Shown here one piece after another: positions 1 to 51,158 of a stretch of 51,158 nucleotides of DNA (positions within the stretch are counted from its first letter, which is position 1; each line of letters opens with the position of its first letter). The notes beneath the pieces were generated by a model. That model saw only the letters and a list, made by a program, of their open reading frames with translations, did no database searches and was not told the DNA's origin. The stretch lies in contig DATEGH010000116.1 in assembly GCA_035280185.1 (NCBI GenBank), positions 1 to 51,158 on the forward strand, in the 5' to 3' direction. Source of the stretch: Terriglobales bacterium. Its GTDB lineage: Bacteria; Acidobacteriota; Terriglobia; Terriglobales; Acidobacteriaceae. A program made the translations under genes and the position numbers.

Positions 1-3
1 TAG

Positions 4-106
4 TTGGTATTTGGCTATTGGTATTTGGCCAGAGACACCAGGCGCAATGGGAGTTCAGAAGCTCACGGGCTTCGGGCCAAAGGCCAAGTACCAAGAGCCA
101 ATGGCC
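4..106. repeat. heptamer-word inverted repeat upstream of rpsH
   Basis: TTGGTAT TTGGCTA TTGGTAT TTGGCC (4-30), opposed by GGGCCAAAGGCCAAGTACCAAGAGCCAATGGCC (74-106). Confidence 0.7.
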
Positions 107-181
107 GGTTTGCAGTACGTCACGGCAGGTTTCCCTCGGTGAGCCGCGGGACAAACGGGTGACGATAAGAGGAGAACGAAG

Positions 182-580
182 ATGGGTTTGACCGATCCGG
201 TCGCAGATTTGCTGGCGCGCATTCGCAATTCGATCAACGCGCGGCACCAGAAGCTCGATGTTCCGGCTTCCAAGCTGAAGCTGGAGATTGCGCGCATTCT
301 GAAAGAAGAAGGATACATCGCCAACTTCAAGGCTACGGAAGAAGACGGCCAGAAGGTACTGCGGATTTATCTGAAGTACGGCAGCGAGAGCGGCGCCGCC
401 ATCTCCAATCTGCAGCGCATTTCGCGGCCGGGATGCCGCGTCTATGTGGGCCGCAATGACATTCCGCGTGTGTTGGGTGGGCTCGGAATCAACATTCTCA
501 CCACGCCCAAAGGCGTGATGACCGGCCGCCAGGCGCGCAAGGAAGGCGTGGGCGGCGAGATTCTGTGCGAAGTGTGGTAG
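182..580 (+). CDS. rpsH: 30S ribosomal protein S8
   Basis: Protein MGLTDPVADLLARIRNS... has the conserved S8 N-terminus. Canonical spc-operon position before L6. Confidence 0.96.
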   Translation: MGLTDPVADLLARIRNSINARHQKLDVPASKLKLEIARILKEEGYIANFKATEEDGQKVLRIYLKYGSESGAAISNLQRISRPGCRVYVGRNDIPRVLGGLGINILTTPKGVMTGRQARKEGVGGEILCEVW

Positions 581-734
581 GAAGGCAGCACTTGGCCTTT
601 AGCGCTTGGCCCTTGGTGGCTGCGGGCTGATTCAGAATTCATGAGGTTGATAGGCTAAGAGCTCATGGCTGATGGTTGTGGAACTCGAGCGAGCCAATCG
701 CTTCGAGGGACTCACTAGAAGAAGGATTTGAACA

Positions 735-1274
735 ATGTCTCGTATCGGAAAGAAACCGATCCCGCTGCCGGCGGGAGTGAAGTTTGAAGTGAAGGGCAAC
801 ACCGTGACGGTGAACGGTCCGAAAGGGCAGGTGCAGACGCATCTTCCCGCGGGCGTGAAGCTGGAACAGCAAGACGGTCACATTCAGGTTACGCGGCAGG
901 ATGATGATCATGCTGCGGTACACGGTCTGGTTCGCGCCCTGGTGAACAATGCCGTCGAGGGCGTGACCAAGGGATGGTCGAAGGATTTGGAGATCGTGGG
1001 CATCGGCTACCGTGCCGAGATGAAAGGCAAGACGACGGTGGTGTTCACATTGGGCTATTCGCACCCGATTGAGTATCCGCTGCCCACCGGTGTGACGGTT
1101 GCGATTGATCCCAAGCAGACACGCCTGACGGTAAGCGGCATTGATCGCCAGAAAGTCGGGCAGGTGGCGGCCGAGATGCGCGCGCTGCGTATTCCTGATC
1201 CCTACAAGCAGAAGGGTATTCGGTACCTGGGCGAGCGGTTGAAGAAGAAGGTCGGGAAAACTGGCGCGAAGTAA
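735..1274 (+). CDS. rplF: 50S ribosomal protein L6
   Basis: [19 protein letters not shown]... is a typical L6 start. Position follows S8 as expected. Confidence 0.96.
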
Positions 1275-1292
1275 ATTTCAAATTTGAAATTT
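1273..1292. repeat. perfect 20-nt palindrome overlapping the rplF stop
   Basis: AAATTTCAAATTTGAAATTT equals its own reverse complement. Confidence 0.9.
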
Positions 1293-1344
1293 TAATTTTA
1301 TTTGATCGTGCTGCCAGGGCAGTACGAAGCAAAGGCAGAAGAAG

Positions 1345-1710
1345 ATGATTCCAAATATCTCGAAAGACGAAACGCGGCGGCGGATTCACCAGCGGATGCG
1401 GCAACGGCTGAGCGGATCGGCAGAGCGGCCGCGGCTGAACGTTTACCGCTCGCTGAACCACATTTACGCGCAAGTAATTGATGACAGCACCGGGGCCACC
1501 ATTGCCCATGCCAGCACGGTACAAGGCAAGAAGGGAAGCAAGAAGACCGGCGGAAACGTGGCGAGCGCAAAAGAAATCGGCAAGACTATTGCCGAGCGGG
1601 CGCAGCAGAAGGGCATCAAGAAAGTCGTGTTCGACCGGGGCGGATATCTGTATCACGGACGTATCAAGGCGCTGGCCGAAGCGGCGCGCGAGGCAGGTCT
1701 GGAGTTCTAA
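1345..1710 (+). CDS. rplR: 50S ribosomal protein L18
   Basis: Contains [20 protein letters not shown] and a [21 protein letters not shown] tail typical of L18. Operon order fits. Confidence 0.94.
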
Positions 1711-1712
1711 AA

Positions 1713-2225
1713 ATGGCGACAGCAAGCAAAAGGAAACTTGACGCAGGCAGCTATCAACTGAAGGACCAGGTGGTTACCATCAATCGTGTGACCAAGGTGG
1801 TCAAAGGCGGCAAAAACATGTCGTTTGCGGCGCTGGTGGTGGTGGGCGATCCTGCTGCCGGCGTGGTTGGCTACGGCTCGGGCAAGGCGAAGGAAGTCCC
1901 GCAAGCCATCCGCAAAGGAATTGAATCGGCCAAGAAGAACCTGGTGAAGGTGAACCTGACGCAGAACTCTATTCCGCACCAGGTGCTGGGACGCTTCGGG
2001 TCTGGCATGGTGCTGCTGAAACCGGCGCCGGAAGGAACCGGGGTGATCGCCGGCGGCGCGGTGCGCGCGGTGATGACTTCAGCGGGCGTGCAGAATGTGC
2101 TGACCAAATCGATCGGCACGGCCAATCCGCACAACGTAATCAAAGCTACCTTCGATGCATTGAACCGGCTGCGCGACCGCAAGGAAGTGGCCAAAGTGCG
2201 AGGCAAGGAGTCGCAGGAGCTCTAA
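1713..2225 (+). CDS. rpsE: 30S ribosomal protein S5
   Basis: [27 protein letters not shown] motif. Starts 2 nt after the rplR stop. Confidence 0.96.
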
Positions 2226-2227
2226 CC

Positions 2228-2419
2228 ATGACAGCAGCGAAAAAAAAGATCAAGATCCAGTACGTTCGCTCGAAAATCTGCACGCCGGTGAAGCATAAGG
2301 CCGTGATTAAAGGGCTGGGCTTTACCCGGCTGAACCAGATCGTGGAGCGGGAAGACACTCCATCGATCCGGGGAATGATTGCGAAAGTACCGCATCTGGT
2401 GCAGATTGTCGGACAGTAG
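2228..2419 (+). CDS. rpmD: 50S ribosomal protein L30
   Basis: 63 aa, IKIQYVRS...KGLGFTRLNQ pattern. Position between S5 and L15. Confidence 0.9.
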   Translation: MTAAKKKIKIQYVRSKICTPVKHKAVIKGLGFTRLNQIVEREDTPSIRGMIAKVPHLVQIVGQ

Positions 2420-2431
2420 ACAGGGACGCGG

Positions 2432-2524
2432 ATTTGGTAATTGGGTAATTTAGTAAGTTGGTAATGGAACTGAGAGAAAGTACTTTTCAATTACACAATT
2501 ATCAAATTACTCAATTATGAAATG
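2432..2524. repeat. GGTAATT-word hairpin element (rpmD-rplO spacer)
   Basis: Left arm ATTTGGTAATTGGGTAATTTAGTAAGTTGGTAATGG. Right arm CAATTACACAATTATCAAATTACTCAATTATGAAAT. About 26/36 nested complementary positions by eye, and some mismatches allow G-U pairs. Confidence 0.75.
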
Positions 2525-2577
2525 TAACAAGGGAAACCGAGTAGCCTCTGAGACGGGCTGCGAAGAAGGAAACAACA

Positions 2578-3072
2578 GTGCCAACGAATTTATCAACACT
2601 ACGGCCTCCCAAGGGCGCCACGGCGAACCGTAAGCGTATTGGGCGCGGTATGGGAAGCGGCATGGGCAAGACCTCGACCCGCGGACACAAAGGCCAGGGT
2701 TCACGGTCCGGCTCGCGCCTGATGCGCGGCTTTGAAGGCGGCCAGATGCCGCTGCATCGCCGTTTGCCCAAGCGCGGATTCACCAACATCTTCCGCACCG
2801 AGTACCGCGTGGTGAACCTTGACAGGCTGGCCGAACTGGGGGAAAAGAACGTTACGCCCGAAGTTTTGGTGAAAGCCGGGCTGGCGCACAAGAATGACCT
2901 TATCAAGGTGCTGGGCGATGGCGATCTTAAGTCGGCGCTGAACGTGCAGGCGCACAAGTTCTCCAAGTCAGCCCAGGAGAAGATTTCAAAGTCCGGAGGC
3001 AAGGCGGAAACGCTCGGCAGCCCCGCTCCGGAACAAGCGAGTAAGCCGGAAGCAAAATCCAGGAAGAAGTAG
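2578..3072 (+). CDS. rplO: 50S ribosomal protein L15, with Lys/Ser/Pro-rich C-terminal tail
   Basis: GTG start. GRGMGSGMGKTSTRGHKGQGSRSG glycine-rich L15 signature. Precedes secY. Confidence 0.93.
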   Translation: MPTNLSTLRPPKGATANRKRIGRGMGSGMGKTSTRGHKGQGSRSGSRLMRGFEGGQMPLHRRLPKRGFTNIFRTEYRVVNLDRLAELGEKNVTPEVLVKAGLAHKNDLIKVLGDGDLKSALNVQAHKFSKSAQEKISKSGGKAETLGSPAPEQASKPEAKSRKK

Positions 3073-3079
3073 AGTCCCG

Positions 3080-4486
3080 ATGTTTGAGAAATTTGCCAAT
3101 ATCTTTCGCGTGCCGGACCTGCGCAAGCGTGTCCTGTTCACGCTGGCCATGCTGGCCGTGTACCGCCTGGGATCGCACATACCGACGCCGGGGATCAATA
3201 CCAGCAAGCTGCAGCAGGCCTTTGAATCGCAAAGCGGCGGGTTGCTCGGTTTTTATGATCTGTTCAGCGGCGGCAACCTGCGCCGGCTGACCATTTTTGC
3301 TCTGGGCATCATGCCCTACATCACCGCGTCCATCATTCTGCAGTTGCTCACCGTGGTGTGGGAGCCGTTGGCACGGTTGCAGAAGGAAGGCGAACTGGGG
3401 CGGCGCAAGATCACCCAGTGGACCCGCTATCTGACGCTGATCCTCTCTTTCCTGCAAAGCCTGGGCATTGCCTTCACGTTGCAGAGCCAGGATTTTGTTC
3501 TAACACCGGGCTATTCCTTCATCTTCATGACTATTGTGACTCTGACCACCGGCAGCATGTTCATCATGTGGCTGGGCGAGCAGATCACGGAGCGCGGCGT
3601 CGGAAACGGAATGTCGCTGCTGATTTTTGCCGGCATCGTTGTGGGACTGCCGCGCGCAGTACAGGACCTCCTGGTGAAAGCCAGACAGCAGGCTTGGGGC
3701 AGCTTTACGATTCCGGCAATGGTTCTGCTCGTTGCCATCATGATTGCGGTGGTTGCGTTCATTGTTTTCATGGAACGCGCGGAACGCCGCATTCCGGTGC
3801 AGTACGCGAAGCGCGTGGTGGGACGGCGCATTATGGGTGGCCAGGCCACGCACCTTCCGCTGCGGGTGAACTCCGGCGGCGTCATGCCGGTGATCTTTGC
3901 TTCGTCGCTGCTGAGTATTCCGCAGATGATGACCTATTCCGCTGCGTTCAAGACCGGAGGCACGCTGAATCGATATTTCGGCGGGTTGATGGAGCAGTTG
4001 CGCTGGGGTGAACCACTGTACACGCTGCTCTACGCGGTGGGCATCGTCTTCTTTGCCTACTTCTACGTTTCAATCGTCTTCAATCCGGCTGACGTCGCCG
4101 ACAACATGCGCAAGCATGGTGGATTCATTCCGGGCATCCGTCCGGGCCACCGCACGCGGGACTACATCAACGACGTTCTGACGCGAGTAACGCTGGTTGG
4201 CGGCCTCTATCTGATTCTGATTTCGTTCATTCCGGAATGGATGATCGCCGGCATTCACCTGAACCACATGCCCACCTGGCTGGGACAGCGTCTGTTTGAA
4301 GGGCTGCCGAACTGGGTGCTCAATGGTTTGGGCGTGACCTTCTATTTCGGCGGCACGTCGCTGCTGATTGTGGTCGGCGTGGCCATGGATACGGTCAACC
4401 AGATCGAGTCGCAGTTGGTCATGCGCCATTACGAGGGTTTCACTTCGCGTAGCAGCAAGGTCAAGGGAAGGAGACTCTGGAACTAG
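3080..4486 (+). CDS. secY: preprotein translocase subunit SecY
   Basis: 468 aa polytopic membrane protein with SecY motifs (LGIMPYITASIILQLL, GTSLLIVVGVAMDT). Conserved position. Confidence 0.97.
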   Translation: MFEKFANIFRVPDLRKRVLFTLAMLAVYRLGSHIPTPGINTSKLQQAFESQSGGLLGFYDLFSGGNLRRLTIFALGIMPYITASIILQLLTVVWEPLARLQKEGELGRRKITQWTRYLTLILSFLQSLGIAFTLQSQDFVLTPGYSFIFMTIVTLTTGSMFIMWLGEQITERGVGNGMSLLIFAGIVVGLPRAVQDLLVKARQQAWGSFTIPAMVLLVAIMIAVVAFIVFMERAERRIPVQYAKRVVGRRIMGGQATHLPLRVNSGGVMPVIFASSLLSIPQMMTYSAAFKTGGTLNRYFGGLMEQLRWGEPLYTLLYAVGIVFFAYFYVSIVFNPADVADNMRKHGGFIPGIRPGHRTRDYINDVLTRVTLVGGLYLILISFIPEWMIAGIHLNHMPTWLGQRLFEGLPNWVLNGLGVTFYFGGTSLLIVVGVAMDTVNQIESQLVMRHYEGFTSRSSKVKGRRLWN

Positions 4487-4489
4487 TCC

Positions 4490-5170
4490 ATGAGCTCTAC
4501 CTACTCAACGGCGGCCGTTGGACCGATCATTCTGCTGGGGCCTCCGGGCGCCGGCAAGGGTACCCAGGCCATGATGATCGCGAGCCGGTACGGCATTCCG
4601 CAGATCTCTACGGGAGACATTTTGCGGATCGGCGTGGCCCGGGGAACTGTGCTGGGGAAGAAGGCTGACCCGCTGATGAAGTCCGGCCAGCTCGTGCCGG
4701 ATGAGCTTATGCTTCCGATGGTGGGCGAGCGGCTGCGCCAGCCGGACTGCCAGCGCGGTTACATTCTGGACGGCTTCCCGCGGACGACCGGGCAAGCCGA
4801 ATGGCTGGACGAGTTTCTGGGCGCGGCCAAGCCGGTTGTGATCGAGATCAAGGTCGGGTATAATCAACTACTGCAACGGCTTACGGGTCGCCGTTCTTGT
4901 CCCGTCGAAGGCAAGATTTACAATATCTACTTCCAGCCGCCAAAAGACGACAGCGTTTGTGATGCCTGCGGCACGCCTTTAGTCCAGCGCAAAGATGACC
5001 GGGAAGAGGTCATTTCCGAGCGGTTGAAGAGCTATGAAGAGCAGACGCTTCCGCTGGTGGAATATTATGGCCGGCAGGGACGGCTGCGGCAGGTTGACGG
5101 AGAACGGCCCGTGCCGGAGATTACGAGCGAGATTTTCACGATTCTTGAGGGCGGGGCCGCCGCGGCCTGA
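4490..5170 (+). CDS. adk: adenylate kinase
   Basis: P-loop GPPGAGKGTQA, ISTGDILR, LID segment with CPVEG...CDACG. Confidence 0.95.
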   Translation: MSSTYSTAAVGPIILLGPPGAGKGTQAMMIASRYGIPQISTGDILRIGVARGTVLGKKADPLMKSGQLVPDELMLPMVGERLRQPDCQRGYILDGFPRTTGQAEWLDEFLGAAKPVVIEIKVGYNQLLQRLTGRRSCPVEGKIYNIYFQPPKDDSVCDACGTPLVQRKDDREEVISERLKSYEEQTLPLVEYYGRQGRLRQVDGERPVPEITSEIFTILEGGAAAA

Positions 5171-5172
5171 GC

Positions 5173-5922
5173 ATGATTAACTGCAAGTCACATGCAGAGC
5201 TGGAAAAGATGCGGCGGAGCGGCCACATCGTTCGCCAGGTGCTGAATGCGGTTAAAGGGCTGGTGAAGCCCGGCGTCTCCACGATGGACCTGGAGCGCGC
5301 GGCGGAAGAGAAGATCAGAGATCTGGGCGCGAAGCCGGCTTTCAAGGGTTATTACGATTATCCTTGCGTGCTGTGCACGTCAGTGAACAACGAGATCATT
5401 CACGGGATCCCTTCAGAGAAGCGGGTCCTGAAGACCGGAGATATCGTCTCAATCGATTGCGGCGTGGTGCTGGACGGCTACTATGGGGATGCCGCCATCA
5501 CCGTTCCGGTAGGTGATGCGCTGGCGCCGGAACTGAAAAAGCTTCTGGACGTGACGGAGCAATCGCTGAAGAAAGCGATTCAGGAAGTCCGGCTCGGGAA
5601 GACGGTGGGTGACGTTGGCGCTGCGGTGCAGGAGCACGTAGAAGCCAACGGCTTCAGTATTGTGCGTGACTTTGTCGGGCACGGAATTGGGACGCGGCTT
5701 CATGAGGACCCGCAGGTGCCGAACTTCGGCGTGCGCGGACATGGAACAAGGCTGCGCGAAGGCATGGTCCTGGCCATCGAGCCTATGGTGAACGTGGGCA
5801 AGCCCGGCGCGCGAGTGCTGGACGACAAGTGGACGGCTGTGACTGAAGACGGCAGCTACAGCGCGCACTTCGAGCACACGGTGGCTGTCACGAGGAATGG
5901 GCCGCTGGTGCTGACGGAGTAG
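5173..5922 (+). CDS. map: type I methionine aminopeptidase
   Basis: IHGIP, DCGVVLDGYYGD, FVGHGIG, AIEPM, EHTV metal-ligand motifs. Confidence 0.96.
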   Translation: MINCKSHAELEKMRRSGHIVRQVLNAVKGLVKPGVSTMDLERAAEEKIRDLGAKPAFKGYYDYPCVLCTSVNNEIIHGIPSEKRVLKTGDIVSIDCGVVLDGYYGDAAITVPVGDALAPELKKLLDVTEQSLKKAIQEVRLGKTVGDVGAAVQEHVEANGFSIVRDFVGHGIGTRLHEDPQVPNFGVRGHGTRLREGMVLAIEPMVNVGKPGARVLDDKWTAVTEDGSYSAHFEHTVAVTRNGPLVLTE

Positions 5923-6037
5923 CTGCTAGCTACGAGCTGCTAGTTATGCAAATACGATGCATCGGGGAAGCCCTCAACACTTGAATCGGATTTGAAACCA
6001 GTTTGTCTAGAAGCCAGCCGCTAGTAGCTAGAGGCTG
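5920..6037. repeat. CTAG-word inverted repeat (map-infA spacer)
   Basis: TAGCTGCTAGCTACGAGCTGCTAGTT (5920-5945) against GTCTAGAAGCCAGCCGCTAGTAGCTAGAGGCTG (6005-6037). Confidence 0.7.
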
Positions 6038-6052
6038 ACTTCAAGGAGTTGA

Positions 6053-6271
6053 GTGAGTAAAGAAGACGCGATTGAGGTAATGGCAACAGTGTTGGAACCG
6101 TTGCCCAATGCCATGTTCCGGGTGGAACTGGAGAACAAACATCAGGTTCTGGCGCACGTTTCCGGCAGAATGCGAAAGAACTTTATCCGTATTCTTCCCG
6201 GAGACAAGGTCGCGGTGGAACTATCACCGTACGACCTGACACGGGGCAGAATCGTGTATCGGTACAAGTAG
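6053..6271 (+). CDS. infA: translation initiation factor IF-1
   Basis: GTG start. 72 aa, ...[35 protein letters not shown]... is the S1-like IF-1 fold. Confidence 0.96.
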
Positions 6272-6280
6272 GCCTTGAAA

Positions 6281-6360
6281 GGTTGGCGAGGTTGGTAAGT
6301 GCGTAATTTGGTAAGTTGGTAATTGAGAAGCAAATTACCAAATTACTCAATTACCAAATC
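6281..6360. repeat. GGTAATT-word hairpin element (infA-rpmJ spacer)
   Basis: ...GTAATTTGGTAAGTTGGTAATTG, loop AGAAG, then CAAATTACCAAATTACTCAATTACCAAATC. Confidence 0.8.
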
Positions 6361-6422
6361 AGCGAAGAGCTTGCTCGGCAGGAGAAAGCCTGTGAGCTCA
6401 AAAGGCAAAGCGAGCGGAAATT

Positions 6423-6536
6423 ATGAAGGTCAGAGCATCAGTAAAAAAGATTTGTGATAAGTGCAAGATCGTGCACCGCAAAGGCGTGGTGCGGGTGATC
6501 TGCGAAAACTCGAAACATAAGCAGCGGCAAGGCTAG
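6423..6536 (+). CDS. rpmJ: 50S ribosomal protein L36 (Zn-ribbon type)
   Basis: Not in the ORF track (37 aa). My translation: [37 protein letters not shown], stop TAG at 6534-6536. Sits between infA and rpsM as expected. Confidence 0.92.
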
Positions 6537-6546
6537 AGGAGTTATT

Positions 6547-6933
6547 ATGGCTCGTATTGCAGGCGTGGATCTTCCGCGCAACAAGCACGTAGATATCGCG
6601 CTGACCTACATCTACGGCATCGGCAACGCGCGCTCCAGGCGTATTCTGGGAACCGCGAAAGTCGAGACGATGAAGAAGGTACAGGACCTGAACGAAGACG
6701 AGGTGAACCGCATCCGCCAGGTCATCGAGAATGAAGGCAGCGTCGAAGGCGACCTGCGCAAAGACATTTCGATGAACATCAAGCGGCTGATTGAAATCGG
6801 TTCTTACCGTGGATTCCGTCATCGCCGCAACCTGCCGGTCCGGGGCCAGCGCACACACACCAACGCGCGCACCCGCAAGGGACCGCGCAAGGGAACAGTG
6901 GCGAATAAGAAGAAGGCGTCGGCGAAAACATAA
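6547..6933 (+). CDS. rpsM: 30S ribosomal protein S13
   Basis: [26 protein letters not shown]... is the canonical S13 start. AGGAG lies just upstream. Confidence 0.97.
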
Positions 6934-6938
6934 ACAAG

Positions 6939-7016
6939 TTGCTAGCGGCTAGCTACTAGCTGCTAGCTTTGAAGGTATCGGCCGGTAGCTAGAAGCTCGG
7001 AGCTAGCGGCTAGAAG
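6939..7016. repeat. CTAG-word inverted repeat (rpsM-rpsK spacer)
   Basis: TTGCTAGCGGCTAGCTACTAGCTGCTAGCTTT against GGTAGCTAGAAGCTCGGAGCTAGCGGCTAGAAG. Seven CTAG in 78 nt. Confidence 0.8.
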
Positions 7017-7083
7017 TAAGAACCACATTGCTGGCGGGACCGGGATTCTGAGCGGGAGCTGCGGCGATGTCGAGGATTAGAGA

Positions 7084-7509
7084 ATGGCGAAAGCAGCAGC
7101 AGCCGGCGCGGCGGCCGGCACAAAAGGCAAGAAGAAGGTTTTCAAGAAGAAGGAGCGCAAAAACGTTCCTCATGGCGTCTGCTATATCCAGGCATCATTC
7201 AACAACACCATCGTAACCATCGCGGATGGCGAAGGGCGGACGTTGGCATGGAAGAGCGCGGGTTCGCTGGGGTTCCGCGGTTCGCGCAAAGGCACGCCAT
7301 TCGCAGCGCAGCAGGCTGCGATGAACGCCGCCAACCAGGTCCGCGATCACGGCATGCGTTCTGTTGAAGTGCGGGTTAACGGCCCGGGTTCTGGACGCGA
7401 GTCGGCCATTCGCGCTCTGGCTGCTGCGGGTCTTGACGTGCGTCAGATTAGGGATGTTACACCCATTCCGCACAATGGGTGCCGGCCGCCGAAAAGGCGC
7501 CGCGTCTGA
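7084..7509 (+). CDS. rpsK: 30S ribosomal protein S11, with Ala/Lys-rich N-terminal extension
   Basis: [18 protein letters not shown]...[14 protein letters not shown]...[13 protein letters not shown] are S11 signatures. Confidence 0.95.
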
Positions 7510-7546
7510 TTTTCAATTTGAAATTTCAAGCTTGAAAATTTCAAAT
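7509..7546. repeat. TTTCAAA-word near-palindrome (rpsK-rpsD spacer)
   Basis: ATTTTCAATTTGAAATTTCAAGCTTGAAAATTTCAAAT, centred on AAGCTT, with a single 1-nt indel between arms. Confidence 0.85.
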
Positions 7547-7618
7547 CACATCTGGATCGGGACGAAGGGCCACACCGCCTGTAAACCGATCGTCACCTGA
7601 AGTAAAAGGAGAATCGAA

Positions 7619-8248
7619 TTGGCAAGATATAAAGGTGCAGTATGCCGCCTTTGCCGTCGCGAAGGCATGAAGCTATTTTTGAAGGGCGCCAAGTGTTTCA
7701 CTGACAAGTGCCCGGTGGAGAAGCGCAACTTTGCTCCCGGCCAGCATGGCAAGGACCGCAAAGCCAAAGTAGTCGGCTGCGGCCTGCAACTGCGTGAGAA
7801 GCAGAAGACCAAGCGCGTCTACTTCACGCTGGAAAACCAGTTCCGCAACTACTTTGAGAAGGCCGCGCGCAAACCGGGCGTCACCGGCGAGCTGTTGTTG
7901 CAGCAACTTGAACGCCGGCTCGACAACGTCATCTACCGGCTCGGGTTTGCGACATCGCGACGCCAAGCCCGGCAATTGGTGCGGCACGGCCACGTTGACG
8001 TGAACAATCGCCGCGTGAACATACCATCGTTTGAAGTCAGCGCCGGCGATGAGATTCAGGTACGGGAAAAGGCGCGGAAGTTTACGGTGGTGGAGGGAGC
8101 ACGCGAGTTTTCCAGCCATCAGCCCGTGGTGGCATGGCTTGAGGTGGACCGCGATAACCTAAAAGGCCGCGTGCTGTCGCTGCCGAAGCGCGAAGACATT
8201 GCGACTCCGGTGAACGAACAGCTCATCGTGGAACTGTACTCGAAGTAA
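7619..8248 (+). CDS. rpsD: 30S ribosomal protein S4
   Basis: TTG start. [23 protein letters not shown]... is the canonical S4 N-terminus, followed by an S4 RNA-binding domain. Confidence 0.96.
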
Positions 8249-8250
8249 AT

Positions 8251-8417
8251 CTTAGCTGTGGCTAAAGCCGCAGTTTGCAGGGGCTAAAGGCCTTCTCGAT
8301 CAAGGCTACGACTGATTTGAAGAATGCATCTGCAAGTCGATTTGGTTTCGGACAAGAGCCGAAACCATTGTTAGCAAAAGCTAAGAGCTAAAGGCTAAAG
8401 GCCAAGTGCTGCTTAGC
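8251..8417. repeat. GCTAAAG-word repeat block with central hairpin (rpsD-rpoA spacer)
   Basis: GGCTAAAGCC (8260), GGCTAAAGGCC (8282), GCTAAGAGCTAAAGGCTAAAGGCC (8380-8402). Hairpin GGTTTCGG-ACAAGAG-CCGAAACC (8344-8366). Confidence 0.75.
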
Positions 8418-8495
8418 AACAATCGCCCGCACCAGATCAGCCTTTCGCCGCGGGGCGAATGAGCCAAGCGGAGCGGGATTGAAAGGAAAAGAAAA

Positions 8496-9548
8496 ATGGC
8501 ACTTTGGAGAGGTTTTCAAAAACCGAAGCGTCTCGCGACTGACACCGAGACATTGACCGGCAAATACGGCCGCTTTTACGCGCAACCGTTCGAGCGGGGA
8601 TTTGGCACCACCATCGGCAACGCTCTGCGGCGCGTGCTGCTTTCCTCAATCGAAGGCGCTGCCATCACTGCGGTGAAGATTGAAGGCGTGCTGCACGAGT
8701 TCCAGTCCATCCAGGGAGTGGTCGAGGACGCAACCGACATCATCCTGAACCTGAAGCAGGTCCCGTTCAAGCTGAACGGCGACGGCCCAAAAGCGATCTA
8801 CCTGAAGACCGACCAGCCCGGGGTTGTGACCTCCGGCATGATTGAAGCTGACTCCGACATCGAGGTACTGGACAAGAACGTTTACATTGCCACCGTTTCC
8901 GAAGGCGGCAAGCTCGACATGGAGATGAGATTGAAACGTGGACGCGGCTACGTTTCCGCCGATAAGAACTTCGACGAAGACCTAGGTCTCGGATTCATTC
9001 CCATTGATTCGGTCCATTCGCCGGTGCGCAAGGTGAACTACACCGTGGAAGCGGCCCGCCTGGGCCAGATTACCGACTATGACAAGCTCGACATCGAAAT
9101 CTGGACCAACGGCTCCATTGCTCCCGCTGACGCGCTTGGCCTTTCCGCCAAGCTGCTGAAGGACCACATGACCATCTTCATCAACTTTGAAGAGGAGTTG
9201 GAGAGCGAGGCCCGCGGCGAGGACCGCCCGCAGATCAAGAACGAGAACCTCAACCGTTCCGTGGAAGAGCTCGAGCTTTCGGTTCGCAGCTACAACTGCC
9301 TCAAGAACGCCAACATTCAGTCGATTGGCGAACTGGTGCAGAAAACCGAAGCGGAGATGCTCAAGACCAAGAATTTCGGCCGCAAATCGCTCAACGAGAT
9401 CAAGGAGATCCTTGCTTCGATGGGCCTTTCGCTGGGCATGAAGATTGACGAACAGGGCAACGCCGTTCCCGGTCCCACCAGCCAGATGCCGTCCGCGCTT
9501 AGCACTGCGCCGGTGTCCTATGAAGGCGGGGAGGGAGAGGAATTTTAA
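8496..9548 (+). CDS. rpoA: DNA-directed RNA polymerase subunit alpha
   Basis: 350 aa. [20 protein letters not shown], plus a C-terminal domain with [17 protein letters not shown]...GELV. Confidence 0.97.
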
Positions 9549-9549
9549 C

Positions 9550-9640
9550 AATTGGTAATCGGGAAATTTGGTAATTGGGTAATTTCAACCCGTGATCCCT
9601 TCCCGATTACCAAATTACGAAATTACTCAATTACCAAATC
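9550..9640. repeat. GGTAATT-word hairpin element (rpoA-rplQ spacer)
   Basis: CAATTGGTAATCGGGAAATTTGGTAATTGGGTAATTTC against CCGATTACCAAATTACGAAATTACTCAATTACCAAATC. Shares the 21-mer AAATTACTCAATTACCAAATC with the 6281-6360 copy. Confidence 0.8.
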
Positions 9641-9652
9641 AAGGATTTGACC

Positions 9653-10150
9653 ATGCGCCATCGCAATGCAACCAAGAAACTCGGACGAAACACAAGCCAC
9701 CGGCGCGCGCTGCTGCGCAACCTGGTGACCTCGCTCATCATGGAAGAGCGGATTGAAACCACGCCGGCCAAAGCCAAAGCCATGCGCCCGCATGTGGAAA
9801 AGATGATCACACTGGGCAAACGCGGCGACGTGCCAGCCCGGCGGCTCGCGCTCGGCTATCTGATGACGCGCGAATCCGTTGACCGGCTTTTTGATACCGT
9901 TGCGCCACGCTTCGGCGACCGTAACGGCGGCTATCTGCGCATCATTCACAAAGGCTGGCGGACGGGCGACGGCGCGGAGACCTGCTTCATCGAACTGCTG
10001 GGCAGCGAGAAAGTCATCGAGGCCAAGCGGGCCAAGCGGGCGGAAATCCGGGCCAAGCGTCAGGAAGAAATCCGCAAGCAAATGGAAGAAGAGCAGGCCC
10101 AGACCGGCGCCACGCCAGAACAGGGCGGCGGCGAAGAAGAAAACAAGTAG
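9653..10150 (+). CDS. rplQ: 50S ribosomal protein L17, with long charged C-terminal tail
   Basis: MRHRNATKKLGRNTSHRRALLRNL. I prefer the ATG at 9653 (AAGGA 7 nt upstream) over the track's TTG at 9647. Confidence 0.93.
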   Translation: MRHRNATKKLGRNTSHRRALLRNLVTSLIMEERIETTPAKAKAMRPHVEKMITLGKRGDVPARRLALGYLMTRESVDRLFDTVAPRFGDRNGGYLRIIHKGWRTGDGAETCFIELLGSEKVIEAKRAKRAEIRAKRQEEIRKQMEEEQAQTGATPEQGGGEEENK

Positions 10151-10175
10151 CCGCAATCCCAACAATTTTTAAGCT

Positions 10176-10208
10176 AATGCGCTCCGTGAAAGGAGCGCAT
10201 TCTTTTTT
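10176..10208 (+). terminator. rho-independent terminator closing the alpha operon
   Basis: Stem AATGCGCTCC / GGAGCGCATT (10176-10185 / 10192-10201), loop GTGAAA, then a TTTTTT run. Confidence 0.85.
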
Positions 10209-10308
10209 ATCTGCATAGTCCGCGAACGTCTTGAAAAGTTGAGGGTCACACTTAGCGTGGCTGGCTTCTAACGAGAGTTGATATAACAGACCAGAGGTCA
10301 AGAAGGGC

Positions 10309-11175
10309 TTGAAGTCAAATGAACCAGTTTTCCTGAGTCGTGCCGATGCGCGCCGGATGGAGGCAGCTGAGGAATTTGGCGCATTGCGCTACGCACAGGC
10401 GATGCAAGAGCGCAAACCGGAAATGGGCGCGTGTTGGGAACAGTTTCTGGGCGGGGATATTGTCTTTGTTGCGCGCCGTTCTCCCGTCGGACGAGCGCAT
10501 GGCTTAGGCTTCGCAGAGAAGGTTACCCCTGATGACATTGAGCATGTGGAGGATTTCTACTTCCAGCGTGAGGCCCATGCCCAGGTGGACGTCTGCCCTT
10601 ATGCGGATTCATCTCTCTTCGAGGCACTGAACCGGCGCGGCTTTCAAGTGGCCGAATTTAACCAGACGTTGGCGCGCTGGATTTTGCCGGAAGAAAAATT
10701 TGCCGCGCAGCCGGGCCGGGGGATTGAGATCCGCAGAGTAAAGCCGGACGAGGCGCGCATCTGGTCAGAGTTGTGCGCGAAAGTCTTTTTTGAAGACCAG
10801 GCTCCCCGCTTTTCTGATTTCTTCCTGCCCTGGGCTGCTCCGGAACATCCCCTTGCTCTGGCGGCATTTGTGGATGGAACGATGGTGGGAGTCGCCGGCG
10901 GACTGATCGTGCCGGAACACAATATGGCCGGCTTCTTCGGAGCAGCTACTCTGTCGGAATTTCGCGGCAGGGGAATCCAAACAGCGTTCATGCAAGAACG
11001 CCTGCGTCTGGCACAGCAGGCCGGATGCACCTTGGCCGTCACGCTCACCATGCCAGGCACGACCTCGCAGCGCAACGTGGAACGCACCGGGTTCCGCACC
11101 GCCTATACAAAGGTGGTCTGTATCAAGCGCCATCCGAACTCAAAAGGCTCAGTGCAGGTGCATTACTCCAAGTAA
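10309..11175 (+). CDS. GNAT-family N-acetyltransferase
   Basis: C-terminal half carries an acetyl-CoA motif-A-like FRGRGIQTAFMQERLRLAQQAG. Start is uncertain: TTG at 10309, with an in-frame ATG at 10357. Confidence 0.7.
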   Translation: MKSNEPVFLSRADARRMEAAEEFGALRYAQAMQERKPEMGACWEQFLGGDIVFVARRSPVGRAHGLGFAEKVTPDDIEHVEDFYFQREAHAQVDVCPYADSSLFEALNRRGFQVAEFNQTLARWILPEEKFAAQPGRGIEIRRVKPDEARIWSELCAKVFFEDQAPRFSDFFLPWAAPEHPLALAAFVDGTMVGVAGGLIVPEHNMAGFFGAATLSEFRGRGIQTAFMQERLRLAQQAGCTLAVTLTMPGTTSQRNVERTGFRTAYTKVVCIKRHPNSKGSVQVHYSK

Positions 11176-11177
11176 GC

Positions 11178-11222
11178 GTTCAATTTGGATTATTTGGCAA
11201 TTCTGGCACTGTTGGCAGTTCG
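11178..11222. repeat. solo copy of the 16801-16912 repeat arm
   Basis: GTTCAATTTGGATTATTTGGCAATTCTGGC... closely matches the reverse complement of arm 16801-16843 (GTTCAATTTGGATTTTTTGGCAATTTCGGC...). Confidence 0.65.
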
Positions 11223-11309
11223 CATCCGCGACATTTGACTGTGCGCCAACGTGTAAGCTAGCCTCAATAGTTCCTCAGGAACGGCTCGTCTATCAGCTCC
11301 ATAACGATC

Positions 11310-13046
11310 ATGACTTGGTTCCGTAAATCTCTGATTGCGCAGATAGTTACAGTTTGCCTCGCGGCAGTTGGCGTGGCCGCAGCGGACGGGCTGCGTCCGG
11401 TTCACGCCAATAAAGCAATTGTGGCGAGCGTTCATCCAGAAGCTTCACGCGTCGGGGCCGAGATCATGCGCCGGGGCGGCAACGCGGTGGATGCCGCCGT
11501 CGCCACCGGATTTGCTCTCGCTGTCGTCCATCCCGAGGCCGGCAACATCGGAGGCGGCGGTTTCATGCTGGTGCGCATGGCCTCCGGCGAGGTGCATTTT
11601 CTCGACTATCGCGAGAAAGCCCCCAAAGCTGCCACGCGCGACATGTACCTGGACGCTCAGGGGAACGTAATCCCGAACGCCAGTCTTGTCGGATATAGAG
11701 CCATCGGCGTGCCGGGCTCGGTTGCGGGATTGGTTTATGCGGAGAAGCATTGGGGCACATTGCCACTCTCTGCCGTGATGGAGCCGGCCATCCGGCTGGC
11801 CCGCGATGGCGTCCGGCTCACCTACGACGAAGCGCAATCCATGCACGAAAAAGAACTGGCACAGTTTGCGGAATCAAAGCACATTTTCCAGCGCGACGGA
11901 AACTACTATCAGCCGGGAGATCTGTTCCGGCAGCCGGAACTGGCCCGTACGTTGGAGCGGATTGCAGCGAATCCGGACGACTTCTACCAAGGCGCCATGG
12001 CACGCGAACTGGCGCAGGAGATCCAGCGCGGCGGCGGGCTGATCACGGCTGAAGATCTGGCTTCATACGAAGTGAAGGAGCGCCAGCCGATCCAAGGCAC
12101 TTACCGCGGCTATCAGATTCTCAGCGCACCTCCGCCAAGTTCCGGCGGAATCACGTTGGTGGAATCGCTCAACATACTCGAAGGCTACGATCTGGGGAAG
12201 CTGGGCAGCCGCTCGGCCGACTCGATGCACTTGACGGTGGAAGCTTTCCGGCGGGCATTTTACGATCGCGCGGAGTTTCTCGGGGACCCTGATTTCAACC
12301 AGCTTCCTGTCGCGCAATTGATTGACAAGAAGTACGCAGCGGCGTGGCGCGAGTCCATCGATCCTATGCACGCCAGTGACAGCAAAGCGCTGCGGCGGCC
12401 GGCCGGTTTTGGCGATCTTGACCGGCGTGCCAAGGCGCAGGCTGCTTTCGTCGGGTCGGAGTCACACAATACCACGCACTATTCTGTGGTTGATCCTCAG
12501 GGAAATGCCGTCGCCGTTACCACAACACTGAACGAAAGCTTCGGCTCGGCGGTAACGGCAGGCAAGCTAGGATTCCTGCTCAACGATGAGATGGACGACT
12601 TCACTTCAAAGCCCGGTGTGCCGAATACTTATGGGCTGATTCAGAGTGCGGCCAACTCCATAGCTCCCGGCAAGCGCCCGCTTTCGGCCATGGCGCCGAC
12701 CATCGTGACCAAAGATGGCAAGCTGTTCCTGGTGCTGGGCTCGCCAGGCGGCCCGCGCATCATCACCACGGTCGCGAATATTGTGATGGGAGTTGTGGAC
12801 TATGGCCTCGATATCGAGCAGGCGGTGAACGCGCCGCGTTTCCACCATCAGTGGGAACCAGATCAGATTGATGTCGAGGATGTTGGCATCTCTCCTGACA
12901 CGCTGAAGCTGCTGGAAGCGCGCGGCCACAAAATCAAGCAGGAAAATTACTGGAGTGACGGCGAGTGCATTGCAGTTGATCCGCGCACGGGAGAGTTGCT
13001 GGGCGCATCCGACGGCCGCAACGGCGGGAAGGCAGTGGGATTCTAA
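11310..13046 (+). CDS. ggt: gamma-glutamyltranspeptidase
   Basis: Signal peptide. GGNAVDAAVA, GNIGGGGFMLV, autoprocessing site ...SHNTTHYSVVD, GSPGGPRIITT. Confidence 0.93.
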   Translation: MTWFRKSLIAQIVTVCLAAVGVAAADGLRPVHANKAIVASVHPEASRVGAEIMRRGGNAVDAAVATGFALAVVHPEAGNIGGGGFMLVRMASGEVHFLDYREKAPKAATRDMYLDAQGNVIPNASLVGYRAIGVPGSVAGLVYAEKHWGTLPLSAVMEPAIRLARDGVRLTYDEAQSMHEKELAQFAESKHIFQRDGNYYQPGDLFRQPELARTLERIAANPDDFYQGAMARELAQEIQRGGGLITAEDLASYEVKERQPIQGTYRGYQILSAPPPSSGGITLVESLNILEGYDLGKLGSRSADSMHLTVEAFRRAFYDRAEFLGDPDFNQLPVAQLIDKKYAAAWRESIDPMHASDSKALRRPAGFGDLDRRAKAQAAFVGSESHNTTHYSVVDPQGNAVAVTTTLNESFGSAVTAGKLGFLLNDEMDDFTSKPGVPNTYGLIQSAANSIAPGKRPLSAMAPTIVTKDGKLFLVLGSPGGPRIITTVANIVMGVVDYGLDIEQAVNAPRFHHQWEPDQIDVEDVGISPDTLKLLEARGHKIKQENYWSDGECIAVDPRTGELLGASDGRNGGKAVGF

Positions 13047-13877
13047 ATGCTGCGCGCCATCTCCAGCTATATTTTTATCAAGAAGAGGTTGCACCCTGGG
13101 CTGCTGGATACGTTCAAGCGCGGCGGAGCACAGGCAATCGAGATCTTTGCCGCGCGCGGCCACTTCAATTACACGGAAAAGGAGCACATCAAGGAACTGG
13201 GCGAATGGTTCAGGACGGAAGGCGTGGAGTTCCATTCCATGCACTCGCCCATGTACATGAGCAATGAGCTCAAAGCGGGCGGGCGGCCGCTGAACATCGT
13301 GGACCTGGACAAGCCATCCCGCGTGGATGCGATGGATGAGATCAAGCGCGCTGTGGAAGTAGCTGAGTATCTGCCGTTTCGGTTTCTCATCCAGCACATC
13401 GGCAAGAGCGACGAGTATGACGATCCGCGAAAGTTTGAAAACGCGCTGAGTTCGGTGGAGCATCTGCGCGCCTTCTGCCGCCAGCTCGGGATCACACTGC
13501 TGCTGGAGAACATCCCCAACGATCTGGCGACTCCAGAAAAGTTGAACGAGTTGCTGAGATCGCTGCACTACCCCGATCTTGGCATCTGCTTCGATACCGG
13601 ACACGCGCACATGATGAGCTCGGTTCATCAGGCGTTTGGAGTCTTGGAGAACCGCGTGCGCTCCACTCACGTTCATGACAATCGCGGAGACAAGGATGCG
13701 CATTTCTGGCCGGGCGAAGGAACCATTGATTGGGCAGACACCATGCAGGCGCTGCGAGCCGCGCCGCAAGTACCGGCAATGCTGCTTGAGATTGAAGGCC
13801 AGGACGGCATCGACGTGGCGGGAAAGATGCAGGAAGCTTACAAGATGCTGGAGACAGCAGCGGTTCCAGCAGGATAG
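13047..13877 (+). CDS. sugar phosphate isomerase/epimerase (xylose-isomerase-like TIM barrel)
   Basis: [23 protein letters not shown]...[13 protein letters not shown] motifs. ATG directly abuts the ggt stop. Confidence 0.8.
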
Positions 13878-13882
13878 GCAAA

Positions 13883-15220
13883 ATGGAGACAACAACACAG
13901 GCGCCCATTGCCGGCATCGCGGAAATCGGCCAGCATGAAGGGCAGAGCGTGACGATTCGCGGCTGGTTGTACAACAAGCGCGAGAGCGGCAAGCTCATCT
14001 TTCCTATCTTCCGCGATGGTACCGGCGTGATCCAGGGCGTGGTTCCGAAGAATCAGGTTACGCCAGAAGTGTTTGACACGCTCAAGAACCTCACGGATGA
14101 ATCGAGCGTGATCGTCACAGGCAAAGTCCGGGCCGATAAGCGCGCTCCTGGCGGCTATGAGCTCGACGTGAGCGACGTCAAAGTCGTGCAGCGTGTGCCC
14201 GAAGACGATCCGTTCCCGATTGCCCGCAAAGAACATGGTCCGGACTTCCTGATGGAGAATCGTCATCTGTGGATGCGGACGCCGCGCCAGGCAGCGATCC
14301 TCCGCGTGCGCGCCGAGATCATTCGTGCGGCAAGAAATTTCTTTGACGAGCGCGGCTTTACGCTCACTGATCCGCCCATCCTCACACCAGCTGCGTGCGA
14401 AGGCACGACGACTCTCTTCCCTGTGGACTACTTTGAGGAGCAGGCGTTCCTGACGCAGTCCGGACAACTCTACCTCGAAGCAACGGCAATGGCGCTGGGC
14501 AAGGTGTATTCGTTCGGGCCAACGTTTCGCGCCGAAAAATCGAAGACGCGCCGCCATCTCACTGAGTTCTGGATGGTAGAACCCGAAGTTGCCTACGCCG
14601 AGCTGAACGACATCATGGAGCTGGCGGAAAACTTCATCAGCCATATTGTCCAGAGCGTGATTGCACACCGCCGCGCTGATTTGGAAACGATTGGCCGCGA
14701 TGTCACCAAGCTTGAAAACATCAAGGCGCCATTCCCCCGCATCACCTACGATGACGCGGTGAAGATGCTTCAAGAAGGCCATGCCAAAGGCCAGATTGAA
14801 ACCAAGTTTGAGTGGGGCGGAGACTTCGGTTCCCCGGACGAGACTTACATCTCTACGCAATTTGAGCGGCCGGTGATGGTGCATCGGTATCCGGCGCAGG
14901 TAAAGGCTTTCTACATGGAACCCGATCCGCAGCGGCCTGAGCTGGCGCTGTGCGTGGACGTGCTCGCGCCGGAAGGTTATGGCGAGATCATCGGCGGTTC
15001 TCAGCGCATCGGCGACTATAACCTGCTGCGGCAACGGATTCATGAACACGATCTGCCGGAGTCGGCTTTCAAGTGGTATCTCGATTTGCGCAAGTTCGGA
15101 GGAGTGCCGCACGCGGGCTTCGGCATGGGGATTGAACGAGCCGTGGCGTGGATCTGTGGCCTCGAGCACGTGCGCGAGACGATTCCGTTCGCGCGGACGC
15201 TTACGCGCATTTATCCGTAA
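13883..15220 (+). CDS. asnS: asparagine--tRNA ligase
   Basis: N-terminal OB fold, then class II motifs including [25 protein letters not shown] and [13 protein letters not shown]. Confidence 0.9.
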
Positions 15221-15237
15221 TGCATTAACTGCAAGTT

Positions 15238-16239
15238 ATGACACCTGAAGCAAGCACGATAGCAGTACCCGGCAAGACAGAACCTGCCAACCGGCCTGTG
15301 GTCGCGGACAACATTGTCCCCAAAAGAATCCGCATCCTTGGTGTTCCGCTGGACTTGGGGCAGTCGCGGCGTGGAGTGGACATGGGCCCCTCGGCTGTGC
15401 GAGTCGCTGGTCTTGAAGCGCGGCTGGAGGCGCTGGGCCATATCGTGGAAGACGGCGGCAATGTTGCGGTCGCAATCCCGGAACAGAAGAAAGAAGGAGA
15501 CCGCCGCGCCAAATATCTGAAAGAGATCACCGCCACCTGCACCAAGCATGCGGAAATGGTTTATAAGACACTCGAAGCCGGCAAGTTCCCCCTGGTGCTG
15601 GGCGGCGACCATTCTGTAGCCGCGGGGACTGTGGCGGGAGTGGCGGAATTTTACCGGCAGCAACGGCGCGTGCAGGAGCAGAAGATCGGCCTCATCTGGA
15701 TCGATGCGCACGCCGACATCAATACGCCGGAAACTTCACCCAGTGGCAATGTCCATGGAATGCCGCTCGCTGCGATCCTGGGTCTGGGCCCGCCGGAACT
15801 GGCCAACATCTATAACTTCTCTCCGAAAGTCTCGCCGGAAAACTGCGTCCTCGTCGGCGTGCGCGATATTGATTCGAGGGAGAAAGAAAACATCAAGGAA
15901 GCCGGCATCGAAGCTTATACCATGCGCGATATTGACGAACGCGGCATGCGCACGGTGATCGAAGAAGCGTTGCGCGTGGCCGGACGCGGAACTGCCGGAT
16001 ATCACGTTTCGCTTGACATGGACTGGATTGATCCGGAAGATGCGCCGGGAGTGGGAACTCCGGTGCGCGGCGGCGCCAGCTACCGGGAAGCCCATTTGGC
16101 CATGGAAATCATCTCAGATCATGGGCGCATGGTGAGCTTCGAGATCGTCGAGGTAAACCCTGTGATTGATGAACACAACCGAACTGCGAATTTGGCCGTC
16201 GAGTTGGCGCTCTCGGCTTTCGGAAAGAAGATTCTGTGA
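15238..16239 (+). CDS. rocF: arginase / ureohydrolase family
   Basis: GGDHSVAAGTV, WIDAHADINTPETSPSGNVHGMPLA, SLDMDWIDP Mn-ligand motifs. Confidence 0.88.
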   Translation: MTPEASTIAVPGKTEPANRPVVADNIVPKRIRILGVPLDLGQSRRGVDMGPSAVRVAGLEARLEALGHIVEDGGNVAVAIPEQKKEGDRRAKYLKEITATCTKHAEMVYKTLEAGKFPLVLGGDHSVAAGTVAGVAEFYRQQRRVQEQKIGLIWIDAHADINTPETSPSGNVHGMPLAAILGLGPPELANIYNFSPKVSPENCVLVGVRDIDSREKENIKEAGIEAYTMRDIDERGMRTVIEEALRVAGRGTAGYHVSLDMDWIDPEDAPGVGTPVRGGASYREAHLAMEIISDHGRMVSFEIVEVNPVIDEHNRTANLAVELALSAFGKKIL

Positions 16240-16796
16240 ACATGGTTTTCCGCCGCATATCGCCTCTAAGCCGAATTGCTCTCACCTTGCTGCTAGTCTG
16301 TTTGACTACGCCTGTTCTTGCGCAGAGCAGCTCAGATTCTGATGCCAAGCCTTCCAGTCCGGCAGACCGGCAGCGGTTCCTCAACGTCACGCGCAAGCTC
16401 GAACAAGACCCGCTGGATGAGAGCATGCGCCAGGACCGCGGTTGGGCGCTCAAGTGGTTGGAAGACGTGCCGGACATCAACGTGAGCATCTGCCCCACGG
16501 TCCTGGGAGAGCTGCCGCAATCACAGTATCGCTACGTGCGCCAGATCGCCGCTCAATTCAGCCTGGAGATGGGAGCGTTCCTCATCGAGCACCCGCAGCA
16601 GGTTGGTGATCTGAATGCCCAGTATCTTGCCGGAGTCGAAGGAGCGCTGCGCGCCTACAAATCCATTCTCAAGACCCAGCCTATGGCGACTTCCGCGGTC
16701 CTGGAAGGCTTGTTGAACATGCAGGAACAAGGCAAGCTGGAGGCATGGGTGCGGGAGCGCGCAAGAGCGTGCGAAGGCGGAGACCAAGTAACGTAG
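16236..16796 (+). CDS. secreted hypothetical protein
   Basis: Signal peptide (...LLLVCLTTPVLAQS). Overlaps the arginase stop by 4 nt. No family recognised. Confidence 0.6.
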   Translation: MNMVFRRISPLSRIALTLLLVCLTTPVLAQSSSDSDAKPSSPADRQRFLNVTRKLEQDPLDESMRQDRGWALKWLEDVPDINVSICPTVLGELPQSQYRYVRQIAAQFSLEMGAFLIEHPQQVGDLNAQYLAGVEGALRAYKSILKTQPMATSAVLEGLLNMQEQGKLEAWVRERARACEGGDQVT

Positions 16797-16800
16797 AGCA

Positions 16801-16912
16801 GATCGCCGGAATCGCCGAAATTGCCAAAAAATCCAAATTGAACGGCAAGAGCGCCCATTCAATCGTGATGTTCAATTTTCAATCTTTGGCAATTTTGGCA
16901 TTTACGGCGATC
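16801..16912. repeat. inverted repeat with 43-nt arms (possible hairpin or terminator)
   Basis: Arm 16801-16843 is GATCGCCGGAATCGCCGAAATTGCCAAAAAATCCAAATTGAAC. The reverse complement of arm 16870-16912 is GATCGCCGTAAATGCCAAAATTGCCAAAGATTGAAAATTGAAC. Confidence 0.8.
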
Positions 16913-16952
16913 TCTTCTGGTGAGTGGCTGAGTGCTTTAAAGTAAGTTCATC

Positions 16953-18134
16953 ATGAAAAAGATTCGGGTCGGCGTTCTGTTTGGCGGGCGCAGCGGAGAA
17001 CATGAAGTCTCGCTTCTTTCTGCTGCTTCCGTTCTCAGCGCGATCAATAAAGACAAATACGAAGTCGTTCCGATTGGCGTCACCAAAGAAGGACGCTGGG
17101 TGACCGCAGCCGACGCCGACCGCCTCCTGCGGGGAGAAGGCGTAGGTAAGGAGCAGGGACGGCATCTGCGCGCCGGCAATCCTGAAGCGACAACTTCGGC
17201 CGCGGTGCTGGCACGCGGCGAATCCGTGATTGTGCCTCCTGTTCCGCACTCGCACGGTCTGGTACCGTTTGAGAGCGCAGCGCCGGCGGCTCATCATTCT
17301 ATAGATGTGGACGTGATTTTTCCGGTGATGCACGGCACCTTCGGAGAAGACGGCACTGTGCAGGGTCTGCTCGAGTTGGCCGATATCGCGTATGTGGGAG
17401 CAGGTGTGCTCGGCTCCGCGGCCGGCATGGATAAAGATGTAATGAAAAAACTCTTTGCGGCCGAAGGACTACCGATTGTGAAGCACGTTACCATCCTGCG
17501 CTCGCAATGGGAGAAGGAGCCGAAGAAGGTACGCAAGGCAGTCGAAAACAAACTGAAGTATCCAGTCTTCGTGAAGCCGGCAAATCTGGGGTCGTCGGTT
17601 GGCATATCGAAGGCGCACAATCGCGAAGAGCTTGGGCCGGCGATTGACGAAGCAGCGCGTTTTGATCGCAAGATCGTGATCGAAGAAGGAGTCGGCGGGA
17701 AAAAACGAAGAGCGCGCGAACTGGAGTGCGCTGTTTTGGGCAATGATGATCCGAAAGCCTCAGTGGTGGGCGAGATCGTTCCTGGCGCCGAATTCTATGA
17801 CTATAACGCCAAGTACATTGACGAGGGTTCCAAGCCGCTGATTCCCGCTCCCATCCCCCAAAAAGTGATGAAGCACGTGCAGGAGATGGCGGTGCGCGCC
17901 TTCAAGACCGTGGATTGCAGCGGCCTGGCCCGCGTGGATTTTCTGCTGGATCCCGCAAGCAAAAAAATCTACGTGAACGAGATCAACACCATGCCCGGAT
18001 TTACCTCCATCAGCATGTATCCCAAAATGTGGGCCGCTTCGGGTTTAGAGTATCCTGCACTCATCGATCGACTGATTCAACTCGGGCTGCAGCGATTTGA
18101 AGAGAAGAAGAAAAATCGCTTCAGCAAAGACTAG
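16953..18134 (+). CDS. ddl: D-alanine--D-alanine ligase
   Basis: MKKIRVGVLFGGRSGEHEVSL..., FPVMHGTFGEDGTVQGLLE, ATP-grasp C-terminus NEINTMPGFTSISMYPKMW. Confidence 0.95.
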   Translation: MKKIRVGVLFGGRSGEHEVSLLSAASVLSAINKDKYEVVPIGVTKEGRWVTAADADRLLRGEGVGKEQGRHLRAGNPEATTSAAVLARGESVIVPPVPHSHGLVPFESAAPAAHHSIDVDVIFPVMHGTFGEDGTVQGLLELADIAYVGAGVLGSAAGMDKDVMKKLFAAEGLPIVKHVTILRSQWEKEPKKVRKAVENKLKYPVFVKPANLGSSVGISKAHNREELGPAIDEAARFDRKIVIEEGVGGKKRRARELECAVLGNDDPKASVVGEIVPGAEFYDYNAKYIDEGSKPLIPAPIPQKVMKHVQEMAVRAFKTVDCSGLARVDFLLDPASKKIYVNEINTMPGFTSISMYPKMWAASGLEYPALIDRLIQLGLQRFEEKKKNRFSKD

Positions 18135-18140
18135 CAATTT

Positions 18141-19310
18141 CTAGAGCCCTCTCAAAGCCGGCGCCACAGGGCGCCGAGCCGCGCGCAGTGCTGGAGGCAG
18201 TCCGCCGACAATACCCATAATCAACGCGAAGATGACACCCTGGATCAGCAATGGCGTCGTGATCTTGAAAGCGAACGCCAGATGCGAGAATGTCTGCCAG
18301 TTCATCGCGCCCGTGGTGAGTCCGTTGAGCGGCAGCACGGCGATGCATCCGAGCAGTCCACCCGCAAAGGAGATTAAAAGCGCTTCGAGCACAAAGGAAA
18401 ACACCACGCTGCTCGCGCCGAAACCGATGGCACGCAGCGTGGCAATTTCACGTGAGCGCTCCGCTACGGCAGAGTACATCGTATTCAGCGCGCCGAACAC
18501 AGCGCCGATGCCCATGATGAAAGCGACGATTCCGCCGAGCGTGGTGATCAGGACCGTCAGCGCGCGCGACTGTTTGTCGTAATACTCCACCTCGCGGCTC
18601 ACATCTACGGTGAGGCGAGGATCAGAGGTGACCGCATCTTTGAATTGCTGCAATGCCGCCGGAGAAGTCAGATGGAGTGTGACCGACTGGAAGACGTTAT
18701 CAGGCCGGTGGTAAATCTGGTTGAGCACCCGGGCATCGCACCATACTTCAGAGTCAAAGGCGGAGCCACCTGCGTCGAATATACCGACAACGCGCCACGT
18801 TCCTCCTCCGAAGTGAACGCTGCTTCCCAGTGTGAGTCCGGAATAAGTATTCACCGCATTGCTTCCCACGATCAGTTCCGCAACTCCTGGCTCAAAGAAG
18901 CGTCCTTCAACGATCTTGACCTTCTTGCGGACTTCAAGAGTCTTGTTCGAGACGCCGCGAATTTGCACGTTCGCGTCAGTGCCGGTGGAGCGCAAGGGAA
19001 AAGGCGCAATTACGACGGTTTCCGAGGTCACGAGCGGGCCATTCGGCCCGCGGGCGACGCCGGGTTCGTCTTCCAGGACTTTGACCTGATCGAGCGTTAT
19101 GCTGCTGTCCATCTCTGAGGTGGATCCTGCGCGGCGAACCATCGCGTTGTCGGCTGAGCCTGAAGAAACCAGCGTCGCTTTGAAGCCATGCGCGAGCGAG
19201 AGCATGGCCACGAATACGCCAACTGTGCCGGCAATTCCCAGCACCGCCACCACTGCGGAGGTCCAGCGCTGCCGCACGCTTCGAACGTTGTATACCACGG
19301 GAATTGCCAT
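18141..19310 (-). CDS. ABC transporter permease, FtsX/MacB type
   Basis: N-terminal TM helix, large periplasmic domain, C-terminal FtsX 3-TM bundle (REIATLRAIGF...). Last gene of the minus-strand operon. Confidence 0.88.
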   Translation of the reverse strand: MAIPVVYNVRSVRQRWTSAVVAVLGIAGTVGVFVAMLSLAHGFKATLVSSGSADNAMVRRAGSTSEMDSSITLDQVKVLEDEPGVARGPNGPLVTSETVVIAPFPLRSTGTDANVQIRGVSNKTLEVRKKVKIVEGRFFEPGVAELIVGSNAVNTYSGLTLGSSVHFGGGTWRVVGIFDAGGSAFDSEVWCDARVLNQIYHRPDNVFQSVTLHLTSPAALQQFKDAVTSDPRLTVDVSREVEYYDKQSRALTVLITTLGGIVAFIMGIGAVFGALNTMYSAVAERSREIATLRAIGFGASSVVFSFVLEALLISFAGGLLGCIAVLPLNGLTTGAMNWQTFSHLAFAFKITTPLLIQGVIFALIMGIVGGLPPALRAARRPVAPALRGL

Positions 19311-20452
19311 CAGACCCTCCTCAGTGCTTCAACCACGCGCATGCGCATTGCGCCAACAGCGGGCAGAATGCCGCTGGCGATTCCGATTGCCAGTGCCGCG
19401 ATAATTCCAGAAACAATGGCAAGCCCCGGCAGATAGAAGAAGGGCAGCATGCCGTGCGTCGGATCACCGAGCAGCGTGAATCCTTTTGCAAGGATCAGCC
19501 CGAGCCCGCCTCCAACGGCCGCGATGACCAGCGATTCCGTCAAAACCAGCAGTAGGACAAATCGATCCGAGTAGCCAATCGCTTTGAGCACGGCCAACTC
19601 ATTGGTGCGCTCGCGGACAGCAATCGCCATAGTGTTGCCCGTGACCAGCAGAAGGGTAAAGAAGACCACGCCACCGATGGTGAGGATGAGAAATTCAATG
19701 TTGCCAAACTGCTTGACCCATCCGGCAGCGAATGCCTTTTCGGTATCGGTATGCGTCTCGTACGGCGAGTTGGAGAATTCCGCATCAATGGCTTTGGCCA
19801 CTTTCAGCGAGTCGTCTGGATTGTCAACGCGAACGGTGTACCAGCCCACCAGGCCTTTGAATCGCTCCGGAACTTTTTCTTCAAAGAGGTCCCAGTGAAA
19901 CCAGAATTGGGTTTCATCGTCAGCTTGCCGGGTGCCGTGATAGATGCCGTCGAGGTTGAACTCCCATACTCCGGGAAGGAACGTGCCTTTGATGGGAATG
20001 CGGTCGCCAACTTTCCAGCCGAAGCGCTTCGCGGTCGCCGCTCCGGCGATGGCGCCCTGGCGATCTTTCAAGAATGCCCGCCACTGATCGTCGGGAATCT
20101 GGAACTCGGGATAGAGCTGACGCTGGTGCTCGGTATCAATCGCGAACTGCGGGAAGAAGTTGCGTTCATCTTGATAGACGCCGCCAAACCAGTTGTCATG
20201 CGTGATCTCCTTGACGCCGGGAATTCGCATGATTTTGTCGGCATAGGAGATGGGCAACGGCTGAATGATGGAGGTTCGATTGATGACAACCAGCCTGTCA
20301 GCGCCGGCGATGCTGACGCCGCCGCTGAATGCTTCTTTTACAACGGCCAGAAACCCGAAGAGCATGAGGGCGACGGCAAACGAGCCGATGGTCAGCAGAA
20401 GCCGCGCCTTCTTGCGAAAGAGATTGGCAAAGATCAGACCACTGTACTTCAT
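19310..20452 (-). CDS. ABC transporter permease, FtsX/MacB type
   Basis: Start trimmed to MKYSGLIFANLFRKK (ATG at 20452, 4-nt overlap with the ATPase stop). The 69 upstream codons of the track ORF are Arg-rich junk. NELAVLKAIGY FtsX motif. Confidence 0.86.
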   Translation of the reverse strand: MKYSGLIFANLFRKKARLLLTIGSFAVALMLFGFLAVVKEAFSGGVSIAGADRLVVINRTSIIQPLPISYADKIMRIPGVKEITHDNWFGGVYQDERNFFPQFAIDTEHQRQLYPEFQIPDDQWRAFLKDRQGAIAGAATAKRFGWKVGDRIPIKGTFLPGVWEFNLDGIYHGTRQADDETQFWFHWDLFEEKVPERFKGLVGWYTVRVDNPDDSLKVAKAIDAEFSNSPYETHTDTEKAFAAGWVKQFGNIEFLILTIGGVVFFTLLLVTGNTMAIAVRERTNELAVLKAIGYSDRFVLLLVLTESLVIAAVGGGLGLILAKGFTLLGDPTHGMLPFFYLPGLAIVSGIIAALAIGIASGILPAVGAMRMRVVEALRRV

Positions 20453-21186
20453 CGCCCGCCTCCACCGGCTTGCGCGGTGACGCCGGACTCCACCAGCGCG
20501 CCTTTCTCCAGGTGAAGCGTGTAGTCCGCACGCTGCGCGACGACAGGATCGTGCGTCACCATGAGCACCGTCTTGCGGTATTGCTTCACCAGAGTTCCGA
20601 TCAAGTCCATGATGTCGTCCGCGCTTTTGCGGTCGAGGTCGCCTGTGGGCTCGTCGCACAGCAGGAACGTAGGATCAGAGACGATGGCGCGCGCGATGGT
20701 CACGCGCTGCTCCTGTCCGCCGGAGAGCTGGCGCGGATAGTGATGCATGCGATCTGAGAGTCCGACCACGCCCAGCGCGGTTTCCACGTGCTTGCGCCGC
20801 TCGGCTTTTGAGAGCTTGGTGAGCATCAGAGGCAGCTCCACATTCTGGAAGGCAGTGAGCACCGGGATAAGGTTGTACATCTGGAACACAAAGCCCACGT
20901 GCCGCGCGCGCCATTCGGTGAGCTTGCTGCGCGACATGTGCGTGATCTCATCGCCAGCGACGGTGATGCTGCCCGCCGAAGGCACGTCAAGCCCGCCAAG
21001 CAGGTTGAGCAGCGTGGTCTTGCCGGAGCCGCTCGGTCCCATGAAGGCGACGAATTCTCCCTGCTCCACGTCCAGGTTCAACCCCTGCAGAACGTGGATC
21101 TCCTCGCCGCCACGGTAGTACTTCTTGTCCAGCCCACGCACGTTGATCAGGCTTCGATTGCCGTTGGTTCCATCCACACGCACCAT
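20449..21186 (-). CDS. ABC transporter ATP-binding protein (MacB/LolD-like)
   Basis: Walker A GPSGSGKTT, signature LSGGQEQR, Walker B LLCDEPTGDLD. ATG at 21186 is preferred (AAGGAG upstream). The track uses the GTG at 21189. Confidence 0.95.
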   Translation of the reverse strand: MVRVDGTNGNRSLINVRGLDKKYYRGGEEIHVLQGLNLDVEQGEFVAFMGPSGSGKTTLLNLLGGLDVPSAGSITVAGDEITHMSRSKLTEWRARHVGFVFQMYNLIPVLTAFQNVELPLMLTKLSKAERRKHVETALGVVGLSDRMHHYPRQLSGGQEQRVTIARAIVSDPTFLLCDEPTGDLDRKSADDIMDLIGTLVKQYRKTVLMVTHDPVVAQRADYTLHLEKGALVESGVTAQAGGGGR

Positions 21187-21197
21187 CACTCGTCTCC

Positions 21198-22427
21198 TTA
21201 CTGCTTCACTTCTACGGTTTGTCCTTCACGCAGGCTTTCCGGCCCGCGAACCACCAGGGAATCTCCGGGAGCAACACCGGCCATGATCTCGACATCGGAG
21301 CCGCGCTCGGCGCCCAGGCTCACAGCACGCCGCTCCAGCTTGCGCTGGTTGACGATGTAAACCACCGGCCGGCCATTTTCTGTTCGGATGGCTGCTTTGG
21401 GCGCGAGCGCCCGCGCTTGACTCTTGTTTTTCGCGGAAGGCTCGTCGCCCAGAAAGGCGACCTTCACGCCCATATCGGGCAGAATACGGGGATCGAGCTT
21501 GTCGAACGCGACTCGCACCTTGACGGTTGCCTTCTGACGATCGGCCGTGGGAATTACTGTGCGGACGGTCGAAGGAATCTGCCAGTCAGGGTAGGCGTCC
21601 AAGGTAGAGATCACTTTTTGGCCGGGCTTCACACGCGCGATGTACGACTCGTTCACGTCCACTTCCACTTCCAGTGATCGCATGTCAACGACGGTGGCAA
21701 TTCCGGTGCGGGTGAAGCCGCCACCGGCGGAGATGGGCGAGACCATCTCGCCGCGCTGCGCGTTCTTTGAGACCACTTTGCCATCGAACGGAGCACGCAC
21801 GGTGCAGTTGTCCACGTCCTGCTGCGCCACCTGAATCTTTGCCGTAGCGGCGCGGGTCTGCTCGCGGGTGAGCGCGATCTTGGAGCGCAAGCTGTCGGCC
21901 GCGGTCTGGGTGGCATCGAGCGCCTGCTGGCTATCCACGCCTGCTGCGCGCAGCGATTTGGTGCGCGAGAGTTCGCGGTCAGCATTGGTGAGCTGCACTT
22001 CCAAATCAGACAGTGCTGCGGCGGTGGCATCGCGGTCGGCGCGCGCGGAACTCAGCGCCGCCTGCTGCTGCGAGCAGTCGAGCGTCGCAAGCACCTGGCC
22101 GGCTCTTACCTGCAACCCTTCTTCGGCATAGACCTGGTCCACGCGTCCGGTGATCTTGGCTGCGACGGTGGCCTGGCGCCGGGGCGTGACATATCCGCTG
22201 GCGTTCAGGAGCGCGGCCGCGCGAGCGTCATTGGCAGGCCGGGCTGCGGCAACTTCCACAACCGGAAGTTGAGGGCGCAGAGCCAGCACGAGTGCGCCCA
22301 GAAGCAACAGCGCTCCCAGCGCGGCGGCGAAGAGACCCAGCCTGCCGCGCGATTTGCGGGGACGGCGCGAATCGTCAATCTTGAGCGAACCAAGGTCGTG
22401 CCGCGGCGGGATGGAAGTGGTGCCCAT
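21198..22427 (-). CDS. HlyD-family efflux periplasmic adaptor
   Basis: N-terminal TM anchor, coiled-coil hairpin region, beta-barrel and MP domains. First gene of the adaptor-ATPase-permease-permease operon. Confidence 0.9.
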   Translation of the reverse strand: MGTTSIPPRHDLGSLKIDDSRRPRKSRGRLGLFAAALGALLLLGALVLALRPQLPVVEVAAARPANDARAAALLNASGYVTPRRQATVAAKITGRVDQVYAEEGLQVRAGQVLATLDCSQQQAALSSARADRDATAAALSDLEVQLTNADRELSRTKSLRAAGVDSQQALDATQTAADSLRSKIALTREQTRAATAKIQVAQQDVDNCTVRAPFDGKVVSKNAQRGEMVSPISAGGGFTRTGIATVVDMRSLEVEVDVNESYIARVKPGQKVISTLDAYPDWQIPSTVRTVIPTADRQKATVKVRVAFDKLDPRILPDMGVKVAFLGDEPSAKNKSQARALAPKAAIRTENGRPVVYIVNQRKLERRAVSLGAERGSDVEIMAGVAPGDSLVVRGPESLREGQTVEVKQ

Positions 22428-22624
22428 AAACTCCAGAACTGCCGCTTGCTTCAGGCGGCGTCTTGATCAAAGTGCGGATCCGTCTCTGATGGGTGATCCA
22501 GCTTTACGGTTCCTTACATGATAACCGAGCTGCTCACTGTTTTGTGTTCGACCACAACTCGGAGTTTCGGATAAGAAGCGCGCAGAGAGAAGTGGAGAAT
22601 GTCACAAATCGGATGTGACGGTTG

Positions 22625-23452
22625 TCATCGTTGCGTTTGGCCCAGAGTCTGGTTCAGCAAGGCGGCGAGGCGCAGACCGGCCAAGGCGAGGCGCCGGTTC
22701 ACGGTTCCGATATTCCGGCGATAGTACGCTTCGTCCACTGCGGCGGGGCGCGTGTCCAGAATCTTGCGCGCTTCGGCATGCGATTCGTTGGCCCAGTCCG
22801 CCGGCGTTCCTCCCGCTTGCCGATCCAGATGTTCGGTTCGGATGAGCTGCTCCAGTATTTGCACGTACTGGCGATTGCGCAAGTCTGCATGCCAAATCAA
22901 TGCATCGTCCCACGCGGAATGCAAGTTGCAGCGATGAGGCCCGCATTGGAGCGAACCGAAGACAGGCAGCTCAATATCGTTTCCGCCGTGGGCTTCCGCT
23001 AAGGCATGCAAAGGCTGATGAACGTCTGCTACCAGATGCACCACCCATTTGAGCGCTGTGAGCCGGGCTTCGGGCGGAGCACTGTGATCGCCAAGCACCT
23101 GGGCAAAGATCTCGATCCGGTCCACCACGCAATTATGGCGGTCGGCGTGCTTCCATCCGTTTCCTTGCGGATGGAAGCAGTCGCGCGGCTCAGAGAATCC
23201 CGCAGCGTTCTCGGGAATGTCCACGAAATGCCAACTGTAGGTCTGGGGAAACTGGCCTTTGATGTGGTCGGCCCAGTCGGAAATTGACGCCAGACTCTCA
23301 CCCCCCAGAAGCTGTTTCAGTTCCGCTCGGGTTGCCGGAGTCAGGCGCGATTCGGCAAGCTCGGCGACGAGCGCGTGTCCCTTGCCGCTCCAAGCGAGGA
23401 GGTGGGCTGGAAGAAGAGCAAGCAACAGGGCGATAAAGGTCAGCTTCTTCAA
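22625..23452 (-). CDS. secreted S1/P1-family nuclease
   Basis: Signal peptide ending ...LLAW, mature WSGKGHALVAELA, SWHFVDIP, LKWVVHLVADVHQPLH, HGGN zinc-ligand pattern. Confidence 0.85.
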   Translation of the reverse strand: MKKLTFIALLLALLPAHLLAWSGKGHALVAELAESRLTPATRAELKQLLGGESLASISDWADHIKGQFPQTYSWHFVDIPENAAGFSEPRDCFHPQGNGWKHADRHNCVVDRIEIFAQVLGDHSAPPEARLTALKWVVHLVADVHQPLHALAEAHGGNDIELPVFGSLQCGPHRCNLHSAWDDALIWHADLRNRQYVQILEQLIRTEHLDRQAGGTPADWANESHAEARKILDTRPAAVDEAYYRRNIGTVNRRLALAGLRLAALLNQTLGQTQR

Positions 23453-23504
23453 GTTCGATCACATTCTACTTTGTCTGTAAACTCAAATAGACAGACGGAA
23501 CTGC

Positions 23505-24377
23505 ATGCGCGATTTCGAAGTTCTTTTTGATCAGGCCGAGCCTTCGCCTATCGCCGATCCCGCTTACGCGCCTTACGGGAATCTCGGGTTTCCTCCCGCG
23601 CATCGCGACCGGCCGTGGAGTTATGCCAATTTCGTGCAGTCGATTGATGGCATCGCGTCATTCCTGGGCAAGCACCCTACTGGCGGCGATATTTCCCAGT
23701 CGGAGGAAGACAAATGGCTGATGGACCTGCTGCGCGCGCACGCCGACGCCATCATTATGGGGCTGAACACGCTGGTTGAGGAAACGCGAGCAGCGCCTGA
23801 TCTCAACAAAGGACGCGGGCCGGTGTATCGGGTGCAGGACTCCGCTCTGCGGGAATTTCGCAGCAGGCTGGGACGCGGACGCGAAAAGGTCATCTTCGTC
23901 ACCGGTTCCGCGGGGCTCGATCCGGAGAAATATCGCGTGTTCGATGGCGATCTGGTGGATGCCTACGTGCTCACTACTAAGACAGGCGAGCATCGGCTTC
24001 GGGAGTCAGGCGTGCGGACAATGGTCGCGGGAGAATCAGGCTTTGTGGACTTGAACCTGGGTGTGCGGAGGCTTCGCCAGGAGCTTGGGATCAACCACCT
24101 TCTTTGCGAAGGCGGGCCGACGCTTTATGGGCACATGTCGCGCGCCAGGTTGATTGATGAAAAGTTTGTGACTATCTCGCCGGTCGAAATCGGTCTGCTG
24201 GTGCCGCCGGAGCAGCAGGAGCAAGAACCAGAAGATGTCCAACGGGACGCGCCAGTCCGTCGGCCTACGACATTTACCGCGCCCGGGTTTCTGCCGGAGA
24301 ACGCGCCATGGTGGCAATGGATGAGTTGCCGGCGCGTGGGAGATCACGAGTTCAACCGGTATAGGAGAAGGCGATAG
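23505..24377 (+). CDS. RibD C-terminal-domain / DHFR-like reductase family protein
   Basis: SIDGIASF..., LLCEGGPTLYGHM..LIDEKFVTISP pattern of the RibD_C fold. Confidence 0.72.
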   Translation: MRDFEVLFDQAEPSPIADPAYAPYGNLGFPPAHRDRPWSYANFVQSIDGIASFLGKHPTGGDISQSEEDKWLMDLLRAHADAIIMGLNTLVEETRAAPDLNKGRGPVYRVQDSALREFRSRLGRGREKVIFVTGSAGLDPEKYRVFDGDLVDAYVLTTKTGEHRLRESGVRTMVAGESGFVDLNLGVRRLRQELGINHLLCEGGPTLYGHMSRARLIDEKFVTISPVEIGLLVPPEQQEQEPEDVQRDAPVRRPTTFTAPGFLPENAPWWQWMSCRRVGDHEFNRYRRRR

Positions 24378-24500
24378 CAGGAGTTTGGCCGTGAGCGCTG
24401 CAAGTTTCGATCAGCCAGCCGGGTTGAAGTGATCAGGCGATGCCCTATCGGCTTTCAAGGGGCTAAAGCCAAAATTCTTTGCGCGACAAGACGGCACGAC

Positions 24501-24575
24501 TGAAGTCATGCCCTGACACTTGCTGCAGCCTCTTAAAAATCCTTCCACAATTTGTGAAGTCGTGTCCTGACACTT
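24501..24575. repeat. two direct copies of a 21-nt motif between convergent genes
   Basis: TGAAGTCATGCCCTGACACTT (24501-24521) and TGAAGTCGTGTCCTGACACTT (24555-24575), 2 mismatches. Copy 1 is preceded by GCACGAC, which can pair with GTCATGC. Confidence 0.75.
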
Positions 24576-24614
24576 TTCCGGTTACTGAAATTTCTCTTCA
24601 GCGCACTATTCAAG

Positions 24615-25193
24615 CTATTTTCTTCCTGCGGCTTCGACGCTTTTGGTGGGATCGGCGCCCTGCCAAGTCACATCCGCCGTCGGGCCGTAATTGGACGGAA
24701 CTTTCTTTCCCAGCAGCCGCAGGTAGACGCTCACTTGCGTGCGATGGTGCGCGGTGTGGAGCATGCGTCGCCAGAGAATCCAGATGCGCTGGCGCTGGAC
24801 ATCGAAAAACGGACGCACCTCAAGCCACCACGCGTCATCACAGGCGGACATGCGCGCCAGGCGCGGCTTGCACAACTCTTCATCACGGCGGCTGAAAGCG
24901 AGCGGCGTGAGTTCCTGCGGTAACACGGCGCCGGGCTCGGGTTCGCCGGGCAGGCCGATGAACTCAGCGAAGAAGCGGCGTTCGGAGAGAAGCTGGTGCT
25001 TCATGATGTCAAGCACGCTGGTGGAGCGCTCGGTCGGCTTGAAGTTCATGTCTTCCGGGCTGAAGCAGCGCCACACGCTGACGACTTTGCTGGTTTCGCT
25101 AGCATAGGTATCGAGCATGTGCTGCAAGAGCGGATTGCGGGCGCGCGGCACCGCCGATTCAGGAATTGCCGTGTACTCGTATTGCATCGGCAT
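24615..25193 (-). CDS. DinB-family (four-helix-bundle, His-triad) protein
   Basis: MLHTAHHRTQVSVYLRLLG C-terminal motif, and the size is typical of DinB/DUF664-like proteins. Confidence 0.68.
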   Translation of the reverse strand: MPMQYEYTAIPESAVPRARNPLLQHMLDTYASETSKVVSVWRCFSPEDMNFKPTERSTSVLDIMKHQLLSERRFFAEFIGLPGEPEPGAVLPQELTPLAFSRRDEELCKPRLARMSACDDAWWLEVRPFFDVQRQRIWILWRRMLHTAHHRTQVSVYLRLLGKKVPSNYGPTADVTWQGADPTKSVEAAGRK

Positions 25194-25230
25194 AACGCAC
25201 TCCTGTCTTCGAGCTTAGAGGTCTTCGATT

Positions 25231-25830
25231 CTACGCCCGCGCTGCCATCCTTTGCCCTGCTGCCGGCTTGATCATGGCGGCGGCAACGGCTCCAGCACAG
25301 ACAAATCCCATGGCTATGGTGCAGATGTAGGCGACGGTATAGTTGCCGGGGAATCCGTACCAGTTCCAATAAGACATGTTGGTGCTGATGGCAGCCACCA
25401 CGCCGGCGAGCGTCGCAAAGCGCCAGCGCGCGCCGAAGCTTGCCAGACCGGTCTGGGCCAGCAGCAGCACGACGATGAACGCCTGAAGCATATTCGTGCC
25501 CAGCTCGGTCAGCATCTGTTTGGGCGAGAGCGGATCGGAGCCTTGCGGATGAAAGATGAGAAGTCCGGTGGGTCCAGCCTTGATCTTGGGCGCGAGAACG
25601 TTCATCGCTGCCATCTTCTGTGAATGCGTTGCGTTTGGACCGAGGCCCCATCCGGGAAAGATGTACATACCCGAAGCAGGTATGTTGCCTTTCATACCGC
25701 TGACCACCGTCTGTTCGTTCGGAATCTCACTGATGCCGACTTCGCCCAGTCCTAGAGCGAGATGTGCGATGGTGGACCAGGCGAAAAAAGCCAGTCCGCC
25801 GAGAACTCCTGCCAGAATCTTCTTTCCCAT
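25231..25830 (-). CDS. integral membrane protein, unknown family
   Basis: About 4 predicted hydrophobic helices. Lies 37 nt upstream of the DinB-like gene on the same strand. Confidence 0.6.
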   Translation of the reverse strand: MGKKILAGVLGGLAFFAWSTIAHLALGLGEVGISEIPNEQTVVSGMKGNIPASGMYIFPGWGLGPNATHSQKMAAMNVLAPKIKAGPTGLLIFHPQGSDPLSPKQMLTELGTNMLQAFIVVLLLAQTGLASFGARWRFATLAGVVAAISTNMSYWNWYGFPGNYTVAYICTIAMGFVCAGAVAAAMIKPAAGQRMAARA

Positions 25831-25945
25831 ACGAGCCTCCTGAAAAGTGTTTGGATATGCTGCTATGAAGCGGGAGCGTTCGTCAACTTCGGCCCAAGCT
25901 TAGGTTTGCGGGACATGAAACGACACGAAAGAAGGAACCGTAGAG

Positions 25946-26203
25946 AACGCAGAGAGCGCGGAGAGGAGGCAGAGAAAGAAGAAGTCGCCGCAGATACCCG
26001 CAGAAAAGCGCAGATCGGAAAAGAGGAGCTCACCGCAACGGGCGTGAAGAACGCAAAAAAGATTGAAGGGCGAACCGCAGAGTGCGCGGAGAGCGCAGAG
26101 AAACAAGAGATAAGAATAACCGGCTACCGGCATCGTGAATATGAAACGGTAAAATGTGAAACCCTACCGCGGATCAACGCGGATGAGCGCGGATGGGTGC
26201 GGG
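25946..26203. repeat. purine-rich word-repeat block in a divergent intergenic region
   Basis: About 33-nt direct repeat AACGCAGAGAGCGCGGAGAGGAGGCAGAGAAAG (25946-25978) and AACCGCAGAGTGCGCGGAGAGCGCAGAGAAAC (26073-26104). CGCAGA(T/A) occurs 3 times (25987-26017). CGCGGAT occurs 3 times with a 10-nt period (26168-26194). Confidence 0.75.
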
Positions 26204-26329
26204 TCAGACCCAAGGGCAGAGCATGAGCGGAAACCAAATCTCAAGAGTGTGGCTCAACGTCGGACTGATCGAGCAAGGCTTGAAAGAGGCTATGAAGGAA
26301 TCTTGGTGCTGTGGAAGGAATCTTTGAAA

Positions 26330-27106
26330 ATGTTAATATTTCGTGGCAAGCTTTCCGCCTCGCTTAGGCGAAGCTGTTCAACCATGCTGCCCCATAGCTC
26401 TCACCATTTACACGCCAACCGGAAGCTCAGACTGACACAAACGGTTGTTTTGGGATGTGGGCTGCTGTTGCTGGGCGGTCCCGTTTCTGGACGGACGAAG
26501 CAGTCGGGTGGGCCGGTGCCGGTCGTGGTGCAGCCTGGCGCGCCAGGGCAGCCGAGCAAGAGACTTCCCTCCACCACCTCGGCAAAGCTGCCGCCGCTTT
26601 CGCAAGCCGAGGTCGAGTTCATGCAAGGCATGATCGTGCACCACGAGCAGGCAGTGGAGATGACGGCGCTGATTCCGTCACATAGTAATAATAAGGACCT
26701 GCGGACGCTGGGAGCGCGCATCAGCAGGTCGCAGCAGGACGAGATCAAGTTCATGAAGCGCTGGCTGGCCGTGCGCGGAGAGCCGCTCTCAATGCCGATG
26801 GCGGCGATGGAAGGAATGGGCATGCCGCCCCACGCTGCCATGATGATGCCGGGGATGCTTACGCCGGAACAGATGGATGCGCTGCGCAAGGCAAGAGGCC
26901 CTGAGTTCGACCGGCTATTTCTGGGCGGGATGATTCAGCACCACAGTGGCGCTTTGACGATGGTGAAGGACCTGTTTGCCACGCCCGGAGCAGGACAGAA
27001 CGCTGAAGTGTTCGATTTCGCCACCGATGTTGATACCGGCCAGCGAGCTGAAATCAGGATCATGCAATCCATGTTAGAGAAAGAAATTCCAGAGGAGAAA
27101 CAATGA
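26330..27106 (+). CDS. DUF305-family protein (secreted, four-helix-bundle metal-related family)
   Basis: Duplicated HHEQAVEM / HHSGALTM motifs. Start set at ATG 26330 (GGAAGGA upstream), with an alternative ATG at 26384. The upstream part of the track ORF reads through the repeat block. Confidence 0.78.
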   Translation: MLIFRGKLSASLRRSCSTMLPHSSHHLHANRKLRLTQTVVLGCGLLLLGGPVSGRTKQSGGPVPVVVQPGAPGQPSKRLPSTTSAKLPPLSQAEVEFMQGMIVHHEQAVEMTALIPSHSNNKDLRTLGARISRSQQDEIKFMKRWLAVRGEPLSMPMAAMEGMGMPPHAAMMMPGMLTPEQMDALRKARGPEFDRLFLGGMIQHHSGALTMVKDLFATPGAGQNAEVFDFATDVDTGQRAEIRIMQSMLEKEIPEEKQ

Positions 27107-29130
27107 ACCGAGTGCCAAAAGTTGCTTTTCGCGCGGCAGTCACCGCGATCTTCTTATGCTTTGTTGGGGGCCGAGTGCAGGCACAAGCGCCTGCGGCGTC
27201 GCCCGCGCCTTCGCCGGCTGCCGCGAAAGCAGCCGCGGATGCCGAAGAGAACCCGTTTGCTCCGGAGCCCGCTCCGGCGCTGCCTCCGGGGATGACCGGC
27301 TCAAACGTGGACGATCCGCGAGCGAAGCTTTCGCCGGGATTGTATGACGCGGGCGAAGCGGCGATGGGCATAAAGCATCTTGAACTGGTGAAGAAGCCGG
27401 CGGCTTTCGAGCTTGGGGCGGACAGTCCGGACGATCCCAAAGTGGATAAGATGCTGAGCCAACTCGGCATGGGCAACAGGGCGGCGAAAATCCCCAAGGA
27501 GATGCATCTTGAACTGGCGCAACTTGCATTCGCGAATTCTGATCTGGCGTTCCAGGGGCACTATCTGTTCCAGGGGAATTTTTACGGCGTAAGCATCTTT
27601 GACATTTCCGATCCGGCGAATACCAAGCTGGTGACTTCGCTGGTTTGCCCGGGCGGGCAGGGCGATGTGTCTGTCTACAAAAACCTGCTCTTCATGTCAG
27701 TGGAGATGCCGAATGGACGCCTGGATTGCGGTGCGCAGGGATTTCCTCCGGGGCCGCCGCCAACTCCGGAAGAGGAGAAGTCGAAGAAAAGGCCGGTTCC
27801 TCCGGCGCAGAAAGACCGCTTCCGCGGCGTGAGAATCTTTGACATCTCCGACATCAGGAACCCGAAGCAGGTTGCGGCGGTGCAGACCTGCCGCGGGTCG
27901 CACACTCACACGCTGGTGGTGGACCCGAAGGATAAAAACAACGTTTACATCTACGTCTCCGGTACATCGTATGTGCGGAAGGCGGAAGAACTGGCGGGAT
28001 GCTCCGGAGAAGAGCCGGACAAAGATCCCAACACGGCGTTGTTCCGCATTGATGTGATCAAGGTTCCGCTGGCGGCGCCGCAGGAGGCGAAGATTGTTTC
28101 CAACCCGCGCGTATTCATGGACGCGCGGACCGGGGCGATCAACGGCTTGAACAACGGAGGCACGCACGGAAAACCAGGCTCGGAGAAGCCGAAAGACACG
28201 AACCAGTGCCACGACATTACGGTTTATTCGGCAATCGGATTGGCGGCAGGCGCGTGCTCAGGAAACGGAATCGTGCTCGACATCAAAGACCCAGTGCATC
28301 CCAAGCGCGTGGATGCAGTGAACGATCCGAATTATTCCTACTGGCATTCGGCGTCGTTCTCGAACGATGGAACCAAAGTCGTCTTCACTGACGAGTGGGG
28401 CGGCGGCCTGGGGCCGCGGTGCCGTCCGAACGATCCAAACGTGTGGGGCGCGGATGCGATTTTCGGCCTGCAAGGCGACAAGCTGACATTCGACAGCTAT
28501 TACAAGATGCCGGCGGCGCAAAGTGACACGGAAAACTGCGTGGCGCACAACGGGTCGCTCATTCCCGTGCCGGGGCGCGATATTGAGGTCCAGGCGTGGT
28601 ACCAGGGCGGGATTTCAGTGATGGACTTCACCGATCCCAAGCATCCGAAGGAGATTGCTTATTTTGATCGCGGACCGATAGATCCCAAGATGCTGGTTCT
28701 GGGCGGCGACTGGTCAGCCTACTGGTACAACGGCAACATTTACGGCTCTGAGATTGCGCGCGGCCTGGATGTGTTCGAACTGACCCCGAGCGAATTCCTG
28801 ACTCAGAACGAGATTGACGCGGCCCGGGCGGTACACGTGAACACGTTGAACGTGCAGAACCAGCAGCGGATCGAGTGGCCCTCGACGCTGACGGTAGCAA
28901 AAGCGTATGTGGACCAGTTGTCACGTTCGCAGGCGCTGCCCGCAGATAAGGTTGCTGCTCTCAAGAACGCCATTCAGAGTGCTGAGAGTTCGCACATGAG
29001 CAAGAAGAGCCGCGGCAGCCTGAAGCACATGGCGTCAGCCTTGAATAAGGAAGCGGGTTCGGCCAAGAACCCGGCTGACTCAAAACGGCTGCGCGCGCTG
29101 GCTGCGATTCTGGAGCATCCGGCGGCATAG
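27103..29130 (+). CDS. LVIVD-repeat beta-propeller protein (secreted)
   Basis: Signal peptide. Recurring G..IFDISDP / GIVLDIKDP / GLDVFEL blades. ATGA overlap with the DUF305 gene. Confidence 0.68.
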   Translation: MNRVPKVAFRAAVTAIFLCFVGGRVQAQAPAASPAPSPAAAKAAADAEENPFAPEPAPALPPGMTGSNVDDPRAKLSPGLYDAGEAAMGIKHLELVKKPAAFELGADSPDDPKVDKMLSQLGMGNRAAKIPKEMHLELAQLAFANSDLAFQGHYLFQGNFYGVSIFDISDPANTKLVTSLVCPGGQGDVSVYKNLLFMSVEMPNGRLDCGAQGFPPGPPPTPEEEKSKKRPVPPAQKDRFRGVRIFDISDIRNPKQVAAVQTCRGSHTHTLVVDPKDKNNVYIYVSGTSYVRKAEELAGCSGEEPDKDPNTALFRIDVIKVPLAAPQEAKIVSNPRVFMDARTGAINGLNNGGTHGKPGSEKPKDTNQCHDITVYSAIGLAAGACSGNGIVLDIKDPVHPKRVDAVNDPNYSYWHSASFSNDGTKVVFTDEWGGGLGPRCRPNDPNVWGADAIFGLQGDKLTFDSYYKMPAAQSDTENCVAHNGSLIPVPGRDIEVQAWYQGGISVMDFTDPKHPKEIAYFDRGPIDPKMLVLGGDWSAYWYNGNIYGSEIARGLDVFELTPSEFLTQNEIDAARAVHVNTLNVQNQQRIEWPSTLTVAKAYVDQLSRSQALPADKVAALKNAIQSAESSHMSKKSRGSLKHMASALNKEAGSAKNPADSKRLRALAAILEHPAA

Positions 29131-29158
29131 GTTGGTTTGGAGTCGTTGAGGTTTTGCG

Positions 29159-29195
29159 GTGTGGCTGTCGAGTGCGGCAGCCACACTTATTTTTT
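29159..29195. terminator. hairpin + T-run terminator between convergent genes
   Basis: GTGTGGCTGTCG / CGGCAGCCACAC stem (1 mismatch), loop AGTG, then TTATTTTTT. The kinase gene ends 22 nt away on the other strand. Confidence 0.8.
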
Positions 29196-29216
29196 GGCGC
29201 TTCTGCGGCCGGATGC

Positions 29217-30605
29217 CTACTCCCAGTTCAGTTCCAGCCGTCGCCTTCTGAAGTCCAGTTGCAGGGCTTTGTGGCTGAAGGCGCGGAACTCGCCGGGAAT
29301 CGCTGTGTCGTGATCGAAGATGTTGCCGGGCGCGTCCACCTGCACGCGAACGGTGTGACGGCCGGCGCGGACTGGAATCGAGAGATCAATACTCTCGCCA
29401 GCGGAAGCGAACTGGTTGCCGGTGGTTGCAGGGGCATGCGACGGGCCGCGCAGTTCATCGTGGTAGCGCAGCTCGCCGTCGACCCAGATGTAGATCTGGC
29501 CGCTGCGAAAAGGATAGGTGCCCACAATGTCGAGCGTTGCCGGCATGGCAGGACTGGAAATCATCGCGACCAGACCTGCGGCGGTCATCAGCAACGCCAG
29601 AAGGCCCGCCGTTACCCAAAGCCAGCGGCGCATTTTGTAATTTCGCTTCGAAACTTTTTCGGAATGCTCCGCTGCGATTGCAATGGTTCGCTCGGTGCCG
29701 GATGAAATCATGACGGTCTTCGCTTGTGAGCGGGCAGCTCTGCCGGAGTTCACATCGTCGAGATCTGCGGCGAAGTCCTTTCCGGATTGGAATCGCTGCG
29801 TGGGATCTTTGGCCAGAGCGCGAGCAAGCACCTGATCGAATCCGGAGCCCAATCCGGGCGCGGCCTGGCTGGGAGCACGAGGCTCTTTGGTTGCAACCTG
29901 GATGGAAACCTCGGTGATGCTCTCTCCCGTAAACGGCTTCTGACCGGTGAAAAGCCAATAAGCGATGACGCCGAGCGAAAAAAGATCGGAGCGTCCGTCC
30001 ACCGGTTTGCCGCTGAGTTGCTCAGGCGACATGTAGGCCGGCGTTCCCAGAAGGTAGCCGGGAAGCGTGGCTTCAACCTGGGAAAGTTTGGCGATTCCAA
30101 AGTCCGCGATTTTGATCTGGCCATCACCGGTGACAAGAATGTTTGCCGGTTTGATATCGCGATGGACGATGCCGTGCGCGTGAGCGTAATCGAGCGCTGC
30201 GGCGATCTGCTGAATCAGGCTGATTGTCGTGTTACGGTCCAGAACGCCTTTATGATCCGCTGCAATGAACCGGTCGAGCGGCTTCCCATCGACATACTCC
30301 ATTACGATGAAAGGAGTATTGTTCGTGTGGTCCTCGTCAGCGTCGAAGATAGTCACAATGCCGGGATGGGAGAGGCGTCCGGCGGCCTGCGCTTCACGAT
30401 AGAAGCGCTGGCGATATTCCTCCATGATCTTGGGATCTGCGCCGGGAACAGCAATGGTCTTGATTGCTACAACGCGGTCGATACGCGGATCGCGCGCGCG
30501 GAACACTGCGCCCATAGCGCCGCGGCCAAGCTCGGCGACAATCTCGTAGCGCCCCAGTTGCTGGATTGCTTGCATGGGTTTCGACCGGATATTTGGGGGA
30601 TTCAC
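29217..30605 (-). CDS. Ser/Thr protein kinase with TM helix and extracytoplasmic PEGA-like beta domain
   Basis: GRGAMGAVF..VAIK, HRDIKPANIL, DFGIAK, TPAYMSPEQ. TM segment WLWVTAGLLALLMTAAGLVAMI. C-terminal YIWVDGEL...VRAGRHTVRVQV. Start is GTG at 30605 or ATG at 30575. Confidence 0.9.
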   Translation of the reverse strand: MNPPNIRSKPMQAIQQLGRYEIVAELGRGAMGAVFRARDPRIDRVVAIKTIAVPGADPKIMEEYRQRFYREAQAAGRLSHPGIVTIFDADEDHTNNTPFIVMEYVDGKPLDRFIAADHKGVLDRNTTISLIQQIAAALDYAHAHGIVHRDIKPANILVTGDGQIKIADFGIAKLSQVEATLPGYLLGTPAYMSPEQLSGKPVDGRSDLFSLGVIAYWLFTGQKPFTGESITEVSIQVATKEPRAPSQAAPGLGSGFDQVLARALAKDPTQRFQSGKDFAADLDDVNSGRAARSQAKTVMISSGTERTIAIAAEHSEKVSKRNYKMRRWLWVTAGLLALLMTAAGLVAMISSPAMPATLDIVGTYPFRSGQIYIWVDGELRYHDELRGPSHAPATTGNQFASAGESIDLSIPVRAGRHTVRVQVDAPGNIFDHDTAIPGEFRAFSHKALQLDFRRRRLELNWE

Positions 30606-30681
30606 CGGGATGTTAGCACGGTAACGAGGGCGTTTTTTGTTCGGTCAGCAGCCGTTGGTACAGTGTCCCGCAGAGTGCGAG

Positions 30682-31263
30682 TTACACGCTGCCGCCTTCG
30701 GCCTTGCTGCCCGGCTGGCGCAGGTCCAACGCAAGCCGGATCACATAGTGTACGCCGGAGACAATGGTGAGAAACATGGTCGCGTTGAAGCCGAACTGGC
30801 GTAGAAGCGCGATCCAGTGCTGGGCAGGAAAAATCTCATGCAGCAGGACCACGGGAATGGTCGCGATCTGCGACACGGTATTCGCTTTGCCGAACCAGCT
30901 CGGGCTGAAGGTCTTCATGGCTCCGGTGGCGTACAGCAAGGTGCAGACAATCAGGATCATGATGTCGCGGCTGAAGACCAGCACGGTGACCACCCATGGA
31001 ATCCGGTGCGTGAGCGAGAGCACCAGAAACATGGTGCTGAGCAGCAGCTTATCTGCGATTGGATCGAGCAATTGGCCGAGCGTGGTCTTCTGCTTCATGA
31101 GCCGCGCCAGTAAACCATCCAGACCATCGCTTACGCCGGCAGCAACAAAAATGCCGAATGCGATGGCGTAATGGTGCTGCTGCAGGGCGATGATGATGAA
31201 TGGGATAAAGACCAGCCGCAGCAGCGTAAGGATATTAGGAGCGGAGCCGAGTTGGCGGATCAT
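30682..31263 (-). CDS. pgsA: CDP-alcohol phosphatidyltransferase (PgsA-like)
   Basis: DGLDGLLAR....T.LGQLLDPIADKLL signature in a multi-TM protein. Confidence 0.82.
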   Translation of the reverse strand: MIRQLGSAPNILTLLRLVFIPFIIIALQQHHYAIAFGIFVAAGVSDGLDGLLARLMKQKTTLGQLLDPIADKLLLSTMFLVLSLTHRIPWVVTVLVFSRDIMILIVCTLLYATGAMKTFSPSWFGKANTVSQIATIPVVLLHEIFPAQHWIALLRQFGFNATMFLTIVSGVHYVIRLALDLRQPGSKAEGGSV

Positions 31264-31574
31264 GGTTCTGGCTCCTCCTGCTCACGAAAGAACTTTGCCA
31301 CGTTCTGGCCGGTCTTGGCGGCGAATTGTTCCGCCAACGACGGCAGCTCTCCGCTACGATTGTCAACTTCCATGCGCTGCACGCGGTGCATGGGAAAGAA
31401 CACCAGGCTGGCGTTGGCCGGCTCCCCGGCCTTCACCATTTGGGTGAAATCGTCGAGCGATTGCAGATCCACACCGCGAAGACTCACTCCCGCGGGAGTA
31501 AGAGAGAGCAGAATACCCCAGAACTTCTCTCGAGGATTCAGCAACGTGAGCAGGACGAGCTTTCCGGTATCCAT
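31260..31574 (-). CDS. small hypothetical protein (104 aa)
   Basis: Start trimmed to MDTGKLVLLTLL... (ATG at 31574). ATGA overlap with the pgsA start. No family recognised. Confidence 0.5.
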   Translation of the reverse strand: MDTGKLVLLTLLNPREKFWGILLSLTPAGVSLRGVDLQSLDDFTQMVKAGEPANASLVFFPMHRVQRMEVDNRSGELPSLAEQFAAKTGQNVAKFFREQEEPEP

Positions 31575-31641
31575 TGCGGCGGCAGTGCTCCTGCAACGAT
31601 TCTCAGGGCAGAGCCGCCGCTTTGGCAACCGGCGAAGAGAG

Positions 31642-32223
31642 TTAGTCGCGCGGTTGTCCCAGGCGGAATACCAGGCCGACGGAAAACCGGGGATGGCTTT
31701 CTCCGTTGCTGAAGAAGTTGGTATGCAACAGGTCCAGTTGTGCGCGGCCCGCCCAGCGCGGGCTGAAGTTGTAGTCGCCTCCGCCGCCCAGGACCCAGGA
31801 GAAGGAAGTGTCGTTATCGCTGACGCCGGCAGCGCTCAGTCCGGCGCGGCTCCCGCCCAGCAGCAGATGGCCGAAAGCATTCACCGGCTGGCTGGGCGAG
31901 CGCCAGGTCACTCGCGGCCCAAAGTCATAGTTGTAAAGGTTGCTGGTAATTTTGGTGGGAGTTCCGGGGAGCAGAATAGGCAGCGCGGTGAGATTCTGGG
32001 TTCCGTAGTGGCCGCTGAACTCGCCTTCCACGCCAATCCAGGAGCTACCAAGATTGTAATTGCCACTCAGGATCCAGCCGTTCAGGCCGGTATGAAAATT
32101 GCTGCTGTGAGAGTAGCCCGCAAAAACGTCAATCGGGGGCTGTTCATCAGGACTGACCTGCGCAAAAGCGAACGCACTGCTGAAGACGATGACGAAAATA
32201 ACCAGAAACCAGTTCTTTCTCAT
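31642..32223 (-). CDS. outer-membrane beta-barrel (porin-family/OmpA-like barrel) protein
   Basis: Start trimmed to MRKNWFLVIFVIVFSSAFAFAQ (signal peptide). Alternating Gly/aromatic beta-strand pattern, C-terminal ...GLVFRLG. Confidence 0.65.
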   Translation of the reverse strand: MRKNWFLVIFVIVFSSAFAFAQVSPDEQPPIDVFAGYSHSSNFHTGLNGWILSGNYNLGSSWIGVEGEFSGHYGTQNLTALPILLPGTPTKITSNLYNYDFGPRVTWRSPSQPVNAFGHLLLGGSRAGLSAAGVSDNDTSFSWVLGGGGDYNFSPRWAGRAQLDLLHTNFFSNGESHPRFSVGLVFRLGQPRD

Positions 32224-32409
32224 GGCTCTCCTTGCTGAAAGCACCGCGCGAGCGGACGCCGCCGGTGAAAATGAAGATGGAATTTGAGTTGGTACACTCT
32301 TTCAGCTTAGTCGCAGGAGACCCGTGCCTGGTTGCCCAGCATCTGTCATGAGAAGTAACTGATGAGATACGCCGTCTGCCGCGGCGTGATGTCGAGCGCG
32401 AAAATGTTT

Positions 32410-33159
32410 TCAGCTTGCGGCAGCGAGAGCCGGCTGATGAATGCTGAGTGCGAGTTCGGAATCGAACTGTTCGCTTGCTTCGCAGGGATGTCCCGCACGG
32501 TAGCGCATGGTCAGAACCTTTGAGCCACACACGATCTCGGTATAACTCACAGTTGCGGCGTCTTGCCGGTGCATGCAGAGACTGAAGGACCCCTGTTCCG
32601 GCGCATGCGACGCATGCAGACTGCGCAGCCATGGGAGTGATCCGGCATCGCGCATCTTCCAAGCCTCAGAGCAAGTGAGACCGCGTACTTCGCGCGCCAG
32701 TTCGTCAGAGATGCCGGAAGAAAACCAGTGGCGTGCGCGCCACGGCAAATGAAAAATCTCGAGGTGTTCCGCATCCCAGTTCCACTGGCAAATTGCATGC
32801 TCTCCGGGGAAGAACCCAACCAGCCGGAAAGGAAATATGTCGCGCAGGTGCATCCTGCTGATTCGCTGCTCAGCTTCGGAGCGGTTACAGCTTTCGAGCA
32901 GCGGAGGAATCATTTCTCCGCGGCTGCGCAGCTTTGGTGCTCTATCCGATGTTCGATTGCGGTTCAGCAGAGCGAAGCTGATTCCAGTCTCGTTGGCGCC
33001 GATCCAGGTGCCCCCCTCCTCTTCGCGAGGATAGAGCGCCTGCACTGTGCCGGCGCCAGTAATGCGCGGCGAGTAGGCGACCGGGCGAGTAAATCGTTCA
33101 TCGCGGTTCATTCCGATGACGTACGAATTTTTTCCGGGAACAAAGCTGAGAGTGCACAT
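32410..33159 (-). CDS. NRDE-family (TANGO2-like) protein
   Basis: N-terminal MCT... and the GMNRDE motif at residues 16-21. Confidence 0.8.
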   Translation of the reverse strand: MCTLSFVPGKNSYVIGMNRDERFTRPVAYSPRITGAGTVQALYPREEEGGTWIGANETGISFALLNRNRTSDRAPKLRSRGEMIPPLLESCNRSEAEQRISRMHLRDIFPFRLVGFFPGEHAICQWNWDAEHLEIFHLPWRARHWFSSGISDELAREVRGLTCSEAWKMRDAGSLPWLRSLHASHAPEQGSFSLCMHRQDAATVSYTEIVCGSKVLTMRYRAGHPCEASEQFDSELALSIHQPALAAAS

Positions 33160-33775
33160 GCTTTACGTCCGCTGCGTGAGGATGCCTAATATGATACTGC
33201 GATTGCGGGCAGGCAATTCAGAAGCAGAGTACGATTTTTGCGCGCTGCCACTCTTCCCTGATTTTGAAAATCGCAATTCACGAACGGTGATTCAATTTCA
33301 CACTCGCCGGGCCACCTTTATGTATCTTAGGGCGACACGAAAGCGCTCGACCTCAACCAGGAGGACGGACTGCGACGTCCCCTAAGGTGTCGGTCCGATC
33401 GACGGGAGGGCGTCATGGCCCAGCATTCGTTGGGTTGTCTGAAGGGCCAACTCTCAACTAGTACTTTGGTACAACATTAAGAATTTCATTAGTACATGGC
33501 CAGTTGGCGTAAAAAAGCGTCGGGTTTTCGCTGTCCAAAAGGCCAACTCCGGACCGCATAAAAACGGAAGAGAGTGCCGTAACGTACTAAAAAACAGCAA
33601 CTTACGCGATATTGTGCTTTCACGCCTTAGGGTTCCCAGCCACATTAAAAGATTTAACCCACTGCTAATGACGTTCTAATTGCCGCCGAGCAGAATTCGT
33701 GAAGCAGCGCCCCCCCAGGCTTCTGCAGTCGAGCACCGCAGAGTGACGACTTAGGGCAACTCTAGGAGAAAAATC
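33160..33775 (+). promoter_or_regulatory. long AT-rich leader/promoter region with recurring CTTAGGG heptamer
   Basis: 616 bp with no convincing CDS. CTTAGGG at 33326, 33626 and 33750, and its complement CCCTAAG at 33380. GCCAACT / AGTTGGC inverted repeat around 33446-33507. AGGAG RBS at 33764. Confidence 0.55.
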
Positions 33776-36391
33776 ATGAAACGGTCTTCCGGGACTCTGG
33801 CTTTGTTGCGCGTTTTTGTGGGCGCAGTTCTGGTGATTGCAGGCCTCGGCTATTACGCGCACGTTCGTGCCCAGAGTAACGACAATAATCCTAGTGGAGT
33901 AGGTTCCGTTATTGTTCCGCTGCGACCCCTGGCTCCGTTGTCCAGCGTTCCTGTTCCTCCCGTCTTCGGAATTGAAGGCATCGTTGCCGACAAAACCGCG
34001 GCGATCGAGCTGGGGAAAACTCTGTTTTGGGACATGCAGGCGGGCAGCGACGACATTCAAGCTTGCGCAAGCTGCCATTTCAATGCGGGCGCAGACAGCC
34101 GCGTACAAAACCAAGTCAACCCCGGCCAGGCCGGCGGTGACAACACTTTCCAGTTGGGCGTGAACATCAACGGTTCTGTTGGCCCGAACTACCACTACAA
34201 AGCAGGAAGTCCGGACGCCGGTTTTGGCGGCTACCATGACGGCGATTTCCCGTTCCGCAAAGTTGCGAACGAGAACGACCGCTTCAGCGTGATTTCCGAC
34301 GTTAACGACGTTTCCGGTTCCCAGGGAATCTTCCCGATGACCATGGGCCAGATTATTGTTGGCCGCCAGCGCCGGGACGGCTCCGTGGCGGGTAACAACG
34401 GCGCTCATGCCGGCGACAACAACTCGCCCGACCCCACAAACAACAGCGACCTGCCTCTGCGTGGTAATAACCCGCACAATTCCTCACCGAACGCTGCAGG
34501 GTCGTCTCACTTTTCCACGACACATGGTTCCACTTCAACCGGCGGCGGCTCGCGCGTGAGCGTGATCGGCAGCGACGTGACCAGCGCGGAAATTGATAAC
34601 CCAGTGGTTGACCCGGTGTTCTCTTATCCCGATCCAGCCAACCCGGGCGCGCGAATCAATACACGCAGGACGGGAGGCCGCAACGCTCCCAGTGTGGTGG
34701 ACGCGGTCTTCAACTATCGCAATTTCTGGGACGGCCGCGCGCAGAACGTCTGCAACGGCAACAATCCCTTTGGCGCGCGTGATAAGACAGCGCACCTCGC
34801 GGTGATGGAGCCCGATGGAACTCTCGGCGCCGCTCTGGTCAACATGGACAATTCCGCGCTGTGCTCGCAGTCGCTGGGACCGATCCTCAGCAACGCGGAG
34901 ATGTCGGCCGACGGCCGCAACCTGGCCCAGGTGGGAAGAAAGCTTCTGGCGCGCAAGCCGCTGGCCAAGCAATTCGTCGATCCCACGGACAGCATTCTGG
35001 GATCATTCTCCGCTGCTCCTGCGAATGGATTGACGGCCACCTATCCAGCGTTGATTGAGAAGGCGTTCCAGCCGGAGTGGTGGAACTTCAATCTCCACGT
35101 TTGCGAAGCGACGGACGGCAGCATCGCCTCCACCATCAACCCGGACAGAGGCAGATGTCCCTCCGGCACCACCGAGTACAGCCAGATGGAGTACAACTTC
35201 TCGCTCTTCTGGGGAGTTGCCATCCAGATGTACGAGAGCACGCTGATCGCAGATCAGACTCCGCTGGATAAGTATCTGGAGCAGCAAACCACATACACCC
35301 TGATCGGTGACAATCTTACTAATCAGTACACGATTCAACTGAAGCCCGGCGTTACTCCGTACACGATCTCGATCATTGGCCTGAACCCGACGCTCGATGC
35401 CAGCGATCAGGACATGTTTGCCTTCGACGATGGACAGGGCGTGATCCGCGGCGTCGGAGTGAACGGGGGCAGCATTAACTATGCAACCGGCACTTTGACC
35501 GTCTTCTTCGGCGAGCCGCCGGTATCTGAGGTTCCAGTCAAGATCGCCTATTCGAACGGCCCCACACCACTTACGCAGTCGCAGCTCCGCGGGCTGAATA
35601 TCTTCCAGACCAAAGGCCAGTGCGTGGTTTGCCACGGCGGGCCGGAGCTCTCGAACGCAACCGTCGGCACCGTCGGCGACGTGCCGGTGGAGCGCATGAT
35701 CATGGAAGACGATAGCGCCCGCGTGTATGACACCGGCTTCTACCACATCGGAATCCGGCCGACCGCGGAAGATGCGGGCTTGGGCGGGACCGATCCGGTC
35801 GCGGGCATGCCGCTGTCGCAAGCGGAAGTTCTGCGTGAAGATGCCTGCAAGGGCGGATTCGAGACAGTACTCGTTCCGGGACGCCGCGGTGATGGAATCG
35901 CAGCCTCTCCGATGAACTGCTCCGATCCGATTGCGCGCGGCGGCTTCTTCAAAGCTCCGCAGCTCCGCAACGTGGCGCTCACGGCTCCTTACTTCCATAA
36001 CGGAAGCCGTCTGACGCTCGAACAAGTGGTTGAGTTCTATAACCGCGGCGGCGATTTCAACACTGTAGATGAAGTCCAGTACATGGACCCCGACGTCGAG
36101 ATGCTGGGGCTCACCCGGCAGGATGAAGAGGACCTGGTGGACTTCCTGCGCAACGGCCTCACCGATCAACGCACGGTGAATCAGGCTGCGCCCTTCGATC
36201 ACCCGCAGTTGTTCACTCCGAACGGCCACCCTGCGGACAGCAACGGCTACCCGGTACAGAAAGATCCGCAGCATCCGGCTCAGGCCACAACCCAGTTTTT
36301 GGAAGTACCGGCGACCGGGGCCAACGGCGGCAAGCCGCTGCCAACCTTCTTAGAGAACCTGTTGGGGGTGAGCAATGCCAACCCGAAATAG
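33776..36391 (+). CDS. expanded di-haem cytochrome c peroxidase / MauG-family protein (871 aa)
   Basis: Signal peptide. CASCH at 34064-34078 and CVVCH at 35621-35635. [63 protein letters not shown] family motifs. Confidence 0.85.
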
Positions 36392-36500
36392 GTTCAGCGC
36401 AAGCCGCTGCTACTGGCCGCAGAGCCAGACGCAGCTATGTCCGGGAGAAAAAACAAAAAGCAGTGCCAGCAAATTGCAGCATGACGGAAGGAGCTTCAAA

Positions 36501-39203
36501 ATGAGGGGATTTGAGCCAACAATCAACAACTTCAGGGTAGCGGGGATTGTACTGCTGCTGCTGGTAATCGCGGCCCTGGGCGGCACATCGTCAGCCCAGA
36601 GCCTGAATCCAGAGCCGTGGCCCACGCCGGCCGCCATCCCGGCGCCGACGCCGATCATACCCGCGCGCGGCGGAGAGCCTACAGGCTTTCTTCAGATGGG
36701 TTTTATTCAATACGCGTCGCTCGATGCCACGCCGGGGCTTTGCAACAAAGACGATAATCCTGCGCCGACGCCGGCAAATCCCCCCTTGCCCGCGCAGTGC
36801 AAAATCACCGCCGGCTGGATAGAGCTCAACAACACACTCATTCGCGTGCCGCAGAGTACGGTGGTTTACTTTCCCAACACGCTGCTTACGTGGGAGGAAG
36901 CATTTGAGTTGAACCCGAATACCCACCAGACAGATCCCGTATTTCAGACTGGTCTGGCAATGGCCGACACCGTGCGCTTCCCCGGCACCTACGAAGCCCA
37001 AGTTCAGGGCAACATTGTCAACGGCCAGTATATTGCCGGCATTATCTACATCGCAGAGAGTCTTGCCGCCGGCGATGGAAATATTCAGGGATTCATTGAG
37101 AAGTTCGACTACGCCAACGGTATTTTTTACGTTAATGGAACTCGGGTGCAGATGAATGATCCTCGACTCACCATCACCGTTCCCAATCCCGATGGTACGC
37201 CTGCCACGGACGCCAATGGCAATCCAATCGTATTGACGAAAGGGCGCCAGAGCGCCGGGCAATCTGCTGATCCGCGGTTCGCCATTGACCAGAACAATCC
37301 TTCGGTCACGGGAGAGACCGGCTACCCGATGTGTATCCCGCAGACCAGCCCCTATATTGATGGCTCGGATGGTTCGGAAGGCGCCGCGCTGACTCTTCTC
37401 CTTCCTGATGCTCAGCAAGATTCGCAGTGTCCGGAGAAAAACCGTCCTCGCGATGCGGAAAGCGGCACACTCCTGCTGCCCATCTTCACCATGAATGCGC
37501 CGGGAGCCGCGCCCACAACAGATAACCCGATTCCTCAAGATCCGTATTCAGAGATGCCGTTTGAAGTCGGAGATTTCGTGAACGTTGTCGGCAATCTGGA
37601 GGTTGATGCGAACGGTCCATACATTACGGCGACGGACATCGAAGACACCAGCGTCGGCGCCTATACCTGGCCGAATACTGATCCTGCCTACGTCCGCATC
37701 AACGTAACCATTGAAGGAACCGGTGGCGTTCCCTCGCCTTTCTTCCCGCAAGAAGCCGGTGTGCGCACCAGGGTGGAAGGTTTCAGCACCGATCCGCAGC
37801 GCACCGTGGATGTTTCCGCCATAGACCAGGATTGCAACGGCAACCTGACCTTCCGCGAGCCTGCATGGGCCGCGAACTTCCCGGTGGAACCTGGCGTACC
37901 CGGTATTGGCGTGAAAGGCCGCTGGCGCATGCGTTTCCCGCAAGGCGGCAAGTTCGAGCCTGCGGTGCAGAACATCGGCGCCCGAATCAGCGGTGGCGTT
38001 CCCGGCAAAATGACCAGCGGAGTTACTTATGACGAGTACCAACTGCCTGTACAAGTGCTGATCTTCCCGGAAAACCTGGTTCCCGGCAGCCAGCCGCCGA
38101 AGGCCAATTTTGGGGACGTCCTCTACCTGGACAACGGCATGGGACAGTTGCCGATGGTCAGCGACGTGTTCGATAGCGATCAGGTCCAGTTGGGCCTGCA
38201 AGCGGCGCCGTTCTATCCCAACCAGCTCATGGGGCAGTTGAATCCTTTCCCGGATGCAACGCTGCCTCCCATCACTTGTATTCCGGGGACGTTCTCCTCG
38301 ATCGCGGTGCCGAAGTTCACTTCGAATCCGAATCCGCCGTTTGCCGGCATTACAGTTACGCTGGATGGAACTGCGAGTAATCCGCCAACAGGACCCTTCG
38401 CCTGGACACAAGTCATCAACCCCGGCGATCCGATTGTGACCATCAACAACCCGAACACGGCAAAGCCGACGTTCATCGCGCCGACTGTGGCCGGGCCGCA
38501 GAACATCGTCTTCCAGTTGATCGTGGGTGGAGACGGAGTTGTTCCGGCTTCCGCGCCTGCAACGGTCAGCGTGCCGGTTGTGATTGCTCCGCCGAATACG
38601 CCGCCTGCGCTTAGCGCCACGGCATCGTTCGCTGGACCGCCGGCTGTGAGCGGAACCGCCATCAGCGTGCCCAGCAACGCCGCAGGCGTAACACTGACGG
38701 CAACGGGTGTGGATCCCGCAGGTGGAACGATCACTTATACGTGGTCCGGTCCTGCCGGAGTCGTGTTGACCCCGGCCGCAGCCGATGGCTCGGTGCAGAC
38801 TTTCACCGCGCCTGAGGTGCCGGAACTGACCGCAGCTCAGACCCTGACCTTCACTGTGACGGGCACGAGCTCCAACGGTGGATTGACCGGCACTGCCACA
38901 GTCACTGTGACCGTGGAGCCTGTGACGGACCGCATCGTCATCAGCAACGTGGTCTATCGCCGGACCAAGGGACGCCTCATCGTCAACGTCAGCGACTTTA
39001 CGCCGAACGTAACGCTGACTTGCACGCTGGACATCATCAATCCGGCAACAGGACTGCCGTGGTCGGGCGTGATGGGACCGATTAACCCATTCGCTCAGGG
39101 CGTGTTCTCGATCCGCTTCAGCAACATCCCGGCGCCAAACCTGGTGACTATCACCTCGAGCGCGGGTGGTGTCGCAACCTCGGGCGTCACCTTCCTGAGG
39201 TAA
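36501..39203 (+). CDS. secreted hypothetical protein (900 aa) with two C-terminal PKD/Ig-like domains
   Basis: Start trimmed to MRGFEPT... (GGAAGGAG upstream, signal/TM segment GIVLLLLVIAALGGTSSAQS). C-terminal ITVTLDGTASNPP... and VTLTATGVDPAGGTITYTWSGP... Ig-like repeats. The N-terminal ~600 aa are unassigned. Confidence 0.7.
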   Translation: MRGFEPTINNFRVAGIVLLLLVIAALGGTSSAQSLNPEPWPTPAAIPAPTPIIPARGGEPTGFLQMGFIQYASLDATPGLCNKDDNPAPTPANPPLPAQCKITAGWIELNNTLIRVPQSTVVYFPNTLLTWEEAFELNPNTHQTDPVFQTGLAMADTVRFPGTYEAQVQGNIVNGQYIAGIIYIAESLAAGDGNIQGFIEKFDYANGIFYVNGTRVQMNDPRLTITVPNPDGTPATDANGNPIVLTKGRQSAGQSADPRFAIDQNNPSVTGETGYPMCIPQTSPYIDGSDGSEGAALTLLLPDAQQDSQCPEKNRPRDAESGTLLLPIFTMNAPGAAPTTDNPIPQDPYSEMPFEVGDFVNVVGNLEVDANGPYITATDIEDTSVGAYTWPNTDPAYVRINVTIEGTGGVPSPFFPQEAGVRTRVEGFSTDPQRTVDVSAIDQDCNGNLTFREPAWAANFPVEPGVPGIGVKGRWRMRFPQGGKFEPAVQNIGARISGGVPGKMTSGVTYDEYQLPVQVLIFPENLVPGSQPPKANFGDVLYLDNGMGQLPMVSDVFDSDQVQLGLQAAPFYPNQLMGQLNPFPDATLPPITCIPGTFSSIAVPKFTSNPNPPFAGITVTLDGTASNPPTGPFAWTQVINPGDPIVTINNPNTAKPTFIAPTVAGPQNIVFQLIVGGDGVVPASAPATVSVPVVIAPPNTPPALSATASFAGPPAVSGTAISVPSNAAGVTLTATGVDPAGGTITYTWSGPAGVVLTPAAADGSVQTFTAPEVPELTAAQTLTFTVTGTSSNGGLTGTATVTVTVEPVTDRIVISNVVYRRTKGRLIVNVSDFTPNVTLTCTLDIINPATGLPWSGVMGPINPFAQGVFSIRFSNIPAPNLVTITSSAGGVATSGVTFLR

Positions 39204-39212
39204 CCGGAAGAC

Positions 39213-39244
39213 AGGGCTGCCGGGCATCGGGCGCCGGCAGCCCT
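39213..39244 (+). other. GC-rich stem-loop in the intercistronic gap (weak terminator/attenuator or mRNA stabiliser)
   Basis: AGGGCTGCCGG / CCGGCAGCCCT 11-bp stem with a 10-nt loop. The nearest T-run is 13 nt downstream, so this is not a classic terminator. Confidence 0.4.
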
Positions 39245-39328
39245 GAAACACAAAAGTTTTTGTCCCCGCGCCTCGGGCTCGAAGAGCGGGAAACGCAGTA
39301 AACGGATTACAGAAGAGAGGAACCGAAA

Positions 39329-41815
39329 ATGAACTCGAACTTTATGCGGGCCCCTGGCGGCATCGAGCGTCAGCACTCCAAGGAGGGAGCCTTGCTCAAT
39401 CGCAACTCTTTCAAATACATCCTCGGGCTGGTGCTGGTCACGCTGCTCGCGGCATCGGGCGCTTTCGCCACGCCCAGCACGCAGGTGGCGAATGAAGGCT
39501 TGTTCCGTCCGCGCGGCATGGTGCGCTCCACCGTGCCAGATCCCAATGGCGGGCCGGCGCTGCATGACTTCTGGGTCAGCGACGGCGCTTCAGGGTTCTG
39601 CCGCATTGATCGGCTTCCTGACCCGAAATTCCCCGGCAAGACGCATGGCGTCCTGAACCTGAGCACCTGCTATCTCCCTGGCGTGTTCGAGCCAATGGAT
39701 TATCAGGTGGAGACGCTGAATGTGAACGGCTCCAACGGCTATGTGTTCGTGGGCGGGATTAAGGAAATCACCCGTTTGGAATTTATGCCTTCTCCCACCG
39801 AACCTGGCCGCACCGTCATTAATACGGCCACCCAGGTCACGATCTTCAGCAGCGTCAACTCGGTGTTCACCAATGGCGCGCCGGTGAATGGCCCGCGCTT
39901 CGTGCAGAGCCTGAAGCTTGGCCCGGACGGCAAGCTCTATCTTTGCTTCCAGGGCAGCGGTGATATCTGGCGCGTTCTCAATCCTCTTTCTCCCAGCTTC
40001 ACCAAGGCAGGAAATGCGGTGGAGCGCGTGGGAACATCGGACAACGGAAAGACGCTGTTGAGCTTGGCTTGGATCGGGCACGACCTTTGGATGGCCCAGG
40101 CAGGCTTCCTCAACCGCATCCAAAATGCTGACCAATGCAACTACACGCTGCCCAAGTGCCAGGCTGTACTCGAGTTCGGGAAGTTGCAGACCCAGGAAGG
40201 CATGCAGTCCGATCAGTACTTCTCCACCATCCCCAATGGCCGTTGGCTCTATTGGGGTAACGGAAACCGCGTGGTCCGCTTTGATACGCAGAGCGCCGAC
40301 ATCATGCAGGTTTGGAACCAGAGCGGGTTTGTGAATGGCAGCGCCATTCCTCAGGAATACTCGCTTATCATGGGCATTAATTTCATCCAGCGTGATGCCC
40401 CGGTGGCCTTGGCCGATGGCAGCTTCCTTGAAGACATGACGGTGACCACGGACCCCATCATCGAAGCGCCGTTACCTGAAGTGGCCGCCACACTTCCGCG
40501 AACCGGAAGAACGTGGCTGCTGACGGCCCTTCCAACGCTGGTGCCCGAGCCGTGCAATACCACAACCCCGGTGTTCGGGAACTTGAATCCGCCGCCTTGC
40601 GTTAACAGCCAGATCGGTAACGACGCTCCTCCGATTGACTCTCCGCAGTTCAACGCGGCGCGCCGCTCGGTCCTGATGCTGGCGGGGGTCACCCACGCTC
40701 GCGGTTTGATCTTCCTGCAAACCAACTGGTGGATTTCCGATGAAGACAACGGATTCTGCCGCATCGATCTGAATGCGGTCACGGGCGCAGCTTCTATGAG
40801 CAACTGCTTCCAGCCGGCCGGTTTCTGGCCTGGCCAGCCGGCAGCCGATGCACCGGATGCTTCAGGCGCGCAGAATGTTTACGTACCCAACGCCTGCGGC
40901 CTCATCTCCGGATGCACGCTGGGCGGCGGCACGCCGGGGATCATGCGACTGAAGTTTATTCCTGATGGCACCGGTGGAACCGTTTCCCAGACCGGCGTTC
41001 TGAACTCTGGCCGTGGTACGCCTTCGGCGGTTGCGATTCCCAACGGTCCGTTCAACGATGGCGCCGTTTACATCGGTTATTACGACAACGGCAAGATCAA
41101 CAAGGTCCAGCAGCCGGCGACAGCTCCCGGGGCACCACTGCCTGTGGGCGGCCTTTTGAACTCCGTTGGCCTTCTCAGCATGGCCTTCCAAGGCAATGAC
41201 CTGTATATGGCCGAGATCGGACCTCCGGTCCTCAACGGCGGTCAGTTAGTCAAGAAAGGGCAAGTAAGCGTTCTGGTGGCGGCTTCGCCTGACGCATCGA
41301 GAGGCAGCGCTCAGCCGGTGGCAAAGCCGATCTCACGCTTGCAGAGCCCAACTACGGTTGCGACTCCGCAGCTCTTCGTCAACCCCGGCGCGATGGTGGT
41401 TGGCCCTGATGGCGACCGTGAGAGATGTCTGCCTCCCTTGGGTGTGAAGCTCTCAGCCGGTATTCCGGCGGATCCTGGAACGGCCCCTGCTCTCTACATG
41501 GGAGGTTTGGGCCTGCCCGCCGACAGCGCGGTTTCCGGTGGCCTGGCTCAACCGCCTGAGGTTGTCCAGTATGGCTCCATCTGCACCACGATGATTGATT
41601 GGGTGATTGATGGCGCGCTGGATCCCACACTCAGCCTTAACGTGGACCTTGGCCCGGTGACGGCGTTGGCTTTCAACGGCGCCGATTCCACCTCGAACCT
41701 GGCCATCGCGGACGATCCTGGATTGATCATCCCCGATCAGACGCTGCAAAAGAGCCAAGTTACACCGCCGCTGACCGGACTGCACGGTCAAGGGCACGTA
41801 TTCATCGTTCCGTAA
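39329..41815 (+). CDS. secreted hypothetical protein (828 aa), internally duplicated
   Basis: Signal peptide (LVLVTLLAASGAFA). Motif FWVSDGASGFCRIDRL (~39568-39615) recurs as WWISDEDNGFCRIDLN (~40726-40775). No family recognised. Confidence 0.7.
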   Translation: MNSNFMRAPGGIERQHSKEGALLNRNSFKYILGLVLVTLLAASGAFATPSTQVANEGLFRPRGMVRSTVPDPNGGPALHDFWVSDGASGFCRIDRLPDPKFPGKTHGVLNLSTCYLPGVFEPMDYQVETLNVNGSNGYVFVGGIKEITRLEFMPSPTEPGRTVINTATQVTIFSSVNSVFTNGAPVNGPRFVQSLKLGPDGKLYLCFQGSGDIWRVLNPLSPSFTKAGNAVERVGTSDNGKTLLSLAWIGHDLWMAQAGFLNRIQNADQCNYTLPKCQAVLEFGKLQTQEGMQSDQYFSTIPNGRWLYWGNGNRVVRFDTQSADIMQVWNQSGFVNGSAIPQEYSLIMGINFIQRDAPVALADGSFLEDMTVTTDPIIEAPLPEVAATLPRTGRTWLLTALPTLVPEPCNTTTPVFGNLNPPPCVNSQIGNDAPPIDSPQFNAARRSVLMLAGVTHARGLIFLQTNWWISDEDNGFCRIDLNAVTGAASMSNCFQPAGFWPGQPAADAPDASGAQNVYVPNACGLISGCTLGGGTPGIMRLKFIPDGTGGTVSQTGVLNSGRGTPSAVAIPNGPFNDGAVYIGYYDNGKINKVQQPATAPGAPLPVGGLLNSVGLLSMAFQGNDLYMAEIGPPVLNGGQLVKKGQVSVLVAASPDASRGSAQPVAKPISRLQSPTTVATPQLFVNPGAMVVGPDGDRERCLPPLGVKLSAGIPADPGTAPALYMGGLGLPADSAVSGGLAQPPEVVQYGSICTTMIDWVIDGALDPTLSLNVDLGPVTALAFNGADSTSNLAIADDPGLIIPDQTLQKSQVTPPLTGLHGQGHVFIVP

Positions 41816-41841
41816 GCTGCAATCAGCAACCCTCATCAGCA

Positions 41842-41875
41842 GGCCGGCGGCGCAATCCCGCCGGCCATTTTTTTT
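41842..41875 (+). terminator. strong rho-independent terminator
   Basis: GGCCGGCGG / CCGCCGGCC stem, loop CGCAATC, followed by A + 8 T. Confidence 0.88.
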
Positions 41876-42246
41876 GCGAAACTGCTGACCACACTGTGTC
41901 AGGGAGTTTCCAGGAAGAAGCGATCCTTGAAACATCTCTTCTTGAGAAATTACTCGAATACCACCTGTCTGCCACTCTGCCGAACCAGCTCGTACTTCGC
42001 TCCTTGATCGGAATCGCCTCCTGCTCTTCATTAAAACCATTAATTTGCCCTTAACACATCTTTAATCCCGAAGAGATTAACTGTCACACATCGCATTACG
42101 ACGGTCGCACGAAGACGAGTAACAAGCGGCAGAGAAGCAAAACCTTTCCGGGTCTCCGCCAGAAAAAACAAAAGATTTTTTTGAAGGTGGCCAGTTCCGC
42201 TGACTGAACAGGAGCCGCCTGTTTTGGGCACTACCAGGAGAACATC

Positions 42247-42657
42247 ATGATTTCTGCACGGCACATCATCCGCGCGTTGTGTCTCATTGTCGCCTCTTTC
42301 GCCCTGAGCGCCTTCGCCGTTGCGGCGGCGGGCGGGTTCAGCGGCAGCTACAAACTGGGAACTGCCGTAGCTTCTGAGGGCGGAGTCCAGCTCACCATTT
42401 CGCTCGCCATTTCCAACAACACATCCAGCGCCATCAGCAACGCCACCATCTCGCTGCACGAGCCCAGGGCCGCGCGCGTGATTTATGGGCAGCTCGATGG
42501 CGTCTCGCTGCCGGCGGGCGCGCGCACAGAGGTGAGCGGCTCTTTCACCGTGCCCCAGGACCTTTACGACTCCTGGAAAAAAGGAAGTTCTCCGGCCATG
42601 AGCGTCAGCTTCACGGACGCCAAGGGTAATCCGGTTCGGGCCTTTATCGAGTTCTAG
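42247..42657 (+). CDS. small secreted hypothetical protein (136 aa)
   Basis: Signal peptide (LCLIVASFALSAFAVAAA) and beta-rich composition. Ends 26 nt before the giant gene. Confidence 0.6.
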   Translation: MISARHIIRALCLIVASFALSAFAVAAAGGFSGSYKLGTAVASEGGVQLTISLAISNNTSSAISNATISLHEPRAARVIYGQLDGVSLPAGARTEVSGSFTVPQDLYDSWKKGSSPAMSVSFTDAKGNPVRAFIEF

Positions 42658-42683
42658 CAAAGATTCTGTTGGGGAGGCACGCC

Positions 42684-45600
42684 ATGCGGGCGGCTAACAA
42701 TATTTTCGTCTCAAAAACACAAACGGCAACAGCAAGGATCTTCAAGGCCGGCGCGTATTCGCTGCTGGCTGTTCTGTTGCTTGTGGCATTCGTGTTTCCA
42801 TCAAGCGCGCTGGCGCAGACCAGCTACGTTTATGTGAACAACCAGACCTCGAGCAACGCAGTCTCGATCTACCGCGCTTCTGCCACGGGCAGCCTTTCCG
42901 CGGTGGGAACTCCGGTGCTCACCGGCGGTCTGGGCGCAAACGTTGTCTGCTACGGCTTGAATCGCATCGCGCTGAGCCAGACGAACAACCTCCTGTTTGT
43001 GGCGAACACGGGCGACCGCACCATCACTGCGTTTCAGATCAATCCCGCAACCGGCACGCTCACGCGCACCGCGGGCTCACCGTTCCCCAGCGGACTCACG
43101 GCCGATAGCTGCCAGGGATTCTCGCTGGCTGTGACTCCCGATGGCCAGTTCCTGATGGCTTCCAGCAACGGGCAGATTCGCACGTTCAGCGTGGCGGCAA
43201 ACGGAGCGTTGACTTTCCTCAGCAGCACCGCGAACTGCTGCTCGCCCAACTCCGGCATGACCATCTCGCCCGATGGCCGCCTTCTGGCGGTTTCTAACGA
43301 GACGAGCGTCTCCATGTTCTCCATCAGCGGCGGCGTGCTGACTCCGGTGCTGGGATCTCCATTTCCCAGAACAGGCACAGGCAATATTTCCGGCCTCGAT
43401 TTCAGTTGTGCGGCTGACCGTCTCTACGCCGGTGAAGCTACCGGCAGTCCAGCGCAAGCGGATGGTTGGACGGTGGACCTCAATGGCGCGCTGACTCCTG
43501 CTCCGCTGTCTCCGTTCCAGAGTTCGGGCAGCAACTCCAACATGGTGGTCTACAGCCCCGACAATACGTTGATATTCCAGAGCAACCAGTTCAGCAACAG
43601 CATCAACTCGTTTGTAGTAAACCCTGACGGCAGTCTTACCAACGCAGGCAAATTCGGCGGCTCAACTCAGGTACACACTCCAGTGGGAATGGCTACAGAT
43701 GCTACCGGGACATTCCTGTTTGTGGCGGACGATAGCTTTGGAGTAGCGGCTTTCCGGATCGGCAACGGAGGCGTCCTTGCCTGGTTGAGCGACTTGGCCA
43801 TCAGCCGTCCGGGAGAAATCCAGGACCTCGCAGTCTATCCCGCGCGTTCCTGCGCCAGCGCCGATCTCGCGCTGACGATGACAGCGGTTCCCAATCCCGC
43901 GCCTTCAGGCGCTCCCATTCAGTACACCCTGAACATCACCAACAATGGCACGCCTGCGGCATCTGCTGTGGTGGCGGACACGCTTCCGCCCACGCTCTCC
44001 GCAGGCGGCAGCGCGCAGATCGCGAACCCGAGCGGAGCACAGCGCGTCAACACAGTTTCAGGAACAACCGTCAGCGGCGTAGTCACGATTACAACGACTG
44101 TCCCGCATCAGCTTGTCGCAGGCCAGACGGTGACGGTCGCATCAGTGCCGGCGCCCACGACTCCGAATCCAATCCAGCAGGGCTTCTTCCTTACCGATCC
44201 TGGATTCAACGGCGTCGTCAAAATCGTATCGGTTCCCAGCCCCACAAGCTTCACGTATAACCAGACGCTTCAACTCTCGCAGTTTCCTAAGCCGTCGTTG
44301 AACATCGTCGCATCAACTGGGGCACAGCGTCTCGCCGGAACTGTGACCATCACGGCGACAGTGCCGTTCCAGCTTACGCCGGGAACGTTGATGACGATTG
44401 CGGGCGTCGCAAACACGAGTTTCGATGGAACATTTGCAGTAGCATCACAGCCCTCTCCCACGACGTTTACTTATGCCCAGGCAGGACTCGATGCCGTCAG
44501 CGGTGGCGGAACAGCCACAGCGCCCGTCAATGTGCCGGCCACTGATGTTGCCGGAGGCGGCAGCATGAGCAGCGCTGCCTGCCAGGTGACGCTCGGCACG
44601 GGGACCTGCGGCACTGCCAGCTTTGCTCCTCGGCCGCCAATCGTAACAGCAGTTCGCGCGAGCAATGTCGTCACCATCACAACGCCGGTGCCACACCAGC
44701 TCTTCCCCGGACAGAAAATCACCATTCAGGGCGTGACGGACACGACCTTCAACGGCACATTCACGATTGTCGATACGCCTTCGGCCACGACGTTCACCTA
44801 CAACCAGACAGCGGCCGACGCCAGCAGCAAGGGCGGCGCCGTCCTGGCGGCTGCAACCACAGCCCAGTTGATTACGTTCAACGCTCTCAGGGCCGGCGAG
44901 ACCCGCACTGCGCTGATCACGGCCACTTCCTCAAGCACGGTGGCCAATGGCACGGTGATAAGCAACACGGCGGCCATCACCAATAAATCCGTGGTCGATC
45001 CGAACCCTGCCAACAACTCGGCGACTGTGGATGTGACCATCGGCGCGGCAAGCGGAACCAGCCTTACGGTTCCGACCGCTACCGGTCCCTACGGCGGAGT
45101 GGCCGTGGTGAGTGCGATTCTTAAGGACAGCACCGGTGCGCCGATCGCAGGCGAAACCATCGGCATCAACTTCAACCAGAACAACAGCCAATACAACGCG
45201 ATTACAGACGGCACCGGAACGGCAACCGTTTCCGTCCCGCTGGGTTTCACCACAGTGGGCACGCATGCTGCAGCATTCACCGCCACCTTCGGCGGCGACG
45301 CCACACATTCCGCCAGCAGCGCCACGGGCGATCTGATTGTGACCAAGGCGCAGTTGACTGTAACGGCCGACAATCAGGCGCGGCTCTATGGCGATCCCAA
45401 TCCGCCGCTGACTTACACCATCACCGGTTTCGTGAACGGCGATACCATCGCGGTTGTAAGCGGCGCGGCTGATTGCTCGACCACAGCTACGCTGACCAGT
45501 CCGGTGGGAGCTTATCCGATTACTTGCACCATCGGCACCCTTGCCGCGCAGAACTACGTCTTCGTCTTCGTGCCTGGAACTCTCACAGTCAATCCCGCGC

Positions 45601-48600
45601 CTCTGACGGTGAACGTGGCCAACGCGACGCGTGCCTACGGCGATCCGAATCCGTCATTCACTGGAACGATTGTCGGCATCAAGAACGGTGACAACATCAC
45701 GGCCACCTACAGCACGACCGCGACCATCACCAGCCCGGTTGGGAATTACCCAATCACGGCGACTCTCTCTGATAACGGCACGGGCGCGCTGGCGAACTAC
45801 ACTATCACCATCAACAATGGCACGCTGACGGTTACTCCCGCCGCCCTGGTCGTGACTGCGAACAACGCAGCCCGGCTCTATGGCGATCCGAATCCGCCAT
45901 TCAGCGGCACCATCGCCGGCATCAAGAACGGCGACAACATCACCGCGATTTACACGACTCCGGCAACACCAACCAGCCCCATCGGCAGCTATCCGATTAT
46001 TCCTACGCTGACGGACAATGGCACCGGCGCGCTGGCGAACTATGTTGTCACGGCCAACAACGGATCGTTGACGGTTAGCGCTGCACCTCTCACCGTGACC
46101 GCAGCTGATGCGACGCGTCCGTATGGCCAGCCGAACCCGGTGTTCACCGGCACGATTGTCGGAATCAAGAACAACGAGAACATCACTGCCACCTATAGCA
46201 CCGCTGCAACCGTGACCAGCCCGGCGGGAACGTACCCAATCGTGCCCACGGTTTCTGACAACGGCACCGGCGTGCTGGGCAACTATTCCGTCACTCTCGT
46301 GAACGGAACTCTCACCGTGACGCAGGCAGTTCTTACCGTTACGGCAAACAGCGCCAGCAGGCTCTATGGCGATCCCAACCCGGCCTTCACCGGAACGATT
46401 ACGGGAATCGTAAACGGCGATAACATCACCGCGACTTACGCGAGCGCCGCTGATCCAACCAGCCCGGTGGGAACGTATCCAATCGTGCCCACGCCTTCTG
46501 ATAACGGAACCGGCGCGCTGGCCAACTACAGTGTGGTGCTCGTCAATGGCGTTCTGACTGTGAATCCCGCGCCGCTGACCGTAACAGTGGCGAGCGTGAG
46601 CCGTGTCTATGGCGATCCCAACCCGGTGTTCAGCGCCACGATTGTCGGCATCAAGAACGCTGACAACATCACGGCTTCGCTGACCACAACTGCAGACCCA
46701 ACCAGCGCAATCGGAACCTACCCAATCGTGGCCACACTGGTTGATCCCACGAGCAAGCTGGGCAACTACACAGTAACGATCAACAACGGCACGCTGACCA
46801 TCACTGCTGCTCCGCTGAGCGTTACGGCCGGCAATGCCAGCCGTCTCTTCGGAACGGTAAATCCGCCGCTGAGCGGCATCATCCTGGGAATCAAGAACGC
46901 TGATGCCATTTCGGCGACGTATGCCACAACCGCTGTCGCTACCAGCCCCGTGGGAACGTATCCCATTACGCCTACGCTGGTTGACCCGGCAGGCAAGCTC
47001 GCCAATTACACCGTCACGTCCAACAACGGAACTCTGACGGTGAACGCAGCGCCGACAGCAAACTTCGTCTTCGTCAACAACCAGGCTGCAACCGGCAACA
47101 GCATCAACGGCTACTCAGTCGCGGCTGATGGCTCGCTGACCGCGCTGGCCGGTTCGCCTATTGCCGCCGGTGGACTCGGCGCCAACGCTGTCTGCTCCTC
47201 GGTGAATCGTTTGGCCCTGAGCGCCGGCAACAATCTGCTGTTTGTTTCCAACGGCGGCGACCAGACCATCAGCGCCTTCCAGATCAATCCTGCAACCGGC
47301 GCGTTAACCGCAGCGGGAGCGCCTGTTGCCTCTGGCTTGACGCTCGATGCATGCTCCGGCATCTCGCTGGCGGCGACACCTGACGGCCAGTACCTGATGG
47401 CCTCCAGCAACGGCCAGATCAAGACCTTCAGCATCGGCGCAGGTGGAGTGCTCACGGCTGTTTCGACTGCTGCGAACTCGGCTCTGCCCAACGCGGCGAT
47501 GAAGATCTCCGCCAACGGAAAGTTCCTGGCGGTCTCGAACCAGACCAGCGTTTCCGTTTACGCTATCAACGGCGATGGTTCGCTGACTGCGGTCGCGGGC
47601 TCGCCCTTCGCCGAGACCGGCACGGCGACTCTCGCCGGGCTCGACTTCAGCTCCACCAGCGGCCTGCTCTTCGGTGCAGAAGCCAGCGCAACTTCCTCAC
47701 TGGCTGACGCGTGGACCGTCGCAGCGAACGGCGCGCTTGCCGCGGTTACGGGCAGCCCGTTCAGCATCGGCGCGATCAACTCCAGCACCGTTCTCCTAAG
47801 CCCGAATGATGCCTTCCTGTTCGCCGCCAATCAGGGCAGCAGCAGCGTGAGCGCATTCAGCGTGGCGGGCGGAAGCCTCACCAGCATCGGCAGCTTCGGC
47901 AGCGCAGCTTCACTGCATGCTCCTGTGGGCTTGGCGACCGACCGCTCCGGCACTCTGCTCTACGTGGCGGATGACACCTTCGGCGTGGCAGTGTTCCAGG
48001 TGGGACTCACCGGTTCGCTCTCGCAACTTGGCGACACCGCCATCAGCGGCGCAGGCCAGGTGCAGGCGCTGGTTGCCTATCCGCCGCGCATGACCAGCTC
48101 GGCTGACATGAGCGTCAGCGTCACCGCAGCTTCGCCCAATGTCGTGGCCGGTCTGAACGTGACCTACACGATTACCGTGACCAACAACGGAGCTGATCCG
48201 GCTTCGGCGACTGTGAGCGATACGCTGCCCACAGGCTTCAGCGTGGTTTCCTGCGCGGCAACCGGCAACGGCGCGTGCATCGGCAACACCGGCGCGGCCA
48301 GCTTCTATCTGTTGCAGAGCGGCGAAACACAGACTGTAACCCTCGTGGCGCAGACCAGCCTCTCGATTCCGGATGGAACTATCGCGACCAACACCGTCAA
48401 CATCAGCAACAGCTCGGCGATTGATCCCAACGCGGCGAACAACTCAGCCAGCGTAAATGTCACAGTCGCCCAGCCGATCACCACAGTTACCACCGTTGCG
48501 GCAGCCAGCGGGATTTACGGCGGCAGCACGACTCTTTCCGCCACGCTGAAAGACACACTCGGCAATCCAATCGCAGGCAAGACGCTCAGCTTCTCGCTGA

Positions 48601-51158
48601 ATGGCGTCTCGGTCGGCAGCGCTGTAACTGACGCAACCGGCTCAGCCTCAGTGCCTGCCAGCCTGGTGGGTATCGCGGCCGGCACGCACGCCGGAGCCAT
48701 CGCGGCCGCTTTTGCCGGAGATCCCAACAACAAAGCTTCAAATGGCGCAGCAGACCTGACCATCACTCCCGCGGTCCTGACCGTTACTGCGACTGATGCG
48801 AGCAGGCTCTACGGCGATGCGAATCCAACCTTCGCCTTCACCTTCTCCGGATTCGTCAATGGCGAAACCTCAGCCGTCCTCACGGGCAGCCCGGCCTGCA
48901 CCACTACGGCCGATCCGACCAGCGTTGTGGGAACTTACCCCATCACCTGCTCCATCGGAACGCTCGCGGCGGCGAACTACACGTTCACCTTCGTCAATGG
49001 GACCCTGACCATTACCCAGGCCCCGTTGACCGTCACAGCGGCCAACGTAAGCCGGCTCTATGGCGATCCTAACCCAACGTTCACAGGAACCATTACCGGC
49101 ATCAAGAACGCTGACAACATCACCGCTGTTTATGCCACCACAGCCACGGTGACGAGTTTGGTGGGAACGTATCCCATCACTCCCGGATTGGTTGATCCCG
49201 CAGGTAAGCTGGGCAACTACGCGGTGACTTCCAATAACGGAACGTTGACCGTGACGCCCGCGCCTTTGACGGTAACCGCCGCCAATGCGACGCGCGCGTT
49301 CGGCGCGGCCAACCCGGTCTTCACCGGCTCGATCGCGGGCATCAAGAACGCTGACAACATCAGCGCCACCTACAGCACGACGGCGACTGCCACCAGCCCG
49401 GTGGGAAGCTATCCCATCACGCCTGCACTGGTTGATCCCACGGGCAAGCTGGGCAACTACGCGGTGACTTTAGTGAACGGCACCCTCACGGTCACCAACT
49501 CTGTGCTGACCGTGACCGCGGCCAACGCATCGCGGCTGTACGGCGATGCCAACCCCGTGTTCACCGGCACCATCACGGGAATCCAGAACGGTGACAACAT
49601 CACTGCCACCTATGCCAGCACAGCTACGCCAACCAGCGCCGTGGGAACTTATGCCATTGTGCCCACGCTGTCTGACAATGGCACCGGCGCTCTGGCCAAC
49701 TACACGGTAGTGGTCAACAACGGAACTCTGACCGTAAACCAAGCTCCGTTGACGGTGACGGCGGCGAACGCCAGCCGTCTCTACGGTGCAGCGAACCCGG
49801 CCTTCACCGGAACCATTACCGGCTTGAAGAACACCGATAACATTACAGCCACTTACGCCACCACGGCGACGGCGGCCAGCAACGCGGGAACCTATCCCAT
49901 CACGCCCACGCTGGTTGATCCCGCCGGCGTGCTGCCCAACTATGCTGTCACCATCACCAATGGAACTCTCACCGTGACCCAGGCTCCGCTGAGCGTCACG
50001 GCGGCGAACGCCTCGCGCGTGTACGGTGACGCGAATCCGACCTTCACTGGAACCATTACCGGCTTGCTGAACGGGGACGTGATCACGGCCACCTACAGCA
50101 CCACGGCAACTCCGGCGAGCGCAGTCGGGACCTATGCCATTACTCCAACCCTGGTTGATCCGAACGGCAAGCTGGGCAACTACGCGGTGACTTCCAATAA
50201 CGGAACGTTGACGGTGACGCCCGCGCCCTTGACGGTAACCGCCGCCAATGCGACGCGCGCGTTCGGCGCAGCCAACCCGGTCTTCACCGGCTCGATCGCG
50301 GGCATCAAGAACGCTGACAACATCAGCGCCACCTACAGCACCACGGCGACTGCCACCAGTCCGGTGGGAAGCTATCCCATCACGCCCGCACTGGTTGATC
50401 CCACGGGCAAGCTGGGCAACTACGCGGTGACTTTAGTGAACGGCAGCCTCACGGTCACCAACTCCGTGCTGACGGTAACGGCCGCGAACGCCAGCCGCTT
50501 CTATGGCGATGCCAACCCCGTGTTCACCGGCACCATCACGGGAATCCAGAACGGTGACAACATCACTGCCACCTATGCCAGTGCGGCCAGCGCAACCAGC
50601 GTTCCTGGCGCATACGCCATCGTGCCCACGCTTTCTGACAACGGTACCGGCGCTCTGGCCAACTACACGATCGTAGTCAACAACGGCGTGCTCACGGTAA
50701 ATGCTGCACCTCTGACGGTTACGGCAGCGAACGCCACCCGTCTCTACGGCGCGGCGAATCCGGCCTTCACTGGCACCATCACTGGACTGAAAAACGGTGA
50801 TGCTATTACTGCTTCCTACACCACCGTTGCCGATCCGACAAGCACCGTCGGCAGCTACCGGATTACTCCGGTCCTCAGCGACCCAACCAACAAACTCAGC
50901 AACTATGCTGTCACGCTGGTGAACGGGACCCTTACGGTCGCTCAGGCTCCTCTCACCGCCACGGCCAACAACGCGACGCGCGTCTATGGCGATCCCAACC
51001 CGGCGTTCACCGGAACCATCACCGGCCTGGTGAACGGCGATAACATCACCTTCGGAGCCACCAGCGCAGCTCCAACGGCTGCGGTCGGAACTTACCCGAT
51101 CGTACCCGCGCTGGTTGATCCCAACGGCAAGCTGGTGAACTACACGCTGACTTCGAAC
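42684..51158 (+). CDS. giant secreted repeat protein, 3'-partial (>=2,825 codons): 2 x [lactonase-type beta-propeller / DUF11-like / Ig-like / MBG array]
   Basis: ATG at 42684 with GGGGAGG at 42671-42677. My translation of this frame stayed open to the last base of the window. Signal peptide ...FPSSALAQT. Absent from the ORF track because no stop codon is reached. Confidence 0.9.
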   Translation, partial: MRAANNIFVSKTQTATARIFKAGAYSLLAVLLLVAFVFPSSALAQTSYVYVNNQTSSNAVSIYRASATGSLSAVGTPVLTGGLGANVVCYGLNRIALSQTNNLLFVANTGDRTITAFQINPATGTLTRTAGSPFPSGLTADSCQGFSLAVTPDGQFLMASSNGQIRTFSVAANGALTFLSSTANCCSPNSGMTISPDGRLLAVSNETSVSMFSISGGVLTPVLGSPFPRTGTGNISGLDFSCAADRLYAGEATGSPAQADGWTVDLNGALTPAPLSPFQSSGSNSNMVVYSPDNTLIFQSNQFSNSINSFVVNPDGSLTNAGKFGGSTQVHTPVGMATDATGTFLFVADDSFGVAAFRIGNGGVLAWLSDLAISRPGEIQDLAVYPARSCASADLALTMTAVPNPAPSGAPIQYTLNITNNGTPAASAVVADTLPPTLSAGGSAQIANPSGAQRVNTVSGTTVSGVVTITTTVPHQLVAGQTVTVASVPAPTTPNPIQQGFFLTDPGFNGVVKIVSVPSPTSFTYNQTLQLSQFPKPSLNIVASTGAQRLAGTVTITATVPFQLTPGTLMTIAGVANTSFDGTFAVASQPSPTTFTYAQAGLDAVSGGGTATAPVNVPATDVAGGGSMSSAACQVTLGTGTCGTASFAPRPPIVTAVRASNVVTITTPVPHQLFPGQKITIQGVTDTTFNGTFTIVDTPSATTFTYNQTAADASSKGGAVLAAATTAQLITFNALRAGETRTALITATSSSTVANGTVISNTAAITNKSVVDPNPANNSATVDVTIGAASGTSLTVPTATGPYGGVAVVSAILKDSTGAPIAGETIGINFNQNNSQYNAITDGTGTATVSVPLGFTTVGTHAAAFTATFGGDATHSASSATGDLIVTKAQLTVTADNQARLYGDPNPPLTYTITGFVNGDTIAVVSGAADCSTTATLTSPVGAYPITCTIGTLAAQNYVFVFVPGTLTVNPAPLTVNVANATRAYGDPNPSFTGTIVGIKNGDNITATYSTTATITSPVGNYPITATLSDNGTGALANYTITINNGTLTVTPAALVVTANNAARLYGDPNPPFSGTIAGIKNGDNITAIYTTPATPTSPIGSYPIIPTLTDNGTGALANYVVTANNGSLTVSAAPLTVTAADATRPYGQPNPVFTGTIVGIKNNENITATYSTAATVTSPAGTYPIVPTVSDNGTGVLGNYSVTLVNGTLTVTQAVLTVTANSASRLYGDPNPAFTGTITGIVNGDNITATYASAADPTSPVGTYPIVPTPSDNGTGALANYSVVLVNGVLTVNPAPLTVTVASVSRVYGDPNPVFSATIVGIKNADNITASLTTTADPTSAIGTYPIVATLVDPTSKLGNYTVTINNGTLTITAAPLSVTAGNASRLFGTVNPPLSGIILGIKNADAISATYATTAVATSPVGTYPITPTLVDPAGKLANYTVTSNNGTLTVNAAPTANFVFVNNQAATGNSINGYSVAADGSLTALAGSPIAAGGLGANAVCSSVNRLALSAGNNLLFVSNGGDQTISAFQINPATGALTAAGAPVASGLTLDACSGISLAATPDGQYLMASSNGQIKTFSIGAGGVLTAVSTAANSALPNAAMKISANGKFLAVSNQTSVSVYAINGDGSLTAVAGSPFAETGTATLAGLDFSSTSGLLFGAEASATSSLADAWTVAANGALAAVTGSPFSIGAINSSTVLLSPNDAFLFAANQGSSSVSAFSVAGGSLTSIGSFGSAASLHAPVGLATDRSGTLLYVADDTFGVAVFQVGLTGSLSQLGDTAISGAGQVQALVAYPPRMTSSADMSVSVTAASPNVVAGLNVTYTITVTNNGADPASATVSDTLPTGFSVVSCAATGNGACIGNTGAASFYLLQSGETQTVTLVAQTSLSIPDGTIATNTVNISNSSAIDPNAANNSASVNVTVAQPITTVTTVAAASGIYGGSTTLSATLKDTLGNPIAGKTLSFSLNGVSVGSAVTDATGSASVPASLVGIAAGTHAGAIAAAFAGDPNNKASNGAADLTITPAVLTVTATDASRLYGDANPTFAFTFSGFVNGETSAVLTGSPACTTTADPTSVVGTYPITCSIGTLAAANYTFTFVNGTLTITQAPLTVTAANVSRLYGDPNPTFTGTITGIKNADNITAVYATTATVTSLVGTYPITPGLVDPAGKLGNYAVTSNNGTLTVTPAPLTVTAANATRAFGAANPVFTGSIAGIKNADNISATYSTTATATSPVGSYPITPALVDPTGKLGNYAVTLVNGTLTVTNSVLTVTAANASRLYGDANPVFTGTITGIQNGDNITATYASTATPTSAVGTYAIVPTLSDNGTGALANYTVVVNNGTLTVNQAPLTVTAANASRLYGAANPAFTGTITGLKNTDNITATYATTATAASNAGTYPITPTLVDPAGVLPNYAVTITNGTLTVTQAPLSVTAANASRVYGDANPTFTGTITGLLNGDVITATYSTTATPASAVGTYAITPTLVDPNGKLGNYAVTSNNGTLTVTPAPLTVTAANATRAFGAANPVFTGSIAGIKNADNISATYSTTATATSPVGSYPITPALVDPTGKLGNYAVTLVNGSLTVTNSVLTVTAANASRFYGDANPVFTGTITGIQNGDNITATYASAASATSVPGAYAIVPTLSDNGTGALANYTIVVNNGVLTVNAAPLTVTAANATRLYGAANPAFTGTITGLKNGDAITASYTTVADPTSTVGSYRITPVLSDPTNKLSNYAVTLVNGTLTVAQAPLTATANNATRVYGDPNPAFTGTITGLVNGDNITFGATSAAPTAAVGTYPIVPALVDPNGKLVNYTLTSN
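42822..43859 (+). other. beta-propeller module A (lactonase-like)
   Basis: YVYVNNQTSSNAVSIY..., LLFVANTGDRTITAFQINPATGTL, TPDGQFLMASSNGQIRTFSV, SPDGRLLAVSN..VSMFSI blade pattern. Confidence 0.7.
44019..44864 (+). repeat. three copies of an unassigned ~50-aa core repeat inserted in DUF11-like domain A
   Basis: VTITTTVPHQLVAGQTVTV...SPTSFTYNQT / VTITATVPFQLTPGTLMTIAGVANTSFDGTFAV..PSPTTFTYAQA / VTITTPVPHQLFPGQKITIQGVTDTTFNGTFTIVDTPSATTFTYNQT. Confidence 0.75.
45345..47045 (+). repeat. MBG-type (YG-x-PNP) domain array A, 7 units of ~240 bp
   Basis: Each unit has LTVTA.NA.R.YGDPNP.FTGTI.GI.NGDNITA.Y.T.A..TSPVG.YPI.P.L.D......NY.V...NGTLTV. Confidence 0.85.
47061..48101 (+). other. beta-propeller module B (paralogous to module A)
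   Basis: FVFVNNQAATGNSINGY..., LLFVSNGGDQTISAFQINPATGAL, TPDGQYLMASSNGQIKTFSI. Roughly half the residues are identical to module A by eye. Confidence 0.7.
48765..51158 (+). repeat. MBG-type domain array B, >=10 units, continues beyond the window
   Basis: Same ~80-aa unit as array A. Units 3-4 and 7-8 are near-identical at the DNA level (963-bp offset). Confidence 0.85.

Follow-up and report, generated by a model that had tools for sequence, protein, structure and literature searches.

Members of the CCP_MauG family include simple peroxidases, and also enzymes that act on the product of a neighbouring gene: MauG builds tryptophan tryptophylquinone (TTQ) in methylamine dehydrogenase, and MbnH modifies a Trp of MbnP. 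To our knowledge, a function has been established for few MauG-type di-haem enzymes (MauG, MbnH and, as a proposal, SACCP/CorB), and each time the substrate is a neighbouring protein. The question raised here is whether an enlarged di-haem protein of a Terriglobales bacterium works in this way. It is encoded in a window of 51,158 nucleotides (the whole stretch of DNA analysed), and is followed by genes for two large secreted proteins, which the original prediction had proposed as its substrates or partners. The three proteins are called A, B and C below. A literature search produced no description of this module.

The three genes lie on one strand (Table 1), and each product has a predicted export signal. 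As read off the sequence, each N-terminus has a basic stretch, a hydrophobic stretch and then an AxA-type site, with putative cleavage at ...HVRA/QS in A, ...TSSA/QS in B and ...GAFA/TP in C. The open reading frames and this reading of the N-termini agree with the three signal-bearing proteins of 871, 900 and 828 residues described originally. Residue 1 of the 900-residue form of B is the point where orthologue alignments begin. AGGAG-like ribosome-binding sites are found upstream of all three starts, and the spacers are 109 nt (A-B) and 125 nt (B-C), the sizes first reported.

Table 1 Positions of genes, protein features and nucleic acid signals in and around the A-B-C locus.
Feature	Position	Strand	Description
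Leader / divergent intergenic region 5' of A	33160-33775	+	616 nt, G+C 51%
Leader motif GGTACA...TAGTACATG	about 33467-33498	+	invariant in 8 orthologous loci
Leader motif ATTAAAAGATTTAA	33644-33657	+	invariant in 8 orthologous loci
Leader motif TAATGA	33666-33671	+	invariant in 8 orthologous loci
Leader motif CTAAT	33676-33680	+	invariant in 8 orthologous loci
Gene A	33776-36391	+	871 aa
A, haem motif 1	34064-34078	+	C97ASCH101
A, haem motif 2	35621-35635	+	C616VVCH620
A, Tyr755	36038-36040		in the column of MauG haem ligand Tyr294
Gene B	36501-39203	+	900 aa; ORF from the first ATG, at 36375, 942 aa
B, predicted novel all-β domain	36678-38285	+	residues ~60-595
G+C-rich RNA hairpin	39212-39245	+	directly 3' of the B stop codon, without U-run
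Second small hairpin	~39265-39290	+	B-C spacer
Gene C	39329-41815	+	828 aa
C, first repeat	39563-40105	+	residues ~79-259
C, second repeat	40721-41221	+	residues ~465-631
Intrinsic terminator closing A-B-C	41842-41875	+	9 G-C pairs, 7-nt loop, T8
136-aa secreted protein	42247-42657	+	first gene of downstream unit; 52-64% identity over full length in 13 orthologous loci
Giant surface protein	42684-51158	+	at least 2825 aa; cut at window end

The terminator proposed to close the set is present, and is the sole strong terminator-like site on the + strand within 33000-42800. The stem-loop in the second spacer, described originally as non-terminating, is also real and has no U-run; it is present in 12 orthologous loci, with double compensatory changes at 5 of its 19 pairs. 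The same spacer holds a second small hairpin, and a conserved ribosome-binding site, GAAGAGAGGAACC, lies directly 5' of C. A common strand, short spacers, no strong internal terminator and a strong one at the end make it plausible that A, B and C are co-transcribed as one unit of about 8 kb. Upstream, the leader adjoins a minus-strand TANGO2-like gene in divergent arrangement. It had been described as 616 bp and AT-rich; the length stands, but the A+T enrichment is mild, at 51% G+C against 58.6% for the window. Across 8 orthologous loci it cannot be aligned outside its four invariant motifs. A scan of the + strand for sigma-70 consensus promoters found none, and no Rfam family was matched within the window.

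Protein A matches the Pfam CCP_MauG model (PF03150) with 70 bits against a cut-off of 25.6 and is a member of that family, as had been assigned. Since c-type cytochromes are matured outside the cytoplasm, its two CxxCH haem motifs place its maturation there. It also has an inter-haem Trp (Trp318, within FWDGRA), the distal Q..GP..EM motif and PYFHNG. The haem, Trp318, Q..GP..EM and PYFH motifs are kept in all 15 sequences compared, drawn from all branches.

The homologues of A, more than 3257 in number, are named 'cytochrome c peroxidase' in the databases. If the name is taken at face value, A would be an ordinary periplasmic peroxidase that detoxifies peroxide, and its neighbours unrelated surface proteins travelling along; the conservation of the peroxide-site residues in A is consistent with this. 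The second haem points elsewhere. In the N. europaea bCCP (1iqc) we take Met258 to be the sixth ligand of the electron-transfer haem, and such a Met to be the canonical criterion for a bCCP. At this column the N. europaea enzyme has Met (ETMGR), whereas A has Tyr755 (EFYNR), which aligns with the haem ligand Tyr294 of MauG (LFYNK; 3l4m and related chains); MbnH has a Tyr in the same column. The six-coordinate haem of MauG has Tyr-His ligation (PMC6405878). Judged by its sequence, A is of the MauG (His/Tyr) type. It is also far larger than the bCCPs, at 871 residues against roughly 320-350, with clade-specific insertions at residues ~110-295 (partly low-complexity) and 502-597. Taken with the pairing to B described below, the Tyr ligand and the size of A make the peroxidase explanation very improbable.

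It is worth adding that MbnH is the top NCBIfam match of A, and the top PDB match for its C-terminal haem domain. However, A scores 95.7 bits with the MbnH model (TIGR04039, cut-off 362.85) and 43.3 bits with the MauG equivalog (TIGR03791, cut-off 443.85), so far below the curated cut-offs that transfer of their chemistry to A would be unjustified.

A is large and secreted, as is RoxA, and it could be that the enlarged A is itself a secreted oxygenase which attacks an extracellular polymer or small molecule, with B and C as substrate-binding or anchoring helpers. PKD and Ig domains, both predicted in B, are common in secreted polymer-active proteins, and the presence of several paralogous modules per genome could mean different substrates. 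The match of A to the RoxA-like cytochrome c model (PF21419) is weak, at 24.5 bits below the cut-off of 26.7, and covers only the motif common to all CCPs. The RoxC model (NF051462) gives 13.9 bits against a cut-off of 900, RoxA is absent among the PDB matches of A, and the Tyr ligand argues for chemistry of the MauG type. We know of no Rox system with strict pairing or a fusion like those of A and B. A Rox-like role is unlikely on these grounds.

The association of A with B is far above chance. Of the genome loci that encode the long form of A (49-88% identity to A), 48 could be assessed, and in 46 of these B lies directly 3' of A; the two exceptions are methanotroph genes belonging to another subfamily. 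C follows B in 34 of 39 loci and is absent from that place in the other 5, and several genomes have two or three co-duplicated A-B(-C) modules. Synteny of the di-haem gene with its partner genes had been named as a point on which the original prediction would stand or fall, and these counts uphold it. A search from the side of B found an A-like gene adjacent and on the same strand, in either order, in 54 of 79 metagenome loci, and in all 16 of those with enough DNA on both sides. The pairing persists at identities as low as 30-50%, whichever gene comes first, and in two phyla. In a genome bin labelled Betaproteobacteria (L051), two B genes adjoin one A. On one metagenome contig (locus L165), a single open reading frame of 1472 residues (P0462) joins an A-like module to a B domain through a low-complexity linker, and is flanked by two more B genes.

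Short paralogues of A that lack the 502-597 insertion occur without B, and none of their neighbours is conserved. The insertion was considered as a universal B-docking domain, but this was rejected: the A of the L051 bin and the A of the fusion also lack it, yet are paired with B.

Protein B has a predicted signal peptide (residues 1-32), followed by a predicted all-β domain of roughly 500 residues, PKD/K319L-like domains (residues ~617-813) and a C-terminal Ig-like domain (residues ~815-900). The PKD-like C-terminus had been noticed originally, and is matched by PF22352 in two stretches with 56 bits (cut-off 27); its profile also matches KIAA0319L PKD structures. Sequence and profile searches found no relative of the N-terminal domain in Pfam, NCBIfam or the PDB. 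Against NCBIfam, B and C gave nothing beyond the PKD regions of metallopeptidase models.

An earlier AlphaFold2 run on full-length B, with 38 sequences at least 62% identical, gave pLDDT values of 20-60 in the N-terminal region. With an alignment of 51 diverse representatives, AlphaFold2 modelled residues 1-610 well, with pLDDT 81 and pTM 0.80 for the domain. Foldseek searches of PDB and BFVD with this model found no match (best E 2.5e-3, TM-score at most 0.15). Structure prediction and Foldseek, which had been suggested for these proteins, have thus been applied to B, and give a confidently predicted fold with no structural match.

The B domain family is large, with 464 clusters at 50% identity. 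Its conserved residues are D257, R259, D263, C278-C310, R315, D358, Y397, E418, D431, R474, Y513 and E524. They include an Asp/Glu/Arg/Tyr site that is strongly kept across the family, and Tyr397 is 98% conserved. No Trp or His is conserved in the family, and a TTQ/CTQ cofactor or a kynurenine/His copper site in B is therefore not expected; both were rejected as candidates. C278 and C310 were considered as a redox or metal site. Both cysteines are missing in 6 of the 9 B sequences that lack C278, and since the pair is mostly lost jointly it resembles a structural disulfide, so that a redox or metal role is judged unlikely. The B-domain proteins of loci L079 and L084 have no A beside them. They retain the same conserved residues, and the existence of the site is therefore not dependent on A.

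Protein C has no match in Pfam (even with E up to 5), NCBIfam or the PDB by sequence or profile, so neither B nor C falls into a characterised family in these databases, or for B in the Foldseek search; this was a further point on which the partnership had been said to depend. C contains an internal duplication, and its two halves match each other in hhalign (98.3%, E 1.7e-14). Each repeat carries a GFCRID...YxGY...G.I.K...NDLYxAE module, which is homologous (97.3%) to the N-terminus of a TIG+NHL protein encoded 3' of B in sister loci. Comparison of C with the YncE-like propeller of the A-less loci by hhalign found no relation.

The terminator ends A-B-C as proposed, but it does not end the conserved neighbourhood, which continues past it with two further genes in at least 13 orthologous loci. 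The downstream unit begins with the gene of a 136-residue secreted protein, of which the minus-strand ORF 42040-42660 is a shadow. The giant protein that follows has a signal peptide, two lactonase-type β-propellers, DUF11 domains and 17 MBG_2 repeats, with 57-73% identity in at least 12 orthologous loci. Its full-length orthologue has 3076 residues and no oxidase domain; a role as a MofA-like copper oxidase was rejected for this reason, and the protein is taken here as a neighbour conserved in position. Neither these conserved downstream genes nor the copper-oxidase link of the sister clades, described below, figured in the original prediction. Conservation of the genes upstream of the module is limited to the nearest relative. 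The + strand ORFs at 29154-30770 were considered as members of the system and rejected, being shadows of a minus-strand Ser/Thr kinase.

The synteny, the MauG-type Tyr and the A-B fusion all support the proposal that the di-haem enzyme has the two unassigned secreted proteins as its partners or substrates. We hypothesise, by analogy with characterised systems and with belief and doubt about evenly balanced, that A and B together make up an obligate oxidative module of two proteins outside the cytoplasm, with C as a frequent third part, in which A oxidises a target on B. The first haem of A would react with H2O2 (or with O2 plus electrons). The second, with predicted His/Tyr ligation, would allow, as in this class, a bis-Fe(IV) state of high valency and the transfer of electrons or holes over long distances. 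We infer that A binds to B, its dedicated partner, and that the target is oxidised there. The target may be a residue of the β-domain, for which Tyr397 is the obvious candidate, in which case B would be oxidatively modified by A; or it may be a cation or ligand held in the conserved Asp/Glu/Arg/Tyr site. The logic would be that of MbnH/MbnP and SACCP/MopE, in which the partner, a secreted metal-binding protein, is matured by the di-haem enzyme, here with an unrelated partner family. The PKD/Ig tail of B and the duplicated protein C probably anchor the module to the surface of the cell, or else to a substrate that is solid or polymeric.

A different emphasis comes from the sister clades, where A and B occur with a multicopper oxidase (MCO) and SCO1. 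Two gene orders are seen: MCO(Tat) - SCO1/SenC-cytochrome c - A - B - TIG/NHL propeller, and B - A - MCO - SCO1. All four copper motifs are present in the MCO. Among the 16 fully assessable B loci, MCO is found in 10 and SCO1 in 8. The B genes that lack an A follow genes for a giant MCO-like protein, for a propeller that carries a YtkA-like domain, and for SCO1 with a cytochrome c + periplasmic-binding-domain protein. This layout resembles the MofA/OmpB-MofC-SCO1 clusters of Mn(II) oxidisers, Fe(II) oxidisers and Geobacter (PMC5566968).

These loci suggest a metal-oxidising or mineral-interacting complex, in which B would stay unmodified and serve as the subunit that binds a cation or mineral, bringing Mn(II), Fe(II), Cu(I) or a surface within reach of an oxidase (A here, the MCO in related loci). 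The site in B is rich in Asp and Glu, and is identical with or without A, as this explanation would have it. Against this, no MCO or SCO1 homologue is present anywhere in the window, and B has no recognisable metal-binding motif. We know of no characterised MauG-type enzyme that oxidises free metal ions. In addition, what MofA, OmpB and MofC do has itself yet to be proven (PMC5566968). The explanation overlaps with that of a two-protein oxidative module and does not exclude it; we think it possible though rather doubtful.

The interest of the A-B module lies in the strict pairing of a large conserved subfamily of A with a partner for whose main domain Pfam, NCBIfam and the PDB offer no relative. 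Homologues of this subfamily number in the thousands, and genomes of Terriglobia, which are dominant and abundant soil bacteria, often have two or three copies. Tentatively, we suggest that the B domain may represent a new, widespread class of extracytoplasmic redox partner, working with either a MauG-type di-haem enzyme or an MCO of the MofA/OmpB type. A-B(-C) in Terriglobia would then be a new two-component extracellular oxidase (of a metal ion, a mineral surface or an organic polymer), or would install a non-Trp, for example Tyr-derived, cofactor in B. The fusion and the MCO/SCO1 links offer testable hypotheses on three points: a protein-derived cofactor or metal site of a new kind, an extracellular oxidation activity so far overlooked in soils, and a function for the B domain in MofA/OmpB-like clusters, with their possible roles in manganese and iron redox chemistry.

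How the module relates to known systems can now be considered. MauG shares with A the His/Tyr column of the second haem, the inter-haem Trp, export, and a place beside its presumed client, the substrate of MauG being a neighbouring gene product. The A locus differs in having no mau genes, no methylamine dehydrogenase genes being matched among the neighbours of A, and B lacks the conserved Trp that TTQ requires. BthA of Burkholderia is an orphan MauG-like protein that forms a stable bis-Fe(IV) state; it was found by mapping the CCP_MauG superfamily and its physiological substrate is unknown (PMC6405878). Its match to A is weak (E 9e-5, over a 48-residue block), and it has no reported obligate partner gene.

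In mtoX-SCO1/senC-mauG operons, genes for a MauG-like protein and the copper chaperone SCO1 are conserved beside that of an exported enzyme, methanethiol oxidase, and are read as maturation factors (PMC5739008). The SCO1-cytochrome c next to A in the sister clades is similar, but the client there is SBP56, whereas here it would be the unrelated B domain and/or an MCO, and the locus in the window has no SCO1. The A-less B loci share with the MofA/OmpB clusters a giant MCO-like protein, SCO1 and a cytochrome c + periplasmic-binding domain. This likeness is one of domain composition only: no B-like component is described in PMC5566968, and the locus in the window has a di-haem enzyme in place of the MCO.

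In SACCP (MCA2590)/MopE and CorB/CorA of methanotrophs, a di-haem protein of the peroxidase family is co-transcribed with a secreted or surface partner; SACCP is surface-associated and CorB apparently mainly periplasmic, and both are proposed to convert a Trp of the partner to kynurenine, building a copper site (PMC3912023). B differs in having no sequence or profile match to any PDB chain, and SACCP is compared with A by description only. Two A-like genes of Methylococcales, 31-32% identical to A, have other neighbours; they were considered as lying beside a solved partner (MopE/CorA), which was rejected, as searches with the protein encoded upstream gave no match in the PDB by sequence and none in NCBIfam.

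A close parallel is MbnH/MbnP, a di-haem enzyme-partner pair whose conservation extends far outside a single pathway (PMC3621798). With its 871 residues, A is over two times as long as MbnH (a chain of 388 residues), and no MbnP-family partner is adjacent to it: B has no NCBIfam match to MbnP, and consists of the novel domain of roughly 500 residues plus PKD domains, with no conserved Trp or His. What the two systems share is the arrangement, a CCP_MauG di-haem enzyme encoded beside a dedicated exported partner, and, in the sister clades of A-B, copper-handling genes nearby.

A survey starting from A, the di-haem CCP_MauG-family enzyme, fetched 78 genome loci, of which 48 combine a long-form A with 600 nt or more of downstream DNA. 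The gene for the secreted protein B lies directly after A in 46 of these 48, at A identities of 49 to 88%, and both exceptions are Methylococcales genes belonging to another subfamily. A gene resembling C, the duplicated secreted protein, comes directly after B in 34 of the 39 loci that reach far enough past B. The synteny expected if B and C are partners or substrates of A, as originally predicted, is found. Several genomes have the A-B(-C) module in two or three diverged copies, implying that the unit has been duplicated as a whole. In the 27 loci where A lacks the segment 502-597, B is never downstream of it; one of these, L051, from a genome bin labelled Betaproteobacteria, instead has a pair of B genes immediately upstream of A, with 30-34% identity to B across the novel domain. 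An Acidobacteriales metagenome-assembled genome, in which A is 88% identical, is the nearest genome relative, and A homologues are mostly labelled Terriglobia or 'Candidatus Angelobacter'.

An independent survey from B fetched 79 metagenome loci. A same-strand A-like gene adjoins B in 54 of them (38 upstream, 16 downstream), and all 25 loci with no such neighbour are truncated; where there is enough DNA on both flanks, an A-like gene is present in every case (16/16). The protein P0462, known from one metagenome contig, is an uninterrupted ORF fusing the two: an A-like module with a FYSRGG tyrosine is joined to a B domain through a linker rich in Ala, Ser, Thr and Pro. Two more B-like genes lie on its flanks, as do genes resembling those of type II secretion pseudopilins. 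Judged from gene order and fusion, this is the pattern that a physically interacting A-B pair would give, and we hold with high confidence that the pairing is real.

The assignment of A to CCP_MauG is secure (PF03150 at 70 bits, cut-off 25.6). A has the haem motifs C97ASCH101 and C616VVCH620, an inter-haem Trp318 (FWDGRA), a distal Q..GP..EM motif and PYFHNG, all kept in every branch compared. Its EFY755NR lines up with MauG LFY294NK and MbnH DIYSEGG. The six-coordinate haem of MauG is Tyr/His-ligated (PMC6405878). Because Tyr755 occupies the MauG Tyr294 column, where the N. europaea peroxidase has Met, A is on this alignment of the MauG type and not a detoxifying peroxidase; a plain peroxidase fits the data poorly, and we regard it as very improbable. 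The curated models for MauG (43 vs 444 bits), MbnH (96 vs 363 bits) and RoxA (24.5 vs 26.7 and 13.9 vs 900 bits) were all rejected for A. The proposal that A is a RoxA-like polymer oxygenase is likewise a poor fit and is unlikely, if slightly less so than a plain peroxidase. The length of A is over twice that of MauG, MbnH or RoxA, owing to insertions at residues ~110-295 (partly low-complexity) and 502-597.

Shorter A paralogues in Terriglobia (L052-L078), which belong to these 27 loci without residues ~502-597, keep the MauG-type Tyr and have no conserved neighbour gene. A Cys pair, C326 and C363 (VCNG ... LCSQ), flanks the peroxide-site insertion in the four Terriglobia long-form, B-linked A sequences of the aligned sample; the remaining ten sequences, among them the B-linked L051 form, have Phe/Ala, and the pair is possibly a clade-specific disulfide.

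As predicted, the C-terminus of B is PKD-like (K319L-like PKD and Ig-like domains), and this C-terminal third is the only recognisable part. Residues ~60-595 match no Pfam or NCBIfam family, either in B or in any of 51 diverse relatives scanned, and neither sequence nor profile searches gave a PDB match. In an exhaustive HMMER search, this N-terminal domain occurs in 464 clusters (50% identity). AlphaFold2, run with diverse relatives, predicts a confident all-β model (pLDDT 81, pTM 0.80), for which Foldseek found nothing in PDB or BFVD at E 1e-3 and no TM-score above 0.15. Conserved among 116 family members are D257, R259, D263, R315, D358, Y397 (98%), E418, D431, R474, Y513 and E524, with no conserved His or Trp. 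The C278/C310 pair is also conserved, and six of the nine sequences without C278 lack C310 too, a joint loss as expected of a structural disulfide.

C has no match in any library searched. It is internally duplicated (residues ~79-259 against ~465-631, hhalign probability 98.3%), and the repeat module has a homologue (97.3%) in the N-terminus of a 932-aa TIG+NHL protein that takes the place of C after B in a sister clade.

In our preferred model, A and B form an obligate pair outside the cytoplasm, and the MauG-type A would use its high-valent haem to supply oxidising equivalents to a target carried by B. The data directly show the sequence features, family membership, ligand residues, synteny, the fusion and B's lack of any known relative; how the two dock, which way electrons flow and what is oxidised are what we infer here. 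The target would be one of B's own residues (Tyr397 is the strongest candidate), or else a cation or ligand in its conserved acidic/Tyr site. The PKD/Ig tail and C may serve surface or substrate attachment. Oxidation by A, whether of B or of a species bound to it, we consider about an even chance.

The genes around B in other loci bear on this. In the sister clade, where A is ~50-60% identical, the genes run Tat-exported multicopper oxidase (MCO), SCO1/SenC-cytochrome c, A, B and TIG/NHL propeller, and the MCO has all four copper motifs (HEH, HDH, HPIHIH, HCHxxxHxxxxM). More distant loci, with A closest to the L051 form, have the order B, A, MCO, SCO1. Among the 16 B loci that can be fully assessed, 10 have an MCO and 8 an SCO1; neither gene has a homologue within the window. 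B-domain genes with no di-haem neighbour occur in L079 and L084, where B comes after a giant MCO-like protein, a ~195-aa protein and a propeller of the YncE type, which in L084 also carries a YtkA-like domain; L079 adds an SCO1 + cytochrome c + periplasmic-binding-domain protein. The composition of these clusters resembles the MofA/OmpB-MofC-SCO1 clusters described in metal-oxidising and metal-reducing bacteria (PMC5566968). B might instead be an unmodified metal- or mineral-binding subunit common to di-haem and multicopper oxidases, as suggested by the recurrent copper-oxidase genes and by the identical conserved site in A-less B proteins. We consider this the main rival, less probable than oxidation by A and overlapping with it.

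The features of the locus are listed in the table.

Features of the A-B-C region and of related loci (window coordinates unless a locus is named)
Feature	Position	Strand	Remarks
DUF305 and 675-aa genes	26156-29130	+
Ser/Thr protein kinase	29217-30605	-	Pkinase, E 1e-52
Two ORFs	29154-29705, 29787-30770	+	rejected as spurious; overlap minus-strand kinase
GGTACA-N-TAGTACATG	33465-33499		~280-310 nt upstream of A start codon; invariant in orthologues
ATTAAAAGNTTTAA, TAATGA, CTAAT			~95-130 nt upstream of A start codon; invariant in orthologues
Same motif group, as palindromic ATTAAAAGATTTAA, then TAATGA, CTAAT	33644-33680
Gene A	33776-36391	+	871 aa ORF
Codons of C326, C363	34751-34753, 34862-34864
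Gene B	36501-39203	+	900 aa; ATG supported by orthologues
B-C hairpins	39212-39245, ~39265-39290
Gene C	39329-41815	+	828 aa ORF
Terminator	41842-41875	+	9 G-C pairs and T8 run
ORF	42040-42660	-	rejected; antisense shadow of 136-aa gene
136-aa secreted protein	42247-42657	+	no known domain; 52-64% identity in 13 loci, between C and giant gene
Giant secreted surface protein	42684-51158	+	at least 2825 aa; runs past window end
A-B fusion P0462	L165:3157-7575		1472 aa
Short A paralogue (example)	L061:9554-11797
MCO and SCO1/SenC-cytochrome c fusion	L043:6164-9546, L044:4930-7757, many of L104-L164		flanking A-B

A, B and C all have AGGAG-like ribosome-binding sites and, reading their N-termini, the predicted signal peptides (basic stretch, hydrophobic stretch, AxA-type cleavage site). 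The spacers are 109 nt (A-B) and 125 nt (B-C), as proposed, and the strong terminator is the sole such site on the + strand within 33000-42800. The leader, put forward as AT-rich, does have 616 nt but is only mildly so (51% G+C vs 58.6% for the window). It is a divergent intergenic region shared with a minus-strand TANGO2-like gene, mostly unalignable among orthologues apart from the few short invariant motifs, which match neither the sigma-70 consensus nor an Rfam family and are candidate operator or promoter elements. The B-C spacer has two conserved RNA hairpins. The first, the predicted non-terminating GC stem-loop, lacks a U-run and has 12-14 G-C-rich pairs, five of which show compensatory changes across the 12 loci that keep it. 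Rather than being a chance stem, it appears to act in processing, stabilisation or attenuation, and it may set the B:C expression ratio.

Beyond the terminator, the genes for the 136-aa and giant proteins are conserved downstream of A-B-C in at least 13 loci. The giant protein contains two 7-bladed propellers of the lactonase type, DUF11 domains and 17 MBG_2 repeats, arranged as two large tandem super-repeats, and a complete orthologue has 3076 aa. Genes upstream of A-B-C are unrelated to the module. The DUF305 protein (316 aa) has a stop overlapping the start of the 675-aa protein, which has faint LVIVD/β-propeller matches only; the two are possibly a small operon, and the pair is not conserved beside A-B-C in other loci.

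A-B follows the same logic as MbnH/MbnP, SACCP/MopE, CorB/CorA and MauG/pre-MADH (PMC3621798, PMC3912023) and the mtoX-SCO1-mauG operons (PMC5739008), but belongs to none of these families, either by curated scores or by partner. B is neither MbnP, MopE, a methylamine dehydrogenase subunit nor SBP56, and lacks the Trp/His chemistry that those partners use. A literature search found no paper describing the A-B(-C) module. We rate A-B as a new subfamily of CCP_MauG together with a new family of partner domain; the system occurs widely in abundant soil bacteria and can be tested directly.

Follow-up and report, generated by a model that had tools for sequence, protein, structure and literature searches.

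A giant propeller and MBG-repeat gene cut by a contig end in a Candidatus Angelobacter-like soil acidobacterium, probably encoding a long fibre-like surface protein

What is encoded by the last 8,475 nt of a contig on which the ORF list shows no forward-strand entry past 42657? The contig, the whole 51,158-nucleotide stretch that was analysed and is called the window below, comes from a Candidatus Angelobacter-like soil acidobacterium (Terriglobales), and the region at issue belongs to a chromosomal gene; Ca. Angelobacter is an abundant soil genus of the Acidobacteria. An earlier, sequence-only reading had proposed that a single frame opens at 42684, runs to the window end and is hidden from the ORF track for want of a stop codon. 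Translation to the last base gives 2,825 codons on the + strand with zero stops, and the gene is absent from the list because ORFs that run off the source sequence go unlisted. Tracks that omit stop-less frames thus conceal a contig's largest gene, which here takes up 17% of the window.

The frame behaves as a coding sequence. The other five frames of 42684–51158 contain 23–193 stops each, and even the lowest of these stop rates gives a probability of about e^-23 of meeting none; the GC content by codon position (0.53/0.57/0.73) also fits coding sequence. The nearest in-frame stop 5' of the ATG at 42684 is 18 codons away, and both that ATG and the GGGGAGG preceding it were located where the sequence-only reading had put them. 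An identical contig (L001) takes the coding sequence to 2,851 codons with the frame open throughout, and full-length orthologues exist. The frame at 42684 is a genuine gene truncated at the contig end, as had been proposed. The principal features of the locus are as follows.

41842 to 41875, + strand: intrinsic-terminator-like hairpin and T-run, with 9 G-C pairs and a 7-nt loop
42247 to 42657, + strand: 136-aa secreted partner protein, a signal peptide and a seven-strand beta-sandwich of about 105 aa
42671 to 42677, + strand: Shine-Dalgarno sequence GGGGAGG, 6 nt ahead of the ATG at 42684
42684 to 51158, + strand: giant coding sequence, 5' complete and 3' truncated, 2,825 codons in the window

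The product consists of a signal peptide and two tandem supermodules, each with the order 7-bladed lactonase/YVTN-type beta-propeller, CnaA-like DUF11 (CLIPPER) domain, Ig-like domain and an array of MBG_2 units of about 80 aa, of which there are 7 in the first supermodule and at least 10 in the second. Its parts are these.

42684 to 42815, + strand: Sec-type signal peptide, aa 1–44, ...PSSALA|QTSY, judged from sequence
42816 to 43859, + strand: beta-propeller 1, aa ~45–392, Lactonase PF10282 type, 71.3 bits
43860 to 45083, + strand: DUF11/CLIPPER domain 1, aa ~393–800, split by an insertion, 38.3 bits in 2 stretches
44049 to 44873, + strand: insertion of three E1_FCCH-like repeats of ~60–90 aa, aa ~456–730, within DUF11 domain 1
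45084 to 45350, + strand: Ig-like domain 1, aa ~801–889, Big_3_5 21.3 bits, sub-threshold
45351 to 47051, + strand: MBG_2 array 1, 7 units, aa 890–1456, from Pfam and unit alignment
47052 to 48083, + strand: beta-propeller 2, aa ~1457–1800, Lactonase 70.2 bits, AlphaFold2 and Foldseek
48105 to 48461, + strand: DUF11/CLIPPER domain 2, aa 1808–1926, 78.9 bits, AlphaFold2
48486 to 48773, + strand: Ig-like domain 2, aa ~1935–2030, Big_3_5 34.1 bits, AlphaFold2
48774 to 51158, + strand: MBG_2 array 2, 10 full units in the window, aa 2031–2825, from Pfam

The domain list of the sequence-only reading was largely borne out by Pfam HMM searches. MBG_2 (PF18676), assigned by a score above the gathering cut-off of 25 bits together with tandem units of ~72–80 aa carrying a YG motif, reached 960 bits over 17 stretches, and its units share the aligned pattern R-x-[YF]-G...NY...G-x-L-T-V; the first array opens with a Cys-pair variant, and an 11th unit of the second begins in L001. 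Both propellers exceed the Lactonase cut-off of 21.7 bits, and both DUF11 (PF01345) domains exceed theirs of 24.6 bits. The proposed Ig-like domains fared unevenly: AlphaFold2 predicts an Ig-like sandwich at the second and orthologues have precomputed PF16640 matches, but the two Big_3_5 (PF16640) scores fall below the cut-off of 35.5 bits, the better of them just below. The signal peptide, with its basic n-region, hydrophobic core and ALA|Q site read by eye, agrees with what had been claimed, and orthologues keep the hydrophobic core and an AQAQ site. The giant protein has 16 Cys residues in intradomain pairs, among them Cys1857/Cys1865 in DUF11 domain 2, and is rich in Thr, Ala, Gly, Ser and Asn with low charge; the paired cysteines and the composition hint at an extracytoplasmic location. 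The two-fold supermodule organization had been overlooked, as had the insert of about 270 aa in the first DUF11 domain. The latter scores 18 bits against the E1_FCCH (PF16190) cut-off of 29.5 and is labelled FCCH-like only; two orthologues have precomputed E1_FCCH matches, and the repeats number 2–4 per orthologue.

About 14 complete orthologues of 2,574–4,142 aa, from Ca. Angelobacter/Terriglobia MAGs, have the same fused architecture and junction, and two partial ones (P0010 and P0026) cross the same supermodule junction. The junction into propeller 2, TVNAAPTANFVFVNNQ, is retained in orthologues, and in the form ...TVNAAPTANF[LV]FVNNQAA it is found in frame in more than 15 genomes. Because complete orthologues share both architecture and junction, the fusion of the supermodules is no artefact. 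Across related genomes there are 1–3 supermodules and 13–26 MBG units, most orthologues coming from short-read MAGs, where assembly can collapse repeats. Within the giant gene the MBG units have a median nucleotide identity of 65%, only the pair u10/u14 reaching 97%, and array 2 contains a 4-unit segmental duplication (48985–49832 versus 49948–50795, 84% nucleotide identity). The dN/dS values between units, 0.06–0.25, indicate purifying selection.

These orthologues also bear on the missing 3' end, where the sequence-only reading had placed a C-terminal anchoring or sorting signal beyond the window. All 13 complete orthologues with a readable end terminate in a conserved final MBG unit (...NGTLTLQ*) with no extra domain, so that a sorting signal beyond the window is unsupported. 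The last 330 aa are colinear, at 80–84% identity, with three orthologues (L012, L007 and L017), all of which run about 700 aa further. From this colinearity we infer some 700 more residues and a total near 3,550 aa: the giant gene would continue for ~8–9 MBG units to the same end, without a sorting domain, and the frame in the window would be the 5' ~80% of the gene. Extension of the contig through the exact sequence of the 136-aa neighbour yielded as the only longer contig L001, which adds 80 nt and no stop; a degenerate codon pattern for the final 30 residues had no match in JGI metagenome contigs, and the final 352 aa, used as a protein query, gave no near-identical fragment, the best match (P0136, 80%) coming from a different organism and a long-read contig with a frameshift (L036). 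The contigs that carry a 95%-identical partner protein (P0241) stop 275–827 aa into the giant gene.

The partner gene is the 136-aa secreted-protein gene that had been described as ending 26 nt upstream of the giant gene, and it does so. It lies directly upstream, with a gap of ~25 nt, in 14 orthologous loci, whereas in 5 loci it is absent or degenerate; orthologues of the giant gene keep the gap as well as the GGAGG motif. The 136-aa protein has no Pfam family. Its beta-sandwich is probably co-translated with the giant protein and may be its partner, as anchor, cap or chaperone; a function was sought from the fold, which gave generic beta-sandwich matches only (ApaG, TRAP subunits, GH3 Fn3-like) at TM ~0.4. 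Further upstream the previously reported terminator was located, its hairpin spanning 41842–41866 and the T-run following, and it is terminator-like in a position to close the upstream 828-aa gene. The 136-aa gene and the giant gene lie tightly paired beyond it and may form one transcription unit, as had been proposed. No sigma-70-like promoter was found 5' of the 136-aa gene, although such a scan carries no information for Acidobacteria. The 431-nt leader was also examined for riboswitches and known RNAs; the sole hit, a sub-threshold STnc310 match on the terminator hairpin, was taken as chance.

Our preferred interpretation, to which we give a probability of roughly 0.6, is that the giant protein is Sec-exported, extracytoplasmic and modular, with stalks and propeller heads, and serves as a fibrillar adhesin-like protein or in the matrix; at the surface it would probably form a long fibre. 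Disulfides would form between the paired cysteines once the protein has been exported by Sec and its signal peptide removed, and the MBG arrays would act as semi-rigid stalks. A rise of ~4–5 nm per MBG unit, as in CdrA, would give a full length of the order of 100 nm. The stalks would space out and display the propellers, which by analogy are candidate binding heads, giving a multi-headed fibre. MBG and DUF11 are stalk domains of fibrillar adhesins (PMC9210967), and DUF11/CLIPPER is a surface-protein stalk domain that is often disulfide-bonded in Acidobacteriota (PMC12617251). Fibrillar adhesins sensu Monzon et al. (PMC9210967 / PMC8286594) are defined by a tandem stalk, an adhesive domain and an anchor or sorting motif. 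The stalk of the giant protein comprises at least 17 MBG_2 units together with the DUF11 and Ig domains; no recognised adhesive Pfam domain was found in it, and as to the anchor, the window stops short of the 3' end and complete orthologues finish in an MBG unit. The lack of such a domain counts against the preferred interpretation, as does the loss or degeneration of the partner gene in 5 loci.

A close parallel for such a stalk is CdrA of Pseudomonas aeruginosa, an MBG_2-stalk fibrillar adhesin (PMC9704523, bioRxiv 10.64898/2026.07.13.738186), in which 15 MBG_2 repeats accompany a length of ~71 nm (PMC9704523). Both proteins owe their length to tandem MBG_2 units, which presumably form the stalk. 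However, CdrA is a TPS substrate with an N-terminal TPS/beta-helix head and the CdrB transporter, whereas the giant protein has a Sec signal peptide and its heads are propellers, one of them internal, and no TpsB-like neighbour was found. Two-partner secretion of the CdrA/FHA type is not indicated, there being no TPS/TpsB Pfam match in the giant protein or its neighbours; nor is the RTX/T1SS giant-adhesin class, which is marked by RTX repeats, a C-terminal T1SS signal, a linked ABC/MFP/TolC system and the lack of an N-terminal signal peptide, there being no RTX match and an N-terminal signal peptide being present. The window and those orthologous flanks that were examined yielded no dedicated secretion system (TpsB, T1SS, usher), the MacB/HlyD-like genes at 18–22 kb being 20 kb off and of efflux type. 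With no anchor or sorting signal found in the orthologues and no linked secretion system, surface localization in a diderm cell is unexplained. Periscope proteins vary in length through tandem repeats of very high DNA identity (PMC9704523); here unit number varies between orthologous species, on units that differ in DNA as described above.

The DUF11 domains resemble the CLIPPER domain (PDB 9IFR; PMC12617251) in the above-cut-off DUF11 match, the CnaA-like sandwich and the intradomain Cys pair, but occur as a single copy per supermodule and not in tandem arrays. Against the isopeptide triad K715/D748/N806 of 9IFR, judged by spacing from PMC12617251 and not by structural alignment, the Asp of VSDTLP is kept, as is the Asn at +57 from it, and the Lys position at -33 holds Val in the second module and Met in the first. 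The Lys-Asp-Asn triad of the isopeptide-bonded CLIPPER subclass is thus incomplete and, since Lys is, to judge by this spacing, replaced, an isopeptide bond is not expected in either DUF11 domain. A PDB sequence search did not retrieve 9IFR and gave nothing useful for the MBG and DUF11 parts.

The predicted structure raises the alternative that the protein is an extracellular or periplasmic enzyme whose two propellers are catalytic (lactonase or cycloisomerase-like), with the MBG, Ig and DUF11 domains only tethering and spacing them. The AlphaFold2 model of aa 1440–2125 (mean pLDDT 88.6) comprises a propeller, two beta-sandwiches and MBG, and propeller 2 (pLDDT ~90) matches in Foldseek, at TM 0.83, 6-phosphogluconolactonase folds (6nau/1ri6), with a muconate-lactonizing enzyme also among the best structural matches. 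Added to the Lactonase PF10282 scores and to the name '6-phosphogluconolactonase (cycloisomerase 2 family)' that some databases give to relatives, these matches make an enzyme conceivable. Yet identity to the solved enzymes is 15–20%, the PDB sequence search matches 6nau at E 0.0025 only, and the NCBIfam equivalog for 6-phosphogluconolactonase (NF008258) gives 57 bits where 370 are required. 6-Phosphogluconolactonase is a cytoplasmic enzyme of the pentose-phosphate pathway, whereas the giant protein carries a signal peptide and cysteine pairs; in the archaeal S-layer protein 1l0q this fold is a non-catalytic module, and stalk repeats make up about two thirds of the giant protein. We regard an enzyme as unlikely.

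That archaeal match leads to another improbable reading, a structural scaffold of the envelope or matrix (S-layer-like or biofilm-matrix) with no specific ligand binding. In 1l0q, matched by Foldseek at E 2e-13, a 7-bladed YVTN/lactonase-type propeller is followed by Ig-like (PKD) domains, a layout that the giant protein recalls; 1l0q is nevertheless archaeal, much shorter, without MBG arrays and only 15% identical. DUF11 occurs in archaeal S-layer-associated proteins and aggregation factors (PMC12617251), and in the orthologue alignment the propellers are conserved about as much as the stalk, with no hypervariable tips, which counts against the preferred interpretation and fits a scaffold. 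Against a scaffold, a self-assembly or anchoring module was not identified, repeat and supermodule numbers differ widely between relatives, and the family is confined to a narrow clade, the internal propeller occurring in only two 50%-identity clusters among 1.84 billion representatives, which would be unusual for a core envelope component. Foldseek also matched integrin alpha ectodomains (E ~1e-12), with a 7-bladed propeller head on an Ig-like leg; this is an analogy of layout only, at 9–11% identity, integrins being eukaryotic, heterodimeric and membrane-anchored.

A more elaborate and decidedly speculative proposal starts from the syntenic cluster of secreted-protein genes to which the giant propeller/MBG gene belongs, together with those for an 871-aa di-haem CCP_MauG/RoxA-like cytochrome, a 900-aa PKD protein, an internally duplicated 828-aa protein with no Pfam match and the 136-aa beta-sandwich. 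The cluster might encode a conserved, clade-specific extracellular apparatus that acts on an insoluble soil polymer, the propellers binding or processing this polymer and the haem protein attacking it by oxidation. If so, the repeated head-stalk supermodules would be a new 'beads-on-a-string' display of several heads per fibre, and the small partner, not a classical sorting signal, would hold the fibre on the cell.

Lastly, we reject as very improbable an artefact or pseudogene, whether by false fusion of tandem paralogous genes of ~1,400 aa or by mis-assembly of a short-read array: complete one-supermodule proteins of ~1,390 aa do form a large family and every contig of the source organism breaks within the array, but supermodule 2 lacks a separate signal peptide, three independent assemblies agree at 100% identity across the shared part, the giant coding sequence contains no exact internal repeat of at least 101 nt, and the architecture and conserved in-frame junction recur in many MAGs, Mb-scale contigs included, which, with the divergent units under purifying selection and the stop-free 2,851 codons, largely answers the concern over mis-assembly that the sequence-only reading had raised.

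The one-supermodule Terriglobia proteins (such as P0075, P0076 and P0085), labelled in databases 'MBG domain-containing / DUF11 domain-containing', share with the giant protein the order of signal peptide, propeller, DUF11, Big_3_5 and MBG array, 50–55% identity and a neighbourhood of CCP_MauG-like, PKD and 828-aa genes. Unlike it, they have a single supermodule, no FCCH-like insert and no 136-aa partner gene upstream, and they end in a Cys-containing domain of ~150 aa, not in the ...TLTLQ terminal MBG unit.

Giant repeat proteins of the MBG/DUF11 kind are common, and the present family, although uncharacterised, is already in public databases under the automatic name 'MBG domain-containing protein'; the result is a sound correction of annotation and overturns no current understanding. 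What sets this Ca. Angelobacter-specific family apart is an unusual set of traits: one to three in-frame head-plus-stalk supermodules, a conserved end free of any sorting signal and a small partner gene of its own. Should its members prove to form fibres on the cell surface, they would be relevant to the attachment of these uncultured soil bacteria to particles, polymers or other cells.

The giant gene is real and conserved. From its ATG at 42684 to the end of the window the frame runs through 2,825 codons with 0 stops (by translation, then confirmed by script), the other five frames of 42684–51158 contain 23–193 stops, GC by codon position 1/2/3 is 0.53/0.57/0.73, and the length is far beyond chance expectation. 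The nearest upstream in-frame stop lies 18 codons before the ATG. The sequence-only reading had reported this frame, the GGGGAGG before it and its absence from the ORF track, and our retranslation and the sequence itself agree; the + strand ORF list has no entry past 42657 because it leaves out ORFs running off the source. The features of the locus and of the giant protein are as follows.

Within 33776–41815: 871-aa di-haem CCP_MauG/RoxA-like cytochrome, CxxCH at aa 97 and 616
Within 33776–41815: 900-aa PKD protein
Within 33776–41815: 828-aa protein, GFCRID motif twice (internal duplication)
41842–41866: strong terminator-like hairpin plus T-run, between the 828-aa and 136-aa genes
42247–42657 (+): 136-aa secreted-protein gene
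6 nt 5' of the giant-gene ATG (+): GGGGAGG
42684–51158 (+): giant gene
aa ~45–392: lactonase-type seven-bladed propeller 1 (Pfam, ~70 bits, cut-off 21.7)
aa ~393–800: DUF11, first copy, split (Pfam)
aa ~1457–1800: lactonase-type seven-bladed propeller 2 (Pfam, ~70 bits, cut-off 21.7)
aa 1808–1926: DUF11, second copy (Pfam, 78.9 bits)

The giant protein begins with a signal peptide and continues, by Pfam profiles each compared with its own cut-off, with two supermodules, both ordered propeller, DUF11, Ig and MBG array; it is a member of the MBG_2, Lactonase and DUF11/CLIPPER families. This agrees with the earlier claim of a signal peptide, lactonase-type propellers, DUF11-like and Ig-like domains and 17 MBG repeats, with the qualification that the two Ig-like segments (Big_3_5, 34.1 and 21.3 bits) fall just below the cut-off of 35.5. 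MBG_2 matches 17 stretches (960 bits), 7 units in the first array and at least 10 in the second; the opening unit of each array is a distinct variant that carries 5 inserted residues and a Cys pair. The first DUF11 is split by a ~270-aa insert of three related repeats (60–90 aa each) with a weak likeness to E1_FCCH (18 bits, under cut-off), and the two propeller-plus-DUF11 heads are 48% identical. The 16 cysteines are all arranged in pairs within single domains, and the protein is rich in Thr, Ala, Gly, Val, Ser and Asn but has very few charged residues; both traits are consistent with export, and an N-terminal export signal is apparent by inspection.

An AlphaFold2 model of aa 1440–2125, made with an alignment of 35 homologues, is confident (mean pLDDT 88.6) and contains a propeller, two beta-sandwiches and one MBG domain; the predicted folds are those described. 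In Foldseek the propeller resembles the 6-phosphogluconolactonase folds 6nau and 1ri6 (TM 0.83), the model also matches 1l0q, a YVTN propeller plus PKD fragment of an archaeal surface-layer protein, and its head-on-leg layout resembles integrin alpha ectodomains. The name 6-phosphogluconolactonase was rejected because the NCBIfam equivalog score, 57 bits against a threshold of 370, is far too low. DUF11, renamed CLIPPER, is a CnaA-like stalk domain in which a Lys-Asn isopeptide is often present, as are disulfides in Acidobacteriota (PMC12617251). When the K715/D748/N806 spacing from that study was applied to the giant protein's DUF11 domains, Asp and Asn were kept and Val or Met stood, by spacing, at the Lys position; because Val/Met replaces Lys, we would expect these domains to lack the isopeptide.

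With the first 905 aa as query, the relatives recovered were Acidobacteriota proteins, mostly from Candidatus Angelobacter. One group is close (58–72% identity), has the FCCH-like insert and is cut at a contig end in every member; the other is large, its members being complete at ~1,390 aa and each having a single supermodule and a separate ~150-aa C-terminal domain. In one-supermodule paralogues (P0075, P0076, P0085, P0066; locus L024) this domain is conserved (...CSNGPGHQILAPI...VQFRVCDAKG...FQFRLN), and it is absent from the giant form. The partial orthologues P0010 and P0026 span the identical junction between modules 1 and 2 (...TVN[AP]APTANFLFVNNQAA). A scan of one genome per GTDB species gave 23 Angelobacter/Terriglobia loci, ~14 of them with stop-bounded matching frames of 2,574–4,142 aa; searched with HMMs derived from the domains of the window, these show the window's domain order. 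Two supermodules are usual, with three in L005 and L010 and one in L025, and the final MBG array has 6–19 units. For two of the loci, L009 and L011, the contigs measure 0.45 and 3.25 Mb, and from their names and sizes we take them to be long-read assemblies. The third in-frame supermodule of L005 (4,142 aa) and L010 (3,998 aa) has its propeller at aa ~2522–2892; L016, with two supermodules, is 81% identical to L005 across the first 2,530 aa, and copy number therefore shifts among related species. Among 1.84 billion representatives (50% identity clustering) only two clusters, P0361 and P0362, have an internal match to the head region; thus the fused multi-supermodule form is restricted to a narrow clade. 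On a long-read-style contig (L036; ENA ERZ25039520 contig_9083) a related giant gene lies in pieces of 1,300, 347, 191, 105 and 425 aa, probably through homopolymer/frameshift errors and not real pseudogenisation.

The sequence-only reading placed a C-terminal sorting domain beyond the window, and the orthologues do not support this. Thirteen complete orthologues share one end (...ITASYSTTAD.TSPAGTYPI.PS.DPNPLL.NY.VTLINGTLTLQ, then stop), with nothing found after this terminal MBG variant; they thus lack a sorting domain. No conserved downstream genes were found in the orthologous loci. The last 330 aa of the window are colinear with L012, L007 and L017 at 80–84% identity, and since each of these runs ~700 aa further, we estimate a giant protein of ~3,550 aa (~10.6 kb) closing with the ...TLTLQ unit. 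Direct searches for the true 3' end did not find it; the independent ENA contig L001 extends 80 nt beyond the window, where the frame is still open after 2,851 codons and an 18th MBG has begun.

The window is chromosomal (SecY, RpoA, a class II aminoacyl-tRNA synthetase, Ddl and others). The products of the four upstream-adjoining genes all have N-terminal signal-like sequences, and the upstream gene order is kept in many orthologous loci, one-supermodule loci included; the 871-/900-/828-aa trio accompanies, in syntenic order, the giant gene or a one-module paralogue in at least 10 Terriglobia loci. No Pfam match was found for the 828-aa protein. From its mechanical start (36375) the PKD ORF overlaps the 871-aa gene, which ends at 36391; gene callers applied to L001, an identical contig, start it at 36501 and obtain a 900-aa protein whose signal peptide is clear. 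The previously proposed terminator at 41842 was recovered. An Rfam hit there to the Salmonella sRNA STnc310 (41831–41882, –; 27.4 bits, gathering score 40) coincides with the hairpin and is almost certainly chance, and no Rfam element was found in the leader. Directly after the terminator lies an indel: a JGI metagenome relative (L037, 81–87% nucleotide identity) has a ~925-nt segment (8865–9788) between the 828-aa and 136-aa genes, encoding a 242-aa TauE-like (PF01925) protein, in place of which the window has ~150 unrelated nt (41877–42027). A MacB-like permease pair (FtsX/MacB_PCD) with an HlyD-family membrane-fusion protein, an efflux-type system, lies at 18141–22427 (–), and no link to the giant gene ~20 kb away was seen.

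In 14 loci the 136-aa partner gene is the immediate upstream neighbour of the giant gene; where the start could be called, the giant-gene ATG follows a GGAGG and lies ~25 nt past the partner stop (41 nt in L025), and co-transcription of the pair is plausible. L006, L011 and L022 lack the partner, and in L009 and L010 it appears to be degenerate; in this sub-lineage a short ORF (5201–5584 and 6237–6764, respectively) opens with a comparable signal peptide (MTSARSVFLYLCV...) before diverging, and is probably what remains of a degenerate or frameshifted partner gene. The partner belongs to a small family of 135 proteins, each ~135 aa long, named 'hypothetical' throughout and without a Pfam entry; its model (pLDDT 86.7) combines a signal helix with a seven-strand beta-sandwich, and the fold matches are all generic.

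MBG and DUF11 are regarded as stalk domains of fibrillar adhesins (PMC9210967), and Pseudomonas aeruginosa CdrA, which has 15 MBG_2 repeats, has a length of ~71 nm on cells (PMC9704523). We hypothesize, with a probability of about 0.6, that the giant protein is exported by Sec and forms a fibre of the order of 100 nm, in which MBG arrays would space two propeller heads (one to three in relatives) that bind a ligand, with the small partner possibly aiding anchoring or folding. In its working mode such a protein would resemble CdrA, as an MBG-stalk fibrillar adhesin, and 1l0q, as a propeller-plus-Ig surface protein. The chief weakness of the fibre reading is that the protein has no anchor to bring it to, or keep it on, a diderm surface. 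Its main rivals, a tethered enzyme and a non-adhesive structural or matrix protein, seem to us improbable, both to the same degree. Assignment as a TPS or RTX adhesin was rejected.

That the gene is an artefact is nearly excluded. The sequence-only reading had asked whether the array might be mis-assembled; within the window this is unlikely, since L001 and the Logan contig L002 are 100% identical to it over 18.9 kb and 7.0 kb, the MBG units have a median DNA identity of ~65%, no exact repeat of at least 101 nt was found in the giant coding sequence, and dN/dS between units is 0.06–0.25, which shows purifying selection. A four-unit block is duplicated (48985–49832 and 49948–50795, 84% identity); within it the pair u10/u14 (49263–49502 and 50226–50465) reaches 97% DNA and 99% protein identity against ~81–84% in the rest of the block, a pattern suggestive of local gene conversion. 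The most probable cause of the contig ends is a graph branch deeper in the array.

Relatives of the giant protein are already in public databases under automatic names, such as 'MBG domain-containing protein' and 'beta-propeller fold lactonase family protein'. The giant protein is set apart by the in-frame duplication of entire supermodules, head and stalk together, by an FCCH-like insert within DUF11, by a conserved ...TLTLQ terminus and by its partner gene.
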